IMG/VR virus record: IMGVR_UViG_3300027994_000006
Location: 16,898 to 80,897 of that record
Source of the DNA: a virus
Taxonomy: Duplodnaviria; Caudoviricetes
Reading direction: 5' to 3' (one strand)
Length of the DNA stretch: 64,000 nt
Numbering within the stretch: position 1 is the stretch's first letter; each line of letters starts with the position of its first letter. A program made the position numbers and the translations under genes. Under the pieces are notes generated by a model. The model was not told the DNA's origin. It was given only the letters and a program-made list of their open reading frames with translations, and ran no database searches. This document shows positions 1 through 64,000 of the stretch, piece after piece.

Positions 1-73
1 TTGACGGGTTCAGAGAATTAGAAAGTGAGGTTGTTAAAGCGACAACTGAGGAATTATAATTAATAAATTAACA

Positions 74-340
74 ATGAAAACAATTTATAAATACGCAATA
101 AAACCGGAAGAATTAACACAGCTTAATTTACCAATGGGTGCAGAAATATTGACAGTTCAATCTCAAAAAAACAACGTTTGTTTATGGGCCTTAATTGATA
201 CGGATATGGATGAACCAGAAGCCAGAACCATAGAAATAATTGCCACGGGAAACCAAATAATTGATTCTGGAAGAAAATACATATCTACATTTCAATTATA
301 CGATGGTGACTTAGTTTTTCACGCTTTTGAAAGATTGTAA
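74..340 (+). CDS. Conserved phage hypothetical protein
   Basis: 88 aa, TIYKY...LWALID...TG...YISTFQ...LVFHAFE pattern of a widespread small phage family; A-rich translation start. Confidence 0.75.
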   Translation: MKTIYKYAIKPEELTQLNLPMGAEILTVQSQKNNVCLWALIDTDMDEPEARTIEIIATGNQIIDSGRKYISTFQLYDGDLVFHAFERL

Positions 341-362
341 TTAATAAAAATCTCCTACACAA

Positions 363-620
363 ATGCAAGCAATACAATTCATACAAATAAACCCGCAGGA
401 TTTCAAAGAAGAAATTATCAATGGTTTTTTAAAAGCGATTGGTAAACCAAAAGATGAAGAGATTCTACTTACTCAACAAGAAGTTGCTGATTTTTATAAA
501 GTATCAAAAGCAACTATCATAAAATGGCAGAAGTCTGGAAAGATAAACGCTTATTCCATAGACAACGAAAGACGCTATAAAAAAAGTGAATTATTGTCGG
601 CTTTAATTTTAATGAAATAG
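363..620 (+). CDS. xis: Excisionase / MerR-like HTH DNA-binding protein
   Basis: LLTQQEVADFYKVSKATIIKWQKSGKI...RRYKKSEL winged HTH; adjacent to integrase. Confidence 0.8.
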   Translation: MQAIQFIQINPQDFKEEIINGFLKAIGKPKDEEILLTQQEVADFYKVSKATIIKWQKSGKINAYSIDNERRYKKSELLSALILMK

Positions 621-871
621 GTCTAAAATAACAATACTAAAAACATTGCAGACTAAATGTAGGCTAATATTAAAAATAAAAAACTCTAAAATACTATGGA
701 TAAGCAGATTAGAGTTTTAATAAGTGACCTCGACAGGACTACATTCAATTAAATCATTTATAATCAAATAGAATAAAAACGTTTTAATTAATTGATTCTA
801 TGATACTTTAAATACGTTTTAATTAAACCTTATTCAATATCATTAAATCAATTGTCGGCTAAATGTCGGCT
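595..871. other. Putative intact attP: 17-bp core GTGACCTCGACAGGACT (724-740) flanked by arm-type repeats TGTCGGCT-like (595-602, 647-654, 658-665, 853-860, 864-871)
   Basis: Reverse complement of the core, AGT-CCTGT-CGAGGTC-AC, parses as T-loop end, T-stem 3' strand, acceptor 3' strand, discriminator and C of a tRNA; no 5' tRNA half; repeat pairs at 11-bp period on both sides; ACGTTTTAATTAA direct repeats at 779-791 and 814-826. Confidence 0.7.
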
Positions 872-877
872 TTTATA

Positions 878-885
878 TATCTTTG
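878..885 (+). promoter_or_regulatory. Bacteroidota -7 box (TATCTTTG) of the integrase
   Basis: Matches TAnnTTTG, 14 nt upstream of the int ATG, next to the arm repeats. Confidence 0.65.
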
Positions 886-899
886 TTGAAAATTAAAAG

Positions 900-2090
900 A
901 TGGCCTCTATTAAATTTCTTCTACAAAGCTCTTCGAATCCAGCGAATATCTATGTGAGGCTAATTGACGGAAGAAAAGTTGATATAAAAACAAAAACAAA
1001 CTTTATTATAAATCCAGACGAGTGGAGCGCTATCAAACAACGTCCAAAAAACTTAAAGAACGAAGCATCTAAAAACTTAGATTCCAACCTGCAGAATCTC
1101 AGAACAAATCTACTCAATTATTACAATAAAAATAATGCCGGGGAGATAAATTTAGCTTGGTTGAAAAACTTCATAAATCCAGAAGATAATAAAATTCCCA
1201 AAGATTTAGTCTCCTATTTTGAGTTTTATCTAACCGAGAGGGGGAATGAAATTAGCCATAGAACATCATTAAAGATAAAAGTTGTCCAGAATAAATTAAA
1301 GGAGATCGAAAAACAGAAGCGTAAAACTTTTCTGCTTAAAGATATAAACTTAAATTTTAAGAAAGAATTCGAGAAGTACAATAAAGATAATGGGTATTCT
1401 CCAAATACTATTCTCAGTAATCTGAAGGAAATAAAATCCATTTGTTATCACGCTAGGAAAAAAGGACTACAAATTAATTCTGAAGTTGAAGATTTTAAAA
1501 CATCTCAGAAGAAAGCAGAAAGTATATATCTAACATTTAACGAATTGGATAAACTAGAAAAACTCGATCTAAAGGTTGATGACTGGAAAGACGCTCGTGA
1601 TTGGCTCTTGATTAGCTGCTACACAGCTCAAAGAGTATCCGATTTTATGCGTTTCCAAAAAGAAATGATACGTGTTGAAGGGAATGTAAAGTTGATCGAA
1701 TTCGAACAAAAGAAAACAGGGAAAATGATGACACTTCCATTGCATAAAAAGGTAATCGAGGTTTTGAATAAAAGGAATGGAGAATTTCCACCAAAAATAG
1801 CTGAGCAAAAATATAATGAATTAATCAGGTCGGTTTGTAGAAAGGCGAAAATTGAAGATGTAATCTATAGTGGAAAGATGATAGAGAAAAGAAAAGTGAT
1901 GGGTAACTATCCAAAATATGAACTGGTTTCTTCTCATATTGGCAGGAGATCTTTTGCGAGCAACTTTTATGGTAAAATACCAACTTCTTTACTAATAAAT
2001 GCAACTGGACATAGCACGGAGCAAATGTTCCTGGTTTATATAGGCAAAAGCAATTCTGATAAGGCTATACAGTTGAGTGAATACTTCTAA
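900..2090 (+). CDS. int: Tyrosine integrase (Bacteroidota type, with N-terminal arm-binding domain)
   Basis: Catalytic set: AQRVSD (R), QKKT (K), HIGRR (HxxR), TGH (H), LVY (Y); 396 aa. Confidence 0.95.
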   Translation: MASIKFLLQSSSNPANIYVRLIDGRKVDIKTKTNFIINPDEWSAIKQRPKNLKNEASKNLDSNLQNLRTNLLNYYNKNNAGEINLAWLKNFINPEDNKIPKDLVSYFEFYLTERGNEISHRTSLKIKVVQNKLKEIEKQKRKTFLLKDINLNFKKEFEKYNKDNGYSPNTILSNLKEIKSICYHARKKGLQINSEVEDFKTSQKKAESIYLTFNELDKLEKLDLKVDDWKDARDWLLISCYTAQRVSDFMRFQKEMIRVEGNVKLIEFEQKKTGKMMTLPLHKKVIEVLNKRNGEFPPKIAEQKYNELIRSVCRKAKIEDVIYSGKMIEKRKVMGNYPKYELVSSHIGRRSFASNFYGKIPTSLLINATGHSTEQMFLVYIGKSNSDKAIQLSEYF

Positions 2091-2091
2091 T

Positions 2092-2122
2092 TTGTCCGAA
2101 ATATAGTAAATTTTTCGGACAA
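2092..2122. terminator. Inverted repeat between convergent int and phosphoesterase genes
   Basis: TTGTCCGAAA-N11-TTTCGGACAA, perfect 10-bp stem just after the int stop. Confidence 0.45.
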
Positions 2123-2195
2123 GAATTAAAAAAAATAACCCACTCTCGCAAGCAGGTTAAATATCATTTGTGTTTTTGTATTTGTGTTTTTGCCC

Positions 2196-3365
2196 TTAAA
2201 AGAAATATTCGTTGATTGTTTTTCTGTTTTTATAATAGTTGAATAAAACAAAACCTCGCTGTCCTTTCTGAAAATTAGTCTGCACCCAATTTGAACTTGG
2301 AGACAGAGCCGGATAATTATAATATTTGAATAAGTCTGAACTTGAATTATCAAACAAGTATTGATGGCTATCGCCTTTCTCAAAGATAATTTGGTAGCCT
2401 TTATTTAGGAGATCAGTGGCGCTTAGGTAACCTACTATTTTATTTATCTGAGCCGGATCTAATTTTGGTTTGAATCCAAACTTCATATGTGTAATATCTT
2501 TTCCGTGAGTAGTCACAAAGCAGTAGTTTCCGTTTATTGTATAGTCAAGGAATTTGGTTTGATTGATTACTAAAACCTGACTGTATGCTTTTTCAACGTA
2601 AACCTTTAATGCAGAATTTAAACAATAAGAAAAGTCTCCAGAATGATTATCATTATTAATATTGTGAATTTGAATGGTATCAAAGTAGGGTAGTAACGAT
2701 TCTAATAAAGTAATTTTGAATTTCAAACCCAAATCAAAAGCATCCTGATTGGAAAGATTCTGAACCAAATGATGTCCTCCACGAGTTGTCTGACCATTGA
2801 ATCCATCGAGGTAATCACCAAGTTCAACAATAATCAAGTGTTTTGATTTCTGGTTATTAATTGTGAATCGTATAATTTCTGTAAGCGTTTTCCAAATATC
2901 ATCCGTATTCCAGGATAGATTATAAAGGCTATTTCCTTTATCTGAAGCATCCATTCCAATATGCACATCACTTAAAACAAGTCTGTCAAATTCGGCATCG
3001 TATTCTTTTGTAGACTTTGTCTTATCAACTTTAATTGGTTTTACATTCTTGAAAGCATTTTCAAAGTCGAAGTTTTTAATATCAAAATTAGAAGGAGAGA
3101 AGTTTGGATTCTTAAAATGAAACGAGCCTGTATCTGTCTTTATCCACCCGTATGGAACATCTTTAACACTCAATCCCATATCATCAGCATTTTCCTTTAT
3201 ACCATCTTTTACAAGTGTTCTCGGGTTTGTGGTGCGAAATAAATCAAGCTTACTTAATTTATCTTTAGATACTGAATATTTTGGATTACAGTTTCCTATT
3301 TTAGATTTTATTTCAATTCCAAGATATTCTGCTTCTTCCGGCGTTAGCCTTACTCGTATACTCAT
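2196..3365 (-). CDS. Calcineurin-like metallophosphoesterase
   Basis: SDVHIG (DxH), LGDYLDG (GDxxD), NDNH, THG and GDSH motifs in order. Confidence 0.85.
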   Translation of the reverse strand: MSIRVRLTPEEAEYLGIEIKSKIGNCNPKYSVSKDKLSKLDLFRTTNPRTLVKDGIKENADDMGLSVKDVPYGWIKTDTGSFHFKNPNFSPSNFDIKNFDFENAFKNVKPIKVDKTKSTKEYDAEFDRLVLSDVHIGMDASDKGNSLYNLSWNTDDIWKTLTEIIRFTINNQKSKHLIIVELGDYLDGFNGQTTRGGHHLVQNLSNQDAFDLGLKFKITLLESLLPYFDTIQIHNINNDNHSGDFSYCLNSALKVYVEKAYSQVLVINQTKFLDYTINGNYCFVTTHGKDITHMKFGFKPKLDPAQINKIVGYLSATDLLNKGYQIIFEKGDSHQYLFDNSSSDLFKYYNYPALSPSSNWVQTNFQKGQRGFVLFNYYKNRKTINEYFF

Positions 3366-3394
3366 TTATTGTTTTGTGTGGGCGATTTGTAGTA

Positions 3395-3434
3395 CGAAAG
3401 TACGTCCAAGTGGATATTTACTTGTGTTTGCTTA
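3395..3434 (-). promoter_or_regulatory. Late-class promoter TAAGCAAAC-N23-TACTTTCG
   Basis: Same 40-bp geometry as five other sites; 30 nt upstream of the phosphoesterase ATG. Confidence 0.5.
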
Positions 3435-3965
3435 ATATTTTTGATTAAATACAGCTTTACTACGGTTCATCCAGCCTGCTAAGAATTTTTTCAAACTTAC
3501 TAAACTCACATAGAAAGAATCTCTTTTTTGTTTTAAACAAGCTTCAGTAACGTTATTCATTTTTGAAATTGTAACTGCACCAATAATCCCATCTGCCGTT
3601 ACACCAGCGCAAGATTGCATAATTTTAATTGCCCTTGAAATTCCCACATTATAGGCCATATCAAAATAATAAAGCTTAGTGTCATACGGCATTTTCTCTG
3701 CTCGGATAGCTAGATAGAATTTAACAAAAGCAATATATGACGCTTCGTCTCTGGTTGTGTCTTTAAAGTCATTAAAGTCTGTGAATAAGTGACTCCAATT
3801 ATTCCAGGTAATACCCCATAATGTCCAACCACCTGAGTCTCCGGAAACTTTATGTAGTTTATTTCCTCCTTCCCATTGCATTACAATTGGAAAGATGTTT
3901 TCTTTGAAAAAATCAAACTCTGATTGGTAGTTTTTAGCTATCGCTTTATATTCGGCTAGGTTCAT
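3432..3965 (-). CDS. Endolysin, glycoside hydrolase family 108 with C-terminal peptidoglycan-binding region
   Basis: WEGG...DSGGWTLWGIT catalytic EGG motif; DGIIGAVT and FLAGWMNR C-terminal motifs. Confidence 0.9.
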   Translation of the reverse strand: MNLAEYKAIAKNYQSEFDFFKENIFPIVMQWEGGNKLHKVSGDSGGWTLWGITWNNWSHLFTDFNDFKDTTRDEASYIAFVKFYLAIRAEKMPYDTKLYYFDMAYNVGISRAIKIMQSCAGVTADGIIGAVTISKMNNVTEACLKQKRDSFYVSLVSLKKFLAGWMNRSKAVFNQKY

Positions 3966-3995
3966 ATTGCTTAATTATAACCGCAATATAATCCG

Positions 3996-4577
3996 CTATA
4001 TAAGGTTTTTAAGTTTTGCTAAAACACCAACATACCATTGGCTTTGTTTTGTTCTCTTCCAAAGTTGCTGAATAAGTATTATGAAGGCGATTCCTCCCAA
4101 GAAAATCAAAACATACAGCCACCAATAGTCACGCTTGCTTTCAACCTTCAAAGTCTTATTTTTTCTTAGTTCTTCATTCTCTGTTTTAAGATTGAGATTT
4201 TCTTTTGTTTTTTGAGCGAGTTGTAATTCTGTGGTTTTATCGGTTTTGGTTTTCTGCTGTTCGTTGCCGATCTTTGTCTCAGAGTTTGGAAGAACCGGAA
4301 TCGCAGATTTGTTTCCGTTCTTGTCAGTTATAGTAATTGTAGATTCGGAACATTTGTCCGATGCGAATAGTGGAACAATAGAGATATTCATTTTAGAAAT
4401 ATCATCTACAGTATATTCTGTTGTCTTCGATTTTAAGTCAACATCAGAAGTTGCGGAGTAATTAATTTCTTGTTTCTCTGTAGTCTTGATTTCTTCTTTA
4501 ACTAAATCTTTCTTTCTGGAGGTTGCACAAGAAAGAAGAATGGTGGTTGCGATTATCGTATGGATTATTTTTCTCAT
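3996..4577 (-). CDS. Lipoprotein with C-terminal TM helix; unimolecular spanin candidate
   Basis: Lipobox ILLS-C17; TM YWWLYVLIFLGGIAFIILIQQLW near the C-terminus; next to endolysin. Confidence 0.65.
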   Translation of the reverse strand: MRKIIHTIIATTILLSCATSRKKDLVKEEIKTTEKQEINYSATSDVDLKSKTTEYTVDDISKMNISIVPLFASDKCSESTITITDKNGNKSAIPVLPNSETKIGNEQQKTKTDKTTELQLAQKTKENLNLKTENEELRKNKTLKVESKRDYWWLYVLIFLGGIAFIILIQQLWKRTKQSQWYVGVLAKLKNLI

Positions 4578-4578
4578 A

Positions 4579-4989
4579 TCAATCTATATATTTTTTCACA
4601 CCATTTTCATATCGGAACATCCTTATCCTTACAGAATCTTTATTTAAAAGCCTTCCTACCCATTTACGCTTCACCTCTTCCCAATAAATAATTTCATTAT
4701 CTTGCTTTGTTGCCGAGGACTTTTCTGATGCTTTTGCTAACTTGTAATTCTTAGAAACTTTTATTTTCTTTTCGGCCTTTAGGAAGGCAATTCTTTCCCG
4801 GATCTTTTTGAGAAAAGTCATCTGTTTTTGGACTTCTTTCTCCTTAAGATACCTTACGCTATCAATAGTCTTCTGTTCTTTTAATATAATTTCTGCAGTA
4901 TTTTTTGCTACGAAAGATAATGTGTCCGGGTTTTGGCAAAATACCATCAAAGGCAGGCTAAGTGCTAAAATTTTTAATAATGCTTTCAT
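4579..4989 (-). CDS. Secreted protein in the lysis cassette
   Basis: Signal peptide MKALLKILALSLPLMVFC-Q (Gln at +1 as typical of Bacteroidota). Confidence 0.7.
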   Translation of the reverse strand: MKALLKILALSLPLMVFCQNPDTLSFVAKNTAEIILKEQKTIDSVRYLKEKEVQKQMTFLKKIRERIAFLKAEKKIKVSKNYKLAKASEKSSATKQDNEIIYWEEVKRKWVGRLLNKDSVRIRMFRYENGVKKYID

Positions 4990-4990
4990 C

Positions 4991-5389
4991 TTATAATGTG
5001 TTTAGTGTTTTCTCAAGTTCCTTTGTTTTCTTTCTTTGATTTTCAAGCGATTCTAGTTCCAAATGCTTTTTATCTGTAACATATTTTTCAAGATTTTGAT
5101 AGAAAAGAATATATTTCTGAGTTACTGCGATACAATCATAATTATCTAACTTGTCTTGAATTACAGCAACATCTTTTTCTAACTTGATATTCTTAGTTTT
5201 TACGTCCGTAATATCTTTTACATACTTAATTTCTGCACTCACATAACCCACATCCCTTTGCCAAAATGCAATTGCAAATCCACCAGCAAGCAAAAGACCA
5301 AATAAAACAACTGCACCTAATGGTTTTGATAGTAGTGTAATAGCTTTTCTCCAAGCCCCGAAAAATAGATCTGTGTATTGTTTTATCAT
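4991..5389 (-). CDS. Membrane protein with coiled coil; holin/inner-membrane lysis protein candidate
   Basis: TM GAVVLFGLLLAGGFAIAFW followed by heptad-rich region; first gene of the lysis cassette. Confidence 0.5.
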   Translation of the reverse strand: MIKQYTDLFFGAWRKAITLLSKPLGAVVLFGLLLAGGFAIAFWQRDVGYVSAEIKYVKDITDVKTKNIKLEKDVAVIQDKLDNYDCIAVTQKYILFYQNLEKYVTDKKHLELESLENQRKKTKELEKTLNTL

Positions 5390-5464
5390 TTTTTAGTATG
5401 ATTTTTAATGTTTCTAAAATAAATGTAGCTGTCTGCTATATCCTGATGATACAATTATTATGTT

Positions 5465-7264
5465 TTAACTATTTAATAAACTTTGAATAACCGGTTTAAT
5501 TATGGTTCCTAATATTGCGTGTCCTGCAGGATACGGATGGACACCATCAGATGCGTAATATGTTAAATTATCTGCCGTTGCTACATCACCCATAATGCTA
5601 ACCGAAGGATTTCCAAAATCTGCTAAAGCATCATAAAAAGAGGGATTTGTTCTTATAAGATTATTAAGATAATTTCTATATATTTCCCAATTACTTCCAG
5701 GGCCACCATTATCAGATGCACTACCTGATGGTAAACAAGTAACAGCGATTACTTTTGCTCCTGCATTTCTTACTGCTGTATAATAATTTTTTAATCTAAC
5801 AAAATAGGCATCGCATGCTGCATTAGATTGGAGTAAAACATTATCATTTCTCCCTATTAAAAGAGACACAATAGCTTTACCTCCTCCTTTTCTTACTTCT
5901 GCAATCCTATCAAGCATATAGGGTAGATCCGCTTCCACAAAATTAAGTGAATGTCCTGATGTTGCTAAATTAAGATGACCTAAAGATTCATTGTTATCAA
6001 AGATTTCATCAGACATTCTATATGCATAAGATTTACCTTGAGGTGCTGAATAAGCTGCTGTAATGGAATCTCCTTCTGCTAAATACCAATTTCTTTTCTT
6101 TATATCTCCTGTATATGTAAATAGTTTTTTTCTTGCATTTTTTACAGCATGATACCACTCTTCGGGTGTTAACTTTTTATCCCAAATGGTACACATTGCA
6201 AGATCACCTACAAAATTACTTGTAGATGGTAATCTTGTTAACAAGGAAAGAGTCTGTATTTTCTTTGAAACATAACCTGTGTTAAATGAAGTTATAACTT
6301 CATTTACATAAGTTAAAGCCTGAGTGCTGTCATAAGAAATTCCTAATATTATAAATCCTTGATTAGTTAATTTACCTGTTCCATAGGCTAGCGATCTTGA
6401 AAATGAAGGTTCACCATCTACAATAGATAATGATACATCTAGCAAACTAGTCCCCAGAATACCATCGTCTATTGTTGACAAAATAGACTGTGTTGTTGCT
6501 GAATTAATTCTTAAGGCAAACAATGCTGTCATAGCAGTCCATTCTTTAGGGACAGGGAATTGTGGTGACTGTAGTGCTAATGGAGTATTAGTTATAAATT
6601 CTCCATTTTTTGTAATAGGATTTCTAATCCCATAAGGCTTCATTGCATGCCCGTCATTACCATCATCTATATAATTTGGGATTGTTTCTGATGCAGGATA
6701 AAGTTGCAATTCATCAATGTAAAATAATTGAACTCCCATACCAATCTGAGAACCTATAACAAAAAATGTATTTGCACTAGCATTAGTAACTGTACCATTT
6801 ACACTGATAGTTTGCCAAGTATCTCCAATATCAAAATTTGTTGTGGCTGTTGTTGTGCTAAACCCATATCTTAATTTCTGAGTAACTCCTGATACTGCTG
6901 ACTTAATCTTAAATCTAAACGTATAATTGCCTACAGGTAACATTCTATTAAAAAATGGTTTATAAAAAGAACTTGAAGTTTCGCCTCCTACTGTGTTAGG
7001 AACGGTTACTTTGGCAGCACTAATCAAATAATTTGGACCATCTACATTATGCTGTAATATGCTACCGCCACCAGTAAAGGTTCCTTCCATTGGTAATAAA
7101 CCACTTGAATTATATATTATATTCTTACTTGGTCCGTGACTAGAATTTTTATTTTTCCAAGTTGCATTAGTTGTTCCTACATCTTTAGAACTAAAGTTGT
7201 AAATTGCTGTTAGATCTTCAGGATTTGGTAGTCCATATAAATTGAATATTATTGGTTGGCTCAT
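5465..7264 (-). CDS. Tail spike/fibre: CBM-like + concanavalin/LamG-like + SGNH esterase
   Basis: SGNH blocks GDSIT, ATSG, GRND and DGVHP intact; central LamG-like FVGDLAMCTIWDKKLT; N-terminal WQTISV...FYIDELQL jelly-roll pattern. Confidence 0.8.
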   Translation of the reverse strand: MSQPIIFNLYGLPNPEDLTAIYNFSSKDVGTTNATWKNKNSSHGPSKNIIYNSSGLLPMEGTFTGGGSILQHNVDGPNYLISAAKVTVPNTVGGETSSSFYKPFFNRMLPVGNYTFRFKIKSAVSGVTQKLRYGFSTTTATTNFDIGDTWQTISVNGTVTNASANTFFVIGSQIGMGVQLFYIDELQLYPASETIPNYIDDGNDGHAMKPYGIRNPITKNGEFITNTPLALQSPQFPVPKEWTAMTALFALRINSATTQSILSTIDDGILGTSLLDVSLSIVDGEPSFSRSLAYGTGKLTNQGFIILGISYDSTQALTYVNEVITSFNTGYVSKKIQTLSLLTRLPSTSNFVGDLAMCTIWDKKLTPEEWYHAVKNARKKLFTYTGDIKKRNWYLAEGDSITAAYSAPQGKSYAYRMSDEIFDNNESLGHLNLATSGHSLNFVEADLPYMLDRIAEVRKGGGKAIVSLLIGRNDNVLLQSNAACDAYFVRLKNYYTAVRNAGAKVIAVTCLPSGSASDNGGPGSNWEIYRNYLNNLIRTNPSFYDALADFGNPSVSIMGDVATADNLTYYASDGVHPYPAGHAILGTIIKPVIQSLLNS

Positions 7265-8491
7265 TTATCTATTGTATACAGTTAAATAATAAATAGTTCC
7301 ATCAGACGAAGTGAGCGTTGCTTGGCTTCCCTCACCACCATTTAATACTTTAGTTAAATCTAAATCCTTTATTATAACACCTGATCCTGCTGTAAATGTT
7401 ATAGTTCCAGTACCTGTTTTCATTAGTGTTAATGCAATTGGTGCAGATCCCGATAAACATTCAAAATTTATATTATTTGAACCATTTGCTATCTCTGTTG
7501 TTCTCCCATTCATACCAAGCGAATTAGAATCAACTGTATTACTATTAATACTTACAGCTGTGGTAATTTTAATCAATGGAGTCATTGAATCTTTTACTAA
7601 TTTAGCTGTTGGATATTCATCATTTGTAGGTGTAGTGCTCCAAGAAGATTTTTTATTAGATAGATTTTCTTTATTGGCTAATAATGTTGTTAATGACGAA
7701 TTAGTAATATAATTTTGACTTGTAACCCAACCTTGATACTGTGTAATTGTATGATATAACGAAAGGTCTACAATTCCTGCAAGTTTATCCCAGCCAGGCG
7801 AACCTGTATTATTGTAATTTTCAATCCAAACATAATTATCGCCCGTATCAAGTAAATTCCAAACATCACCAAATTTTCTATCAGTCGTTGGGAGTGATGC
7901 GAAATTAGCGACATTACCTTTTGCTGTATATGTGGCGGATAGTTTGCTGTCTATTTCATTTTTATTATAATAGTTTGTTGAAACAAATATCTGAGAAGCA
8001 TAATTTTTATTGTTTACCCAAGTCTGTATCGAAGTTTCTAATATTGGCAAGTCTGTTTTTAATGAATAAAATTCAGCATCACTAAATTCTGATAATTTTA
8101 TATAATCAGAGGAACTAATTGTTCCTCTATTTCCCGATGAAGCAGGATAAATAGAAATATTATCATCAATTATATATAAAGGATTTGTAACTCCAATAAT
8201 TGTCCCCCCACCGCCGGAACCCCCACCTTTTTTAAAAAGTAATGGCGTGAGGACTTCTGATAAATCTTCGTAGTTTGTGTAAACCGTACCATCTACTGTG
8301 ATGTCTTCTATTTTTTCAGAAAAAAGTAAATCTCCTGTATTAGCTTGTGTAGCTTTTACATAGAAATCAACATTATCTTTATATATCTTTTTTAATTCAA
8401 AGATTTTCGCTTTCACCTCAAATTCTGAGTAGTAATCCTTCTTGAACTTGAAGGAGTCTGCGGTGTTTGTTTGTATTGTTATTTTTGCCAT
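7265..8491 (-). CDS. Tail fibre protein
   Basis: KGNVANFASLP...GDVWNL and KENLSNK...YPTAKLV fibre motifs; Gly/Thr-rich; position in the tail operon. Confidence 0.7.
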   Translation of the reverse strand: MAKITIQTNTADSFKFKKDYYSEFEVKAKIFELKKIYKDNVDFYVKATQANTGDLLFSEKIEDITVDGTVYTNYEDLSEVLTPLLFKKGGGSGGGGTIIGVTNPLYIIDDNISIYPASSGNRGTISSSDYIKLSEFSDAEFYSLKTDLPILETSIQTWVNNKNYASQIFVSTNYYNKNEIDSKLSATYTAKGNVANFASLPTTDRKFGDVWNLLDTGDNYVWIENYNNTGSPGWDKLAGIVDLSLYHTITQYQGWVTSQNYITNSSLTTLLANKENLSNKKSSWSTTPTNDEYPTAKLVKDSMTPLIKITTAVSINSNTVDSNSLGMNGRTTEIANGSNNINFECLSGSAPIALTLMKTGTGTITFTAGSGVIIKDLDLTKVLNGGEGSQATLTSSDGTIYYLTVYNR

Positions 8492-8510
8492 TACTTATTT
8501 GTGTTTTTAT

Positions 8511-10424
8511 TTAGATAACTTTCATTATTGTACCTATTGCAGTCATATATAAATTTCCAGGTATTAATCCTCCTGCAATTGCAGAAGAACTATCTGGATA
8601 ATAAGGTAGATTTGAATATATAGAGCTATTAATGGAGGCTAGATTTGCAGTTACACTAATGCCGCTTAATGAAGGTTGTTTAATATTTAGGAAGTAACTA
8701 TTTTCCACCCCAACTTCTCTGATAGGCGAACTGCCATTTTCATTGTATAAATCAGATATAATAGTTTCTGTTTTTACAAAATTTGAATTACTTATGTTAA
8801 TGACTTTAGCATTATTAGTATTTAGACTTAGAATTTTATTAAATCTTGCGTGATAAATATTTCCTTTATTAATGATAAGATTTGATCCTTGATAAGAACT
8901 ATTATCGACGTATCTTATAAACGAATCATTACCTCCAAAGCCAGATGTTTCTTCATCTGATTTTATTTCTTGAATATTTACAAAAGAATTGATAATTTCT
9001 AACCTGTGAATTCCAGATTTTGGGTTTTTATTTGTGGTATTATCTAAGGAAAGATAATATGAGTTATGTTCAAGACTTAAAACATCAAAAGATATTGCAG
9101 AATTTTCTATTTTTAAAAATGTCTGACTTGATCCCTTTACTTTAAAATAACCCGAAATATTAAATGAACCCACTCCTGAGTTATTTATACCATGCATATA
9201 AACTGTAGAAGAAGTATTTGATATAGCTGTTGTTTGTTGGTAGACAGGTGAACCAAATAAGATTACTGGTGATCCTGCATTTATTAATGGGTTATAAACA
9301 CCACTGTCATTTATTTGATAGGAACCATCAATAGTGAAATTAGTGAAATTGTGCTCCGTGGAAAAATCACTGTTTTGAAAAACTTCAAAATCTGCAATAC
9401 TTTTAACTGTTTCACTATAAATAGTGATGTTATTAAAGGTTAAATATACTTCACCTATAAAACTTGTTGATATTGCTTTTTGTTTAAGAAATGCTGTTGA
9501 TACGGGACTTACTGATGCTGAAATAGCCGTACCTTGATAATTAATTGTATAATTGGATTCTGAAGTAATATTTGCAGTATTTACAGAAATCGTATTTTCA
9601 AGTAAGGGTACAGCATCTAGATCAGCTTGGGTTACTGTCACATTTGATTGTAGTTTTATTTTTGCGTTTTTATATTGAGGGTTAATAACGCTTCCATTTC
9701 CTATTACAGCTTTTAAAGCATTCGTAAATTTGGAATAAGGTTTAGATATAGAACCATTCCCTGTATATGGATAGTTCTCATTCACATCAAACTGTTTGAG
9801 ATTTTCATCAGCACCCTGAATAATTTCTCCACGTAAAACAGCTTTTCCATCCTCTATTTTTCTTTGGAAATTAATAGTGTCCGATACAATAGGTAGTAAC
9901 TTTATTTTTTTATCAGTAGAGTCTAATCCGTCATAGATAGGAACACCTACGTCAGAAGAACTTTTACCATCAACTACAGGATAATCCACTGTAGGGATGA
10001 TTGGATCTTTCATTTTTCGTTTAACGCCTTCTTCATCAACAACTATTAATTCATAATAATACTCAGGCGTGTCACCTGGAACTGTCGTTGCTAAGATGTA
10101 GATTGAATCAGGTGTTACAGCCTGATCTTCGTTAGTTATAACTTTTATTCCTTCCCCTTTAGGAAAATGAATCTTTACAAAGTTATCGTCACAATTACAA
10201 GGTTCATCGTCGCCATTCTCCGGATCTACACCGCCATCAAATTGCCCCATTGTTTTCCAGCAACCTAATAGCGTATCACATATAAGTTCTCCGCCAAAGA
10301 CAATATCCTTGATAAAATCTTCCACCAAAACAACCGTCATACATTCGCCACGAATTAGCATTATATAATCCGTTATCTCGGCATTTTTGACGGCATTCTT
10401 TATCAGTTCTTTTGTACTTGACAT
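8511..10424 (-). CDS. Tail protein with probable beta-helix spike region
   Basis: GNGSISKPYSKF...A motif common at the start of beta-helical spikes; Asn/Ser/Ile-rich C-terminus; ends AGGLIPGNLYMT. Confidence 0.6.
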   Translation of the reverse strand: MSSTKELIKNAVKNAEITDYIMLIRGECMTVVLVEDFIKDIVFGGELICDTLLGCWKTMGQFDGGVDPENGDDEPCNCDDNFVKIHFPKGEGIKVITNEDQAVTPDSIYILATTVPGDTPEYYYELIVVDEEGVKRKMKDPIIPTVDYPVVDGKSSSDVGVPIYDGLDSTDKKIKLLPIVSDTINFQRKIEDGKAVLRGEIIQGADENLKQFDVNENYPYTGNGSISKPYSKFTNALKAVIGNGSVINPQYKNAKIKLQSNVTVTQADLDAVPLLENTISVNTANITSESNYTINYQGTAISASVSPVSTAFLKQKAISTSFIGEVYLTFNNITIYSETVKSIADFEVFQNSDFSTEHNFTNFTIDGSYQINDSGVYNPLINAGSPVILFGSPVYQQTTAISNTSSTVYMHGINNSGVGSFNISGYFKVKGSSQTFLKIENSAISFDVLSLEHNSYYLSLDNTTNKNPKSGIHRLEIINSFVNIQEIKSDEETSGFGGNDSFIRYVDNSSYQGSNLIINKGNIYHARFNKILSLNTNNAKVINISNSNFVKTETIISDLYNENGSSPIREVGVENSYFLNIKQPSLSGISVTANLASINSSIYSNLPYYPDSSSAIAGGLIPGNLYMTAIGTIMKVI

Positions 10425-10441
10425 TTCATCTCTGTTTTAGA

Positions 10442-10481
10442 CAAATGTAAAGTCGAGTAGTGCGATTGCCTTTTTTGCTTA
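10442..10481 (-). promoter_or_regulatory. Late-class promoter TAAGCAAAA-N23-TACATTTG
   Basis: Directly upstream of the 10424 start; identical spacing to sister sites. Confidence 0.75.
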
Positions 10482-10495
10482 TTTAGGCGACAAAT

Positions 10496-10517
10496 AAAAA
10501 ACCACTCGTTTGAGTGG
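10496..10517 (-). terminator. Intrinsic terminator after the giant protein
   Basis: CCACTC-AAAC-GAGTGG followed by TTTTT on the minus strand. Confidence 0.7.
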
Positions 10518-10524
10518 CTTGGTT

Positions 10525-13500
10525 TTAATTATTTGGTTGTTGTATTTTGTAATTCTGCATCAGCGACATCCAGACATTGTCTGAAAGTACCTTATTCATC
10601 ATCAATGATTGCATTGCTTTCGGATCTTTTATGAATTCCTTTCCGTACATCCTTATGATAGCTTCAGCTTGAGCATTAGCACTTTGATGTGTTTCATATT
10701 TTATATAAAAAATCTTCGGATCACTTTTACCATTAGTCTGAATATCTACATATTTATCAATAACTTTTTTTGCAAGCTCAGCTTTTTTAATTGGTGATAT
10801 GTTTTTATTATTAATCAGTTTACCTATTTCTAATCCAACAGAAGTTTGTTGAGATAAAATAGGATCTTTGAATTTTAAAATAATTTTATCAGCTTCAAAA
10901 TCAATTAATTCCTCTTGGGAAGCTATTTTATTAACTGCTTTTCGGTCATCATTAGTTAGCTGACTACTTAATCTTCCAAAGTCAGAAGTTTCTGCAGTTA
11001 ATCTTTTTTCAAAACCTCCGGAAATAGTTTGTACAAATCCCTTCTTTTCATTGAATCCAGAGTCATAACCAACCATTTTATCAATACTTCCATATGTCAT
11101 TGCTATAAATGGATTGGTATCTGGCGAAGTAATCATAGCCTCAATTGCAGCTTTGGTTCTGATTGGCGACATTCCAGTTTCTTGTCCCCAAGCTTTATAG
11201 AAATCTTCAACTTTTTTATTTTTATAACCTTCGTTTTGTAGAGTGCTTTTATTTATTGAACCATCAAGTTGTTCATCTCTAAAGAAATCATAACCACTTG
11301 CATAGGTTGCTAATGCCTTTATGATTGGATTTTTAGTCGCAATCTTTGTCGGATCTGAAATTCCAAACGGGTCAACATTCGCTGAAAATGCTTCTCGAAA
11401 TTCATCAAACGCATATCCAATGCCTTTTGTTTTTCTGCCAACCTTTGCACGGATAATATCATCAAAAATATTGCTCGCCAAAGTAAAGAATGGTGTCAAT
11501 GGTTGGGTTACTGCAATCTTGTAAGTTGTATATTCTCTATCTTCATTTTTCTTTCCATTTATAAATTGGATATAACCTCGTTTTTGGAAAGGACTCAACC
11601 CATCTTTTATATCAAGGTAAATTTCATCGGCACTTCTTTCGTCGTCATCATCTTTAAAAGCTGAAATCAAAGCCATAGAAATAGCATAACCTAAAGAAGC
11701 TGTTGCTGTTGCGCCTTGTAAGAATCTCGCCGTTGTCGCATAAGGTCTTTCCCTCACACTATCTACGGCCACACGTGTTCCCTGTGTCGCTGCATTAATA
11801 TAGGGAATAACTGATTCTAAAGCCTTCACCGATCTACCGCCTTGATTAAAATCCATTACCTTTCTTGCGCTTACAACGGCTTGCGTGTAAACATTATCTT
11901 GCGTTTCTTGATCAAGGTCTGATATGCTTTTAGCACTAAAAGCTTTCAACTGATTCTGAATGGAACGATCAAAAACTGCTACACGGAACATTGTCTCACT
12001 ATATTGTGAAAGCGATTTCAACGTAGCGATATCAAACCATTTTCCGGCAGTATTTTTTGTCTTGTTGTTAATGCCATCACCTTTATTTACAAGTCTTAAT
12101 CCCCAATCTGCCAATCTTGCTAATATTGGAGATTCACCCTGTGCATTTAGGAAATCCATTCCACCGCCATATTCAAGATACTTGGAAAGAAGATTATCTT
12201 TCTCAGTATTATTATACTTGAAAATCTCTCCAATAGCTTTTGTAGAATCTTTCGCTAACTGAATTAATGATAATGGTGCGATGTTACTATATTCCTCAGA
12301 GAACAACATTACAGAAGCGAAATCTCGTGGCGTGTTTACCAAGGCAAATCCTGGATTTCTCCCCGTTGCCATCATTTTTGTAACGGCCGAACCTGAAACT
12401 ACTGATATTGCTTCCTTCACATCACTATCAGCAAACTTTTTCATCGTATCGTGCCATTGATCATAGAAATCATCCCGCATAAAAAATTCTTTTCTAATCC
12501 CATTTTCAAAATAATAAGCTCGCTTCCAACCTTTCGATGGTAATTCTTCATTCAGAAACTTTGGTTTCCCGGAAGGTGTTAATCCTACCATAGGATTTTC
12601 CTTTACCATTGTCTGCAACTCGGCAAAATATTTTAAGAATCTCTTGTCCTCAGAAGTTAATTCACTTGCTACTTTGGATTTCAAAGTTTCATATTTTGTT
12701 TTGGCTTGTGGGAAATCTTTGTTGATGAAAGTAGAATTTACATTATTCATAAAGAATGATTTGGTTCTGCCTCCAACTGCGGTTGCCAAAAGCAATTGTG
12801 CATCATCCATCAAAATTCCCATAGATCCTTCTTCCAAAGATCGTATTTGGTCTTTCGATAAACCTGTAGAATCTCCAAATTTTTCTCCGGATAGCGGTCG
12901 TACAGAAATCAACTTTCCATCATTATCATATTCCATATCAAAAAGATGCTCCATAAACTGTCTTGGCTGATAATCGACATCGGCCATACTATCATATTGT
13001 TCTTGGTTGATGATGCCGTTCTTTTTCATATCCGACAACAATCCTTTGAACTCTGCAAAATAGTCATCTGCCTTTTTATTCAACTTATCAAATGTAGGTT
13101 TACCGATTTCCAGTTCCATTTGCTTTAAAGCATTTTGTGCTGTGTATTGGTTGGAATTATCCGGATGATTGACGGGTTCTAATCCTCTTGATTCACGATT
13201 TTGGTCAACAGAAACAATTCTTCTTTGCTGTACAATTGCATTGAAGTTATCTCTGTCTTTATTGGTCATATCCGCAAAGATTTTATCGTAGATTTTTTCC
13301 CATCTCGCCTTTGCGCTGGCAGATGCACCACCGTAAGAAATCATTCTGTTATAAGTCGCTTTTGCATTGATGTTTTTAAGGATCGTTTTTGGAAGATATT
13401 GTCTGTCCGAAACCTCTCTTATAAATCCTCGTTTGATATTTTGGATAACTTCTTTTAGTTTAGGAAATTTGTACAAAGCGTCTTTAACTTGCTGTTGTCT

Positions 13501-16500
13501 CTCTTTTACTTTTTTATAAGCGTTGTCATCTGGTTTAGTTTTACTCACTTCACGGTCATAGACTTTTCTCGCTAAATCTTTTGCACGAGGCGATTCGTAT
13601 TTTTTAGGATTGATGTCATAGATTTCCTGCAAAGTTTTTCCATCAGCAAATCCATCTTTTACTTCCTGCGTGATTTTCTCAGTATATTTCACATCATTTT
13701 CCAATTGCTTTTGATATTCGTAAGCATTGGTTTTATTGTAAAGTTCTATGAAATTATCCAAAGCTTTTTGAGTATTATTAGCATTTAGGATATTGGCCGT
13801 CGCTTTGATAAGTCGATTAGCTTCTGATGGTGTGAGGCTTCTTTTTATCTTATCCGATGTTATCAAATTCACAATATCATTATAAGCCTGCTTCTGTATA
13901 TTTCTTATTTTCGCAATTCTTTCCCGGCTTTCGGCTTTGGATCCAAATTTTATTTTTTGAATTTCTTCAACGTACTTAGCTTTTATCTCAGCAATTTTTT
14001 CTTTAGCAACTTGCTTTAAATCTTTGATAGCTTCTTTGCTGGATTCTTTTTCTTTCGCTAATTTTACCTTATCTATTTCCTTTGCCAATTCCGTTCTGGA
14101 TTGTTCGTTTTGAATAAGAGTTGCTACAATATTATTCTCGGAGAAAAGATTTTGAGTATTAATTTCCTGTTTCTTAGCTGCGGATAAATTTTTGTACCAG
14201 TTGCTTTCTTTCAGTTTATTTACGCCAGATTCTAATCCATTTGTCTGGATTTCTTCAATAACCTCATTTATAGTTTTTGCGGGAATTAGATTGTTTGAAT
14301 TTACAATATTGTAATTGATGCTAGTATTTCCGTCAGCATTCACTTCCGCAGCAATCGCCTTGCCTCCCAACAAATCACCAACTACACTCTCTGTAAATAC
14401 TTTTAAAGTAGTTTCTGGATTCGCTTTGATGTTAAAATAGTTTCCAATTCGTGAGAAAACATTCTTAATCCAGTCGGACAACTCTTTCATTTTCCCTCTT
14501 GGATTGTTGTTTCTCCATTCCCCGTAGTTTCCTATGTGGGTGTTAAGTGCTTCACTCCATATTTGTTCATATGATAGAGTAGAGTAGTTGCCGTCGGATT
14601 TCAGTTGGGTGTAGAGTTCTTTTCCTGTTTTTGTATTTTGGAATAAGGCGACACCTTTCTTCCACGCATTCGGCATTACTTGCTCCCAAAGGTGCGAGAA
14701 CTCGTGAATAGCAGTATTGGCGTTTAGCTTTTCTGGATTGATGTAGATTGTGCCATCAGGAAGTTTTGCACCGTAGATTTCTCCATTGACGGTACGCATA
14801 AATTGTACATCTTGTTCTGAAGATGCTTCATTTACCTTTTGTTGTCTGTCACCTTCAATCTTTTTATCATACTGATAAACTGCTAAACCTCTTTTATTTA
14901 GTTCACTTAAAAATTTATCGCTAATACCTTTTGGAACAACTGCCGCTTTAAACTCTCTTAATGCAACTGCTCTTTGTGGTTTTGCTTCAAAATATTCTGT
15001 TGGTGCGTTTTTGAGTTTTAAAATGTACTCTTTTATTGTATTTAATTGTTCTTCAGAAAGATTTTCGAATGTTTCATTAAGAGCATTTTTTTTGCCTCCT
15101 GCAAATTCTCCAATTGATGCTGCTGCCTCATCAAAATAACTAAAAGAATTTTTGTCGTATCTATAATTGTCTTTAATATTTACAAGTAAATCTGATAGTT
15201 CATCTTGTGTTTCGTCTTTAAGGTTTTCAATTTCTTTTTTTGAAACAATTTTATTTCTATCTTTTTTAATATCTTCCAAGTTTTTAAACTGCTTAGATGC
15301 ACTAGCTCTAATATTACCTGCTCCGTAAGTAAAATTCTCTCCGTTTTTTATTTTTCCTTTTAGAATTTTTACGACATTTTCTAGATTATGAGGAATGTAT
15401 TTTCGGTAGCCAGATGGAGTATAGCCATTAAATATTTTATCTTCAATATTATATTTAGCTGTTTTCTCTTCTACCCAATCTTGCAGTGCCTGTTCTGCTC
15501 CATCCGTATTATAAAAATATTCGCTAGCCCCATTCCCATATTTAGAATCTGGAAATTTAATATTATTATCTACCATGTAAGCTGTCATAATTTGACTGCT
15601 TCGCATTTCATTTAGTGCATCTTCTACATCTAAATAAGTGAATTTTGATTTTTCATCTTGGTTAGCTAAATCAAGTATTTCTTTTTCAAATTTTGTTTGA
15701 TCTGAAATTGATTTAAAACTTTTTTCAGAACGTGGATATCTTGGTGAATATACATCTGTATCAAAAACTTTATTAGTTGGCTGTTTAGGATCTGCTAGAT
15801 ATGTATCTCCAATTAGGGTTATTTCACCAAAAGAAGTGAGTGGATTATTTGCACTTGTAATAGCTAAACTTGGTACAGGTAGCCCTCCTATATTAAGAGC
15901 ATTTGCTAATCCTCTTTCAGATATGTTATGTATAACAATTAACGGTTTCGGATTTTGTATTTGAAACTGAGAATCAAAATTAACATTTAGTCCCAAAGCT
16001 TTCGCCTTAGTAGAAAACGCATTCCAATCCGTAGTAATATTCAGATTTTTAAATGCTTTGGCGAATGGTTTTTTAAGTTGTTCTATTAAGGCATCAAATG
16101 CCTGTTTGGTTATTTGGGCATATCGCTCGTTTGTTTGTTGCCTTTGGACTGTTCCGTTTGTGCCTGTTTTATTTCCAGCATTCGGATTGCTTTCTCTTTG
16201 TCCGTTAGATGGTTCGGTTGCAGTTTCGTCCCCATTTTCTTCATCTGATCTATTATATTCATATTCTGATATTTGTTGTTCTAAAGGTAAGGAATTAAAC
16301 GAACTGTCATATTCAATAACTAATTTATTTCTTTCTACATTATCAAGTCTTTCATATTCCGCTAAAGCTTTTTGTTTTTGAGATTCCGTAGATTCTATTG
16401 TTTTGGCGACGGATGGATTTAGTTTATCCAAAAGATATTTCGAAGGCCTTTCACCAGTCAGTTTAATAAATTTCGCTTCTGCTTTGGTGTACGTCGGATT

Positions 16501-19500
16501 ATTTGGTCGTTCAGCTTTTGTTGGGTCGCCAGGAAACTCCATTATAAAATCAACAATATCCTGCGGAGTAATCGCCTCTGATGAATAATCCTGATTGAAC
16601 ATTTCTGAAGCTTCCTGAGCAATGACATCAATACCTTTTCCTCCTTTCTGTGGTGGAAAGTAAGTTCGGGCAATTGGATCTGTAATATTATTCACATCAC
16701 CAAATCTGATAAAACTATCACGGTTTACATTCTTGCCAATGACTTGTGCAATAACCCATTTTTTTGAGCCTACAACATCACCTTTATCAAACTTCGGTGT
16801 AGTCATCAGAACCTGAGCAATCTCTTTTGGATTTTCAGATTTTTCCAAAACTTCTGCAGTATAATCTGCTTCGGTCATTCCATCTTGAATTTCTACTTTT
16901 GATTCTGGATATTCTTTTTGATTGATGACTTCGGCAACATATTCTGCTTTTGTCTTATAGCTTTTAGGATTTACTTCTTTTCCGTTTTTATCTAAGAGTT
17001 GGAAAGTTGTATTTCCTGATTGATCTTTATTTTCTTGGATGTTATATTTTCCATTTGATGATGGAATTTTTACCGCATCAGTGTTATTTGTTACCGCATC
17101 ATTTCCTTTACTTGTGTCGGTGTTAACGGCTGTAGATATTCCTTCTGTATTAGTTTTCCCTTGCTGTTGAGTTTCTGATAACCTTTCAGTCCCAAGTTGA
17201 GCGTTTCCATCATTAATAGGATTATTTCTCGTTGTTTCGGTGTTGCCATTTTGTAATAATTTTAGTTTCTCTAAATTATTTTTAGTTAATTCTTCCTCAC
17301 TAATTTCAGTTTCCGGAGTAGGGTTTGGCGCATCATTTACTGCATCATTTACGGTATTTGTAGGATTTAAGATTCGATTAAAATAATTATCTGTGAAATT
17401 TTTACCGTCTGCCTTTTGATCGGGTGCAGGCGATAATTTAATGCCTTGTTTTGTTAAGTGATCGTACATTGCAGAAGCAAGTCCTTTTCTTCTGTACTCC
17501 GGCTGAACGCTGGTAGATTCCGAAGAAATAGTACCGTCTTTTTTCTGAGTGAAATTAGACATCCCAATTACCTTATCCCCATCCTGAACAGTAACCATTA
17601 TACCGTTGGCTGGGTCTTTTCCATACTGATTAATAGTATAGTTTTTACCTTCTTTATCTGTGTAGGTTGAGTTTTCTAAATTTTGGGAATTCGGTTGCGT
17701 TTCTGCAACATTAGTTTCGGCTTGAACTGCTTCTGATTCCTGTGGGGATTGTGGATTTTCTTCATTTGTAGATGTGGTTTCGGTTGTAATTAAATCTTCT
17801 CCGATTTTTGCGTTAAGATCATATTTTTTATTCTTTGTATTTTCTAAACCTGATTTTAAAATATCATCGACGCTTTTGTTCACTTCATCAAGTTGAGCTT
17901 GTATGACACCGTTTACGGCAGAATCACCATTTTCTTTTATTTTTTCTTTTAGTGCTTCTGCCTGCTGTAATTTTATTACAACATCTGCCGTCTGCGAAAC
18001 GCTTAAAGAAACACCATCTGGAATTTGACTGGTGTATTTTTCAACTTCTTTAATTTGATTAAGCATTGTTCCGGCCTTTTCAAATGTGTAACCTATCAAT
18101 GATTGGTCTGATAAGTCATAAAGCATTTTTTTAGCTTCCGGAATCTGCGAGGCAACGATTGCTTTTTCCAGATTATTCATTCCGGATGTTCTTATTTTCC
18201 CTCTGCCTAGAGCGTTGAAGGCATTAAGTATAAATGTATAGCCACTCGTCTGCTCTCCGATTGCGAAATAATCATCAATAGAACTCGCTGTAAATTTATC
18301 CTTACCATCATTATCTTTTTCGTTGATAGAATTGAATCCTTCATTTACAACATCCTGTACTACTTGTTCAGAGAATTCCTGTGTATTTTCGCCAATAGCA
18401 GTTTTTGCATATTTTTTTAGAAAGTCAGTAACGATCAATCTTCCTTCCTCTATTTTATTCTGAGAAAGAAGTTTAAAAAGACTCTTATTTGTTGAGCTGT
18501 ATTCTTTAAAGAAAATATTATCGGGACTTACTCTTGTCATTAAACCAGTAGCAGCACTTTGGAAAACAGTATATGCAAATGCTTGTGTAGGCGACAAACC
18601 AGCTTCTTGCGCTGTCTGCATATTTTGTCTTGCAGTAATGTAAGACCACGCTAAGGCAGATGATTTATTGTAAGATTGCGCCGCTTCAGCACCATTATAC
18701 AATGCTTTGGTAAGAATATTTTCTTTACCTAATGTTTGCGCCGATTTATTACCCCATCCCAAAAGTTTTGATGAAGTGCCTGCTTTTACAACATTTGCTA
18801 TTCCGTCTGCCGCCATCATAGTAGCAGTCATATTAACTATGGTTCCGGAAATGGAAGCAATATTTCTATCCTGATAAGTTTCTGTTTTTTTTAATCCGGA
18901 TATTCCATCATAAGTTAGTTTCTCATTGAGTTTTAAATCTCCACTTTTATCCTTATCATAAACAAAACCAAATCTCTCTTCGTATTCTTTTCCTGTTTTC
19001 TCATCTTTGTAAACATTCACCGTGTCGCTCCATCCTGACTGCAAGACATTGAAAGGATTTTGTACTTCAGCGTTTATAGTTTCGTTGAGTTGTGTTGTTG
19101 TTTTTGATATAGGCGATGCCAAGGCAAAAGGTGCAAGTACAACATCGGCCGCTACTTTAAAAATTCCTGTACCAATAGCTTTTGAAGTATAAGAAATCGT
19201 ATCTGTGAATTCAGAATTTTCGTAACCTGCATATTCTCTTGCGGCATCCATCTTTTTTTTCTCAGTAACATCAAAATCTTGGTTAATAGAAATCTCATCT
19301 TGATTTACTTTTTTAAAAAGCGCAATCTCTTCATTTATTTTTGCAATGGAAGTATTATTTCTAAGTTCACGCAATCTTTGTAATTCTGCTACATCTTTCT
19401 TTTTTACAGCATCATTGATAAGAATTTTATTACTCTCATCCCTATTTTTTAAAACAACACTATAATCTGAAAGATTCTGTTTTTTCCAATTAAAAAAGTC

Positions 19501-20781
19501 ATCCAAAATTCTTCTTCTGCCATTTGCTTTTCCGGATTCCAATTCAAAGTTATAATCACCTACTTCACCAAATTTATTATAGCCTCGATCATTAAGATAA
19601 TCAGAAAAATCTTGCGAGTAATTTGTTAAAACTTTATTCCATCCTTGAACTTCAGATTGTGTTAATGCTGCATCTTCTTTCGCTTTTCCTTCAAACTGAT
19701 CATTTACAAATTTCCCACGTTGTAGGATGCTGTTAATATATTGTTTAGCCGTATTGGATTTTGATTGATTATCATCAGCAATAGTCTGGTTTGCTAAGGC
19801 GACGGCTTGATCTTCGGGATTGCCTTGCTTGATGTAATCTTGTAATAAATTTTGATACTTGGCTTCCTGGAACTCATCACGGGTCAATACACCGTTTTGT
19901 TGGATGTATTCTTCGCCGAGGACAGATTCTTGCTGTTCCTTCAATCTATTTTCTGCTTCCGCACCTTGTAAGATGGGAGCTATAGACTTGTTGGTTGCAT
20001 CACGTTGATCATAAGCATCTGGTTTTTTATAACCTAATAATTCCTGAATAGGATTTTGACCTACTTCATTAACTTGAAATTGAGGTCTTCCATTCTTTTC
20101 ATCAGGGAGTATTTTTCCCCAACCATTAGATTGCCAATTTTGATATTGAGATAATTCCTGTTCTTTTGTAATTAAACCGCCAATAGAATTTTCGCCTTCA
20201 AATGCGCCGGAAGTAATTACTTCTAATTTTATATCTTTTAGCTTTTTATAATCTATGGTATCAAGAACTTCATTAGGCTGTAATTGCAGAAAATCATCAT
20301 TTGTGGTTTGTGGTTTTTCCTCTTCATCTACACCTAATAATTTCTTTGGACTAATAGTTTGAGTGGTTTTGGGTACAATGGCATTAACCTGATTTGTATT
20401 AGATAAATCAGGTTGAATATTGGTAATAGGTAATTGTGTATTAGAACTTTCTAAACCAGAAGATACCGTTTCTGTCGAAGGCGATTCCAACAAAGTATTG
20501 CTTGCCGTAGAATCCAATCCCAAAGAATTGTCTGCTTGTGCTTGAAGTATCGATTTTTCCTGCGCTTGATTCAAATCCAACTCGTTGCTTATCGGAAGCG
20601 AGGTCATCATCGACGAAGGTGTAGTATTCTCCACTATGAGGTTCTCGGGTAAGGTCTTTTTTTTTTCAGAATCAGTCTCAGTAGGGAGCATTGATTCAAA
20701 TTCTTTAAATGATTTGTAATCCTCAAAAGAAGCTTCTCCGCCGTCGCTTAAGTATTTCTGATATTCTAATTCTTCGTTCAT
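10525..20781 (-). CDS. Giant polyvalent virion/ejection protein (GNAT, ART-like, HExxH zincin, LPD38-like domains)
   Basis: 3418 aa; VQPEYRRKGLASAMY (GNAT motif A); IHNISERGLANALNIGGLPVPSLA...YFEAKPQRAV; NANTAIHEFSHLW; C-terminal PYINAATQG...YKIAVTQPL; last gene of the ejection-protein operon. Confidence 0.85.
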   Translation of the reverse strand: MNEELEYQKYLSDGGEASFEDYKSFKEFESMLPTETDSEKKKTLPENLIVENTTPSSMMTSLPISNELDLNQAQEKSILQAQADNSLGLDSTASNTLLESPSTETVSSGLESSNTQLPITNIQPDLSNTNQVNAIVPKTTQTISPKKLLGVDEEEKPQTTNDDFLQLQPNEVLDTIDYKKLKDIKLEVITSGAFEGENSIGGLITKEQELSQYQNWQSNGWGKILPDEKNGRPQFQVNEVGQNPIQELLGYKKPDAYDQRDATNKSIAPILQGAEAENRLKEQQESVLGEEYIQQNGVLTRDEFQEAKYQNLLQDYIKQGNPEDQAVALANQTIADDNQSKSNTAKQYINSILQRGKFVNDQFEGKAKEDAALTQSEVQGWNKVLTNYSQDFSDYLNDRGYNKFGEVGDYNFELESGKANGRRRILDDFFNWKKQNLSDYSVVLKNRDESNKILINDAVKKKDVAELQRLRELRNNTSIAKINEEIALFKKVNQDEISINQDFDVTEKKKMDAAREYAGYENSEFTDTISYTSKAIGTGIFKVAADVVLAPFALASPISKTTTQLNETINAEVQNPFNVLQSGWSDTVNVYKDEKTGKEYEERFGFVYDKDKSGDLKLNEKLTYDGISGLKKTETYQDRNIASISGTIVNMTATMMAADGIANVVKAGTSSKLLGWGNKSAQTLGKENILTKALYNGAEAAQSYNKSSALAWSYITARQNMQTAQEAGLSPTQAFAYTVFQSAATGLMTRVSPDNIFFKEYSSTNKSLFKLLSQNKIEEGRLIVTDFLKKYAKTAIGENTQEFSEQVVQDVVNEGFNSINEKDNDGKDKFTASSIDDYFAIGEQTSGYTFILNAFNALGRGKIRTSGMNNLEKAIVASQIPEAKKMLYDLSDQSLIGYTFEKAGTMLNQIKEVEKYTSQIPDGVSLSVSQTADVVIKLQQAEALKEKIKENGDSAVNGVIQAQLDEVNKSVDDILKSGLENTKNKKYDLNAKIGEDLITTETTSTNEENPQSPQESEAVQAETNVAETQPNSQNLENSTYTDKEGKNYTINQYGKDPANGIMVTVQDGDKVIGMSNFTQKKDGTISSESTSVQPEYRRKGLASAMYDHLTKQGIKLSPAPDQKADGKNFTDNYFNRILNPTNTVNDAVNDAPNPTPETEISEEELTKNNLEKLKLLQNGNTETTRNNPINDGNAQLGTERLSETQQQGKTNTEGISTAVNTDTSKGNDAVTNNTDAVKIPSSNGKYNIQENKDQSGNTTFQLLDKNGKEVNPKSYKTKAEYVAEVINQKEYPESKVEIQDGMTEADYTAEVLEKSENPKEIAQVLMTTPKFDKGDVVGSKKWVIAQVIGKNVNRDSFIRFGDVNNITDPIARTYFPPQKGGKGIDVIAQEASEMFNQDYSSEAITPQDIVDFIMEFPGDPTKAERPNNPTYTKAEAKFIKLTGERPSKYLLDKLNPSVAKTIESTESQKQKALAEYERLDNVERNKLVIEYDSSFNSLPLEQQISEYEYNRSDEENGDETATEPSNGQRESNPNAGNKTGTNGTVQRQQTNERYAQITKQAFDALIEQLKKPFAKAFKNLNITTDWNAFSTKAKALGLNVNFDSQFQIQNPKPLIVIHNISERGLANALNIGGLPVPSLAITSANNPLTSFGEITLIGDTYLADPKQPTNKVFDTDVYSPRYPRSEKSFKSISDQTKFEKEILDLANQDEKSKFTYLDVEDALNEMRSSQIMTAYMVDNNIKFPDSKYGNGASEYFYNTDGAEQALQDWVEEKTAKYNIEDKIFNGYTPSGYRKYIPHNLENVVKILKGKIKNGENFTYGAGNIRASASKQFKNLEDIKKDRNKIVSKKEIENLKDETQDELSDLLVNIKDNYRYDKNSFSYFDEAAASIGEFAGGKKNALNETFENLSEEQLNTIKEYILKLKNAPTEYFEAKPQRAVALREFKAAVVPKGISDKFLSELNKRGLAVYQYDKKIEGDRQQKVNEASSEQDVQFMRTVNGEIYGAKLPDGTIYINPEKLNANTAIHEFSHLWEQVMPNAWKKGVALFQNTKTGKELYTQLKSDGNYSTLSYEQIWSEALNTHIGNYGEWRNNNPRGKMKELSDWIKNVFSRIGNYFNIKANPETTLKVFTESVVGDLLGGKAIAAEVNADGNTSINYNIVNSNNLIPAKTINEVIEEIQTNGLESGVNKLKESNWYKNLSAAKKQEINTQNLFSENNIVATLIQNEQSRTELAKEIDKVKLAKEKESSKEAIKDLKQVAKEKIAEIKAKYVEEIQKIKFGSKAESRERIAKIRNIQKQAYNDIVNLITSDKIKRSLTPSEANRLIKATANILNANNTQKALDNFIELYNKTNAYEYQKQLENDVKYTEKITQEVKDGFADGKTLQEIYDINPKKYESPRAKDLARKVYDREVSKTKPDDNAYKKVKERQQQVKDALYKFPKLKEVIQNIKRGFIREVSDRQYLPKTILKNINAKATYNRMISYGGASASAKARWEKIYDKIFADMTNKDRDNFNAIVQQRRIVSVDQNRESRGLEPVNHPDNSNQYTAQNALKQMELEIGKPTFDKLNKKADDYFAEFKGLLSDMKKNGIINQEQYDSMADVDYQPRQFMEHLFDMEYDNDGKLISVRPLSGEKFGDSTGLSKDQIRSLEEGSMGILMDDAQLLLATAVGGRTKSFFMNNVNSTFINKDFPQAKTKYETLKSKVASELTSEDKRFLKYFAELQTMVKENPMVGLTPSGKPKFLNEELPSKGWKRAYYFENGIRKEFFMRDDFYDQWHDTMKKFADSDVKEAISVVSGSAVTKMMATGRNPGFALVNTPRDFASVMLFSEEYSNIAPLSLIQLAKDSTKAIGEIFKYNNTEKDNLLSKYLEYGGGMDFLNAQGESPILARLADWGLRLVNKGDGINNKTKNTAGKWFDIATLKSLSQYSETMFRVAVFDRSIQNQLKAFSAKSISDLDQETQDNVYTQAVVSARKVMDFNQGGRSVKALESVIPYINAATQGTRVAVDSVRERPYATTARFLQGATATASLGYAISMALISAFKDDDDERSADEIYLDIKDGLSPFQKRGYIQFINGKKNEDREYTTYKIAVTQPLTPFFTLASNIFDDIIRAKVGRKTKGIGYAFDEFREAFSANVDPFGISDPTKIATKNPIIKALATYASGYDFFRDEQLDGSINKSTLQNEGYKNKKVEDFYKAWGQETGMSPIRTKAAIEAMITSPDTNPFIAMTYGSIDKMVGYDSGFNEKKGFVQTISGGFEKRLTAETSDFGRLSSQLTNDDRKAVNKIASQEELIDFEADKIILKFKDPILSQQTSVGLEIGKLINNKNISPIKKAELAKKVIDKYVDIQTNGKSDPKIFYIKYETHQSANAQAEAIIRMYGKEFIKDPKAMQSLMMNKVLSDNVWMSLMQNYKIQQPNN

Positions 20782-20798
20782 ATTTCGTGTAGTTCTTT

Positions 20799-22307
20799 TT
20801 ATTGATTTTCTCCTTGATTATCTAAAAGGCCTTGATATAATGTGTTTTCAAAATCTTTCTTCATATTTTCCTCAGTGGCTTTCGCTTTAATATTTACTGA
20901 TGTTAATTCATACTCTTTTGATTTTTCGTTCTTCTTTGGTACTATTTTCTGACGAGTTCCGTATTTGATAACCGGAAGGGTAGAAGCCTTAAAGTTTAAT
21001 TCACTGAAAAACTTAACAGGATCTTTAATTTTAGCAGATGTCATTGCGGTTAATGGATTACTGATTGGCTCGTAAACAATATTGCCGTCCTTCGCAAAAC
21101 CGCCGATATAATACCTGTTTGTAACCTTGCCATCTCTTCCTTCAACTGGATGTGCTGAAATAAAATTCGTTGTCCCTGCGAGATTTACCGAAGCTGTTTT
21201 CCCGGTATAATAGCCTTGGTAACTTCCGTCTGGGTTATATGTTCTGATAATGGATGTTTCTGCAGTTGGCACGGCTAACTGCTGTTCTTTTTCCAGCATC
21301 TTTTGAATCTGAACTTTGGTTTTTTTATTGTTTAGATTTTGACCTTCAAGTTGTGCTGCAGTGTATTTATCAATAGTGGATTTTTCTTCTTTTACAAAAC
21401 CATCCATTCTGTCAACATAGGCTTGCTTCACTTTATCCCAATCCTCCTTACTTTTAATAGGTTTATTATTGAGGACATCATAAGAGAACTGTTTTAAGTA
21501 TTGGTCATCATTATTTAAATTGTATTCTCCAAACCTCGTATCGAAACTTTTCTTAGCTGCTTCCGGATTAAATTTTAATGTTTTGGTTGTTCTATTTCCA
21601 CCAATGCCATTCTCAGTTTCAATACTCATAGTTACTGCCTCGGTCTTCATCTGGTCGATAAGCCCGTCTTTTTTATTAACCAATTCTTCGGTATAAGGAT
21701 TTAAAACAGCCTGAGTAGCTTCGTTAAAGTTTTTTTCAATAGTTTCATTAGAATCTGGATCAAGAAATTTTACAGTTGGTCTTCCATTTACATCGAAACC
21801 ATAAGTGACAGCATTAGCTTTTACAGCTCGCATAATCTTCAGGCCGTCGTCACCTCTCCAAATTTTACTTGTATCTGTATTAAGCTTATCAGTAAATAAT
21901 TTGACTTGAACCGGATCACCAAGGAATGTTTTTAATTCCATGTATCCCTTTTGTTTCTCTAATGCCTTTTGAGAATATTGTTGTTTTAAAGTATTGGAAA
22001 CACTTGGATCTTGAGTTATTCGTTTTGCTTCAGCAACTGCATCAAACGTTTCGTTAAACGCTTTATTATCAAAATCTTGGAACATAGAAACTGTTTGAAT
22101 AGGTTCAATCTTAATATCTTTGATTGCATCGTAATAAGTTTTACCTTGATCTTGAGCTAATTTAAGTTTAGCAGCATCTCTTGCTTTTCCTTCTTTAATA
22201 AGTCTATCAATGCCTAAACTGATAAAATCAACAGTATTATCCTGATCTTCTTTTCGATAATTCAGTTCTTTATATGCTGCGAAATTTCCTTGTGGTGTTC
22301 CTGCCAT
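20799..22307 (-). CDS. Internal virion (ejection) protein
   Basis: 502 aa, helical and charged; lies between the pilot-like protein and the giant protein. Confidence 0.6.
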   Translation of the reverse strand: MAGTPQGNFAAYKELNYRKEDQDNTVDFISLGIDRLIKEGKARDAAKLKLAQDQGKTYYDAIKDIKIEPIQTVSMFQDFDNKAFNETFDAVAEAKRITQDPSVSNTLKQQYSQKALEKQKGYMELKTFLGDPVQVKLFTDKLNTDTSKIWRGDDGLKIMRAVKANAVTYGFDVNGRPTVKFLDPDSNETIEKNFNEATQAVLNPYTEELVNKKDGLIDQMKTEAVTMSIETENGIGGNRTTKTLKFNPEAAKKSFDTRFGEYNLNNDDQYLKQFSYDVLNNKPIKSKEDWDKVKQAYVDRMDGFVKEEKSTIDKYTAAQLEGQNLNNKKTKVQIQKMLEKEQQLAVPTAETSIIRTYNPDGSYQGYYTGKTASVNLAGTTNFISAHPVEGRDGKVTNRYYIGGFAKDGNIVYEPISNPLTAMTSAKIKDPVKFFSELNFKASTLPVIKYGTRQKIVPKKNEKSKEYELTSVNIKAKATEENMKKDFENTLYQGLLDNQGENQ

Positions 22308-22309
22308 TA

Positions 22310-23002
22310 TTAGAATAATTTTTTATAGCCAAGCTGAGGCATAGTAAAACTGTTGAAATTATTATTGAAATTCAGTTTTGGAATACGAGTTACTTGCGCA
22401 CCTGGTAAAACTTGACCCGGAGCAATCTGAGCATCTTGATACGCATTCCCTTGTCCGAAGAATCCATTGCCATCAGCCATCGATTGTAATCCTAATGAAG
22501 CAACATTCGTTAATCCATTAGTGATTCCTCCAACCAAAGCATTTTTTGATTGTGCTGCTTGTGCATTAGCTAAATCGAGCTGAGTTCCTAAACCTGCCAA
22601 ATCTGCATTATCTCTCTGCTCTTGCATATTCATAATACCTAATTGTCCTTGAGCTTGTATTTGATCAATCCTTGCCTGCTGTTCATCAAGACCTGCAGCA
22701 ATCTGTGCTTCCTGAGAATTTTGTTGAGCAACGAGATTCGGAAGTAACCCTGCAATAGCACGACTTCCACCCATAGCTGCGAGGTTTCCATAAGTGGCCA
22801 TTGTTCTAGCAATATCCTCACGTTGTCTGTCTGCTCCTAAAGTTGAAACTTGTAATCCATTTGCTGGGTTTACGAGATCCTGACGTTTAAATCCATTGAT
22901 ATTTTTTTGAGTCGCCTCTCTTGCTTTCTTTGCGTTTGATGCCGCTATTGCACCCGTTGTTGCGGTAACTGCTAATCCTATTAATGGTACTGCTACTGGC
23001 AT
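22310..23002 (-). CDS. Pilot/ejection protein (Ala/Gly/Gln-rich)
   Basis: Hydrophobic Gly/Ala N-terminus (LIGLAVTATTGAIAA) and Q-rich helices, like P22 gp7 / T7 gp14-type proteins. Confidence 0.65.
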   Translation of the reverse strand: MPVAVPLIGLAVTATTGAIAASNAKKAREATQKNINGFKRQDLVNPANGLQVSTLGADRQREDIARTMATYGNLAAMGGSRAIAGLLPNLVAQQNSQEAQIAAGLDEQQARIDQIQAQGQLGIMNMQEQRDNADLAGLGTQLDLANAQAAQSKNALVGGITNGLTNVASLGLQSMADGNGFFGQGNAYQDAQIAPGQVLPGAQVTRIPKLNFNNNFNSFTMPQLGYKKLF

Positions 23003-23006
23003 ATTC

Positions 23007-23402
23007 TTATTTGTAATTTATTAGTTCACTGCACTGGTTGCTGGTTTCACGAAAACCTAATTCCTTAAAATCATTTACCAAACCTTTGTTTTCCGTCCAC
23101 GTTGAGATGTATTTGAATCCCAATTCCAGTCTTGCGTATTCATCAAGGCTTTTACAAAATCTCTTTCGTGTATCTTTTGGTAATTTTTTAGCAAGGGGAT
23201 TTCTGGTAATGAATCCCAACATTGCCATTTCGGAAGGACTTGTCCATACAAAACCCACAAAGACAGGGTTTGACTCTTCATCTAAAAGAACCAATCCTTT
23301 GTCTGGGTACATACCAATAGGTAATGCTTGGAGTCGCCAACCTGCTAACCATTCATTCGCCATATCTGCATCTCCGTTTTGTAAAACTCGTGTGATAAAC
23401 AT
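23007..23402 (-). CDS. GNAT-like virion assembly protein
   Basis: 131 aa; position before ejection proteins as for T7 gp13-type genes; alpha/beta pattern ending FKELGF. Confidence 0.5.
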   Translation of the reverse strand: MFITRVLQNGDADMANEWLAGWRLQALPIGMYPDKGLVLLDEESNPVFVGFVWTSPSEMAMLGFITRNPLAKKLPKDTRKRFCKSLDEYARLELGFKYISTWTENKGLVNDFKELGFRETSNQCSELINYK

Positions 23403-23419
23403 TTAGTGCTTGTTTACCT

Positions 23420-23459
23420 CAAAAGTAATATAGGGTAGTGCGTTTGCCGTTTTTGCTTA
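23420..23459 (-). promoter_or_regulatory. Late-class promoter TAAGCAAAA-N23-TACTTTTG
   Basis: Directly upstream of the 23402 ATG; same geometry as sister sites. Confidence 0.75.
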
Positions 23460-23526
23460 AATATTTAGGGTACTGTAAAACTGATTAAAATTATTTGTAT
23501 CTTGGTTTTACAAAAAATTAATCATT

Positions 23527-23655
23527 ATGGCACCAAATAGAGACGCAGGTTCAGGAAAGTATGTATCAAAGGAATACGCTAAGAATAATCCTAAGACTAC
23601 AGTTAAAGAAACTGATAAAAAGAAAACTACTTCGAAACCTCCAAAGAAGAAATAA
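23527..23655 (+). CDS. 42-aa basic peptide MAPNRDAGSGKYVSKEYAKNNPKTTVKETDKKKTTSKPPKKK (absent from ORF track)
   Basis: Translated by hand; A-rich start context; RDAxxGxFV...YAxxxPxTTVxE pattern of a recurrent small-protein family; antisense to the late operon. Confidence 0.7.
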   Translation: MAPNRDAGSGKYVSKEYAKNNPKTTVKETDKKKTTSKPPKKK

Positions 23656-23917
23656 GGTCAATTCTTTTTCTCAAACATCCTTTTGGTATTCTATGAAGGC
23701 CGGAGTATTGATCTGCTGACAGATTAAGTTCATTGAGCTGATTTGCAAGTACTATAAACATATCGGTTTCTTTTATTACAAATCCGGTTTGTTTTACTGT
23801 AAAGCATTCATCGTCAAGGATTCCAGTCATTTCATCTTCAGTATGCCATTTTTCAGGAACTGAATAAGCATCTTCCCATTCGATATAAACTAGTGGGTAT
23901 TTTTCGTTGTTTTCCAT
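23627..23917 (-). CDS. Conserved phage protein (VYIEWEDA...W...GF...IP family)
   Basis: 96 aa, recognisable small beta-rich phage family; overlaps the convergent peptide gene by 29 nt. Confidence 0.7.
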   Translation of the reverse strand: MENNEKYPLVYIEWEDAYSVPEKWHTEDEMTGILDDECFTVKQTGFVIKETDMFIVLANQLNELNLSADQYSGLHRIPKGCLRKRIDLISSLEVSK

Positions 23918-23926
23918 ATATTTTTA

Positions 23927-26900
23927 TTAGGATGGTGTACCCGGTATGAATATCGTCGAAACCGATGTAATATAGTACGGTTCACTTCCTGATTTAGTTA
24001 AAGTGACTTCCATATTTTCACCACGAATTGGAACTCCGTTTGGTCTAAAATCGCCTACTTGCCCTTTCTGTACGCCAACAAAATCACCTACACTTAACCC
24101 TGTTATTGAGGCGACTGTTATAGTTTTACCAAAAATATTAGCGATAGGAATTGTTACACTTCCGGATTCATTAATGATACTATCATTTGAGGTGACTTGA
24201 TTAGAAATAGGGCTGTTAAAAACTAATTGATTACCATTGATTGCTTGTATTCTACCAATCCCGACAACGCCTAATTTAGTGGAAGAATCTCTGAAAATTT
24301 CGGTGTAATAGTAGCTTTCTCGTTTATCATAAACATTCTCGGAAAATTTGGTAGCAGTAAGATTTGTTTTAACTTCGGTGTTCCAGGCTGTATTGCTTTG
24401 AATATACATCGAATTGTAAATTTTATCCGTCACCATTTCAGGATTAACGACAAATTTTACTTTTGCGGAAAAATTACCTTGGCCAGCGAAATTATTATAT
24501 TGCTCTGTAACTTCATCTTCGTACAAAACGCCTTGATATGTTGTAAATATTTTACCAAGCATTCCAAGTTTTGAATCAAATCCGTGGTTGTAATAATGAG
24601 AAAATCCTTTTTGTTCAAAATTAAAAACGACTGCTTCATTATGATCCAAACCTAAAATATAATCTCCAAATCTATAATCATAGGTTGCAGGGAAGTTTTG
24701 ATGAGACATAGTAATATCTACGCCTTCTTGTAAGAATGCTGTTTCTGTACTATTAAGTTCCGTTATCTCCTTGTCCGCAGTGGCTAATATTCTCGTTCGT
24801 TTAGCATCAACCCAATGGATCAAATTGTTTGCATAAACTACACTCTCTGGATGCTGACAGCCGTACTTGTATGGAAGTTCGTAATATCCACCAAGAACTT
24901 CATCTGATAGTGCAACGTTCTCATTTCCTTGCATATCGGCAATTATAGATTTACCATAATATTGATTGATGACTTTGTCAAGACAGAATACTTTTATATT
25001 TCCATCTGTTGAAATAATTTTTGTGATTTCTCCGTGTTCTGGTGGAAGCGATTTCCAATTAATAGTTATTGGATTGAATAGTGGTAATTCATTTATTTTT
25101 AATTCTTGATTGTATAATCCGGAATACGTAATGTCATTTTTTCTCCATAGTTCATTGTAGCCAATTGGAGTTGATAAGTTTGGCCTGAATCTTTGTGATA
25201 ATGCACGACCGTTGAAGTCATCTTTAATTTTAAAAGATTCCATGCCATTTCCCCAAGCTATTCCATTGAAGAATCCTGTATCATGGTAACCATCAATTCC
25301 AGCACCTGTGTGCTGATTATTTACTATATCAAAAGTATTATTAGCTTCATAATAAAAAGTATCGATGACATCTTTATTTAATGTTCTGATAAATTGGGCA
25401 GCATTACCTCTTATAACAAAAATTGAAGCTATAATTTCATACCTGCATTGTTCCGTTCCGTCTAAACCATACTCTGCCTTTAGTTTTGACAGTAGGAAAT
25501 TGTTTCCAATAAATGAAATTGAAGTAGTTGTGTTAGAGTAATCGTAAAAAAGAACATCTATTTTATCAGCGATAGCATCATATATATTATTATAATCTTG
25601 ATCTATAATTATTGTTTGTTCAAATGTGTAATTTATATCTAAAGTATTAACTAATGCATTTTTAATCTTTGATGTAATATTTATAGTTATTCTATCATTA
25701 ACATATAAATTCCCAAATATTTTTTGCCCTGGAATGGAATCATTTATCTCTACTTCCGTTGTTAAAACATTTACATCTACTGAATCAATATCAGCTAATG
25801 CAACTTTCAGTTTTACACCACTTTCTCCAGAATTTTGTTTTATATCTAAATTTTTTGCGCCTTCAACAATGGCATATGTTCCATCAACACCTAAAGGAAT
25901 ATCAATATTTTTAATGAATTGCACGTCATTGACCGTCATTTCTTCATATTGAGTTATTGAAGATGCTGTCAAAAAAAACTTATCATCTTTCTTTAGCTTG
26001 TTTAAATTGTCATTATCGAGAAGGATATATAATTTATCATTAAATTTACGAACCAATCCTGAAAATATATTTTCGTAATTTAATTTTTGTGACATTACTA
26101 CCCACTTAAATTTAACAGCCCATTCCGGAGGTTTTTGGGTAGAATTTATTTTAGCTTTAATACTATTCATAAATGTCCTCTTCTCAAAGGGAACATAGAT
26201 TTCATTCTTAGTGTCATCGTTGTTGCCTAATACAGTAGTACATTCGTTGTATTCGTCATAATATACAATACCTAACTTGTAATTGAATAGTGATACTGTA
26301 GTTCTTTTTGTGCCTTCAAAATCATTAATCTCAATGGAGTCTAATCTATATTCCATGTCGATATTGACATTATTCCCATCCTTATCCTTCAGATCATAAT
26401 TTTCTTTGTAATTAGCAAAGAAAAGGCGACTTCCAATATAGTCTTGTGCTTTCGGGTATTTTGGAATATTACTATAAAGTAAATCTAGTACATTAGGGGG
26501 CATGAGTGTGTAATTGCTTGAAAAGTTATACTTTACTTCAATTATAGAGTTATCTTGGATGTTCAGTTTATCCTTATCAGCGGTATAAATAATATATCCA
26601 TTATTAGTATCGTGTTCTCTGGCAATCACTTCAACACCAACAACTCTTTCGTCACCGGAGTTTATCGATAGTTTTACACCGCTTAGTTTATTTACCATTG
26701 ATGTGTTCTCCCTTTTATCATTGGTGTTCATAGATTGGCCTTTCTCAATAAAAGCAGGATCTGAATAAAATGACAATACGGAATAGCTTGAATCTGCATA
26801 TTTGTATCGATAGGCGAAACTTACAAATCTATTCCTAAGATCTTCTTTACTATTATTTACATATTCATCCAAGATTACAGGAGCCTTCTCAGGTGGTTTT

Positions 26901-27406
26901 TTATTGATAATAACATCAGATAGAGTAAAGCTTGTTAAATAGCTCTTTGTTAAGTCAACACTTCTTGGTCTTTCCCAAAACTCACTTGAAAAAACCAGAA
27001 AATTGCCAATTTGATTAACGCTATTGAGATAGTATCTTTTAGTTTTAGGTAAATTATTTTGCCATATGAATAAATCAAATCTCAAATGAATATAATCCTG
27101 GATAATCACCCTTGAAAGTCTCGTAACAACATCTGTCTCAATAATTTTTGAAAACCCATCAGCACGTGCAAGAAAATTATACAACTTATTATTATCGCCT
27201 TGGAACATCCTTACAGAAACCATTGTCCCATTTTCAGAATAATCAGCAATCTGTTCACTCCCCTTGATAAATCTAAGCGTACCGTTTTCTCCGTAACCAG
27301 TCGGGCGCATATTAAGGAGATAGCTGTATGATTTATTATCAAGAAAAGAATAGTTGGTGTCACTATCCATTCTTGGGATTGCAAATATATTGGTTACTTT
27401 CTCCAT
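23927..27406 (-). CDS. Tail nozzle / head stabilisation protein (P22 gp10 / T7 gp12 / crAss muzzle-like)
   Basis: 1159 aa; N-terminal MDSDT...SYLLNMR; KYPKAQDYIGSRLFFANY; C-terminal YGCQHPESV...WVDAK propeller pattern. Confidence 0.75.
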   Translation of the reverse strand: MEKVTNIFAIPRMDSDTNYSFLDNKSYSYLLNMRPTGYGENGTLRFIKGSEQIADYSENGTMVSVRMFQGDNNKLYNFLARADGFSKIIETDVVTRLSRVIIQDYIHLRFDLFIWQNNLPKTKRYYLNSVNQIGNFLVFSSEFWERPRSVDLTKSYLTSFTLSDVIINKKPPEKAPVILDEYVNNSKEDLRNRFVSFAYRYKYADSSYSVLSFYSDPAFIEKGQSMNTNDKRENTSMVNKLSGVKLSINSGDERVVGVEVIAREHDTNNGYIIYTADKDKLNIQDNSIIEVKYNFSSNYTLMPPNVLDLLYSNIPKYPKAQDYIGSRLFFANYKENYDLKDKDGNNVNIDMEYRLDSIEINDFEGTKRTTVSLFNYKLGIVYYDEYNECTTVLGNNDDTKNEIYVPFEKRTFMNSIKAKINSTQKPPEWAVKFKWVVMSQKLNYENIFSGLVRKFNDKLYILLDNDNLNKLKKDDKFFLTASSITQYEEMTVNDVQFIKNIDIPLGVDGTYAIVEGAKNLDIKQNSGESGVKLKVALADIDSVDVNVLTTEVEINDSIPGQKIFGNLYVNDRITINITSKIKNALVNTLDINYTFEQTIIIDQDYNNIYDAIADKIDVLFYDYSNTTTSISFIGNNFLLSKLKAEYGLDGTEQCRYEIIASIFVIRGNAAQFIRTLNKDVIDTFYYEANNTFDIVNNQHTGAGIDGYHDTGFFNGIAWGNGMESFKIKDDFNGRALSQRFRPNLSTPIGYNELWRKNDITYSGLYNQELKINELPLFNPITINWKSLPPEHGEITKIISTDGNIKVFCLDKVINQYYGKSIIADMQGNENVALSDEVLGGYYELPYKYGCQHPESVVYANNLIHWVDAKRTRILATADKEITELNSTETAFLQEGVDITMSHQNFPATYDYRFGDYILGLDHNEAVVFNFEQKGFSHYYNHGFDSKLGMLGKIFTTYQGVLYEDEVTEQYNNFAGQGNFSAKVKFVVNPEMVTDKIYNSMYIQSNTAWNTEVKTNLTATKFSENVYDKRESYYYTEIFRDSSTKLGVVGIGRIQAINGNQLVFNSPISNQVTSNDSIINESGSVTIPIANIFGKTITVASITGLSVGDFVGVQKGQVGDFRPNGVPIRGENMEVTLTKSGSEPYYITSVSTIFIPGTPS

Positions 27407-27411
27407 TCTGA

Positions 27412-28197
27412 TTAATGCATAAACAATGTCTTATACAGATCATTGGTAGTTAGGGGATTTCTATTCGATGCTTCTAATTTTTTTAGATTCTTATATTTTT
27501 GATAGAAATATTGTGAGGTTTGTAATGTCTTTGCGTCGCCTTCTAATAATTTGAATTTTATAAAATATTCCAGTGCCATTGCATAATTCTCCGGAACTTG
27601 AATCAGACATTCTTCTACGCCAACTGTTTGGTTTGAAACAAATTCAATCACAACCGCAACATCTTCCAAATCGGAACTAAATTCGATAAAATCCTGATTA
27701 TCTTTTACCCAAGAGTTTCGGTGCTTCATTATATCGTGAACCATTTGTTCAACTTCTGGCACACAGCATTTTCCAGTTCCCTTACATTCCGTACAACTTG
27801 TATCTTGACAACCGCCGCCGTCTTCATTACACGAAATACAATCTTGTGTTAAAGGTTGATTATCGCAGTCTGTTAACAATGTTCCGTCGCAATCAACTAA
27901 ATAACTTAGTAATTCGGATGGAATTTTGTTGTTTCTGTCAATCTCAATAGTTCGGCCGTCGCAGTTTAAAATGTATGCTCGGATAAATCTTTCAAATCCT
28001 TCTGGCTTATAAAGGCGACAACTACTCGGAACTACGACTTCCATCCCTTTAATATGCATTCCGAAAGTCAGATTGAGATTTTGCATCCCAATTTTAGCGT
28101 ATCTGTTAGCCATATATCTTGGTTTCCCGAAGAACAGACTTCCTACTGTTTGAGATTCTAAACTGATAATATCCACAACTGATTGGAGGTTGGTCAT
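27412..28197 (-). CDS. Tail ring/adaptor protein with Cys-rich insertion
   Basis: Directly upstream of the nozzle gene; QVPENYAMALEYFI C-terminal adaptor-like motif; 9 Cys in about 42 aa. Confidence 0.55.
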   Translation of the reverse strand: MTNLQSVVDIISLESQTVGSLFFGKPRYMANRYAKIGMQNLNLTFGMHIKGMEVVVPSSCRLYKPEGFERFIRAYILNCDGRTIEIDRNNKIPSELLSYLVDCDGTLLTDCDNQPLTQDCISCNEDGGGCQDTSCTECKGTGKCCVPEVEQMVHDIMKHRNSWVKDNQDFIEFSSDLEDVAVVIEFVSNQTVGVEECLIQVPENYAMALEYFIKFKLLEGDAKTLQTSQYFYQKYKNLKKLEASNRNPLTTNDLYKTLFMH

Positions 28198-28210
28198 ACT
28201 TTCTAAATAT

Positions 28211-28250
28211 TAAGCAAAAAGGCCATGGCGCAGTTGCGAGGTTACATTTG
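28211..28250 (+). promoter_or_regulatory. Late-class promoter TAAGCAAAA-N23-TACATTTG (terminase operon)
   Basis: Same geometry; 15 nt before ATG 28266. Confidence 0.75.
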
Positions 28251-28254
28251 TTTT

Positions 28255-28294
28255 CAAAGATATATATGAACGCACACAAAAACCTTTTTGCTAA
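28255..28294 (-). promoter_or_regulatory. Late-class promoter TTAGCAAAA-N23-TATCTTTG (tail operon)
   Basis: One mismatch in the upstream box, exact spacing; fires towards the 28197 gene. Confidence 0.6.
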
Positions 28295-28676
28295 AAGCAA
28301 CCTCACAAAGTCAGTAAGGTTTATAACAGCTTTAAAAATTACCGCTAAGAAATTCTGTAATGGAAACTATAATGCTTCCGCAATCTTATTTGCTATTATG
28401 GGAGATTTTGAAAGCGCAAACAAGAGTATGTCGGGTTACCAACGAAATGCAGTGGCAGATATAGCCTTCTCAGAAAGTAAATGCGAATTACTTCGGCAAT
28501 TTTTCACAGAGATCTATAATAATGATGAAACGCTTTTAGATTTTCTAAACGACAAAATAACAGTACGAAGTCTAAGTATTAACAAACCGAGAAAACGCAC
28601 CAAAGAAGAGGTAATGGATTTCTCTAAAGAAATTATCAACGATGACCTTCTTGCAAATTTAGATTTCAATTTCTAA
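28266..28676 (+). CDS. Hypothetical protein, first gene of the packaging operon
   Basis: ATG 28266 preferred over TTG 28248 because it lies downstream of the promoter. Confidence 0.7.
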   Translation: MNAHKNLFAKSNLTKSVRFITALKITAKKFCNGNYNASAILFAIMGDFESANKSMSGYQRNAVADIAFSESKCELLRQFFTEIYNNDETLLDFLNDKITVRSLSINKPRKRTKEEVMDFSKEIINDDLLANLDFNF

Positions 28677-28680
28677 TAGG

Positions 28681-29253
28681 ATGGCAAAGCAAAGGAAAAC
28701 TTTTGTGGAAAAAGGTAGGGAAGAGATGCACGACTTCGTAGTAAAGGCGATTGATGATCTTCTTGCTGTACTTGATTCTAAAATTGAATTTCCTACTGAT
28801 AAGGATGGGTATGTATTAGAGCATAAAATGTTTCAAGTCGTCCAATCCAGAGAGCAGGTTTATAAATCGGCTTGCGAACTAATAGACGAAATAAATCTGG
28901 ATGATAAAAAAGACCAAGCTTATAAAAATAAAATCATTAAAGGTCTTGAAACAACTTGGCACGAATTGACAAAAGTTGCTACGAGAAACATTGGAGAATA
29001 TAAAGCCAATTCATTAGAAGAAATAATAATGGATAGGGATTTAACAGATGAAGAAAAAAGACAGAAAGCCAGAGAAAGCGTTACTGACGACAGACTAACA
29101 TCAGTTTCAAAAGCCAAGGCCTTATCAATAAGAGTTTCTTACCAAATCCTTGACAGAATATCACTTTTAGAAGATCCGGATGGTGCAAACGATGAGATCC
29201 TTAAAAACTCATTAGCACCAAATATAGCAGAGAAGTATGTTGAAAACAATTGA
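28681..29253 (+). CDS. terS: Putative terminase small subunit
   Basis: Helical 190 aa, overlapping the terL start; assignment is positional. Confidence 0.5.
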   Translation: MAKQRKTFVEKGREEMHDFVVKAIDDLLAVLDSKIEFPTDKDGYVLEHKMFQVVQSREQVYKSACELIDEINLDDKKDQAYKNKIIKGLETTWHELTKVATRNIGEYKANSLEEIIMDRDLTDEEKRQKARESVTDDRLTSVSKAKALSIRVSYQILDRISLLEDPDGANDEILKNSLAPNIAEKYVENN

Positions 29254-31504
29254 TAGATCATACAGAAGAAATATTCATAGGGTATTGGAAAACCAAATAC
29301 CTCAAGCCGTCATTGATAAAAAAAACAAAGACAAATCTTGGGAGTACAGGCTATATCCGGAATATGAAACTGTTGTCATTTCAAAAGATGGCACGATTGG
29401 TCAAATAATAGAAATCAATGGACTAAACATTGCGCTTCCGGCTCAACCAGATATTGTTCGATGGGAAGATATACCGCAGGAAGACCAAAAATGGCGACGC
29501 TACGATGTTCCGAAAGAACTAATGCACTTCGATAAGTATTTCAAAGACGAGCCAAATCCAGAATCAAAATTAACCGAAGTCTATAAAAAACACAGAAAGT
29601 TTATAGACGATGATATGAGAAGAAAGAAGTATGGCGACTTCTTTATGAATGATGGTGAAGTAATATACATTCCTGGAAACTACTATTTCTTTTTACAACA
29701 TTACAAACTTACCGATATGCGGAGGTACGGAGATTTCCGTATGCCACAGAGAGATTATTTTATCTTTTTGGAAGCTGTATTCGCTGATGAAAGATGTATC
29801 GGAATTTTGCTTTTAAAATCAAGACGTTCTTCTTTCTCAACATCTTCAGGTTCAGTCGTTTTAAATAAAGCAATTACTTGGAAGAGCGGCTTTTTTCCAA
29901 TTGTGTCCAAGAAAGATACAGATGCTCAGACGTTGTTTGACCGTCACGTAGTAAAACCATTCCTAAACCTACCTAAACACCTTCAGCCACAAAGAACCGG
30001 AGAGGTTGTTCCAAAGAAAATATTAGAGTTCTCATCTCCTAAAAAGAAACTGACAACTAATAATAAATCAGATAGCAGCAGCGATGGACTTGATTCTATC
30101 ATAACCTTTTATGCAACAACAGTTGATGCTTATGATGGTACGCAGGTTACACTCTCAATCAACGATGAAATAGGTAAATTCAAGAGTGTGGATATTAATG
30201 CCTATTGGGAACAGCACCACAGACTTTGTCACGAGGTAGGAAGCGAGATTGTTGGAAAGGCGATTTGTGGAAGCACAGCGAGTTCTCCAAATAAAGGAGG
30301 AAAGAACTACGAGAAATTCTACGAAGAATCAAAACTGACAAGCCGTGGAGAATCCGGATTTACAAAAACAGGATTATATGGGATTTTCATTCCTGCAGAT
30401 TATACAACAATGGGATTCTTTGATGAGTTCGGATATGTAATCTATGACAATCCGGAATTCCCTATTCTGAATGAACTTGGAAAATTAGTTTACATCGGTG
30501 TAAAACAATATCTCGACAATAAAGAAGCTGAATGCGGAGATGACATTCAGAAACTAAATGAGAGAAAAAGAAATAATCCTCGTGTAGACACAGATGCATT
30601 CTTAGATGAGGAAGCAAGTAATATGTACGCAACACCTGGAATGGTAAGCACAATTAATTATCTGAAAGCAAATAACAATAATCCGGAAGTTCAAGGTTCC
30701 ACTTTCCGATTTGATCTTTACTATAAGGATAAGGAAAATAATATTGTGGAAATGAAACGCCACTCAAAAGGAAAATTTCTTGCAGTTTCACAACTTCCGG
30801 TTCCCTTAGAATTTAGAAACCAATTTGTGATAAAGGACGGGAAACGTGCGCCAGTCAATACACATCTTGGAGCATTTGGTTGTGACCCGTACGCAGCAGA
30901 CAGAACAAAATACAACAACGGTTCTAAGCAAGGATTTGTAGGCAAAACCACAAATGATTTCAATTTACCAGAACATCAAAAAAGAAAGGTTTTTTTATTC
31001 TATAACTACAGGCCTAACACAAGAGATGAAGCAGAAGAAGATGTAATTATGGCTTGTCTATACTTATCAATGCAGGTATTTCCGGAGATAAACAAGAAAA
31101 GTCTTGTTGAGAAGATGTACACACGTGGATTGAGAAAATATGTGATGGATAATCCATTAAAAAAGAAAAAAGATCTAACGCCAGATGAATTAAAATTTGG
31201 TGGAATGATAAGTTCAAATGCTGGAAATAGTATTCCGGAACAAGAATCTGCACTTGAAACATCTATCCAATCTGATGTTCACGAATCTATTGAGCATCCG
31301 GAGGAACTGAAATATCCGTTTTTAGAACTCAACGAACATATCGCCTCTTACACCAGAGAGAATAGACAATCAAAAGATGTCGTGGTAGCAGCGCAATTGG
31401 TAAATATTGCCACAGGAAGAGAAATAAAACATAAAGAACCAATCACAATACAAACAGCCAATCCGGTTGATCTTGTAAAATTATTTGAATACGACCAAAA
31501 CTAA
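29237..31504 (+). CDS. terL: Terminase large subunit
   Basis: Walker A-like LLLKSRRSSFST, Walker B LSINDEIGK, ICGST coupling motif, RNase H-like GCDPY. Confidence 0.9.
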   Translation: MLKTIDRSYRRNIHRVLENQIPQAVIDKKNKDKSWEYRLYPEYETVVISKDGTIGQIIEINGLNIALPAQPDIVRWEDIPQEDQKWRRYDVPKELMHFDKYFKDEPNPESKLTEVYKKHRKFIDDDMRRKKYGDFFMNDGEVIYIPGNYYFFLQHYKLTDMRRYGDFRMPQRDYFIFLEAVFADERCIGILLLKSRRSSFSTSSGSVVLNKAITWKSGFFPIVSKKDTDAQTLFDRHVVKPFLNLPKHLQPQRTGEVVPKKILEFSSPKKKLTTNNKSDSSSDGLDSIITFYATTVDAYDGTQVTLSINDEIGKFKSVDINAYWEQHHRLCHEVGSEIVGKAICGSTASSPNKGGKNYEKFYEESKLTSRGESGFTKTGLYGIFIPADYTTMGFFDEFGYVIYDNPEFPILNELGKLVYIGVKQYLDNKEAECGDDIQKLNERKRNNPRVDTDAFLDEEASNMYATPGMVSTINYLKANNNNPEVQGSTFRFDLYYKDKENNIVEMKRHSKGKFLAVSQLPVPLEFRNQFVIKDGKRAPVNTHLGAFGCDPYAADRTKYNNGSKQGFVGKTTNDFNLPEHQKRKVFLFYNYRPNTRDEAEEDVIMACLYLSMQVFPEINKKSLVEKMYTRGLRKYVMDNPLKKKKDLTPDELKFGGMISSNAGNSIPEQESALETSIQSDVHESIEHPEELKYPFLELNEHIASYTRENRQSKDVVVAAQLVNIATGREIKHKEPITIQTANPVDLVKLFEYDQN

Positions 31505-31511
31505 AACATAA

Positions 31512-33902
31512 ATGATAACACAATACGGCATATACAAATTCCCAAATGAAATGGTATCAAACGAAAAGAAGAAATCCTTTGAGTTTGGTAGAGATTTCGG
31601 CTCAGCTATTTGGAGTGAGTGGGAAGGAAAATTCTATTCAAGAAATCTTAAACACAACCTTTGGCGTAAGTATGCAATTGGTGAACAGGATATTACCAGA
31701 ATAGAGAAAAACATTCAGAGGAAATATATCAAAAAAGAATTTCTGCACTACGATAAAGAAGACCGTATTAAAGATTTAGCTTGGTTGCTACGTGAGTTTA
31801 AAAACTCGGTGGATATGAAAGAATTCATTCCTGTTGTGAAGGCTACAGATCCGTTTGCAATGGAAATCAAGGACAATCGTAAGAATGAGAAAATGAAGTT
31901 GTTCTATGCAAAAGATTTTTTAGAACAAGCAGCTCAACTTAATGGCGGACAATCGCCTATACCATTAGATACAATTCCGCAATCCAAAGAACAAGTTGAC
32001 TTGGAAGAGGAAACAGCAAAACCTTTGAGAGTAGAACGTGGAGAATTGAAAGCATTGGATTTTTTCTGCCTGACGAATCGCTTTGATTTAATTCAGGACG
32101 AAGTTTTTGATGATGCTTTGGAAGTCAACAAATTAATTTCAAAAGTTACCACCGACCCGATTGAAGGAATCAAGATGAAAAGAATCCATCCTGATAATTA
32201 TGTAGGCGACGAGAAGAATGCAGACAAATATTTTACTAAAGCTACCTATCACGGAGATGTTGACCATATCACAGTTGGAACTTTTAGAAACATAGCTTCA
32301 GAATCAGGATTAAAATTTACAGAAGATCAAATCAGAAAAATAGCCGGATGTTCAACTCTGGAAGAACTGAATGACAACATCATTATCAAAGTTATTTTTT
32401 ACGAATTCAAAACATATTTCTTAGACGTTACAAAAAAGAAAGTCAACAGAAATACAAAGGCCATTTCTTTAATTGATAGAAGTAATGATATTGGCACTGA
32501 AAAAGAATATAATCCAAAACAATCATCCGATAAATCTGAAAAAATAGAAGAGAATTACGATGTATGGTTTGAAGGAATTATGGTTCTTGATGCAGACAGA
32601 ACAATTATTCGCCATAGATTAATTAAAAATCAGCCAGCATACAAGGGAAAAACACTTTCTTCCTATGTAGTTTGCAAACCAAGAAAGGTTGGAATCGTAG
32701 AAGAATTAATTGCAAGGATTGATTCTATGACCGAACTCCGATTGAGATTGCTACATTTCAGAAATACACTTCGTGGAAATACACTCAATATCTATCAGGA
32801 TGAGATTACCGATGTTCATTTGAATGGTAAGGATAAACCGCCTTTGTCTCCGGAAGAAGTATTATCATTTCTATTGACATTAGGATTCAACTTCATCAAG
32901 ACAAGGGATAGTGAAGGCGAAGAAATTCCTGGTGGAAAAACAAATTTCTCAGAGACACCAGAAAATATTCCTCGTACATTAATGCAGTTGGGAAATGAAT
33001 ATCTGCAGGAGGAACAAAAACTTTACAGAGCTTTTGGCGCATATCAATATAACCAAGTAAAGTCAGATCCGAAAACAAATGGAATCAACGAACCTTACAA
33101 GCTAACGGATAATACAGCAATGCGTGATTACACAAATTGTTTATTCGAATGGTCAAGACAAAACCTTCAGGTCATTAGTGCAAGACTGAATGATGCGATT
33201 GAGTTCCCTTATGTAAAACAAATGCTTGAGGATAATTTAGGCGACGAGGACGTAAATGTTATGTCTCAATATATGAAGGACAGAAAGCAACATTACTTTG
33301 GTTTATATCTGGATTATATTCCGTCTCAGCAAGAAAGATTGGATTTTGCATTGGGTGTGAAACAGCACGTTCAACAAGGACAATTGACGGTGGCTGACGA
33401 ATGGGATCTGATGATGATTCGAAATCCAAATCAGGCAAGAGCAACATTAGCATTACGATTAGAGGCCAATAGAAAACGAAACGAGCAGTACGAATTAGAT
33501 AAAGCACAACAATCGCAAAATGCTAATATCGAAGCATCAAATGTAGCTTACCAAAACAAAGCGAAACTGAGCGAACAGGAACATCAGCAGAAATTGCAGT
33601 TGGAGCAGTATAAATTCAACAACGAATCTTTTTTATTACAAAAAGATGGTGAGATTAAAATCAACACTACCAATATTACAGCCAATGCAAAAGTGACAGG
33701 CGACCAATTCCGTCAGCAGTTTGAAGCTGATCTCACAAGATTCAAGAAGGAACAGGACGCTAAAAATAGACAGGATGCGATTAATCTGTCGTACGATAAA
33801 CAAGAAAAACTTTACAAATTAAAGCAAGGTGAGATTGATTCTATCGATCAAGAATCGCCTACACAACCAATAGACCTATCAACTTTACAAAACACAATAT
33901 AA
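31512..33902 (+). CDS. Portal protein
   Basis: 796 aa right after terL; EFIPVVKATDP, MKRIHPDN and long C-terminal coiled-coil barrel, as in Bacteroidota podovirus portals. Confidence 0.8.
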   Translation: MITQYGIYKFPNEMVSNEKKKSFEFGRDFGSAIWSEWEGKFYSRNLKHNLWRKYAIGEQDITRIEKNIQRKYIKKEFLHYDKEDRIKDLAWLLREFKNSVDMKEFIPVVKATDPFAMEIKDNRKNEKMKLFYAKDFLEQAAQLNGGQSPIPLDTIPQSKEQVDLEEETAKPLRVERGELKALDFFCLTNRFDLIQDEVFDDALEVNKLISKVTTDPIEGIKMKRIHPDNYVGDEKNADKYFTKATYHGDVDHITVGTFRNIASESGLKFTEDQIRKIAGCSTLEELNDNIIIKVIFYEFKTYFLDVTKKKVNRNTKAISLIDRSNDIGTEKEYNPKQSSDKSEKIEENYDVWFEGIMVLDADRTIIRHRLIKNQPAYKGKTLSSYVVCKPRKVGIVEELIARIDSMTELRLRLLHFRNTLRGNTLNIYQDEITDVHLNGKDKPPLSPEEVLSFLLTLGFNFIKTRDSEGEEIPGGKTNFSETPENIPRTLMQLGNEYLQEEQKLYRAFGAYQYNQVKSDPKTNGINEPYKLTDNTAMRDYTNCLFEWSRQNLQVISARLNDAIEFPYVKQMLEDNLGDEDVNVMSQYMKDRKQHYFGLYLDYIPSQQERLDFALGVKQHVQQGQLTVADEWDLMMIRNPNQARATLALRLEANRKRNEQYELDKAQQSQNANIEASNVAYQNKAKLSEQEHQQKLQLEQYKFNNESFLLQKDGEIKINTTNITANAKVTGDQFRQQFEADLTRFKKEQDAKNRQDAINLSYDKQEKLYKLKQGEIDSIDQESPTQPIDLSTLQNTI

Positions 33903-34024
33903 TGAGCAATTTTTTAAACATTAAGGCATTGGCCAATAGAACACAAAAAGGGATTCAGAACCAACTGAAACCCATCATCGTAAAGAAAACAAAATCCGGA
34001 TGCAAAACCTGCGGAAATAAGTAG
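33902..34024 (+). CDS. 40-aa peptide ending GCKTCGNK (absent from ORF track)
   Basis: TAATG coupling to the portal stop; CxxC at the C-terminus. Confidence 0.55.
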   Translation: MSNFLNIKALANRTQKGIQNQLKPIIVKKTKSGCKTCGNK

Positions 34025-34136
34025 TAACTTTAATAAAAACAAAGCAATATTAAAGTAAACAAAATCGTAATTGGCGACACCGTTATCGGAGATATTTTCG
34101 CAATATAATACAAACAACTTCAACGGAAATTATTTA

Positions 34137-34161
34137 AAGGACAGCTTATTTAGTTGTCCTT
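34137..34161. terminator. Bidirectional terminator between convergent operons
   Basis: AAGGACAGC-TTATTTA-GTTGTCCTT with A/T tracts on both sides. Confidence 0.7.
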
Positions 34162-34184
34162 ATTTTATATTTTAGCTATTACTT

Positions 34185-34499
34185 TTAAGTCCAATGTGGC
34201 AATGAGATTAATTTGATTTCCGGAACTGAGATTTCTGGATATAGTTCAGTGAATTTATCAATGATTTCCTGCTTGTTATAATTCAAACTGATCTCGCTTG
34301 ATTCTTCGCTGCCTAATTCCTTAATGAAACCAAAGTATGTATATTCCCCGTTCATACCATCAGTTAAAAACCTCAATTCATCTTCTTTTCTTGAGTAACT
34401 ATCATATTTGTCATAATAATCACTTTCCCAAAAATCAGTTGTGAATTCACTATCTAATTTAAATCCGTAGATTAAATAATTCGTTACTTGTGTTGACAT
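34185..34499 (-). CDS. Hypothetical phage protein
   Basis: 104 aa, A-rich start, operon context. Confidence 0.7.
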   Translation of the reverse strand: MSTQVTNYLIYGFKLDSEFTTDFWESDYYDKYDSYSRKEDELRFLTDGMNGEYTYFGFIKELGSEESSEISLNYNKQEIIDKFTELYPEISVPEIKLISLPHWT

Positions 34500-34640
34500 G
34501 ATATTTTGATTTTAATTTTTACTTATTACTTTGGTCTTCGCCTCTTCCAAGGACTTTAATTTGATCTCAAAGGCATTATCTCCGTAGACTAAGTTGTCGG
34601 TTGTGGTCCAGTTGGCTTTTATTTGGTCTATTGCGCTCAT

Positions 34641-34868
34641 TTATTCAGCAATTTTTAAATCTATTTTCTCCAATTCTTTTTCAGAATAGAATTTTCGCTT
34701 CTTGTAATTATTGAATTTTGCAACGATTCTATCTCTTTGGGTTCTGCTTAAATTAGATTCCTTTCGCTGGATTCTGATATAGTCTCCGATAATATTTCCC
34801 GATTCTACTTTGTCACGATGCTCCAGAAGTTCTTTAGGCATCATTGATTTTATTAAGTGTTCTATCAT
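34641..34868 (-). CDS. Hypothetical protein
   Basis: 75 aa, operon context. Confidence 0.6.
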   Translation of the reverse strand: MIEHLIKSMMPKELLEHRDKVESGNIIGDYIRIQRKESNLSRTQRDRIVAKFNNYKKRKFYSEKELEKIDLKIAE

Positions 34869-34951
34869 CGTCTTTTATTTTTAGGTTTAATAAATTTAGG
34901 TTTGTTATTCTTTCTTCCGTTGGGTAGAGTGATGTATTTCTTCATAGGGAA

Positions 34952-35875
34952 TTATGAAAAGCAGAGGCAAGGAAATAAATCCAAAGTCTCTTGTTTAAGA
35001 TAAATTTTAGCTGACTTCCAAAATATATTTGATGGGATATGCTCGTTCGCTGGAATGCCTGCTCTCTTCATTTTGTGAAATTTAATCTCCAAATCTTTAA
35101 GGAATTCTTTACCGAAGCTATATCCAATTCTCTGTTCTGAAAGTTTAGCTCTTTCAAACACTTCGTAATCGTGGACATAGACACAATACCAATGTTGCTT
35201 TCCTGCTTTCAAACACCCTGTACAATTGGCGTGCTTCCATACTGTATAAGTATTTGGTGGTTCAATTCCTATTTCTTTTGTAGAAACGATGGTTCGTTCA
35301 AAACAATCCCGATTTTCATAATTTTCAACTTTTGCAATTGCTTTTGGGTTTTTGTTTCCTGCTTTTTGAAGATAATTCAAAAGACTTTCAAATCTACCAT
35401 CACCCCACAACGCAATTGGATAATCCGAAGCAACACCGCTATCGTTGAGAATTGTCTTTCTTCTATCAACACGCTCCAATTCTTCTGCATCAAAGCCGTA
35501 ATAGACACATATAAATTCCTTTTCGAGCGTTTCTAAGTATTCGTAGAAAGGTTCTGTTTTTAATCGGCTTGTGCAAAGTATCTGGCGTCCGTAAGGATTA
35601 ACGAAAGTTCCTGCTTCTTCACAAACTTCAAACTGATTTGGAATCAACTTTTCATCTTTAATACCTTTAATATTTGCATAAGTAATACTTAACCCTAAAT
35701 ACTCAGCAACTTCAATTTTGAATCTTTTAATATCCACGTTTTCATATCGGGGATTAATATTATGATTCAACAATACTACATTTTCATTACCATATCTTCT
35801 AACTGTTTCAATAGCGACAATTGCTGACGAGTGACCGCCAGAATAACAGATGATATGTTTAATTTGAGATTTCAT
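34952..35875 (-). CDS. PAPS-reductase/DndC-like PP-loop ATPase with Fe-S-type cysteines
   Basis: YSGGHSSA PP-loop; ILCTSRLKTEP; HANCTGCLKAG; terminal CLC. Confidence 0.8.
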   Translation of the reverse strand: MKSQIKHIICYSGGHSSAIVAIETVRRYGNENVVLLNHNINPRYENVDIKRFKIEVAEYLGLSITYANIKGIKDEKLIPNQFEVCEEAGTFVNPYGRQILCTSRLKTEPFYEYLETLEKEFICVYYGFDAEELERVDRRKTILNDSGVASDYPIALWGDGRFESLLNYLQKAGNKNPKAIAKVENYENRDCFERTIVSTKEIGIEPPNTYTVWKHANCTGCLKAGKQHWYCVYVHDYEVFERAKLSEQRIGYSFGKEFLKDLEIKFHKMKRAGIPANEHIPSNIFWKSAKIYLKQETLDLFPCLCFS

Positions 35876-35895
35876 AGTATTTATTTTTTAAGCAA

Positions 35896-36528
35896 TTAAA
35901 TTGTTTGAGGAATATTCCGGGATGATTTTCTCGGTTTCATTTCCCAATTGTAGTCCAAGTTATAATTGTGAGAATTGCCTTCTAAATCGTATTTGTCTTT
36001 GCTGAAAGATAATTTTGCAAACGTCCGCATTCCTTCAAAAGCATAGTCCTCATTTACTTTGTGAATATTGAATTGATTCAGCCTTAGAATAGATTTATTC
36101 GGAAACATCACTTCATTTTCAAGCAATGCCTGCTCTTCCATTTCCTTCAAAGAAAGACTATCATCCAAAGTCAAATCAAAATCCGTTGAATTAAAAATAG
36201 TTGGATTATTGTCGCTCCAGATATAATTAATATCATCTGTTAAAAATCCATCTGAATGATAACCTGGTCTATTGAATTGCTGTTGCTTATTCTGATACTG
36301 TCTTTTAACTGTAAGATAAATATAGGATTCTATAAACTCCGGAACGCCAAAGTTGTTTTTAAAATCGCTCATACAATGAACAATAAAAGGGTAGAAGACT
36401 CCTAATCTTGTCTCAACATCAAAGATTTTTTGACCCTTTAATTTGATTGGAAGATATTGGTAGAACATCATTTCCTTACAATCTATTTCTAATCTTCTAA
36501 CAACTTTTGGTAATTCTCCGTAGTTCAT
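35896..36528 (-). CDS. 2OG-Fe(II) dioxygenase-like protein
   Basis: NRPGYHSDG (HxD), distal NIHKV (H) and RTF (2OG-binding R). Confidence 0.65.
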   Translation of the reverse strand: MNYGELPKVVRRLEIDCKEMMFYQYLPIKLKGQKIFDVETRLGVFYPFIVHCMSDFKNNFGVPEFIESYIYLTVKRQYQNKQQQFNRPGYHSDGFLTDDINYIWSDNNPTIFNSTDFDLTLDDSLSLKEMEEQALLENEVMFPNKSILRLNQFNIHKVNEDYAFEGMRTFAKLSFSKDKYDLEGNSHNYNLDYNWEMKPRKSSRNIPQTI

Positions 36529-36538
36529 AAATTAAATT

Positions 36539-36934
36539 TTAAAATGGCAACGATCCATCATCTTCATCCTCAGCAAAAACATTCTTACTATTAAATGCCT
36601 CATCCGCACTTGCAGTCGGTACGCTCTTTCCAGATGTTTCAGCTCCATCGCCAACCTTCTCAATTCTCCAGGCCACAATGCTGTTGAAATATTTTACTTC
36701 TTTGGTCGGGCTTTCCCAACGTCTCCCGTTAATATTAAAGTGAACCGTCACTTCGTCGCCTACCTTATAATGATCTAAAAGGTCTATCTTATCCTTTACA
36801 AATTCAATGTTTGGATATTGTGGATATTGTCCACTTGTCTCAAGTATTAAAGATCGCTTCTCAAATCCGCTGTTGAAAGTTTCTAACGCAAGTATCTCGT
36901 GTACTTTTCCGGTTATTTTGTTGCTGTCGCTCAT
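36539..36934 (-). CDS. DUF3127 single-stranded DNA-binding-like protein
   Basis: KVGDEVTVHFNINGRRW...YFNSIVAWRIEK OB-fold signature; acidic tail DDGSLPF. Confidence 0.85.
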   Translation of the reverse strand: MSDSNKITGKVHEILALETFNSGFEKRSLILETSGQYPQYPNIEFVKDKIDLLDHYKVGDEVTVHFNINGRRWESPTKEVKYFNSIVAWRIEKVGDGAETSGKSVPTASADEAFNSKNVFAEDEDDGSLPF

Positions 36935-36969
36935 TTTATTTTTGTTTTATGTAGGCGATTCCTACGTTG

Positions 36970-37704
36970 TTATTTTTTATCTATGATTACTATTTTTCCT
37001 CCTACCATAGTCCCACTTTGTTTAAAGCTTCCCTTCTCAATATCCAGAACTTTAGCATCTACTTTTTGTAAGAAAATTTTAAAATCGACTTGCTTTTTCT
37101 GATTGCCATTTACCCAAGATTCAGAAGTGATACAAACCAATCTTCCGCCTTCTCTCAAAACATCGTACATAAATAATAAATGATCAATGTCTTGATTTTT
37201 TGTAAATGGAGGATTAGCAATGATTTTATCATACATTTTATCCTGATGCTGAAGAAAATCTTCTCCCAGAAATTTGAATTTAAGATCAGATCTTTTTAAA
37301 ATTATAGCATTTACATCCATTAACTCATAACAATCTGGAATAGATTTACAAGCTTTGTTTATAGCCTTAATAATAGCACCCTGTCCTGCACTCGGTTCCA
37401 ATATATCGTCTGAACTTTTTAAATCTGCATACATTACCAATTCATCAGCTAGATCATCTGGAGTTCCAAAAAACTGAAACTCTTTTTTAAGATTTCTTTT
37501 CTCCCCGTTAGCAATTTGGCGGAGTAAGTCTTTCGGATCAGTTTGAAATACAAATCCTTGTACCTTTCCACCTTTCCATTTTCCTCCAATTAGCTCAAGT
37601 TTATTTTTAACTTCCGTATATTCATTTCTACCTAATTGAACATCAGGTAATTTCACGACAGTGTTTTCAACTGTACAACTTTTTAATACATCTTCTGTTG
37701 TCAT
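36970..37704 (-). CDS. N6-adenine/N4-cytosine DNA methyltransferase
   Basis: LEPSAGQGAI (motif I) before IIANPPF (motif IV). Confidence 0.85.
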   Translation of the reverse strand: MTTEDVLKSCTVENTVVKLPDVQLGRNEYTEVKNKLELIGGKWKGGKVQGFVFQTDPKDLLRQIANGEKRNLKKEFQFFGTPDDLADELVMYADLKSSDDILEPSAGQGAIIKAINKACKSIPDCYELMDVNAIILKRSDLKFKFLGEDFLQHQDKMYDKIIANPPFTKNQDIDHLLFMYDVLREGGRLVCITSESWVNGNQKKQVDFKIFLQKVDAKVLDIEKGSFKQSGTMVGGKIVIIDKK

Positions 37705-37751
37705 ATATTTATTTTTAATGTTACTTTATCACTTTTTTAATACCATACTAA

Positions 37752-38537
37752 TCAACGGTAAGCCGCCGTGACCATAGACGGTTTATTTTCATAGATATAA
37801 TTCTTATATAAGAAACAATGATTACTTATAGCTTCGGCTTTCTTTAAACCCAAATAATGGGAAAAACTAACTGCGTAAGGATAAATTCTCGCCATTTCAT
37901 TAAAAACTTTGATAAGACCTCGTTCTTTTAGGAACTTTTTGTAGGCCGTTATCGTGTTTTTAGATTTTCTTTCTAAAAGTTCACCCATTCTTTTTATAGA
38001 AAGCAACATTTGACTATTGTAATCCATCTTACCGCCCTTCTTTAAATAAAGTTTCAGCCTTTTGAAATCTTGCAATGTGCAATCTCCTTTTGGTTGATTC
38101 TTTTGTTGATTAATGTAATTGTAGCGTTTAATGCGTTCAATAGTTTTTTCCTGTTGTACTATGTTGGAAAGAACCGGGATCGTGTTTAAAAAATATTTTA
38201 TGTCAGAATACTCTGATATGTTTCTGGGAACGAAAACAAAATTGGACTCGTCAGGGCGCATTTTAGCGTTTGTGATAAGTCGCATTTCATTAGCATAGAA
38301 TTCTATTAGTTTATTTTCTTTAAGGATTCTAACGTGTTTTTGTAAGGCTGTGAGGCTGATATTATATTTATCAGCAATCGCCTTTATCATCTTGGTCTTT
38401 TCTCCTGAACGGAAATAATAATTTTTGCCCGTATGAGATTTAAAAAGGAAAACAAACATAGCAAGAGAGGGAAGCCACTTTTCTCTGTGTGCCTTTGCAT
38501 ATACCTTCCCGTTAATCCTTACTATGATATTTTCCAA
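37752..38537 (-). CDS. Winged-HTH protein; replication initiator candidate
   Basis: IADKYNISLTALQKHVRILKENKLIEF plus a second HTH (ELLERKSKNTITAYKKFLKERGLI); first gene of the DNA-metabolism operon. Confidence 0.5.
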   Translation of the reverse strand: MENIIVRINGKVYAKAHREKWLPSLAMFVFLFKSHTGKNYYFRSGEKTKMIKAIADKYNISLTALQKHVRILKENKLIEFYANEMRLITNAKMRPDESNFVFVPRNISEYSDIKYFLNTIPVLSNIVQQEKTIERIKRYNYINQQKNQPKGDCTLQDFKRLKLYLKKGGKMDYNSQMLLSIKRMGELLERKSKNTITAYKKFLKERGLIKVFNEMARIYPYAVSFSHYLGLKKAEAISNHCFLYKNYIYENKPSMVTAAYR

Positions 38538-38680
38538 GAAATAGCCTTTACCCTTAATTATCTAATAGATCATTTGTGAAGATGAATATTTTGAAGAACC
38601 GGGGCAAAGGCAATATATATTTTTGTGCTTTGCAGATATTAAAAATGAGTTCTTCAAAATATTTCTTCATCTTCACGATT

Positions 38681-38714
38681 CAAAGATAAACATAATTGTT
38701 TAATATCCGTGCAT
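38681..38714 (-). promoter_or_regulatory. Operator-promoter, 34-bp class (ATGCACGGATATTAAACAATTATGTTTATCTTTG)
   Basis: Palindrome TAAACA-N4-TGTTTA overlapping the -7 box; six copies in the window. Confidence 0.75.
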
Positions 38715-38791
38715 ATTTCGAAAAATTGTTTTAACTTTGTTGAAAAGTATTTCAAGAGAGATACTATTTAGATAAATCAAACAAAAAAGAT

Positions 38792-39073
38792 ATGACACGA
38801 CCAAGAATTCCTACAGCATTACAAGACGATGTAAAAATTTTCTGCAAAAAGAAAAAAGAAGAACGGTACACGCTGCAATACATTGGAAACATTATTGGAA
38901 AAGACCATTCTACTGTAATAAGCCATATTAGAAAGTATGATGACTACTACGAAAAGTACAAAGATTTCCGTGAAAAAGCTGATGCATTCTCAGAAGATAA
39001 ATTTCTGGAAGATTTTCAGGAATATAAAGTTTCCTTGGCCAACAAAATCTTAAATCAAATCCATTATCTATGA
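38792..39073 (+). CDS. HTH protein resembling the DnaA C-terminal DNA-binding domain
   Basis: YTLQYIGNIIGKDHSTVISHIRK pattern. Confidence 0.7.
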   Translation: MTRPRIPTALQDDVKIFCKKKKEERYTLQYIGNIIGKDHSTVISHIRKYDDYYEKYKDFREKADAFSEDKFLEDFQEYKVSLANKILNQIHYL

Positions 39074-39279
39074 AAAAGATAATCACCTTATTTATCCTTA
39101 TGGTAGTATTTGCGCTGTTGCAAATGGTGTTTCTCACATCATTGTATTATTTAGGCGAGAAAGATGTCTTTAATTTTGAGACAATTGTCTATCCGCTTTT
39201 AGGACTATGTATTTTTCTAACAGCCCTGATTTATGTGTTTGAACCGCTGTTATTTTTTTTTGTCAAATATTTAAAGTAG
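39070..39279 (+). CDS. Small two-TM membrane protein
   Basis: Two hydrophobic stretches; ATGA overlap with the upstream gene. Confidence 0.65.
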   Translation: MKKIITLFILMVVFALLQMVFLTSLYYLGEKDVFNFETIVYPLLGLCIFLTALIYVFEPLLFFFVKYLK

Positions 39280-39282
39280 GGG

Positions 39283-39600
39283 ATGATAGCAATTCCAGTA
39301 GATCAGCCGTCGCCTACACAATACAGAACTTTAATGTATAACTATGGTTTGCTTACAGTTTTATACATCTTAGAACACTTTGAAGCAATCGAAGACTACG
39401 AGGAATGCGAAATGATAATCCAGGCGATAAGGTCAGAAGAGAAAAGATTGGAGACAACGCTATTCACAAAAGCATCAAAGTAGGCAATAGAAAAAGTTTT
39501 GGAAACTTACCGGAGCTTTGGATTAACCGGAAAATATGCCGTAGCCAATTCTAATGATTACGCAGAAATGTTTATTAAAAAATTAAGAAATACATTATGA
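39283..39600 (+). pseudogene. Hypothetical gene interrupted by in-frame TAG (39481-39483)
   Basis: Frame stays open for 38 further codons, to a TGA that overlaps the next ATG (ATGA at 39597-39600). Confidence 0.6.
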
Positions 39601-39812
39601 AAAAAAATAAAGTAAAAATTACAAATCTTGATATAGGAGAAATTAAAGAAACTATTACCTATAAAAAATTATTCTTTCAGTTTAATGATAGTGAACCAGA
39701 AGAATTTTTGAACGGTCTATTTGAAAAATTTCAAATTACCCTAAAAAAAGATGGAGATGAATTTCAAATTGAATCTAAAGATGGAAATAAATTCAAATTA
39801 TTTTTAAAATAA
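39597..39812 (+). CDS. Hypothetical protein
   Basis: 71 aa, A-rich start. Confidence 0.65.
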   Translation: MKKNKVKITNLDIGEIKETITYKKLFFQFNDSEPEEFLNGLFEKFQITLKKDGDEFQIESKDGNKFKLFLK

Positions 39813-39828
39813 TTATATCTTAAAACCC

Positions 39829-39836
39829 TATATTTG
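39829..39836 (+). promoter_or_regulatory. Host-type -7 box TATATTTG of aspS
   Basis: 25 nt upstream of the aspS ATG; has neither the operator palindrome nor the late box. Confidence 0.65.
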
Positions 39837-39861
39837 CAACCGCAATTTCTAAACAACCAAA

Positions 39862-41613
39862 ATGTTCCGTACACACACAAACGGCGAACTAACGCTGAAA
39901 AATCTGAATGAAAAAGTAACACTTTCCGGCTGGGTACAAACCATCCGTGACAAAGGTTTTATGATTTGGATAGATTTGCGAGACCGTTACGGCATCACCC
40001 AATTAGTTTTAGACGAAGACAGAACTTCCAAAGAACTTTTGGAAACTGCTAAGAAATTAGGTCGTGAGTTTGTCATCAAAGTTGAAGGAACTGTAATCGA
40101 ACGTACTTCCAAAAACCCAAAGATTGCAACCGGAGACGTAGAAATCTTAGTTGAAACGCTAATTATTTTAAATGAATCTCAACTTCCACCATTCACCATC
40201 GAAGACGAAACCGACGGTGGCGAAGAATTGAGAATGAAATACAGATACCTCGACATCAGAAGAAATCCGGTAAAAGACAAATTGATTTTCCGTCACAAAA
40301 TGGCGCAAAAGGTACGAAACTATCTTTCCGAAGAAGGTTTCATCGAGGTTGAAACGCCGGTTCTAATCAAATCTACTCCGGAAGGTGCGAGAGATTTCGT
40401 AGTTCCAAGCAGAATGAATCCGGGACAATTTTACGCACTTCCGCAATCTCCTCAAACTTTCAAACAATTGTTAATGGTTGGCGGAATGGACAGATATTTT
40501 CAAATCGTGAAATGTTTCCGTGATGAGGATTTAAGAGCCGACAGACAACCGGAATTCACGCAAATCGATTGCGAAATGGCGTTCGTAGAGCAGGAAGATA
40601 TTATGAATGTTTTCGAAGGAATGACAAAAGTTCTTTTGAAAGACATCACAGGAAACGAATTCCAGGATTTCCAAAGAATGACTTTCGCCGATGCGATGCA
40701 AAAATACGGAAACGACAAGCCGGATATCCGTTTCGGAATGGAATTCCACGAGTTAAATGATTTAACGAAAGGAAAAGATTTAAAAATATTCGACGAGGCT
40801 GAATTGGTTGTCGGAATCAATGTTGAAGGGATCGCAGATTACACCAGAAAACAAATCGACGAATTGGTGGATTGGGTAAAACGCCCACAAATAGGCGCAA
40901 CTGGATTGGTTTGGATTAAATTCCAAAATGATGGCGTTGTAACTTCGTCTGTCAATAAATTTTATTCTGAAGAAGATTTGAAAAAAATCACTGAAGAATT
41001 CGGAGCAAAAGCTGGAGATTTAATTTTCGTAATGTCCGGAAACGCAGATAAAGTGAGAACCCAACTTTCCGCTTTGAGAATGGAACTCGGAAACCGTCTT
41101 GGATTGAGAAAAGGAAACGAATTTGCACCACTTTGGGTTGTAGATTTCCCGTTGCTGGAATTTGATGAAGAATCCGGAAGATACCACGCAATGCACCACC
41201 CTTTCACGTCTCCGAAAACCGAAGATTTCCATTTATTAGAAACGGACCCAGGTAAAGCAAGAGCCAACGCATACGATCTGGTTTTGAACGGAAACGAAAT
41301 TGGTGGCGGTTCTATCAGAATTTTTGACAGAGATCTGCAGTCGAAAATGTTTGACCTTTTAGGATTCTCCAAAGAAGATGCAGAAGCACAGTTCGGATTC
41401 TTGATGAATGCCTTCAAATATGGTGCTCCACCTCACGGAGGATTGGCTTTCGGATTTGACAGATTGGTCGCCATCCTTGATGGAAATGAAGTGATTAGAG
41501 ATTACATCGCTTTCCCGAAAAACAATTCCGGACGAGATGTGATGATTGATGCGCCTGCACCGATTCATCAGGAACAGTTGACGGAACTGGAACTTAAATT
41601 GGATTTAAAATAA
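39862..41613 (+). CDS. aspS: Aspartate--tRNA ligase (bacterial class IIb, full length, probably discriminating)
   Basis: [10 protein letters not shown] start, OB-fold [10 protein letters not shown], motif 1 [17 protein letters not shown], motif 2 [21 protein letters not shown] insert, HHPFT, motif 3 [10 protein letters not shown]; 583 aa. Confidence 0.98.
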
Positions 41614-41616
41614 AAA

Positions 41617-41638
41617 GAGCGACACCTAAGCATCGCCC
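41617..41638 (-). terminator. Terminator of the head operon, abutting the aspS stop
   Basis: Minus strand GGGCGAT-N8-GTCGCTC, then a T tract formed by the aspS stop region. Confidence 0.55.
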
Positions 41639-41665
41639 TAAAAAAGAAAACCACACGACAACCGT

Positions 41666-42358
41666 TTACTGTTGTTTTATTTGTTCCTCCTGCTTTAGTT
41701 GTGTGGATAGTTCCAAAGCAAATTGATCGTCCAAATTAACCCCGAAGTATGCCATCAGTTCTATCAATACCGCCTGCATCATACTCGGGTGTAAATCGAT
41801 GTCCTGAAAGTCACTTGCGCTAATATCATAAACTTCCTCTTCAAAGAAAATCTTTGTCGTGAGTTTTGGCACTTTGGCCTTTCTAAAATACACCAATGAT
41901 ACTTTACTCGCTGAAGGACTTAGTTTCAGTTCGTTGTCATTAAGAGTATAGATAGGTAGGCAACTCGTAGGTCGCAGTTCTGGTAATCTGGATAGTTTAT
42001 TATAAACAAGTAGATCTGTTTTCTCAGCTTCTGCCTTATCCGTAAAAACAGAATTAGCAAATAGAAAATCAGGAATCGCCTGAATAACATCAGCCTTGCC
42101 AGCCGTTAAGGTAACATCAGCTTCTGAAATATAATATTCCATAGCCTGCTTCATATACATCGACTCATCGCCATAGTTTGGGCTGTCCATCCAACGCATC
42201 TTTCGGAGATTCAACTTCCGGAAGTTTGGGAACAGGCTCATTTGCACATTACTTACCACAGGCGCAAGAATACTATTCTTCTCATCAGTAGAAAGTTTTC
42301 CCATCTGTTTGTGGTTTGTGATGTCATCTATGGCGTTACTTAGAGCGACGATCATCAT
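41666..42358 (-). CDS. Head-tail adaptor / ring protein candidate
   Basis: YFRKAKVPK and DIDLHPS...LIELMAY adaptor-like pattern; downstream of the capsid gene. Confidence 0.55.
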   Translation of the reverse strand: MMIVALSNAIDDITNHKQMGKLSTDEKNSILAPVVSNVQMSLFPNFRKLNLRKMRWMDSPNYGDESMYMKQAMEYYISEADVTLTAGKADVIQAIPDFLFANSVFTDKAEAEKTDLLVYNKLSRLPELRPTSCLPIYTLNDNELKLSPSASKVSLVYFRKAKVPKLTTKIFFEEEVYDISASDFQDIDLHPSMMQAVLIELMAYFGVNLDDQFALELSTQLKQEEQIKQQ

Positions 42359-43107
42359 TACTTAGCTGGTGTTGCAGTTGCAGGATCTTCTACTTTTTTA
42401 TGAGTAGCTTTTTCCTTCATCATTGTTTGAATTTGTTTTCTGGTTTCACGGCCTTCTGTTTCCTTATAGAAATCTACCATTGCCTGTACTGCAGTTGAAT
42501 CTCTTGGGATAGAAACGATCTTTACCTCATTATGTCCCCAACGTACTTCCGTAGCATTATCCTCGATGATTCCCTGCGCAATAGCAAGACCGATTTCGAA
42601 TTTTTGATTCTTAGTTTTATCGGTCAAAAGTTCTTTCACTTCATTAGGAAATTTCTGAGTGTGACCCAAAACATCCAATTTGATTCCGGCATTATCACCT
42701 TCCTTCGCTTTAATTACAGCGTCTCTACCGAATAGGTTCCAAGCTAATGACAGTAATTCAGGTTGTGTAAGGTCGGTAACTTCCAACATCACTTTCAAGT
42801 CTTTTGTAGCCTCTTCAGCTTTAGCTTCATTCTCAGCAACCGGATCATAGATTTTGATTTTAGTTCCGAATCCAGGTTTAGACTCAATAAATTTTTGCCA
42901 TGTAACATTATCTGTAGAAAGTAATTGTGAACCTACAAAGATTCTTGTTTCAGTTACTTTTCTGGTTCCTTGTTTTTTTAGTTCGAGTTCTGTGTCGCCT
43001 TCTACCAATCGATAGGTTTTATAGCCGTCATCAGTTTTTACTTCGTGTCTTGGACTCAGATAAGTTCTTTGGTAGCCCTTATCAAATAAATAGGTTTTTA
43101 AAGCCAT
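42358..43107 (-). CDS. Conserved protein downstream of major capsid
   Basis: 249 aa; FEIGLAIAQGII...VRW motif; highly-expressed-type codons. Confidence 0.6.
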   Translation of the reverse strand: MALKTYLFDKGYQRTYLSPRHEVKTDDGYKTYRLVEGDTELELKKQGTRKVTETRIFVGSQLLSTDNVTWQKFIESKPGFGTKIKIYDPVAENEAKAEEATKDLKVMLEVTDLTQPELLSLAWNLFGRDAVIKAKEGDNAGIKLDVLGHTQKFPNEVKELLTDKTKNQKFEIGLAIAQGIIEDNATEVRWGHNEVKIVSIPRDSTAVQAMVDFYKETEGRETRKQIQTMMKEKATHKKVEDPATATPAK

Positions 43108-43146
43108 TGTATTAAATTGTTTATGTGGTTTGTTTTGATTAAAGAA

Positions 43147-43177
43147 ATAAAGCGGAGTGTTTTAATCTCCGCTTTAT
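43147..43177 (-). terminator. Terminator after major capsid gene
   Basis: ATAAAGCGGAG-N9-CTCCGCTTTAT, perfect 11-bp stem. Confidence 0.8.
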
Positions 43178-43186
43178 GTTATTGTT

Positions 43187-44554
43187 TTAAGCGTTTACGC
43201 CTATGATGAATTTATCTGCACCGAAAACAGCAACTGACATTTTGTTTTTGTAAGTCACTTTTACTTTTCCGCAGTTATAATCATTCTCATTAGAATCTCT
43301 TTTGAACTTGTACGGATCATTTGCGTTACCGAACCAGATCAAAGTTACTCTACCTAATGTTCTTGCTTTTCCGTTTAGCGTTACATTTACTTTATCAGCT
43401 GGTGTGATAAGGAAGTTGTAAGCTTTACCAAGTTTCTCAGATCCTCTACCGGATAATCCTTTCCACTCTCTGAACATCAGTTTTACTCCGAAGATGTCAA
43501 CGCCTTTATATCCAAGATACATAAGGTCGTTTTGATGATTTTCAAAAGGCTTCCATTCAATTCCTGCGTTGTCTCTCTGGATCAACATAAGTTTTGTATA
43601 CTGTGAAGGCGATGCATCAAGATACGCTTCGTAGATGTCCTGATCTTTCAAATACTGAGTTACAGCAATTAGATCCTCAAGAGTTTCCAGTTCACCTTCA
43701 AACTTCACTGCTTTGTCATCAATGAATTCAAAGATTCCTCTCATATTCTGCGTGATGTCACCACCTACAGTTCTCTTTTCCCAAGCCAAAGAAGTATCAG
43801 ACTTCTTAGCCAATCTTTTCATCGCATCATTTAGTTGTACTGATGGTGTAAAAGTGTACTCTCCGTAGTTTTTCTCAGGGAAAGCGTCCCATCCGCCTTC
43901 TGCAACCATAGTTTCCTCGCAGAACTCGTGTCCGTCGCCTAAACTTTTAAAGCCGTTCTCGTAAGTTGGAGAATAACCTTTCCATCCTAGAACAGAAGGA
44001 CATTCGCAATGATCAAGATTATCACCCAAGAAGATGATGTCAAGATTGGTTGTTGCAATCGTCCAGGCAGCACCTGCTTCTCTGTTTACGACAGTGATGG
44101 TTTTACCGTCTGAACTGATTGCTGTTACTTCCCCGATTTCTCTTTTACCTGTATTATCTACAGCTAAGATTCTCTCGCCTAAATTAGTGAAGAACTGCGC
44201 ATTTTCCGGACGGCACAAATCAATATCATACGTGTCTGTTGGAATTGCAGAGGTATTGATTGTGAAGTTATTTCCGGTTCTTGAAACAAGATTTTGTCCA
44301 ACGATTTGGATCACATTTGTTTCAGATGGTTTTTCTTTCCAAGAAACCTGATCGGCTGCTACTGTGATTTCATTTCCAGAAGCCATAAGGAATCCGGCGT
44401 ATGTATCGTAAGCTACTTCTTTAGCTTCTACTGTACCTAAGTGTTCAGGTGCTACAGCACAAGAAATTTCCATCTCTGTTACTAATGCTCTTCTTCCCTT
44501 TGGAAGCGGTTGTTGAAACCTTGCGTAATCTACTTGTGGTATTACTATTGCCAT
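43187..44554 (-). CDS. Major capsid protein
   Basis: 455 aa after an acidic scaffold and followed by a strong terminator; MRGIFEFI P-domain-like motif; biased codons. Confidence 0.8.
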   Translation of the reverse strand: MAIVIPQVDYARFQQPLPKGRRALVTEMEISCAVAPEHLGTVEAKEVAYDTYAGFLMASGNEITVAADQVSWKEKPSETNVIQIVGQNLVSRTGNNFTINTSAIPTDTYDIDLCRPENAQFFTNLGERILAVDNTGKREIGEVTAISSDGKTITVVNREAGAAWTIATTNLDIIFLGDNLDHCECPSVLGWKGYSPTYENGFKSLGDGHEFCEETMVAEGGWDAFPEKNYGEYTFTPSVQLNDAMKRLAKKSDTSLAWEKRTVGGDITQNMRGIFEFIDDKAVKFEGELETLEDLIAVTQYLKDQDIYEAYLDASPSQYTKLMLIQRDNAGIEWKPFENHQNDLMYLGYKGVDIFGVKLMFREWKGLSGRGSEKLGKAYNFLITPADKVNVTLNGKARTLGRVTLIWFGNANDPYKFKRDSNENDYNCGKVKVTYKNKMSVAVFGADKFIIGVNA

Positions 44555-44581
44555 TTTTTCTTTGTGTTTTTTTAGTTAATA

Positions 44582-45676
44582 TTAGTTAAAGGCAGAATTT
44601 CTCCTGTTTTCCAGATCCTTTTTATACGCTTCTGCTGCGCCTGTGGAAGTAGCTTGAACGGTTTGCACAACATCAGGACTTACGTTTCTTCGTAGCTTGT
44701 CTCTTTTCGCTCTGTCATTCAGGACAGCCTGCTCAATGAGGAAGTTGGTCATAGCCTGCGACGTTGGCGCATAGGCTTTTGTGACCGTTTCGATAAAACC
44801 CTTAGCATTTGTAAGCTGGTTTTTTTCGTTGAAGAAACTGTTGATGAGTACGCCCACATCCTCGCTGACGGTTCTTGCGTGCTTTAAATATTCCTCATCA
44901 GGAGTATATTGCACATTCACCGCATCGATACCAAGCTCTTTGTTGCCTTGATACGATAATTCTACAGTCGTTAGTTTCGGTAGTTCCTGATAGACTTGTT
45001 CTCTGTTGAAGGTGACGAGCGTCTGCTGTTGTTCTTGCGCTTGTTGAGCGATTTCCTCGTAAGTAAATCGTTTTTCAACTTGGCTTTCAACGTCAGATGT
45101 ATTGGATGTAAATTCTTGAAGGTTTCCATCGTGCCATTTGCTGGCTTTACGAAGTTCACCTGCCATCTTAGCTTTTTGTCTAAGAATCTCCTTTTCATCC
45201 AACTCGCCAGAAAAATCATCATCGTCATCGCTAACTGCGACCTCCAGTTCGCTCATTGCAAAAGCAATCTCATCTTCATTCATACCTTCTTGTTCAGAAT
45301 AGTACTTATGAAGGAGTTCTTTAGCATCGAGGTCTTTGGCAGGTGTTGTCAGGAACTCAAATTCTTTCCAATCATCTTTTCCGGTCTTCTGTACAAACTC
45401 GTTGTATTTCGCCACTTTTTCAGAAGCGAAAGAATTTGTTTTTTGTTCCGGAACTTCTGTTGGAGTTTCCGTAGCATTTTTATTTGGATTATCTGTTTCT
45501 GTTTCAGGTGTTGCAATTTCTGCAACAGTTGCCGTTGGAGTTTCAGTCGCAGTAGTTTCTGGTTGCGTTTCTGTAGTCTCCGTAATAGGCGTTTCAGTTG
45601 GTTGTTGTGTTTCTTGTGTAGGCGACGCCTGTGAGGGTGCGCCTTCATTCATAAGATTACTTAATGTGTCTCCCAT
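44582..45676 (-). CDS. Capsid scaffolding protein
   Basis: Thr/Glu/Pro low-complexity N-terminus, acidic helical body; directly upstream of the capsid gene. Confidence 0.7.
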   Translation of the reverse strand: MGDTLSNLMNEGAPSQASPTQETQQPTETPITETTETQPETTATETPTATVAEIATPETETDNPNKNATETPTEVPEQKTNSFASEKVAKYNEFVQKTGKDDWKEFEFLTTPAKDLDAKELLHKYYSEQEGMNEDEIAFAMSELEVAVSDDDDDFSGELDEKEILRQKAKMAGELRKASKWHDGNLQEFTSNTSDVESQVEKRFTYEEIAQQAQEQQQTLVTFNREQVYQELPKLTTVELSYQGNKELGIDAVNVQYTPDEEYLKHARTVSEDVGVLINSFFNEKNQLTNAKGFIETVTKAYAPTSQAMTNFLIEQAVLNDRAKRDKLRRNVSPDVVQTVQATSTGAAEAYKKDLENRRNSAFN

Positions 45677-45697
45677 AATTTTCCTGTGGTTTTAAAA

Positions 45698-45737
45698 CAA
45701 AATTATAGGTACACCCACACCATAGCGGTTTTGCTTA
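45698..45737 (-). promoter_or_regulatory. Late-class promoter TAAGCAAAA-N23-TAATTTTG (head operon)
   Basis: Same geometry as sister sites. Confidence 0.75.
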
Positions 45738-45763
45738 TTTTGTTGATAACTATTTAAAATAAA

Positions 45764-45797
45764 ATGAATGGATTGTAAACAAATATGATTATCTTTG
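45764..45797 (+). promoter_or_regulatory. Operator-promoter, 34-bp class (ATGAATGGATTGTAAACAAATATGATTATCTTTG)
   Basis: Back-to-back with the head late promoter; drives the HNH/ncRNA operon. Confidence 0.75.
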
Positions 45798-45820
45798 AAG
45801 TATAACAAAATCACTAAATA

Positions 45821-46192
45821 GTGGTAAGTAAGAAAAGATGTTCTAACGGATGTAACTATCCAAGATTTTCGAAAGCTCTATGCAAAATATGCTGGCAAAA
45901 AGAATATGGAAAACCCATTAAAAAGATTTCTGCCAACTATCAGAAGATTCTATCGGAGTATTCGCCTATACGGAAGGAGTATTTAGAAGCTCATGCAGAA
46001 TGTGAGTTAAAGCTGGAATGCTGTACGAGAGTAGCAACTTGCATACATCACAAGAAGTCAAAACACAGCAAAGAATTATATCTCAATTCAGAGTTCTATA
46101 TGTCGAGTTGTGTTCCTTGTAACGGAAGAGTAGAAGAACTTGGAGAAGAGGCGTACCGATTAGGTTTGAAAGTTAGACATAATACAAAATAA
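45821..46192 (+). CDS. HNH endonuclease with Zn-binding motifs
   Basis: CSNGC...CKICW; CELKLECC...TCIHHKK...SSCVPCNGRVE. Confidence 0.75.
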   Translation: MVSKKRCSNGCNYPRFSKALCKICWQKEYGKPIKKISANYQKILSEYSPIRKEYLEAHAECELKLECCTRVATCIHHKKSKHSKELYLNSEFYMSSCVPCNGRVEELGEEAYRLGLKVRHNTK

Positions 46193-46305
46193 GAGAAGTG
46201 GCGAAATATGAGACGCAGGCCTATATGGCAAAAACAAAGGATGAAGTATAAACATCCCATCTATCCGGATAGATGAATTGCAGGTATCGAATCCTGTCTT
46301 CTCTT
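46192..46305 (+). ncRNA. tRNA-like RNA 1 (Leu-type D arm, non-canonical anticodon region)
   Basis: Acceptor AGAGAAG/CTTCTCT; D arm GCG-AAATATGAGA-CGC; T arm GCAGG-TATCGAAT-CCTGT; central 62 nt with hairpins GGATG/CATCC and CATCTAT/ATAGATG. Confidence 0.7.
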
Positions 46306-46317
46306 TTTAAAATATTT

Positions 46318-46439
46318 GGGAAAGTAGCTCAGAAATAGGTTAGAGCGATTGAACTTAATTGGTTTGGAAAACCAGCATTTAAAAAAGCTATTAAATGTGT
46401 CTCCAGTAGGTCAGCGGTTCTATTCCGTTCTTTTCCACA
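46318..46439 (+). ncRNA. tRNA-like RNA 2 with about 50-nt expanded anticodon loop
   Basis: Acceptor GGGAAAG/CTTTTCC+ACA; TAGCTCAG...GGTTAGAGC D arm; AGGTC variable loop; T arm AGCGG-TTCTATT-CCGTT; two hairpins in place of the anticodon loop. Confidence 0.75.
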
Positions 46440-46442
46440 TTT

Positions 46443-46553
46443 AACAAACCATCACTCACGAGTGAGTTGCGTAAACATAATTACAAAGGTGTAGATAACA
46501 GCACTACAAGGGTGTTTCAAATGTCATCCTAAATTGCCTGCTGATGGTTTGTT
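46443..46553 (+). ncRNA. Multi-branch structured RNA closed by a 12-bp stem
   Basis: AACAAACCATCA/TGATGGTTTGTT perfect stem; internal hairpins, one with a TTCAAAT T-loop-like sequence. Confidence 0.5.
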
Positions 46554-46585
46554 TTATTAATAAATAATTTAAAATAATATATATA

Positions 46586-46798
46586 ATGGATTACTTAAAA
46601 AAAGCAAGAGAAGTTTTCATCGAGTTGTTCTTTGAACCTTGGATGACAGCTAAAGACTTTCAACAATTTGAAACCAAAGCAATCGCACATTGCAACTATG
46701 GCACAAAAAACTTTGCTCGTGACCTGGAAAACCAGTACAAACCGATGAGTGAAATTGACAGTCGCCTTGATGAAGTAAAACAAAAAGTAAGACTATAA
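46586..46798 (+). CDS. Hypothetical protein
   Basis: 70 aa, TAATG coupling to the next gene. Confidence 0.65.
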   Translation: MDYLKKAREVFIELFFEPWMTAKDFQQFETKAIAHCNYGTKNFARDLENQYKPMSEIDSRLDEVKQKVRL

Positions 46799-47094
46799 TG
46801 CAGATAGCAAAGGATATTTGGAACGGCTTATTTAATTACATTTCATACAGATTAGGATTAACCTTTCCTGAATGGAACACGGTTTACGACCAGAGATTAC
46901 GAGCCTGTGAAAAATGTCCTTTAAAAAAAGGAGCGTACTGCTCAAAAAATCGTTCGGTACAAATTATTGACAACCAAAAATTATTAATCAAAAATCCAAC
47001 AGGCGTTGTTACCGGTTGCGGATGCATAATCAAACTGAAAGCCGGAACCACATCGCCTTGCCCGCTTAACAAATGGCAAAACTTTAATTTCTAA
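46798..47094 (+). CDS. Cys-rich phage protein
   Basis: RLRACEKCP...C...GCGC..KLK...CPLNKW recurrent phage Zn-binding pattern. Confidence 0.7.
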   Translation: MQIAKDIWNGLFNYISYRLGLTFPEWNTVYDQRLRACEKCPLKKGAYCSKNRSVQIIDNQKLLIKNPTGVVTGCGCIIKLKAGTTSPCPLNKWQNFNF

Positions 47095-47095
47095 A

Positions 47096-47434
47096 ATGGA
47101 AGAAACACTTTATAAAAAAGGACACGAGACACTATCAACTTTTAGCAAGATTGAAAAGTGGGGAGAAGAAAGGAATTTCTACGGAGAAGGAGGCGCAACA
47201 ATCGAAGGCCAGTTTGTAAAATTAAACGAAGAAATCGGCGAGTTGGCTGGGAATATTGCTAGAGGTAGAGATTACACAGATGATATCGGAGATATAGTTG
47301 TCGTCCTTGTTCACCTTGCGAGATTAAAAGGAACAAATATCCAAGCCTGCATCGAACATTCTTACAACGAGATCAAAGACAGAAAAGGAAAATTCGAAAA
47401 TGGATTTTTCATTAAAGAATCAGATTTAAAATAA
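47096..47434 (+). CDS. MazG-like nucleotide pyrophosphohydrolase
   Basis: QFVKLNEEIGEL...DDIGD...YNEIKDRKGK. Confidence 0.85.
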   Translation: MEETLYKKGHETLSTFSKIEKWGEERNFYGEGGATIEGQFVKLNEEIGELAGNIARGRDYTDDIGDIVVVLVHLARLKGTNIQACIEHSYNEIKDRKGKFENGFFIKESDLK

Positions 47435-47441
47435 CGGTTGG

Positions 47442-47696
47442 ATGAGTGATGATATTTACGAAAACGCAAAGAGAAATGGAGATAATCCAATTTATCAAGT
47501 TTCTCAAGGTCTTACTAAAAAAGAATATTTGTCATCTATTGCACTGCAAGGAATTCTTTCAAATCAGTCTTTAATTGATAAAATAATTAAGCCGGGTGAA
47601 GATAATTATATAAGTTTTTTAATTAATCGAGTTTCGATGATCTCAGTAGATTTTGCAGATGAATTATTATTACAATTAGACAATACAGAAGAATAA
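47442..47696 (+). CDS. Conserved phage hypothetical protein
   Basis: GLTKKEYLSSIALQGILSN...ADELL family pattern. Confidence 0.7.
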   Translation: MSDDIYENAKRNGDNPIYQVSQGLTKKEYLSSIALQGILSNQSLIDKIIKPGEDNYISFLINRVSMISVDFADELLLQLDNTEE

Positions 47697-48494
47697 ATGC
47701 CCCAAAACCATATCCAATCACTTTTCGCCTACATAAAATTTGCACCAAAAGAAATGCAAATCAAATATTGTAACGGAATACCACGACAGATAAAATACGG
47801 AACTGATGTTTTGGATAAGGCAGGGAAACTTCTTAAAACAGGTTCGGGCAAAATAAGACAAAAGGAGATCTTAAAAGAAAATCCGGAATGGAAAGCGAAC
47901 AAAACAGATGATGCTTCATTCAATGGGATTTTGTTCAGAAATTCCAGAGTGTATATTATGAACATCTACACTTTTGATCCAGACAAAGATTACCAGCCGT
48001 CCTATTTGGACATCACAGAATTTTTCAATGAAATGCTCAGCGAGTACAACATTTACCACTTGTGCATTATCATTCCGAAGGCAGTCAGAAAACTTTATGG
48101 AGACTGCACCTTGACAGAAAATTTAATACCATTCATCAAATATGACAGACCATACAGATTACCAAAACTCAGATACAAAATCACCAGTACACACGCCAAA
48201 GAAAGGAAGTTTATTGAAAGTAAAGGGACATCAATCAATGGAACTTGGAATCAAATACTTCATAGATCCCTTGGAAAGTTCGGTAATCTTAGCGCCTTTA
48301 GAGAACAGAGAAACGAAAGATGCCAATCACTGTATTTCTTATATACCCAAGAACCAGAACTACGTGTTCCTAACCACCGCCCAAAACCACCCGATGGTTT
48401 ACCACCAAAAGGAGAACGAAAGGCGAGAAGAAGGTTTGGAGCGTTTGGTACTGAAACCTGGCGAAGTGATTGGACAGATAATCCAGATAATTGA
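47697..48494 (+). CDS. Hypothetical protein; 3' third overlaps another ORF
   Basis: 265 aa; the C-terminal Pro/Arg-rich part looks off-frame. Confidence 0.5.
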   Translation: MPQNHIQSLFAYIKFAPKEMQIKYCNGIPRQIKYGTDVLDKAGKLLKTGSGKIRQKEILKENPEWKANKTDDASFNGILFRNSRVYIMNIYTFDPDKDYQPSYLDITEFFNEMLSEYNIYHLCIIIPKAVRKLYGDCTLTENLIPFIKYDRPYRLPKLRYKITSTHAKERKFIESKGTSINGTWNQILHRSLGKFGNLSAFREQRNERCQSLYFLYTQEPELRVPNHRPKPPDGLPPKGERKARRRFGAFGTETWRSDWTDNPDN

Positions 48495-48498
48495 TTAA
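48238..48498 (+). CDS. Hypothetical protein MELGIKYFIDP... overlapping the upstream ORF
   Basis: Protein-like composition; stop 3 nt before the next ATG. Confidence 0.55.
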   Translation: MELGIKYFIDPLESSVILAPLENRETKDANHCISYIPKNQNYVFLTTAQNHPMVYHQKENERREEGLERLVLKPGEVIGQIIQIID

Positions 48499-48501
48499 GA
48501 A

Positions 48502-49203
48502 ATGTTCGTAAAAAAGAAAATCAACCACCACATAAGAGGTGCAGTAGAAACTTTCAGAAAAGCATATCTACCGTGGCAATACGGGAAAGAACAACCCAAC
48601 GGTTTTAAACCTGTCGAGTACGATTTCTCTAATACCATCCAAGTCAGATTCCTAAACAGGGTTTACGAACTAATGACCAACAATGGATTTAATAAAAAGG
48701 AAATAAACCAGATTATCTGCAGCAATATTATAAAATCCAAAACTATATCGCTTGTAGATTACACAAGAGAAGGCCATCGGTCTATGGAGCTTTGGGAGTA
48801 TGATATTTTTCGGAATTACTTTAAAATGGATGCCAATTGGAAATGTGATTATGAAGGCGACACCAGATACTCTCACAGCTTCGAAGGAAACAAGTTGGTA
48901 TTAGAAAGTCATTGGATGCCGAAGTTTTATATGGTAATAAATCTAGATGACTACTCAGATTTTGAAGTTGATTTTTCTAAGGATAAATTATTCCGAGAAA
49001 TCGCCAACACACCAAATTCTGACGACAACAAAGTAAAAAGAGCCTTTGCAGAGTGCAAAAATATAATGGATTGGTACTTCCTAAAAAAGACAAGCCGGAA
49101 AGCATATCCTTTTAATCTAAAAAAAATGCAAACCTTATTCAAACAAAAGTGGTACGCCAACGAGGTTAGGATTCGGAATGAGAAAACAAAATATATGGTT
49201 TAA
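48502..49203 (+). CDS. Hypothetical protein
   Basis: 233 aa, operon context. Confidence 0.7.
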   Translation: MFVKKKINHHIRGAVETFRKAYLPWQYGKEQPNGFKPVEYDFSNTIQVRFLNRVYELMTNNGFNKKEINQIICSNIIKSKTISLVDYTREGHRSMELWEYDIFRNYFKMDANWKCDYEGDTRYSHSFEGNKLVLESHWMPKFYMVINLDDYSDFEVDFSKDKLFREIANTPNSDDNKVKRAFAECKNIMDWYFLKKTSRKAYPFNLKKMQTLFKQKWYANEVRIRNEKTKYMV

Positions 49204-49217
49204 TTAAAATTAGAATT

Positions 49218-49448
49218 ATGACAACTAAATATGAAATTTTAGAAGAATTAAAACAATTAATTATTGATAAAAGGGAAGAGATTTCGACCGAAGCAGATGA
49301 AGAATCAATGCAATGGCAAGAAGATGCAGATCAGGAAGAAAGTGAGTTTTATGAAGTAGCAAAATTTGAGTATAACAAAATTCTTGACACTAAATTGAAT
49401 GCAGATCTATTTTTAGACCAAGTAGAGGAATTTTTAAATAATAACTAA
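49218..49448 (+). CDS. Acidic hypothetical protein
   Basis: 76 aa, strongly Glu/Asp-rich. Confidence 0.65.
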   Translation: MTTKYEILEELKQLIIDKREEISTEADEESMQWQEDADQEESEFYEVAKFEYNKILDTKLNADLFLDQVEEFLNNN

Positions 49449-49450
49449 TT

Positions 49451-49651
49451 ATGAGCAAACTAAATATCGAACTTCTCAACGAAGTAGAAATCGAAACAAA
49501 AAGATTTCTTAAAAAACTCACCGAAGCTAAAAAGAGAGTCGAAGAAGACAAATATGCTACTCACGGATGCAAAGAAACTGGAGCAATAAAAAGAGCATCA
49601 CTTGATCTTAAAAATGAATTAACCAGAATAACAACAAGTACCGGATATTAA
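49451..49651 (+). CDS. Hypothetical protein
   Basis: 66 aa. Confidence 0.65.
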   Translation: MSKLNIELLNEVEIETKRFLKKLTEAKKRVEEDKYATHGCKETGAIKRASLDLKNELTRITTSTGY

Positions 49652-49769
49652 ATGACCCACCTCCAGCAAATCCTACAACACACCGATAACGAAAAACTAC
49701 TTTTCGCCTTCCTTATTACCGGGATTCTGCTCACCCAATTAATCGGACACATTAGACAAAGACACAACA

Positions 49770-50222
49770 ATGAAAATAATTGGGATTGACCCAGACGTTA
49801 CAAAATCAGGTATTGCGATATACGATAAGATAGCAAAAAATTTAGAACTCAAGTCGCTTTCTTTTTTTAATCTTTTAGATTATTTACGGGACAACTCTGC
49901 TGATATTGAGTTAGTTAAGATCGAGGGTGGCTGGCTTAATAAGAAATCTAACTTTCGCTTTACCAAATCAAAGGGAATAGGGGAGAACATCGCCAAGAAA
50001 GTTGGTTCCAACCACGAGACAGGAAAGAAGATCGTAGAAATGTGCGAATATCTTAATATAAAATATAGCATCGTAAAGCCTTTACGGAAAATATGGAAAG
50101 GCGCAGAGGGCAAAATCACAGATGAAGAACTAAGGCTACAACTTTCAAGATTGAAAATCACCTTGGCAAGAAAAACTACAAATCAGGATATTCGAGATTC
50201 AATATTAATATGCCTGTACTAA
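49770..50222 (+). CDS. RuvC-like Holliday junction resolvase
   Basis: IIGIDPDVTKSGIA, VKIEG, VKP..KIWK, QDIRDS acidic tetrad pattern. Confidence 0.8.
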   Translation: MKIIGIDPDVTKSGIAIYDKIAKNLELKSLSFFNLLDYLRDNSADIELVKIEGGWLNKKSNFRFTKSKGIGENIAKKVGSNHETGKKIVEMCEYLNIKYSIVKPLRKIWKGAEGKITDEELRLQLSRLKITLARKTTNQDIRDSILICLY

Positions 50223-50246
50223 AATTTATAAAACTTTTCTAAAATA

Positions 50247-50280
50247 ATGAATGAATTGTAAACATTTATGTTTATCTTTG
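50247..50280 (+). promoter_or_regulatory. Operator-promoter, 34-bp class (ATGAATGAATTGTAAACATTTATGTTTATCTTTG)
   Basis: Perfect TAAACA-N4-TGTTTA plus -7 box. Confidence 0.8.
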
Positions 50281-50329
50281 AATCAAGATATTGCAACTAT
50301 TTAGTGATAACCAATTAAAAATTAAAATT

Positions 50330-50560
50330 ATGACAGCAATCTTCAAAACAATAAATGCAATCGTTTTACTACCATACCTATTTTGCATTATAATTTTTGT
50401 AATTATTAAAGCAATTCATTTATCCATTACAGATCCAAGCTTAATAGATTCTTTTGGCAATCAAGTAAAAGATTTTGTATCGGAAGAAAAGAAAAATCAT
50501 TCAGTACGGATGACTATAATCTCACTACTGATATGGATTTCAATTTTTTACTCCTTTTAA
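50330..50560 (+). CDS. Small two-TM membrane protein
   Basis: ATG 50330 preferred; two hydrophobic segments. Confidence 0.6.
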   Translation: MTAIFKTINAIVLLPYLFCIIIFVIIKAIHLSITDPSLIDSFGNQVKDFVSEEKKNHSVRMTIISLLIWISIFYSF

Positions 50561-50573
50561 AAGCCAAAAAGAT

Positions 50574-51014
50574 ATGCACGACCAACCCGAAATTACAGAT
50601 GGAAAAGAACTTCTCATTGAATCATTTGAATCGCACAAAACCTATGTGGGAAAAGAAATCCGAACAAGAATTGCAGCTGCTAAAATTAAAAGTTCTGTAA
50701 AAGATGAGAAAAATCTACCGACCAAAATAAAGCGAGGCTATGTTTTAACTGCAGCGTGTGGTTCGAAAATAAGACCAGTTGTAGTAGTAAAGCAAATCAA
50801 GGATAAGATAGTTTTTATTCCAATGACATCCGGCGAAAATATCCACTCAACAATAGCCTTCACATCAAGATTTTTCGGAGAAGGCTACTTTTCATTATCA
50901 CTTGATGTATGCACGGTGAAATATGCAAAGAAGAATTTTGTAGGAATATTTGGTGACAACAAATCGCTTAGACAAGCCACAGATTTTATTAAAACTTTTA
51001 TAAACAGATTATAA
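50574..51014 (+). CDS. Hypothetical protein (weak PemK/SH3-like pattern)
   Basis: KIRPVVVVK...VFIPMTS resembles the RPxxV...PxTS motif of PemK/MazF folds; unverified. Confidence 0.45.
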   Translation: MHDQPEITDGKELLIESFESHKTYVGKEIRTRIAAAKIKSSVKDEKNLPTKIKRGYVLTAACGSKIRPVVVVKQIKDKIVFIPMTSGENIHSTIAFTSRFFGEGYFSLSLDVCTVKYAKKNFVGIFGDNKSLRQATDFIKTFINRL

Positions 51015-51018
51015 CGAA

Positions 51019-51261
51019 ATGAGCGCACAAGCAGAAGTAAGAGCTAATAGTATCATCAGAGATATATCCAAGGAGATCACGGATTACGGACAAAGTAAAG
51101 AGCACCTTTTTGAAGATGCTAAAAGAATAGCAAAATTATTAGTAAATGAAGTCCGCAGCGCAGAACCACTTTCGCCACATTATTCTCCCGTAAACAGATA
51201 TGTATCAGCAAAGAAATTCTGGGGCGATGTTTTCAATGCGGTGTGCCGGGCAAAATTATAA
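51019..51261 (+). CDS. Hypothetical protein
   Basis: 80 aa. Confidence 0.65.
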   Translation: MSAQAEVRANSIIRDISKEITDYGQSKEHLFEDAKRIAKLLVNEVRSAEPLSPHYSPVNRYVSAKKFWGDVFNAVCRAKL

Positions 51262-51264
51262 AAT

Positions 51265-51495
51265 ATGAGAAATCTTACTACCACAACAAAACTCTCAGAA
51301 CTACCAGTTGGTGTAACTGTAGAAATCAACGCTTTAGATTTTACTTATAAAGGCAAGGAAAAAAGGAATCTCGGATTTGGAAAGGTCGAATGTTTTATTT
51401 TCTACTCAGAAAAACTGAAAGCCGAAAGAACTTTTGAATTCCACAAAACAAAAAACCACGAACTGAAGAAACTAAAAGACAAATATAAATTTTAA
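51265..51495 (+). CDS. Hypothetical protein
   Basis: 76 aa. Confidence 0.6.
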   Translation: MRNLTTTTKLSELPVGVTVEINALDFTYKGKEKRNLGFGKVECFIFYSEKLKAERTFEFHKTKNHELKKLKDKYKF

Positions 51496-51655
51496 TGCAC
51501 GAAATCAAAATAGAGAAAGTAACAGAAGTAAGTCTTGCTCACAATACCGAAACTGACATCATTAAGATTGGAATCATCCGAGAAGGCAAAATGTTCTTCC
51601 GAACAGAAATGAAATATCGCCTAAATAAAAATAATACCGTAACAGTAATGTAAAT

Positions 51656-52096
51656 ATGAGCAACATCATCATAGACAACAGACAAAGAGATCATAAGAAT
51701 AGCAAATTATTCAACCAAGTCGCCTTCCTACTCAATTGTGCTATTCCATTGTTAGACCAGCTAAAGGAAACAACAGCCTACAACAAAGAATTGAAATTCC
51801 ACGGCAACCAGGTTCTGAAGCAGATGGAAAAATACACAGAAGGCCATCAGAAATTATTTATGTTTGGAGGCGACGTGCCAATTCCAGGCACTGACAAATC
51901 TATTAATGCTCAGGATATTTTCAACATCACAGATACAGCTTATGAAAAACTATTATCTTGGGCAAGCAATCGCCATCCTAACCATATCGTTTCGCTCATC
52001 ACAACCATAGAGCGATTAGAAGCATCCGGAAAACTCGACTTGAACCACGTTGATAATTCTTACGTTCCTGTTGATTCTGATCTTGTAAAAGTGTAG
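51656..52096 (+). CDS. Hypothetical protein
   Basis: 146 aa. Confidence 0.7.
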   Translation: MSNIIIDNRQRDHKNSKLFNQVAFLLNCAIPLLDQLKETTAYNKELKFHGNQVLKQMEKYTEGHQKLFMFGGDVPIPGTDKSINAQDIFNITDTAYEKLLSWASNRHPNHIVSLITTIERLEASGKLDLNHVDNSYVPVDSDLVKV

Positions 52097-52098
52097 TT

Positions 52099-52539
52099 AT
52101 GAAAAGAGAGATGAAATTTAGAGGTCAAAGAAAACTAAACGGGGATTGGGTTTTCGGAAGCTATATCGCTATTGGTGAGGATTGGTGTCAGATTGTTCCA
52201 ACTGGTACAGAGTATGACGAAATTGATGTTGAAAAAACAAGGGTTATTACAGAAACCGTTGGCCAATTCACTGGATTAAAAGACAAGAACGATAAAGAGA
52301 TTTTCGAAGGGGACATCCTCGTAAAAGTAGAAACCGATTATGATAAGTGGCAAGAACTTGATTATGAAGGTGAGGAGCCTTTAAAGCGAGATAAGATAGA
52401 TGTCGCAACGATGGATAGATTTCCTAATTATTGGTTAGAAAATGAGTCTTTTGGTTATGATGGGGAAGACTTAGAATCACCACCTTATTGGGAAATCATC
52501 GGCAACATACACGAAAATCCCGAATTACTAAAAGAATGA
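52099..52539 (+). CDS. YopX family protein
   Basis: REMKFRG...VGQFTGLKDKNDKEIFEGDIL...IIGNIHENPELL. Confidence 0.9.
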   Translation: MKREMKFRGQRKLNGDWVFGSYIAIGEDWCQIVPTGTEYDEIDVEKTRVITETVGQFTGLKDKNDKEIFEGDILVKVETDYDKWQELDYEGEEPLKRDKIDVATMDRFPNYWLENESFGYDGEDLESPPYWEIIGNIHENPELLKE

Positions 52540-53009
52540 ACGAAAGAGACACCATACTTTTTGAACATGCCAAGAATCCATTAGCAAGTCTTGAAACTCT
52601 CGCTTTTATTTGTGGTAATTTATTAGGATCTGGATATTACCGTGATGTGTTTGAATATAATCTCGATCCTAAATATGTTGTTAAAATCCAAAGAGATGAT
52701 GCGAAGTTTAACAATATAGTAGAATGGGAGATTTGGAATACCGTGAGTTACGGCTCATATAAAAAACATTTTGCACCTTGTACTTGGATTTTAGGAAATG
52801 GTAGAATACTTATCCAAAGAAAAACCACACCCATCTCCAAGCGAAAGCCCGCCCCCGAAAAGATTCCAAACTTCTTCACAGATGTCAAAGATTCAAACTT
52901 CGGATGGATTGGGAATCAATTTGTCGCCCACGACTACGACTACACACTCGTAAAACTCGTGGACTTCGGACTCACTAATAAAGAAAAGAAATATAAATCA
53001 CATATATAA
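52536..53009 (+). CDS. Minimal protein-kinase-like (ePK/APH fold) protein
   Basis: LGSGYYRDVF G-loop, YVVKI lysine, NIVEW helix-C Glu, DVKDSNFG catalytic loop, HDYD metal motif; ATGA overlap favours start 52536. Confidence 0.7.
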   Translation: MNERDTILFEHAKNPLASLETLAFICGNLLGSGYYRDVFEYNLDPKYVVKIQRDDAKFNNIVEWEIWNTVSYGSYKKHFAPCTWILGNGRILIQRKTTPISKRKPAPEKIPNFFTDVKDSNFGWIGNQFVAHDYDYTLVKLVDFGLTNKEKKYKSHI

Positions 53010-53014
53010 AACTG

Positions 53015-53461
53015 ATGAACGCAAAAAACAGATTATCACTAAAAGCACTATCGGTACAAACCAGACAGGAAGTGCAAATTTTTATTTACTTAGCAACAGA
53101 AAATCCTGCCGTATTTAATGTTTACCAATCAAAAGAAGATTTCCAAAATGATATTTCGGAGTTATGTTACATCCAGAAACCAACTTTTGAAACCGACAAC
53201 AAGGGAGAATATTTATATGAAGGCGACTTGATGACGGATTTATACAATCCAAAAACAGGAGGATTTTTACCAAGACCAGTTATTAGGTTTAAAAGGGGAG
53301 AGTTTGTTCTCACACCAACATCAGACGAGTTTTCATCCTACATACCACTCAAAGAAGTAATAGATAATCCGGAGATAACACTTTTCCATAAAGTAGGCGA
53401 TATCTATACCGATACCAATACTATCGCCGTACTCGCTAACTGGTGGAAAACTAAATATTAA
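53015..53461 (+). CDS. Divergent YopX-like protein
   Basis: DNKGEYLYEGDL and KVGDIY partial YopX motifs. Confidence 0.55.
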   Translation: MNAKNRLSLKALSVQTRQEVQIFIYLATENPAVFNVYQSKEDFQNDISELCYIQKPTFETDNKGEYLYEGDLMTDLYNPKTGGFLPRPVIRFKRGEFVLTPTSDEFSSYIPLKEVIDNPEITLFHKVGDIYTDTNTIAVLANWWKTKY

Positions 53462-53625
53462 AGCGAAGCGCAATTTTTCGGGAATTTTTACAACCTAAAT
53501 AGTTAAACCAATGATAGAAATAGGAACCAATCTCGCAGCAGTATTATCATCTGCCATATTCTGGATCGCATTAGCAGTAATTGCTTGGGCATTTTTACGA
53601 GATTAACTTTTTACAAATCGCATAA

Positions 53626-53883
53626 ATGACAAAAGATTCAATAATAATTTGCCAGTGCCACAGCGCAGAACATCAGATAATCTTCAGAGAGTTTGATGAT
53701 GAGAAAATGGTTTGTATGAAAGTACACCTCAATAAACTTCCAATAATAAAAAGAATCTGGTACGCACTAAAATACATTTTTGGATTTCAATCTAAATATG
53801 GAGCGTTCGCTGAATTTATTTTCAAACCGGAAGATGCGGAGATTGTGGAGAAAATTACTAATCGTCTAAAACAACAGAAATGA
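53626..53883 (+). CDS. Conserved phage hypothetical protein
   Basis: CQCHSAEH...KRIWYALKYIFG. Confidence 0.7.
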   Translation: MTKDSIIICQCHSAEHQIIFREFDDEKMVCMKVHLNKLPIIKRIWYALKYIFGFQSKYGAFAEFIFKPEDAEIVEKITNRLKQQK

Positions 53884-54176
53884 AAACAGCAATACAAGCA
53901 TTAATAGAAAGAGCAGAGAAGGCTAAAAATCTATACTTATCCGGCGCAGTAAATTATGACGGTTTGATAATAGAACTTAATAATGCGCTGAAAAAAGAAC
54001 AGGAACAAATCGAGACCGCCTTCCACAATGGACAAGTCGAAGTTTTCAATGTCATAAAAAAAGCTTTCCCAGATCATAAGTTCACTGAAACACAAAAGGA
54101 ATTGGATTTAATAGAATCGGGTAAAGAACCAAATGAAGATGCTGAGGATTACTATCAGAAAAACTACACTAATTAA
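53880..54176 (+). CDS. Hypothetical protein
   Basis: MKTAIQ...EQEQIETAF...EDYYQ Bacteroidota-phage family pattern. Confidence 0.7.
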   Translation: MKTAIQALIERAEKAKNLYLSGAVNYDGLIIELNNALKKEQEQIETAFHNGQVEVFNVIKKAFPDHKFTETQKELDLIESGKEPNEDAEDYYQKNYTN

Positions 54177-54277
54177 TTATTTAACGCTTTTAAATATCTC
54201 TCAAAAATCAACGCAAAACAAAAAGCAATACAATTCGCCACTCTAATCAAAACATTACAAAATAACACCGCAAAACA

Positions 54278-54541
54278 ATGGAGAACGAAACAATAATACC
54301 AGAAGATAAATCCCAAAACGTAATAGGGATAATTTATACCGCACTTTCAAACTTTAAAAAACACTTTAAACGAAATCCGATGGAGATTTTAATGACTTCC
54401 AATAAGTACGTTCAATTTCTTGAAGAAATCAAAGCTATCAAGACTATATCAAAAGATGAACATAAAATAATCTTTGAAGGAAAACCTATTATGATTACAA
54501 TCACGGAACTTCCGCATAAAGAATCATTTGAAATCAGATAA
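54278..54541 (+). CDS. Hypothetical protein
   Basis: 87 aa. Confidence 0.6.
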   Translation: MENETIIPEDKSQNVIGIIYTALSNFKKHFKRNPMEILMTSNKYVQFLEEIKAIKTISKDEHKIIFEGKPIMITITELPHKESFEIR

Positions 54542-54701
54542 TGAACAAGAATTCATTAGCATATTTCCTACTCAATCTCTACGGGATCATAGATAAATCT
54601 GCAGAACAAGTCATCCTTTCGCCCGAACAACAAAAAGAAATGATCCAGCAATACGAACAAACCAAAAAGAAAGCAAAATTCAACACCAAAAGAAAACGAA
54701 T

Positions 54702-54953
54702 ATGAACGAAAATAAAGAAATTGACAAAGGTTTAAGCGAATTCATAAGTAGCACATTTGTCCAGAGAACCGGAAAGATAGCAGAAATAATTGTTGACTTT
54801 TTTGAAGGAGATCCATTAAAACCAATTCGACTAATAGGATTTCAAACTGACGCATCTTACTCAGATTTTGAAATTTTAGAGGATGGATATTATTACTACA
54901 ACGAATTAAAAATAAATATTTTTGAATCTAAAGCTGATAGAAATGAAATTTGA
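54702..54953 (+). CDS. Hypothetical protein
   Basis: 83 aa. Confidence 0.6.
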   Translation: MNENKEIDKGLSEFISSTFVQRTGKIAEIIVDFFEGDPLKPIRLIGFQTDASYSDFEILEDGYYYYNELKINIFESKADRNEI

Positions 54954-55209
54954 TAAACTCACATTTGCCAATCCTAAGGATAAAAATAATCCAGATTCTG
55001 TAAAGCCTTCTGATTTTTGTATTGATGAACTTGGACATCTTAACACAATCATTACTTTACATCCACCTTCTGAGCAGTCATACAACGGAACTAAACCAGA
55101 TATTAACTTTGATGATGAAGTAAGATGGGGAAAACGTAAGCTTATTCCCAAAGACCTTGCTGACGCCTTAACAAAAGAAACCCTAAACAAACTTGGAATA
55201 AAGAAATGA
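54943..55209 (+). CDS. Hypothetical protein
   Basis: ATG 54943 preferred over upstream TTG. Confidence 0.6.
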   Translation: MKFDKLTFANPKDKNNPDSVKPSDFCIDELGHLNTIITLHPPSEQSYNGTKPDINFDDEVRWGKRKLIPKDLADALTKETLNKLGIKK

Positions 55210-55421
55210 ATAATCCAGACGATACAATGTGGGATTTGGATTTTACCATCGACCCGCAACAAGAAGCAGATCGTAACGCTATAGAAATCGCCCTAACAAG
55301 CACAAAGCCTTTCGGACTAGAGATAGATGTATTCTACGAAGCTTTTAAACAAATAACAGCCGATCCCACCATTACAATCAGCGAGGCAATACAAAATGCT
55401 CTTTGGGAATGGGATTGCTAA
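55206..55421 (+). CDS. Hypothetical protein
   Basis: 71 aa, ATGA overlap. Confidence 0.65.
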   Translation: MNNPDDTMWDLDFTIDPQQEADRNAIEIALTSTKPFGLEIDVFYEAFKQITADPTITISEAIQNALWEWDC

Positions 55422-55433
55422 AAATTACTGATT

Positions 55434-55721
55434 ATGAATCTAACAGATAAAGCCAGAGAAGACTTTTTAATATGGGCATTAGAAAACAACTATTGTAACA
55501 ATCCCCACGTTGAGTACTGGATAAACAAACAAGTCGATCCTATCCGCTTAAAAGCAATAATCATACTTTGGCTCAACTCACTCCAATACAAAGGCCAAAA
55601 CCTATTCCTAAGCGTATTCGAAAAATCATTCGCTATCAGAGTAAACTTTATGTCCTTCGATGATGTCACAGCCCAAACTATCGATGTGTGTAATGAAATT
55701 TATAATCGAATTAAAGAATGA
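55434..55721 (+). CDS. Hypothetical protein
   Basis: 95 aa. Confidence 0.65.
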   Translation: MNLTDKAREDFLIWALENNYCNNPHVEYWINKQVDPIRLKAIIILWLNSLQYKGQNLFLSVFEKSFAIRVNFMSFDDVTAQTIDVCNEIYNRIKE

Positions 55722-56044
55722 AAAGTAAAAGAATTGAAATACCAATATACAACGGAACTTTAGTAATGATACAAGTTGATAATTGGGATAAAGTAATAAA
55801 AAAATATGATCAAGATATTACCGACTCTATGGACGGTGTAGTATTCAAGCATAACCACGAATATATTGTCGCCTACAACCATAATCCAAAACCAGGCATT
55901 ATAGCTCACGAAGCCGTTCATCTCGTTAACCACATCTTCATTGACAAACATATGACTCTCGACCCATATAACGATGAACCTCAAGCTTACCTGACAGAAT
56001 GGTTTGTGAATACTATCTCCGATTATTATAAATCCTTGAACTAA
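55718..56044 (+). CDS. Small HExxH zincin-like protein
   Basis: IIAHEAVHLV...DEPQAYL. Confidence 0.7.
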   Translation: MKSKRIEIPIYNGTLVMIQVDNWDKVIKKYDQDITDSMDGVVFKHNHEYIVAYNHNPKPGIIAHEAVHLVNHIFIDKHMTLDPYNDEPQAYLTEWFVNTISDYYKSLN

Positions 56045-56402
56045 CTTCCGGAATCGTTTTAGTGAGTTAGTAAGAGTTTAGATACTATGGAAACGGGCGA
56101 ATAAAAATTGGGTGTGAAAGTGGTCAGAATTTTACCCCGCCCCTTCCAAATCAGGAAAACCAATTTTCAATTTCAAACTCGATTTCTGCCAGACGTTCAC
56201 TAATCACAAGCTTAAAGTATTGTTCTGTTTCTTACTTGAAAACAGAACTTATAGCCGGAAGGGTAGTCTTTTGAAATTATTCTCCATCACAAAGGGGTAT
56301 ATAAAAATATATTCCTGCACGAGATCACATCACTCTATAAACAATCTCCCATCTATAAAGGCTGAGAATCCTCTGTAATAATATTTGTCTGGCATTTGTC
56401 CG

Positions 56403-56633
56403 CTACAATCCATTGAGTAGATCAGAAGGGCTGCAACCAATCGCATTTGCTATATCTATAACCTTGTTAAGTTTTACTTCTTCAGTCATCCGATAGATGT
56501 ATAACCTGTCTGAGTTTAGCTTATTGCAAACTTCCTTAATAGTTAATCCTTTCTCTTTGATTTTTACCTTAATGTTGTGTTTTAGTTCCTTTATCATACT
56601 ATATTCTATTGATGTTAGTCTATACACTTGCAT
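56403..56633 (-). CDS. XRE-family HTH regulator (Cro/CI-like)
   Basis: KEKGLTIKEVCNKL...LNKVIDIANAIGCSPSDLL. Confidence 0.85.
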   Translation of the reverse strand: MQVYRLTSIEYSMIKELKHNIKVKIKEKGLTIKEVCNKLNSDRLYIYRMTEEVKLNKVIDIANAIGCSPSDLLNGL

Positions 56634-56670
56634 AATTATCTATAAGATAGTCTATACACTTACAAATATA
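56616..56670 (-). promoter_or_regulatory. Direct repeats TAGTCTATACACTT (56616-56629, 56648-56661) with -7 box TATATTTG (56663-56670)
   Basis: Exact 14-bp repeat pair at 32-bp spacing over the start of the XRE gene. Confidence 0.55.
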
Positions 56671-57295
56671 TCATTCTAACCATTTATTTCAGCGTTTGCT
56701 TAGTCGATTTGGATTAGTTCAAACACCTATATCACTAACCCTTATTAATTTGATTACTATTAAATACGCTAGATAAATTATCTTTATATGGTTTATTTTG
56801 TAGATAATTATTGCTGTTATATTGGCTTAAAGGCATTGTTTACAGGGTTTTTATCTTTTGGGATATGTTGCTATTAAAATATAAGTACTACTTGTTTATT
56901 AATTATTATAATGTATATAGTATGGGGCTTCGCCCTTTGGTGTCTTATGTAGTAATTGCTCTTCTCTCTGAAAGGTATTAATCTATTGTTGTGTAGGCGA
57001 AATGTAGTTATTTGGATTATATGCCTATGAATATAGTTGGGTGTTTAGGCAACAAATAGCTGTTAACTCATATAATCCAGGATTTAAACGCTCTGATAAT
57101 CGCTTGTGTTATTTTTGATTGGTAATTGTGCAGCAGGTTTTACTGTGAAGTGTGTTGTGTACTCTTGGTCGCTTCGCTCTCTATGGTGTGTTTGGTGTCA
57201 GTCTTATTTTATTTAGGCGATTCCTATATTTAGATATATTAAGCAAACTGTTAGGATTTAATTCCTGCAATATCTTTACACTTTAAAACAATCAT

Positions 57296-57490
57296 ATGAA
57301 AGCTACAAAAACTTATAATGACTTTCTGGAAGAGTTTAAAGTTATGCTCGTTAAGAGATATTTTTGGACAGTAACCGATGCAAGCAAGTTCGAATCAAAA
57401 GAATTAAAACAATGTTTTTACGAAGGCTTGGATAGACATCACGCTTACTTTAAAATCTTTAATGTTGAGCAGGATCTGATGTCACCGTAG
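57296..57490 (+). CDS. Hypothetical protein
   Basis: 64 aa with A-rich start. Confidence 0.55.
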   Translation: MKATKTYNDFLEEFKVMLVKRYFWTVTDASKFESKELKQCFYEGLDRHHAYFKIFNVEQDLMSP

Positions 57491-57760
57491 ATTCTTCTGC
57501 AGCCATTTTATAGATTCCTCACTCAATCCAGAGTACGCTACTTCATAGTCTAAAGCTATTACCAATAGTTTGTCATTTTGGTCTATGTACGGGACCAGTA
57601 TCGATTTGATCTCTTCAGCACTCTTGCTTGTAATAATTATCCAGGTGGATTCTAATTCTTTCCAATAGTAATCCGGTGCTATGCTCTTTATTTTTGTGAT
57701 TAGAGGTGCATAGTTCTGTCCTAATGGTAACAGATCGTAGGTAATTATAAATGGTTCCAT
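57482..57760 (-). CDS. Stand-alone Cas2/VapD-like ferredoxin-fold protein
   Basis: FIITYDL...ELESTWII...DKLLVI. Confidence 0.7.
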   Translation of the reverse strand: MEPFIITYDLLPLGQNYAPLITKIKSIAPDYYWKELESTWIIITSKSAEEIKSILVPYIDQNDKLLVIALDYEVAYSGLSEESIKWLQKNLR

Positions 57761-57882
57761 AGTTTAATATTATTCGTCTTTGTATTAGTCGGCTGAGACT
57801 TCAGCCAGTCTCATTTAATCTCTCTTATTCCTGTTATATCCTTGGTGGGTTTTTCTCTTTTGTGAAGGCGATTGGTAGAAGA

Positions 57883-58131
57883 TTAATCTTTTGCGATTTT
57901 ATATTTTACAATTTTCTTTTCTTCCGTTTTTAAATCTACTGTTAGATATTGGTCGCCTTTTAAAAAATATAAAATTCCTTCTTTAGTATCTAATATCAAA
58001 TTGTATTCTTTAGCTACATATCTTCCTGTATTATTCATCTTATCGCCGAGTAAAAATCCAAAAATAAAAACCAATAGAACTATGATTATGTAAAGTAAAT
58101 TTTCTCTTTTCATTTTATTTTGAAATTTCAT
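57883..58131 (-). CDS. Small membrane-anchored protein
   Basis: N-terminal TM; GRY...ILDTKEG motif. Confidence 0.65.
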   Translation of the reverse strand: MKFQNKMKRENLLYIIIVLLVFIFGFLLGDKMNNTGRYVAKEYNLILDTKEGILYFLKGDQYLTVDLKTEEKKIVKYKIAKD

Positions 58132-58819
58132 CCATTAAACTTTTAATCTCACCATAATTCAAAGAAAAAGACCATTCCTCATTCAGATCGTTTATTTTCC
58201 GATATATGAGATCAGTTTTACTTTGATCTAAATTGTTGCGATTATCATTGTAGAAGGCAATAATTTGGTTTAAAGAATCGCTGTGTTTTTCAAGCGCTTT
58301 TTTTTGTTTGTCAATACCTACATTTTTAGCATCAAGAAAATCTTTAACCATTTTAAAGGCTGTGAAAGTTTTGTCTATTTTGCTACTTATGTCTTGGGTA
58401 ACTGCAATATAATTATTTTTGATCTCATCCTGATTGATTTCAGACTCTCGCTTTACTTCTTGCCTATCCTTCTGTTCTTGCATAAGGCGATTAATACCAT
58501 TTGCAATATATTCCTGAGTTCTGTCTGGCTCCGTACGTTTTAATTGACCGTAGGCTCCGCCGTTTCTATTCGTTGGCGTATTGGATGTTTGATTTCTTTG
58601 GCCTTCTGTAAATCCATAGTTATATCCGGTTTGATAGTCTGATTGTCCGACGGGATTTATAGGTGCTAATCCAGCAAGTGGTGGAAGTGGAGATAAACAA
58701 CTAGCCTGACCATAACAATATCCGGCACTATAACCAGAATTAAAACCATCCTGATAACTATTTTGTGCATTTAATGATATTGATATCAAGGCGATAAGTA
58801 GGAGGTAGATATTTTTCAT
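58115..58819 (-). CDS. Secreted protein (moron)
   Basis: Signal peptide ending LNA-Q; YQDGFNSGYSAGYC and YQTGYNYG repeats. Confidence 0.75.
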   Translation of the reverse strand: MKNIYLLLIALISISLNAQNSYQDGFNSGYSAGYCYGQASCLSPLPPLAGLAPINPVGQSDYQTGYNYGFTEGQRNQTSNTPTNRNGGAYGQLKRTEPDRTQEYIANGINRLMQEQKDRQEVKRESEINQDEIKNNYIAVTQDISSKIDKTFTAFKMVKDFLDAKNVGIDKQKKALEKHSDSLNQIIAFYNDNRNNLDQSKTDLIYRKINDLNEEWSFSLNYGEIKSLMDEISK

Positions 58820-59148
58820 TTTTTTAATTTAATATTAATGCTTGATAGAATGCTTCCAAAAAGAAATGACCATCTATAATAATTAAAGTATATTTTATTT
58901 GAAATAAAGGCAATGATAACTATGATAAGAGAAAGAATTAAAAACAGATTTTTATGTGTTGGAACTATTAAGTATACTGTAATTATGAATATAATCCCAC
59001 ATATAAAATCAGGAACCCAATTCGAATATATAAAGATTTCAGGTATATATGAGTTTATGAGAGATAATGCCCAACTGAAAATATATGAGGTTATTATTGA
59101 TAAAATTATAGCTACAGGAATTGCAAAAATAAATCGTAATATTTTCAT
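58816..59148 (-). CDS. Four-TM membrane protein (moron)
   Basis: Almost entirely hydrophobic; ATGA-type coupling. Confidence 0.7.
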   Translation of the reverse strand: MKILRFIFAIPVAIILSIITSYIFSWALSLINSYIPEIFIYSNWVPDFICGIIFIITVYLIVPTHKNLFLILSLIIVIIAFISNKIYFNYYRWSFLFGSILSSINIKLKK

Positions 59149-59216
59149 ATAATTAGTTTTACCAAATCTACAAATAAAAATAATACACCAATATATCTAT
59201 TAAAAAACTCCTAAAT

Positions 59217-59250
59217 ATGCACGGAATACAAACAAAAATGTTTATATTTA
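59217..59250 (+). promoter_or_regulatory. Operator-promoter, 34-bp class (ATGCACGGAATACAAACAAAAATGTTTATATTTA)
   Basis: Degenerate copy upstream of the antirepressor locus. Confidence 0.6.
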
Positions 59251-59393
59251 CACCATAGAAAAGGTTGTTCTTATAATTGTTGATAAATATTTTAAAATAT
59301 AATTGCACAATCAAATTATTGTTGTATTTTTGAAATGCTAAAACAATTTAAGACTCGGAGAAATCCTAAGTTTTACCGACATTTATTATAACG

Positions 59394-59463
59394 CCTCTGT
59401 GCGTGTGGTTGTATATCTGGTCTCCAGTCTTACTTGTTTTAGCGAACTCCACACAATCAGGGG
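59394..59463 (+). ncRNA. C4-like antisense RNA element in the antirepressor leader
   Basis: Stems CCTCTG/CAGGGG and GTGTGG/CCACAC enclose TACTTGTTTTAGC, a perfect complement of 59501-59513 (antirepressor start) and of 59337-59346. Confidence 0.6.
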
Positions 59464-59498
59464 TATTTTATTTCTAAACGTTTTTTATACATAAAAAA

Positions 59499-60338
59499 AT
59501 GCTAAAACAAGTATCAAACGTTTATAGTGCGAATTACAGTAACATTATGAACCCGTCAGCTCACGACACGAGCATTTTAAACTATAATGGAAATTCTATC
59601 CATTTAGAAAGATCCCAAAATGATGTAATGATTAATCTTACAGAGATGGCAAAGTCATTTCCACGTAAGAATCTTGCTCAAATTATTTCTTCTCACGAAA
59701 TTCAAGACTATATCAAAGCTCTTACCGAAATACAAAATTATATTTCGACTGATTTACTGCAAGTTAGGAAAGGTGGAGATATTTCAAAGCAAGGAACTTG
59801 GGCACATAAAAAAGTTGCCTTACGTGTTGCGCAGAAACTTAGTCCTGAGTTTGCCGTCTGGGTAGATACAAAAATTGATGAACTCCTTACCTCCGGAGTT
59901 GCTACCGTAAATAATGACGATGAAACGATTATGCAGGCGATGTCTATCTTACAATTGAGATTGGAGCAAAACAGACAACGATTGCAAGCGTTAGAAGAGT
60001 CTAACAATCTACAGCAAAAGCAAATTTCCAAGTTAGAGCCAAAGGCGAGATACACGGATGAAGTTTTACAAAGTGCGTCAACATTTACCACTACTCAGAT
60101 GGCTGATGATTTAGGAATGACTGCAGCTACTCTTAACGCTAAACTTAAGGAACTTGGAATACAATACAAGCAATCCGGACAATGGCATCTTACCAGTCTT
60201 TATAAATCGAAAGGTTATACTGATATCAGGGTAGCATCTTTTAAGCAAGGCGACAAGATCGGAACTTCTCAGTCAATGGTTTGGACGGAATCCGGGAGAT
60301 TATTTTTGGCTAACCTTAGAAAAAACGGTCAAATATAA
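59499..60338 (+). CDS. KilA-N / ANT phage antirepressor
   Basis: MINLTEMAK...QGTWAHKKVALRVAQKLSPEFAVWVD (KilA-N); PKARYTDEVL...TTTQMA...WTESGRLF (ANT/KilAC). Confidence 0.9.
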   Translation: MLKQVSNVYSANYSNIMNPSAHDTSILNYNGNSIHLERSQNDVMINLTEMAKSFPRKNLAQIISSHEIQDYIKALTEIQNYISTDLLQVRKGGDISKQGTWAHKKVALRVAQKLSPEFAVWVDTKIDELLTSGVATVNNDDETIMQAMSILQLRLEQNRQRLQALEESNNLQQKQISKLEPKARYTDEVLQSASTFTTTQMADDLGMTAATLNAKLKELGIQYKQSGQWHLTSLYKSKGYTDIRVASFKQGDKIGTSQSMVWTESGRLFLANLRKNGQI

Positions 60339-60760
60339 TGAAAACGCTAAAACTACATCACGGCACGGAAGATTATTCTTCAATACTGGAAACTTTGGAC
60401 GAGTGCAACCGCATTCATCATTTGGAAGATCAGATTATTGTACTAACAAAAAACAATGCGCAACAACTCGCCTACATAAAATTATTGGAGCCAAGAGCAT
60501 TAGCATTTGATAAACTTAATACAGATGATTTAACCTTTCTTAATTACGATTATGCAAGAACAGTCATTAGTTTGTCCGAGGCGATTGAAAAGAACATTTT
60601 AGAACTAATGGAGACTTCCGGAATAGGAAATGAATACGGAAAAGAACTTAGCCAGATTTTAACATTTGCGGAAGGAATACAGAAAACTGTACATCCGGAA
60701 CATTTCGAAAGGCTTCAATATTTTCTATCTGAAATCAATCTTTACAAATTGAAACAGTAA
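60338..60760 (+). CDS. Hypothetical protein
   Basis: TAATG coupling to the antirepressor; contains LEPRALAFD reminiscent of the ANT start. Confidence 0.65.
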   Translation: MKTLKLHHGTEDYSSILETLDECNRIHHLEDQIIVLTKNNAQQLAYIKLLEPRALAFDKLNTDDLTFLNYDYARTVISLSEAIEKNILELMETSGIGNEYGKELSQILTFAEGIQKTVHPEHFERLQYFLSEINLYKLKQ

Positions 60761-60770
60761 ATTAAATAAT

Positions 60771-60805
60771 CCAGCGGTAAGATTGAGGTTTTACCGTTGG
60801 TTTTT
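60771..60805 (+). terminator. Intrinsic terminator
   Basis: CCAGCGGTAA...TTACCGTTGG followed by TTTTT. Confidence 0.7.
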
Positions 60806-60854
60806 ATCCTAATGAATAAATAATCACATATTTAGTGAAAATAAATTAAAATAT

Positions 60855-60888
60855 ATGATTGGATTATAAACATTATTGTTTATATTTG
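60855..60888 (+). promoter_or_regulatory. Operator-promoter, 34-bp class (ATGATTGGATTATAAACATTATTGTTTATATTTG)
   Basis: Perfect palindrome plus -7 box. Confidence 0.8.
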
Positions 60889-60917
60889 TATCAGGAAACA
60901 GAACAAAAACAAACATT

Positions 60918-61190
60918 ATGGCAACTACACTTAATTATCCAGAAATGCACGGTAACATCGAAAATGATTTACAAGCTGAATATATTTCATTCTTAGGAAA
61001 GTATCGAGTTACTTCTAAAAATGAAATCGAAGTAAAACAAGGTATAGTATTTAATTCTGTCGTTGCAGAATTTGGTGCGAATCACGTTAAAAATAAAAAC
61101 CAGGGTTGGTTTAAATATTATTTCACCCCGAAAGCTTTTTACAAGTTCCAATCCAACAATCATATCATTCTTAATAGGCTTCTTGATTAA
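60918..61190 (+). CDS. Hypothetical protein
   Basis: ATG 60918 preferred over upstream TTG. Confidence 0.65.
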   Translation: MATTLNYPEMHGNIENDLQAEYISFLGKYRVTSKNEIEVKQGIVFNSVVAEFGANHVKNKNQGWFKYYFTPKAFYKFQSNNHIILNRLLD

Positions 61191-61205
61191 TAAAATAACA
61201 GAATT

Positions 61206-61388
61206 ATGAAAGCAATAAAGTATTACGTCTGCAAAAGATCATCATCAGATAATCAGATTAAATTTTGTGAAAAGTATCAGTTCGTAAAGAAAGTAGGTGA
61301 TGTTTTTCATCTTAAAATAAACGATAAAGTAGAACCGTTAACCAGACAATTTTTCAAAGAACATTTCAAACAAACACCAACTTACTAA
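61206..61388 (+). CDS. Hypothetical protein
   Basis: 60 aa, TAATG coupling. Confidence 0.55.
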   Translation: MKAIKYYVCKRSSSDNQIKFCEKYQFVKKVGDVFHLKINDKVEPLTRQFFKEHFKQTPTY

Positions 61389-61840
61389 TGAAAACCTTAC
61401 TACTCATATTATTCCCGGCTTTTATTTTCTGTCAGTACACGGGAAAGGTAGGGATAAATACTCCCACTCCAACAGAGACGCTACACGTAAAAGGATCTTT
61501 GCGAGTTGAAGATATTCCTTTGGTGCCGACTGCAGAATTTATTTTAGTTGAAGATGGTCAAGGCGTTGTTAAGAAAATACTTTTATCCAGCGTTACGGTT
61601 CAAAATGATTGCCCTATTTTCATTCGTTCGGAAAGTTCGCCTTACTATTTGAAATTCAAATCAGCGTCATCAATTCAAAATCCAAATAGTGCGCTGATAA
61701 TTGAAGGGATAAATTTCGTAAGTGCCGGAACTTGGATTGAGAATAACACTTATTATTACTCATACAGTAACACCAGCGGAACGCCTTTAAATATTAATCA
61801 GTTCACGGTTAATTTCGTAAACAAACAATGTAATTATTAA
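61388..61840 (+). CDS. Secreted VGINT-family protein (host-type moron)
   Basis: Signal peptide ending FC-Q, then KVGINTPTPTETLHVKG motif typical of Chryseobacterium surface/secreted proteins. Confidence 0.7.
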   Translation: MKTLLLILFPAFIFCQYTGKVGINTPTPTETLHVKGSLRVEDIPLVPTAEFILVEDGQGVVKKILLSSVTVQNDCPIFIRSESSPYYLKFKSASSIQNPNSALIIEGINFVSAGTWIENNTYYYSYSNTSGTPLNINQFTVNFVNKQCNY

Positions 61841-61952
61841 TCAATAAATATGAAAACAATCACCAAAAATCAGCAGTTAGTTTTCGCCTTGATGATAGTA
61901 ACTGTGGTAATGATCGGAATACTTTCGATAGCAATTTTAAAATACTAAACCT

Positions 61953-62237
61953 ATGAATACATTCAAAGAATTACAAGATAGGCGACCGGAATTAGCACAA
62001 GCTCTGGAATCTATGAGCAGAGAAGAACTTCTTAATAATTACGCTTTAGAGGTTGAAGAGAAAGAGACTCTTGAAAAATACAAAGAAGATAATGAGATTT
62101 TTGAGACAGATTTAGAACACATCATCAATCTCGGAATCAAGTGGCTCAAAAAGAATCGAAAGGATAAACATCACATCTACATTGATCAAGAAGTTGCAAA
62201 ACTTATTTATACTAATACAGAAACCAAATTTATTTAA
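61953..62237 (+). CDS. Hypothetical protein
   Basis: 94 aa. Confidence 0.6.
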   Translation: MNTFKELQDRRPELAQALESMSREELLNNYALEVEEKETLEKYKEDNEIFETDLEHIINLGIKWLKKNRKDKHHIYIDQEVAKLIYTNTETKFI

Positions 62238-62628
62238 TTATGAATAAAACATCTTACAGTTACAGGAGTTACCATAAATCAAGTCAAACAGCAATAGACG
62301 GAAGTAAATCAAGCAATAGACGTAAAAAAGTGAAATTAGCAAGAAAAACAAATCTTAAAAACCGAAAATAATTATGAAAAAACTTATTCACATCATTTTT
62401 AAAATCCGTGTACAGTTAGCGGTTAATATGGTAACCTTTCAGGATGAGAAGAGAGAATTTTATATTTTATTTGGGCGACAGGTACACAATAGAGTAGTCC
62501 CTATAAAATAAAAAGCGAAGGAACCACCCTCCGCTAAAGATATGCAACGTAAAAGAATTACGAAACAGGGCAAAGATAAACTATTCTGTCAAGGCGACAA
62601 ATAGAAAGAAATTAACAAGTTATAATTT

Positions 62629-63615
62629 ATGCAACCAACCATCCAAAACTCACATTTCGCCCAAATAACAATCTCTGGATTATCAGACTTTACCCAACTT
62701 CAAATTAATAATATGGAGAGCGGAAACAAGCTGACTAAAAAAGGCGACAAGTATTCGGATTCCAGCATTAGACAGTACACCGCATTTTTAGCGCATCTGA
62801 TCCACTTTGAAAAATTACACAACACTAAGTTTCAGTTAGCCGAAATCAACTACAAATTTGCAGAAGAGTTCCAGATTTTCATTACTAACAAAGGACTTTC
62901 AAAAAATACCATTGGAAATATCCTATCAAAATTTAAAGCCATTCTAAAGATGTCATTTAAAGAAGGATTATCAGTTTGGAACGGCAGCGGATTAGATTGT
63001 CCTCGTGAACTTACAACACAAGTATATCTGTCAATTGCAGAAATTAGTAAATTAAAATCTGCCAATATTACCAAAGGCGAACGCAAAGTGCTTGATATTT
63101 TCATCATACAATGCTTTACCGGATTACGATTTGACACCCTAAAAAAGTTCCTGGAAAAACCATTGGCTTACATCGAGGAAAGTGAAGGAGAAACTTACAT
63201 AAATATCACCTCAGACAAGACAAACCGCCAGTCTATCATTCCACTTGGCGATATTGTGAAGGGAATTATTACAGATAATGGTGGAGCGTTCAAAATGCCG
63301 TCTGAAGAAAGTTATATTAATCGCACCATAAAAAGGATTGCAAAGAAAGCGGAATTAGATAACGAATCTATTTTTAGAAGAACAGAAGGCGGAGTAATGA
63401 AAGAGGTATTGTCGCCTAAATACAAAAAAATAAGCAGTCACACCGCAAGACGAACAATGGGAACCAATCTAATAAAGAACGGCAAGACCTATAATGATGC
63501 AAGATTGATCCTCGGCCACTCCACAGAGAAGCAAACAAAAAACTACGTAAGGCTGGATAACATTGAAGAAACGAAACATTTATTTGGTGATCAGTTTTTT
63601 AATACAAAACTTTAA
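62629..63615 (+). CDS. Second tyrosine recombinase (no arm-binding domain)
   Basis: TGLRFD (R), SDKT (K), HTARR, LGHS, NY; 328 aa with SAM-like core-binding region only. Confidence 0.9.
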   Translation: MQPTIQNSHFAQITISGLSDFTQLQINNMESGNKLTKKGDKYSDSSIRQYTAFLAHLIHFEKLHNTKFQLAEINYKFAEEFQIFITNKGLSKNTIGNILSKFKAILKMSFKEGLSVWNGSGLDCPRELTTQVYLSIAEISKLKSANITKGERKVLDIFIIQCFTGLRFDTLKKFLEKPLAYIEESEGETYINITSDKTNRQSIIPLGDIVKGIITDNGGAFKMPSEESYINRTIKRIAKKAELDNESIFRRTEGGVMKEVLSPKYKKISSHTARRTMGTNLIKNGKTYNDARLILGHSTEKQTKNYVRLDNIEETKHLFGDQFFNTKL

Positions 63616-63633
63616 TATTTTTTTTCTTTAAAT

Positions 63634-63667
63634 ATGAATGGATTGTAAACAAATATGTTTATCTTCG
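63634..63667 (+). promoter_or_regulatory. Operator-promoter, 34-bp class (ATGAATGGATTGTAAACAAATATGTTTATCTTCG)
   Basis: First 24 nt identical to the 45764 copy. Confidence 0.75.
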
Positions 63668-63721
63668 CTTCATAATTAGTTCTAAATATAATCTTTAAAA
63701 AACATTTTAAATTTTCTCATT

Positions 63722-64000
63722 ATGAAAAAATCAAATACAAAAATAACAGAATTTTGCAATAGAAATAATATTACAGAAGATCAATTTTATGGTAAAGATA
63801 CAGTTGGCGGTTCTCTTTACCTTAGATCATTAACAAGTATTCCGGAGGGATTCAACCCTACAGTTGGCGGTTCTCTTTACCTTAGATCATTAACAAGTAT
63901 TCCGGAGGGATTCAACCCTACAGTTGGCGGTTCTCTTTACCTTAGTTCATTAACAAGTATTCCGGAGGGATTCAACCCTACAGTTGGCGATTATCTTTAC
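63722..64000 (+). CDS. Leucine-rich-repeat protein, truncated by the window end
   Basis: MKKSNTKITEFCNRNNITEDQFYGKD, then (TVGGSLYLRSLTSIPEGFNP)n; no stop before the window edge. Confidence 0.8.
   Translation, partial: MKKSNTKITEFCNRNNITEDQFYGKDTVGGSLYLRSLTSIPEGFNPTVGGSLYLRSLTSIPEGFNPTVGGSLYLSSLTSIPEGFNPTVGDYLY
63800..64000 (+). repeat. 60-bp tandem coding repeat (at least 3.3 units)
   Basis: Units 63800-63859 and 63860-63919 identical, third differs by 1 nt; in frame with the LRR ORF. Confidence 0.95.

Follow-up and report, generated by a model that had tools for sequence, protein, structure and literature searches.

The 64,000-nucleotide stretch of viral DNA analysed here (the window; bases 16898-80897 of an 80,897-bp IMG/VR virus record) carries a full-length aspS gene at 39862-41613 on the plus strand, whose 583-aa product was classified from the ORF list, Pfam, NCBIfam and structure alignment as a bacterial-type, predicted discriminating aspartyl-tRNA synthetase (AspRS). 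The protein scores 818.6 bits against the NCBIfam AspRS equivalog NF001750 (cut-off 443) and 716 bits against the aspS_bact equivalog TIGR00459 (cut-off 373.85), with the aspS match spanning residues 1-581, and contains an N-terminal OB anticodon-binding domain (tRNA_anti-codon, PF01336, residues 19-102), the class II core (tRNA-synt_2, PF00152, residues 121-554, E = 5.5e-120) and the bacterial GAD insertion domain (PF02938, residues 314-400). It was aligned over its whole length with solved AspRS structures, most closely with 6WOM, and motif 3 (GLAFGFDRL) is conserved in that alignment; class II motif 2 starts at residue 219, and QSPQ (195) and the RDKG position (29-32) were also found. A first-pass annotation, made from the letters of the window, had described a complete 583-aa aspS with its class II motifs, and the Pfam, NCBIfam and motif 2/3 results agree with it. 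The span it had marked, 39813-41665, corresponds to the aspS ORF plus its two intergenic gaps, of 49 bp after an ORF at 39597-39812 and of 52 bp before the 3′ end of a minus-strand ORF at 41666-42358.

Whether the enzyme discriminates was judged by an asnS/gatB criterion, which is read on the host lineage and not on the enzyme. asnS was above its cut-off in 3/3 related host genomes and gatB was found in 0/3, with the control search for gatB positive in 12/14 reference genomes; since the related hosts carry asnS and no gatB was found in them, the lineage is read as one with a discriminating enzyme. The phage protein itself falls below the NCBIfam aspS_nondisc equivalog cut-offs, and it is almost certainly a discriminating AspRS, as had been proposed in the first pass. 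From its 97-99% identity to the product of the sole aspS found in related genomes, it would be expected to charge host tRNA-Asp.

Upstream of the gene lies a promoter/leader segment (39822-39861, +), which is shared with a sister phage (L012, a 26.8-kb Logan contig from a different sample, reached through a search with the capsid protein) and is absent from chromosomal aspS upstream regions. It holds a Bacteroidota-type -7 box, TATATTTG, at 39831-39838; the box reads TATCTTTG in the sister phage, and TAnnTTTG is common to both while the genes upstream of the shared ~40-bp leader differ (a 71-aa ORF in the window, a DNA methyltransferase in L012). No -33 TTTG was found upstream of aspS, and there is no operator palindrome beside the -7 box. 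The aspS stop is followed directly by a hairpin; box and hairpin are matches to sequence patterns only, and read-through from upstream is possible. The hairpin (41616-41639, minus strand), found by a terminator scan and the only terminator-like match within 38400-41900, is the predicted terminator of the head operon that converges on aspS, and is an element of the phage backbone, conserved in L012, in a JGI contig (L013) and in a relative without aspS (L109). The aspS stop region, read as its complement, supplies the T tract. Both the host-type -7 box and the formation of the T tract by the aspS stop region had been noticed earlier; the box is kept in L012, and the hairpin, running from 41639 to 41616, agrees with the second observation.

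The 3′ capture junction (41607-41615, +) was located by alignments to chromosomal loci and to L109. Chromosomal ...TTAAAATCA... and backbone ...CTAAAAAAG... join at a TAAAA microhomology within an A-run, creating a new TAA stop and removing the last residue, so that the chromosomal ending ...K-S-stop becomes ...K-stop and the phage copy ends in the A-run of the terminator. The backbone of L109 is common with the window only as far as this A-run and the hairpin adjoining the aspS stop. The microhomology suggests that illegitimate recombination took place where the portal and head operons converge. As a marker at the protein level, the C-terminal truncation is weakened, because the last residue varies and several chromosomal AspRS also stop at Lys; the junction stays diagnostic of phage aspS at the DNA level. 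Among metagenome contigs the 3′ junction pattern matched only in L013, and the exact 5′ junction pattern gave no match; among viral contigs no match to the 3′ pattern was found.

The best 120 protein matches listed are 90-99% identical to the phage AspRS, and the named ones are chromosomal AspRS of Epilithonimonas and Chryseobacterium; the closest among the matches listed come from an 895-kb contig (99%) and from E. xixisoli (97%). Compared with chromosomal Epilithonimonas aspS, the phage gene encodes a protein of equal length and domain set that lies within 1-3% of its counterpart (97-99% identity), at 91-92% DNA identity. This DNA similarity is confined to the coding sequence (39859/39862-41611), beginning at the ATG and stopping in the last codons, and the phage leader has no similarity to chromosomal aspS upstream regions. 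The chromosomal gene sits in a conserved Thx-aspS-...-RecQ setting, downstream of a divergent Thx-like small ribosomal-protein gene and with RecQ 2-4 kb further downstream; the phage copy has another leader, and none of this neighbourhood (Thx, RecQ) was found inside the window. In a maximum-likelihood tree of codon-aligned aspS, both phage copies, from the window and from L012, are nested within the Epilithonimonas group, and GC3 of the phage aspS remains at the host level. On these comparisons the phage aspS is judged to be host-derived, from Epilithonimonas. The assembly index held no record with the window's exact AspRS, and a search for lysogens with a second aspS copy found none among 201 species-representative genomes of the genus, four apparent double-aspS genomes having proved to be split genes or fragments at contig ends.

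By gene content and order, the whole 80.9-kb record is read as a single phage genome belonging to the Cellulophaga phi38:1 (Pervagoviridae-like) lineage. The record's ends (1-202 and 80696-80897 of the record, the latter being 63799-64000 of the window) overlap by 196 bp at 97% identity, within a 60-bp tandem repeat of one gene encoding an LRR-like repeat protein. The record is labelled linear and 75% complete, and is probably a complete, circularly closed genome that was broken by the assembler in this repeat; relatives assemble to ~79 kb. No host genes were seen among the ORFs that were examined. The large terminase subunit TerL (29237-31504) and the 230-aa gp95-like protein downstream of aspS (41666-42358) each match 87 phage records with an identical genus breakdown (podoviruses of Flavobacterium, Cellulophaga, Tenacibaculum and Maribacter, of phi38:1 type), and because the two sets agree, one phage lineage is taken to flank aspS on both sides, as the first-pass annotation had it.

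Comparison with phi38:1 resolved three structural blocks, comprising gp101 to gp96 homologues at 10525-28197 (-), TerL and portal at 29237-33902 (+), and gp95 to gp92 homologues at 41666-45676 (-), in which gp92-95 and gp96-101 have the sizes and order seen in phi38:1. The third block, convergent with aspS, contains gp92, gp93 (likely the major capsid protein, MCP), gp94 and gp95, and was assigned through PHROG structural matches, tblastn to Pervagoviridae and the phi38:1 gene order. TerL and portal, together with two small ORFs (28248-33902, +), are inverted between the gp96-like and gp95-like genes, an arrangement found by lineage comparison. This inversion holds across the lineage (including L110-L113 and L122), while the order in phi38:1 is collinear. 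The layout is supported by an independent IMG/VR contig that is collinear over 23169-34643, by metagenomic relatives (gp92, MCP, gp94 and gp95 in one direction, portal and TerL in the opposite one, and gp96 in the first again) and by a relative with the same gene order within a 596-kb contig of Chryseobacterium sp. DT-3. Given an identity of no more than 23-33% and a TerL-portal block that has been inverted and moved, the phage is placed as a distant phi38:1/Callevirus relative outside the named family Pervagoviridae. Searches for the gp95-like protein in viral contigs and for the capsid protein in genome contigs returned no relatives. The gp101 position is occupied by a 3418-aa protein (10525-20781, -) with a PBECR5 (Barnase-EndoU-ColicinE5/D-RelE-like) nuclease domain at residues 1600-1726 and a GNAT acetyltransferase near residues 1042-1113; it looks polyvalent and is probably virion-borne.

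A tyrosine integrase (900-2090, +; Pfam Phage_integrase and Phage_int_SAM_5, PHROG integrase) lies about 38-39 kb from aspS. A pattern scan for the palindrome TAAACA-N4-TGTTTA (up to one mismatch) gave six copies, against 0.65 expected by chance, at 38687-38702, 45776-45791, 50259-50274, 59229-59244, 60867-60882 and 63646-63661; the set lies ahead of non-structural operons, and the six are probably operators of one repressor. The integrase, these palindromes and the relative embedded in the Chryseobacterium contig fit a temperate lifestyle. A second tyrosine-recombinase-like gene (62629-63615, +; 328 aa) has Phage_int_SAM_5 and Phage_integrase domains, and five related host genomes lack the putative att 17-mer (724-740). 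With ARAGORN, neither the window nor the upstream 17.9 kb yielded a tRNA gene, so no canonical tRNA-Asp was identified there. A tRNA-like RNA at 46318-46437 (+) matches the full RF00005 model at 36.7 bits (gathering score 29) and has ~52 nt in place of the anticodon loop, and ARAGORN calls no tRNA there; inspected by eye, it shows the alanine-type identity marks of G3:U70 in the acceptor stem and A as discriminator. The RNA is 4.7 kb away from aspS, with no evident link to AspRS.

Throughout the lineage, the junction where the portal and gp95-like genes converge takes up variable cargo. In the window this slot is filled by 7.7 kb, in which DNA-modification genes, an SSB-like gene, an HTH regulator and small ORFs accompany aspS. 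Outside aspS and its leader, the island (33903-39821; Pfam, PHROG) contains PAPS-reductase-like, SSB-like DUF3127 and DNA methyltransferase genes, a 261-aa HTH regulator and four small plus-strand ORFs leading into aspS, and relatives carry other content in its place or almost nothing: only a 40-41-aa ORF in L110-113, three small ORFs in L122, ~6 kb including a methyltransferase in L014-16, and other small ORFs without aspS in L109, whose capsid protein is 84% identical. The palindrome at 38687-38702 lies between the 261-aa regulator and the divergent unit whose last gene is aspS. The minus-strand genes at 34952-37704 encode a PAPS-reductase-like protein (phrog_424), a phrog_1843 protein, a DUF3127/SSB-like protein and a DNA methyltransferase domain, the last having its best PHROG matches in domains of very large phage proteins. 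Only phages with a capsid protein ~97% identical to that of the window were seen to carry aspS. In the manner of a moron or cargo gene, it lies between conserved phage modules, at a variable site, and is absent from close relatives. Related phages with this site free of the insert, a check suggested in the first pass, are provided by L109, L110-113, L122 and L014-16.

Since the gene is nearly identical to a chromosomal one that the same samples likely contain, and contigs do break at it, it might have been an assembly chimera, a prophage border or a remnant of specialised transduction. Three of the five contigs with a 97%-identical capsid gene end inside or at aspS, a typical outcome of assembly when the sample also contains a near-identical host copy, and a possible reason for the under-reporting of such genes in phage contigs. 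Against an artefact, an independent assembly with another allele, L012, reproduces both junctions. L012 matches window positions 46439-39822 collinearly in a single blastn alignment (84% nt), which runs through the head genes, the terminator, aspS and the 40 bp upstream of it before the HSP ends at 39822, and its AspRS (583 aa, same C-terminus) is 91.4% identical in nucleotides and 98.3% in amino acids. L013 has the same 3′ junction and 74 identical residues, and in two further contigs an aspS fragment lies at the same 52-bp distance. The insert has no host flank, the window lacks the chromosomal aspS neighbourhood, the phage genome closes on itself and the integrase is 38 kb away. A chimeric or border origin is accordingly rated extremely improbable, and the view of aspS as an internal phage gene rather than a prophage border stands. 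The recent capture by specialised transduction that had been offered as an option is not supported, given the missing host flank, the distant integrase and an insert common to two phages whose head genes have diverged to dS 0.8-1.3. Anti-defence, translation rescue and lysogenic conversion, also named in the first pass, are candidate roles. Two viral contigs encoding 63-67% identical AspRS were uninformative, their flanks sharing nothing with the window phage. GenBank "phage" AspRS matches were mostly unannotated short or host-like records, and MT835528 was rejected as a phage aspS (bacterial-like ORF pattern, record marked UNVERIFIED). The sole annotated phage-borne aspS among the GenBank matches that we take as bona fide is that of jumbo phage MaAM05.

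The two phage aspS copies differ by dS 0.51 with dN/dS 0.021, equally low as between chromosomal aspS alleles (0.019-0.047), and on each phage branch 27-30 synonymous codon changes are private, but only 1-3 amino-acid changes are. Because dN/dS is 0.02 at this synonymous distance, the gene appears to have been kept intact, and the pattern indicates long-term maintenance of a host-like aspS in the phage; a neutral passenger would not be expected to stay intact over dS 0.51. The comparison with host aspS that had been recommended in the first pass gave 91-92% nt identity and placed the phage copies within Epilithonimonas. That both phages descend from a single insertion is argued from the shared junctions and not from the tree, in which the phage pair has a UFBoot of only 89 and is not clearly united. 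The five closest alleles (two phage, three chromosomal) are related in a star-like manner with conflicting informative sites, and part of the low dN/dS could therefore come from recombination with host alleles. On that basis aspS might be a neutral passenger that is kept host-like through repeated homologous recombination with chromosomal aspS, and that maybe offers homology for RecA-mediated exchange or integration. Besides the star-like relations, the aspS dS lying below that of the flanking head genes of both phages (0.8-1.3), the host-level GC3 and the contig breaks inside the gene would fit such a history. However, no conversion tracts between phage and host alleles were seen (identity is even, at 85-97% along the gene, and shared sites are interleaved), no available chromosomal allele is closer than 92% nt, and the promoter box and both junctions are conserved between the diverged phages, so that we regard a neutral passenger as very unlikely.

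The reading that we favour, and hold to be probable, is that aspS is a host-derived moron of an ~81-kb temperate Pervagoviridae-like phage of Epilithonimonas-type hosts, providing a backup AspRS that benefits the lysogen. An ancestor of the phage sub-clade would have taken just the aspS coding sequence from Epilithonimonas by illegitimate recombination, with the convergent junction of the portal and head operons, the cargo slot of the lineage, as landing site. The 3′ end would have been joined in the A-run adjoining the head-operon terminator, and on the phage side the captured gene would have acquired a short leader carrying a Bacteroidota -7 promoter box. Its product, predicted to be an ordinary active discriminating enzyme charging host tRNA-Asp, would add to or substitute for the host enzyme. 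By analogy with known cargo synthetases, the benefit most likely falls at the level of the lysogen, as an extra or back-up AspRS for fitness or prophage maintenance, a level favoured because the gene has its own promoter box without an adjacent phage operator. Weighing against this reading, none of the 201 representative genomes proved to be a lysogen with two aspS copies, the tree does not clearly unite the phage copies, and aspS has a lower dS than the neighbouring head genes.

The operator-controlled region at ~38.69 kb could equally drive aspS by read-through, as an early lytic gene. In this case aspS would act as a lytic-phase helper or in counter-defence, expressed early from the promoter at ~38.7 kb and sustaining Asp-tRNA-Asp charging after host expression has been shut off, or under inhibition of AspRS by a factor from the host or a competitor. 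We consider such a role possible, though somewhat unlikely. It would suit the position of aspS as the last gene of a plus-strand unit that starts just past the palindrome at 38687-38702, one of the six-member set before non-structural operons, and the richness of the island in DNA-modification genes, with two methyltransferases directly upstream in L012. An enzyme 97-99% identical to that of the host is, on the other hand, not an inhibitor-resistant variant, the window phage has no tRNA gene by ARAGORN and a single anticodon-less tRNA-like RNA by Rfam, and an Asp-rich phage proteome was rejected as a reason for aspS (Asp 6.2%, versus 6.0% in the host sample). We know of no defence system that targets AspRS. 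For a lytic role there is the precedent of huge phages, which have been proposed to use their own aminoacyl-tRNA synthetases (aaRS) during takeover (PMC7162821). It is unlikely that aspS serves as an addiction device, with the chromosomal aspS silenced or lost, or as dosage protection of the lysogen or infected cell against an AspRS-directed toxin, e.g. a microcin C-type aspartyl-adenylate mimic. If it did, loss of the chromosomal aspS from a lysogen would make the prophage indispensable under addiction, and under either role an essential translation enzyme would be a selectable phage weapon in Bacteroidota.

Housekeeping genes identical to those of a host tend to be written off as contamination when they turn up in viral contigs. 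Here the junctions, the second phage genome and the dN/dS together show a real, maintained aaRS gene in an ordinary-sized, apparently temperate Bacteroidota phage. With one gene, one slot and natural relatives without aspS, the phage offers a compact system for studying the benefit of one extra synthetase.

Huge phages with genomes >200 kb carry up to 15 aaRS and many tRNAs, the aaRS being "distinct from but related to" host enzymes (PMC7162821), and the 274-kb Microcystis phage MaAM05 has an annotated aspS, whose AspRS is 48% identical to that of the window. These resemble the present case in having phage-borne aaRS related to host enzymes; unlike huge phages, the window phage has a single aaRS with 97-99% host identity in a genome of ~81 kb, with no canonical tRNA gene detected. 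The first-pass statement that known aaRS genes come mainly from giant viruses and jumbo phages is incomplete, as it overlooked glnS of the D6-like phages (PMC6799933). All D6-like, P1-related temperate phage-plasmids, of about 90 kb, carry a host-type glnS that was described as a moron, with a role proposed in host fitness or maintenance by analogy to plasmid cysS (PMC6799933). According to the same source, cysS on a plasmid of Salmonella Typhimurium ST313 was proposed to replace the chromosomal copy in function and thereby to stabilise the plasmid (PMC6799933); it is likewise a second, mobile copy of an essential aaRS, but on a plasmid and not a phage. The glnS of D6 and pYU39_89 is the closer likeness, being an intact host-type aaRS moron in a mid-sized temperate phage. 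It is conserved across its phage group, whereas aspS occurs in a narrow sub-clade and is lacking in relatives with 84% capsid identity; it encodes a class I GlnRS in Enterobacteria, as against a class II AspRS in Bacteroidota; and it resides in P1-like phage-plasmids rather than in an integrase-bearing, podovirus-like lineage. A single host-type aaRS as cargo of a temperate phage is thus already known from D6-like glnS, and is found here with another enzyme, phylum and phage type, and with an unusually clean junction anatomy. Together, aspS of the window and D6-like glnS suggest that temperate elements carry single aaRS genes recurrently, and that such cargo is not peculiar to giant genomes.

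Follow-up and report, generated by a model that had tools for sequence, protein, structure and literature searches.

A selected tRNA-Ala-like RNA of a temperate phage carries a folded domain in place of the anticodon arm

A tandem of small structured elements lies within a 64,000-nucleotide stretch of viral DNA (hereafter the window), which covers bases 16898-80897 of an IMG/VR viral record, an 80.9-kb contig that is about 75% complete. A Cys-rich ORF, whose PHROG match is to a family of unknown function only, is followed on the same strand by 2 tRNA-like elements and a further non-coding element (Table 1). Element 1 begins at the last base of the stop codon of the ORF, and element 2, the subject of this report, begins 12 nt after element 1 ends. 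A sigma-70 promoter scan was uninformative, Bacteroidota promoters being outside its scope.

The phage is tailed and temperate, and it infects flavobacteria. It encodes a large terminase and virion proteins, 2 tyrosine integrases (16 and 44 kb from element 2), KilA-N/ANT, YopX, and MazG. Relatives of the terminase come from Riemerella, Chryseobacterium, and Elizabethkingia assemblies, which points to a host among the Weeksellaceae. Read with the standard code, the genome is 90% coding, and its stop codons are TAA (56), TGA (12), and TAG (8). Among GenBank phages, no close relative was found by DNA, and single-protein back-translation of the 2 flanking ORFs gave no match. The virion-gene module also holds an AspRS gene (48-52% identity to Firmicutes-like AspRS), and a single ORF of 3,418 aa lies in the structural region (window 10525-20781, minus strand).

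Table 1. Coordinates of the tRNA-like locus, the parts of element 2, and the phage AspRS gene (window numbering)
Feature	Position	Strand	Remarks
Intact bacterial-type AspRS	39862-41613	+	Catalytic core, GAD, and anticodon-binding OB domains
Cys-rich 123-aa ORF	45821-46192	+	Directly upstream of the tRNA-like pair; no Pfam match
Element 1, companion tRNA-like	46192-46305	+	From fold; 114 nt; acceptor AGAGAAG/CTTCTCT, perfect 7 bp
Element 2, whole	46318-46437	+	Acceptor position 1 to discriminator A73; Rfam tRNA and R1 models
Acceptor 5' strand GGGAAAG	46318-46324	+	Pairs with 46430-46436, 7/7 pairs
D arm GCTC-AGAAATAGGTTA-GAGC	46327-46346	+	12-nt loop with GG; stem invariant in 3 copies
Anticodon-stem remnant, 5' strand ATTG	46348-46351	+	Pairs with CAGT 46404-46407; same 4 bp in window, L086, and L121
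Junction strand J1 AACTTAA, unpaired	46352-46358	+	Invariant in 3/3 copies
Insert hairpin 1, stem TTGGT/ACCAG, loop TTGGAAA	46359-46375	+	Anticodon-loop-like (GGA)
Insert hairpin 2, stem CATTTAA/TTAAATG, loop AAAAGCTA	46376-46397	+	Pairs: 7/7 in L121, 6/7 in L086
Junction strand J3 TGTCTC, unpaired	46398-46403	+	TGTCAC in L086, TGTTAC in L121
Anticodon-stem remnant, 3' strand CAGT	46404-46407	+	Three-copy alignment
Variable loop AGGTC	46408-46412	+	GGTC common to the whole family
T arm AGCGG-TTCTATT-CCGTT	46413-46429	+	T at position 57; relatives have canonical TTCGATT
Acceptor 3' strand CTTTTCC and A73	46430-46437	+	T at 46434 is U70; A73 at 46437
Non-coding element, 125 nt	46442-46566	+	97.6% identity to L086 despite 42% neutral divergence

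Element 2 is a tRNA-like RNA gene that annotation programs read differently. An earlier note, made from the letters of this DNA, had proposed tRNA finders as a check, and their answer is divided. The Rfam tRNA model (RF00005), run with lax filters, matches element 2 from end to end (model 1-71) at 36.7 bits, above the gathering score of 29 (E 2e-5), and this is the sole match to the model on the contig. ARAGORN called no tRNA or tmRNA anywhere within the window; in intron mode with lowered stringency, all it produced was a drawing of a 'tRNA-Phe(aaa)' that made no sense. The element was missed as well when Rfam was run with fast filters at gathering thresholds. A custom model (R1) was used for the whole element alongside the Rfam tRNA model.

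The earlier note had described an acceptor stem (GGGAAAG/CTTTTCC), a D arm, an AGGTC variable loop, and a T arm, and all of these are present at the places it gave. The dinucleotide TA separates the acceptor 5' strand from the D arm, and CA follows the discriminator at 46438-46439, so that CCA is not encoded. The anticodon stem that the note had drawn (ATTGA/CCAGT) stands in part: ATTG and CAGT pair over 4 bp, and the fifth position is an A.C mismatch. Its central insert of about 50 nt measures 52 nt by the tRNA covariance model, against 9 nt in the Rfam tRNA model itself, and the 2 hairpins it had seen there (TGGTTT/AAACCA and CATTTAA/TTAAATG) are in place. Set against the anticodon criterion of RF00005, the element thus has a 4-bp stem around 52 nt, not a 5-bp/7-nt arm with U33. 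With the tRNA arms fixed, the centre folds into the 4-bp stem, a strand of 7-8 nt, hairpin 1, hairpin 2, and a strand of 5-6 nt. The fold energy of the element corresponds to z = -1.6; since the region is AU-rich, thermodynamics alone is weak evidence for the fold.

A metagenomic relative (L086) has element 2 at the same place (Rfam tRNA, 37.8 bits), beside a 455-aa protein that is 97% identical, and is 81% identical to the window over 5 kb. Four-fold degenerate sites of the neighboring gene provide a neutral yardstick: 76 of 180 (42%) differ between the two. The scaffold of element 2 differs at 2 of 70 positions (3%; p 3e-14 against the neutral rate), and the insert differs at 9 of 52 (p 1e-4). 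Within the insert, unpaired bases are conserved (2 of 28 differ, p 5e-5), and paired bases are not below neutral (7 of 24 differ). The pairing itself persists, as 11 of the 12 hairpin pairs are intact in L086 despite 7 stem substitutions, through compensatory changes; random placement of 7 substitutions breaks as few pairs in 0.6% of simulations. Across the copies, pair 45:55 of hairpin 1 has gone from G-C to A-U, and pairs 60:79 and 63:76 of hairpin 2 have changed on both sides.

A third copy (L121) lies in a Weeksellaceae genome, with an identical copy (L124) on the IMG/VR provirus UViG_2728368984_000001, and scores 104.9 bits with model R1. Here, acceptor pairs 4:69 and 7:66 have changed on both sides, G3.U70 is still a wobble, and hairpin 2 again shows a compensatory change that leaves its helix fully paired. 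When the three sequences are aligned with regard to structure, 97.9% of cells are paired and 5 pairs are changed on both sides; slid controls on the same alignment give 43-57% paired cells and zero pairs changed on both sides. The covariation counts are small because the two-hairpin form comprises 3 distinct sequences (window, L086, and L121/L124), and the support for the structure is good but not overwhelming. Further copies of this form may exist in the closest TerL relatives (85% identity, Logan/ENA). The note had held that a lack of compensatory changes among homologues would speak for a decaying gene; such changes were found in the insert. By these measures, the scaffold and the central module of element 2 are both under purifying selection, in line with the note's proposal that elbow and acceptor are kept and the decoding arm is rebuilt. 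Each close copy does have one near-universal elbow position off (T57 in the window; A18 in L086, where AG replaces the GG of the D loop), which hints that constraint on the canonical D-loop/T-loop contact may be relaxed.

Element 1 has a Leu-type 3-bp D arm, a T arm (GCAGG-TATCGAAT-CCTGT) with an 8-nt loop, and a non-canonical middle of about 62 nt. Set beside its L086 counterpart, element 1 has an unchanged 5' acceptor strand and 1 difference in 38 positions over the T arm, the 3' acceptor strand, and the spacer after it (p 3e-8); in the D stem, GCG/CGC has become GTG/CAC, a covarying change. The middle is hypervariable, at 42% identity with indels, and the whole element measures 93 nt in L086. 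Element 1 resembles an ordinary 73-nt tRNA(UAG) of another phage (L127), and an exact search of IMG/VR with its T arm and acceptor returned no match. The 125-nt element downstream folds with z = -2.6: several hairpins lie within a closing stem of 11 bp (46444-46454 with 46542-52), and a T-run comes after it. A terminator is one possible identity, some other structured RNA another. The counterpart of this element in L086 is set apart from the tRNA-like gene by an inserted segment of about 320 nt that contains a small ORF. The earlier note had mentioned neither of these neighbors, nor the alanine identity set and the family of relatives described below.

A search of IMG/VR with a pattern made of the T arm and 3' acceptor strand returned 16 loci; after each locus was paired with its 5' strand, there were 17 distinct sequences in all, in a family whose membership is pattern-defined. 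The shared body reads GGGGAAG-TA-GCTCAG..GGTTAGAGC ... GGTC-AGCGG-TTCGAGT-CCGTT-CTTCTCC-A-CA, and members score 32-50 bits as tRNA. The central domains, 14-74 nt long, are unrelated in sequence between subfamilies: L128 and L134 lack an anticodon arm altogether, and one member (L122/L135) has a loop of 6 nt. The family is not uniformly non-decoding, since L137 (2328-2409, plus strand) keeps a canonical anticodon arm with the loop CUUUUAA (UUU/Lys type) on an alanine-identity chassis. The D loop of L137 carries a GCGAAAGC hairpin, ARAGORN draws the gene instead as tRNA-Tyr(GUA), and it may have a dual identity. Hairpins are inserted into the D loop of several family members, some capped by GNRA tetraloops; members with such inserts match the Rfam tmRNA model at its two ends only, with 22-25 bits against a threshold of 47. 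RNAalifold mis-nested the scaffold of the L125/L129/L133 subfamily.

A family member usually heads a small cluster of ordinary phage tRNAs. The flanking genes differ between phage groups, and no conserved partner protein lies beside the gene. Insert-bearing tRNA-model matches of 139 and 134 nt (about 37 bits) adjoin a family member at L125:5919-6057 and L139:1654-1787, both on the minus strand; tandem remodelled tRNA-likes therefore recur in other phages. Separately, a DUF805b RNA motif (RF02914, 48.8 bits) sits immediately 3' of a phage tRNA-Trp(CCA) at L089:6806-6838 and at L091:3790-3822, in human-oral relatives of this phage. The literature we searched held no description of the family and no natural tRNA scaffold with alanine identity in phages. 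The distinctive combination is a full cloverleaf tRNA-Ala chassis, a branched replacement domain supported by covariation, and the exchange of that domain wholesale across the family.

The acceptor of element 2 bears the tRNA-Ala identity set: G3.U70 (G at 46320) with G1-C72, G2-C71, and A73. G3.U70 and A73 are the established identity set of AlaRS, an enzyme that does not read the anticodon. Both features occur in 17 of the 17 family sequences, including copies with changed neighboring acceptor pairs, with the proviso that U70 was part of the pattern by which the 16 IMG/VR members were found, and only G3 and A73 were free to vary there. The ordinary Trp, Phe, Tyr, and Met tRNAs adjacent to family members in phages have Watson-Crick 3:70 pairs.

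The scaffold is close to the body of an ordinary tRNA-Ala(UGC) from the cyanophage Synechococcus phage S-H35. With this tRNA and that of Chryseobacterium it shares a near-identical body (GGGGAA..AGCTCAG..GGTAGAGC, GGTC, AGCGG-TTCGAGT-CCG.T), G3.U70, A73, and the end CCACA without an encoded CCA; host tRNA genes likewise end in CCACA with CCA not encoded. Element 2 differs in lacking both the 5-bp/7-nt anticodon arm and an alanine anticodon, with the 52-nt branched module in their stead. The S-H35 genome has 3 ordinary tRNA genes (L140:283-531; KY945241.1, about 37967-38215) that score 67-71 bits and are unannotated in GenBank, the tRNA-Ala(UGC) among them.

The closest host tRNAs to the scaffold are the rRNA-operon tRNA-Ala(UGC) and the elongator tRNA-Met. 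The 3' half of the scaffold, with at most 1 mismatch, was found in 0 of 401 genomes sampled across the host phylum and in 3 of 401 genomes of the host family, all 3 of which carry non-canonical members; on these counts, the RNA family is specific to phages and does not represent a host gene copied as attP. More distant phage relatives have an ordinary tRNA(CAU) in the syntenic slot, after a similar Cys-rich ORF (small and Cys/His-rich in L094) and with a homologous 3' flank, and the site is thus an ordinary phage tRNA site that was remodelled. Two other relatives (L087 and L088, at 59% and 53%) have no tRNA region at the syntenic place.

We favor, at a probability of roughly 0.55, the reading that element 2 descends from a phage tRNA-Ala gene and is functional but does not decode: a tRNA-Ala mimic. 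Sequence comparison establishes its conserved tRNA-Ala body, its identity set, the folded replacement domain, phage specificity, and the modularity of the family; charging with alanine is probable. Element 2 would be transcribed together with the upstream 123-aa ORF and element 1, excised by RNase P and 3' trimming, and given its CCA by the host enzyme. AlaRS, reading G3.U70 and A73 and ignoring the anticodon, would charge it with alanine. The product would be incapable of codon reading and would present a tRNA-Ala look-alike to a factor that binds the acceptor/elbow half, as a tag-less tmRNA tRNA-like domain would, and the central module would supply lineage-specific binding or specificity. 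Of the functions that the earlier note had listed, a ligand of aaRS/EF-Tu and a substrate of RNase P appear to fit best, in view of an alanine identity set that does not vary among the copies. The idea of a decoy for anticodon nucleases seems weaker, because one copy lacks the U33 equivalent in what is the sole anticodon-like loop.

Several other accounts deserve weighing against the tRNA-Ala mimic. In the first, element 2 is a signal for RNA processing or stability only (tRNA punctuation): cuts by RNase P/Z would set the 3' terminus of the upstream mRNA as well as the termini of neighboring transcripts, and the excised RNA would have no role. The abutment of element 1 on the upstream stop codon and the close spacing of element 2 on the same strand suit this account. 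So does the pattern of conservation, as the best-conserved parts of both elements are the acceptor and T arm, together the minimal substrate of RNase P/Z and the CCA enzyme, and the middle of element 1 evolves freely. It leaves unexplained why G3.U70, which RNase P/Z does not need, stays a wobble while neighboring pairs change; why the unpaired bases of the insert are conserved and both hairpins are maintained by compensation; and why the D arm and variable loop are invariant. In addition, family members occupy quite different operon contexts in other phages. We judge a role in processing alone to be unlikely.

Still less probable is an intron-bearing pre-tRNA, from whose anticodon loop about 43 nt would be removed, for example at 37/38, to yield a 77-nt decoding tRNA. 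The architecture recalls archaeal and eukaryotic BHB pre-tRNAs, where tens of extra nucleotides lie inside the anticodon loop of a normal cloverleaf: the extra length of element 2 falls within that loop, the 5' junction strand is invariant, the syntenic site holds an ordinary tRNA(CAU) in more distant relatives, and L137 has a canonical anticodon arm. The host, however, is bacterial, and protein-dependent tRNA splicing is not known from bacteria. As the earlier note had observed, the insert (43-52 nt) is far too short for a group I/II intron, and Rfam gave no intron or ribozyme match in 45000-48000 at E up to 10. A BHB-like pattern is not above chance, occurring also in 43% of shuffles; its register shifts between copies, and it clashes with the covarying hairpins, whose stems and loops are conserved as a folded domain. 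The ligase RtcB was not found on the phage contig. Removal at 37/38 would leave the loop ACUUAAU, with C33, an ochre anticodon (UUA), and an A.C pair closing the stem, in a phage of standard genetic code whose genes mostly terminate with TAA. The armless L128 and L134 also speak against a decoding end product.

In a third account, element 2 decodes through an extended anticodon arm, with hairpin 1 (loop UUGGAAA) presenting GGA to the serine UCY codons. A brute-force search for canonical 5-bp/7-nt stem-loops in which U33 is present and position 37 is a purine gave hairpin 1 alone, in the window copy and in L086, and the stem of this hairpin is preserved by a compensatory change. The loop in L121 is UGGGAAA, with G as the U33 equivalent, and no anticodon is conserved among the copies, as the earlier note's failure to see a clear one had suggested. 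The loop would also lie 4 bp and a junction farther from the elbow than any known anticodon; anticodon stems of natural tRNAs measure 5-6 bp (PMC7609411). This account is very improbable.

We give equally little credence to decay, in which element 2 would be what remains, as a pseudo-tRNA, of a phage tRNA gene that was once ordinary. The silence of ARAGORN, the one elbow position off in each close copy, and the relatives with an ordinary tRNA at the site are what such a remnant would show. Against these stand the divergence of scaffold and insert, both below the neutral rate, the compensatory changes in 3 helices (both insert hairpins and the acceptor stem), and the spread of the family across many unrelated phage contigs. 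The earlier note had preferred a mimic to random decay, and these changes, together with a 17-sequence family with interchangeable centres, agree with that preference. Least credible of all is an attP-type copy of a host tRNA gene for site-specific integration, which would suit a temperate phage with 2 tyrosine integrases and 3' halves as the most conserved parts, but sits poorly with the genome counts given above, with a full 5' half that pairs with the 3' half, and with the distance to the integrase genes.

Narrower candidates were tried and rejected. A suppressor tRNA for a recoded phage is at odds with a genome in which the standard code gives 90% coding density and TAA is the commonest stop. 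A tRNA-Asp-like ligand of the phage AspRS does not agree with the change of GTC to GTT in J3 of L121, nor with a discriminator that is A, not G. A mini-tmRNA with a tag frame fails, because no frame can be conserved between copies that differ by a 1-nt indel.

Among known systems, the tRNA-like domain of tmRNA offers the closest logic for a tRNA-Ala mimic. Mycobacteriophage DS6A encodes a 'TLD only' tmRNA, and a molecule similar to it strongly inhibits tmRNA, perhaps by titrating SmpB (Hudson et al., PMC4131195). Like that RNA, element 2 is a phage-encoded, alanine-type (G3.U70) acceptor/T-arm module with no anticodon, and DS6A may by analogy be its nearest functional precedent. Unlike tmRNA, element 2 has a full D stem and a tRNA-type variable loop, and it has neither a tag reading frame nor pseudoknots. 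The Rfam tmRNA model (RF00023) had no match in the window, and SmpB was not found on the phage contig. A second comparison is YrlA (RF02553), a Y-RNA-like tRNA mimic of bacteria and phages (Chen et al. 2014, PMC4201824), which is likewise non-coding, with tRNA-like D and T arms, tertiary pairs, and service as a substrate of tRNA enzymes. YrlA differs in being permuted, with an acceptor-like stem that is a closed loop and a Ro60-binding helix, made by the two ends of the RNA, at the place of the anticodon arm, whereas the ends of element 2 are of the tRNA type and lie at the acceptor stem. RF02553 gave no match at element 2 at E up to 10, and a Ro60/TROVE gene was not found on the contig.

The architecture of the phage family, one chassis with many cargos, also matches a laboratory design. 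In the engineered 'tRNA scaffold' for RNA expression, reportedly due to Ponchon and Dardel, a structured RNA replaces the anticodon arm and the tRNA body gives processing and stability. The phage family is a natural template for such tRNA-scaffolded RNA expression. The 'species 1/2' stable RNAs of T4 are a possible analogue.

Phage tRNA genes are usually taken to aid codon usage or to replace tRNAs that host defences have cut. In the lineage studied here, strong selection has preserved a tRNA-Ala body that would no longer decode, and related phages reuse the body with entirely different centres. The genes are unannotated in phage genomes because ARAGORN and default-filter Rfam miss them. As AlaRS ignores the anticodon, tRNA-Ala is the one chassis that can be charged without an anticodon arm. 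The same anticodon independence is exploited by tmRNA, and the family may therefore show how tmRNA-like molecules arise. More tentatively, and we regard this wider proposal as possible but doubtful, Bacteroidota phages would keep a natural tRNA scaffold: an alanine-chargeable chassis with interchangeable RNA cargos for the anticodon arm or D loop, swapped as cassettes between lineages and employed, whether as decoys or as adaptors, against those host defences that are directed at tRNA or linked to translation. If true, this would be an independent, modern replay of tmRNA's route from tRNA-Ala. The finding points to an unrecognised class of phage RNAs whose targets would be the translation or ribosome rescue of the host, or defence proteins that bind tRNA.
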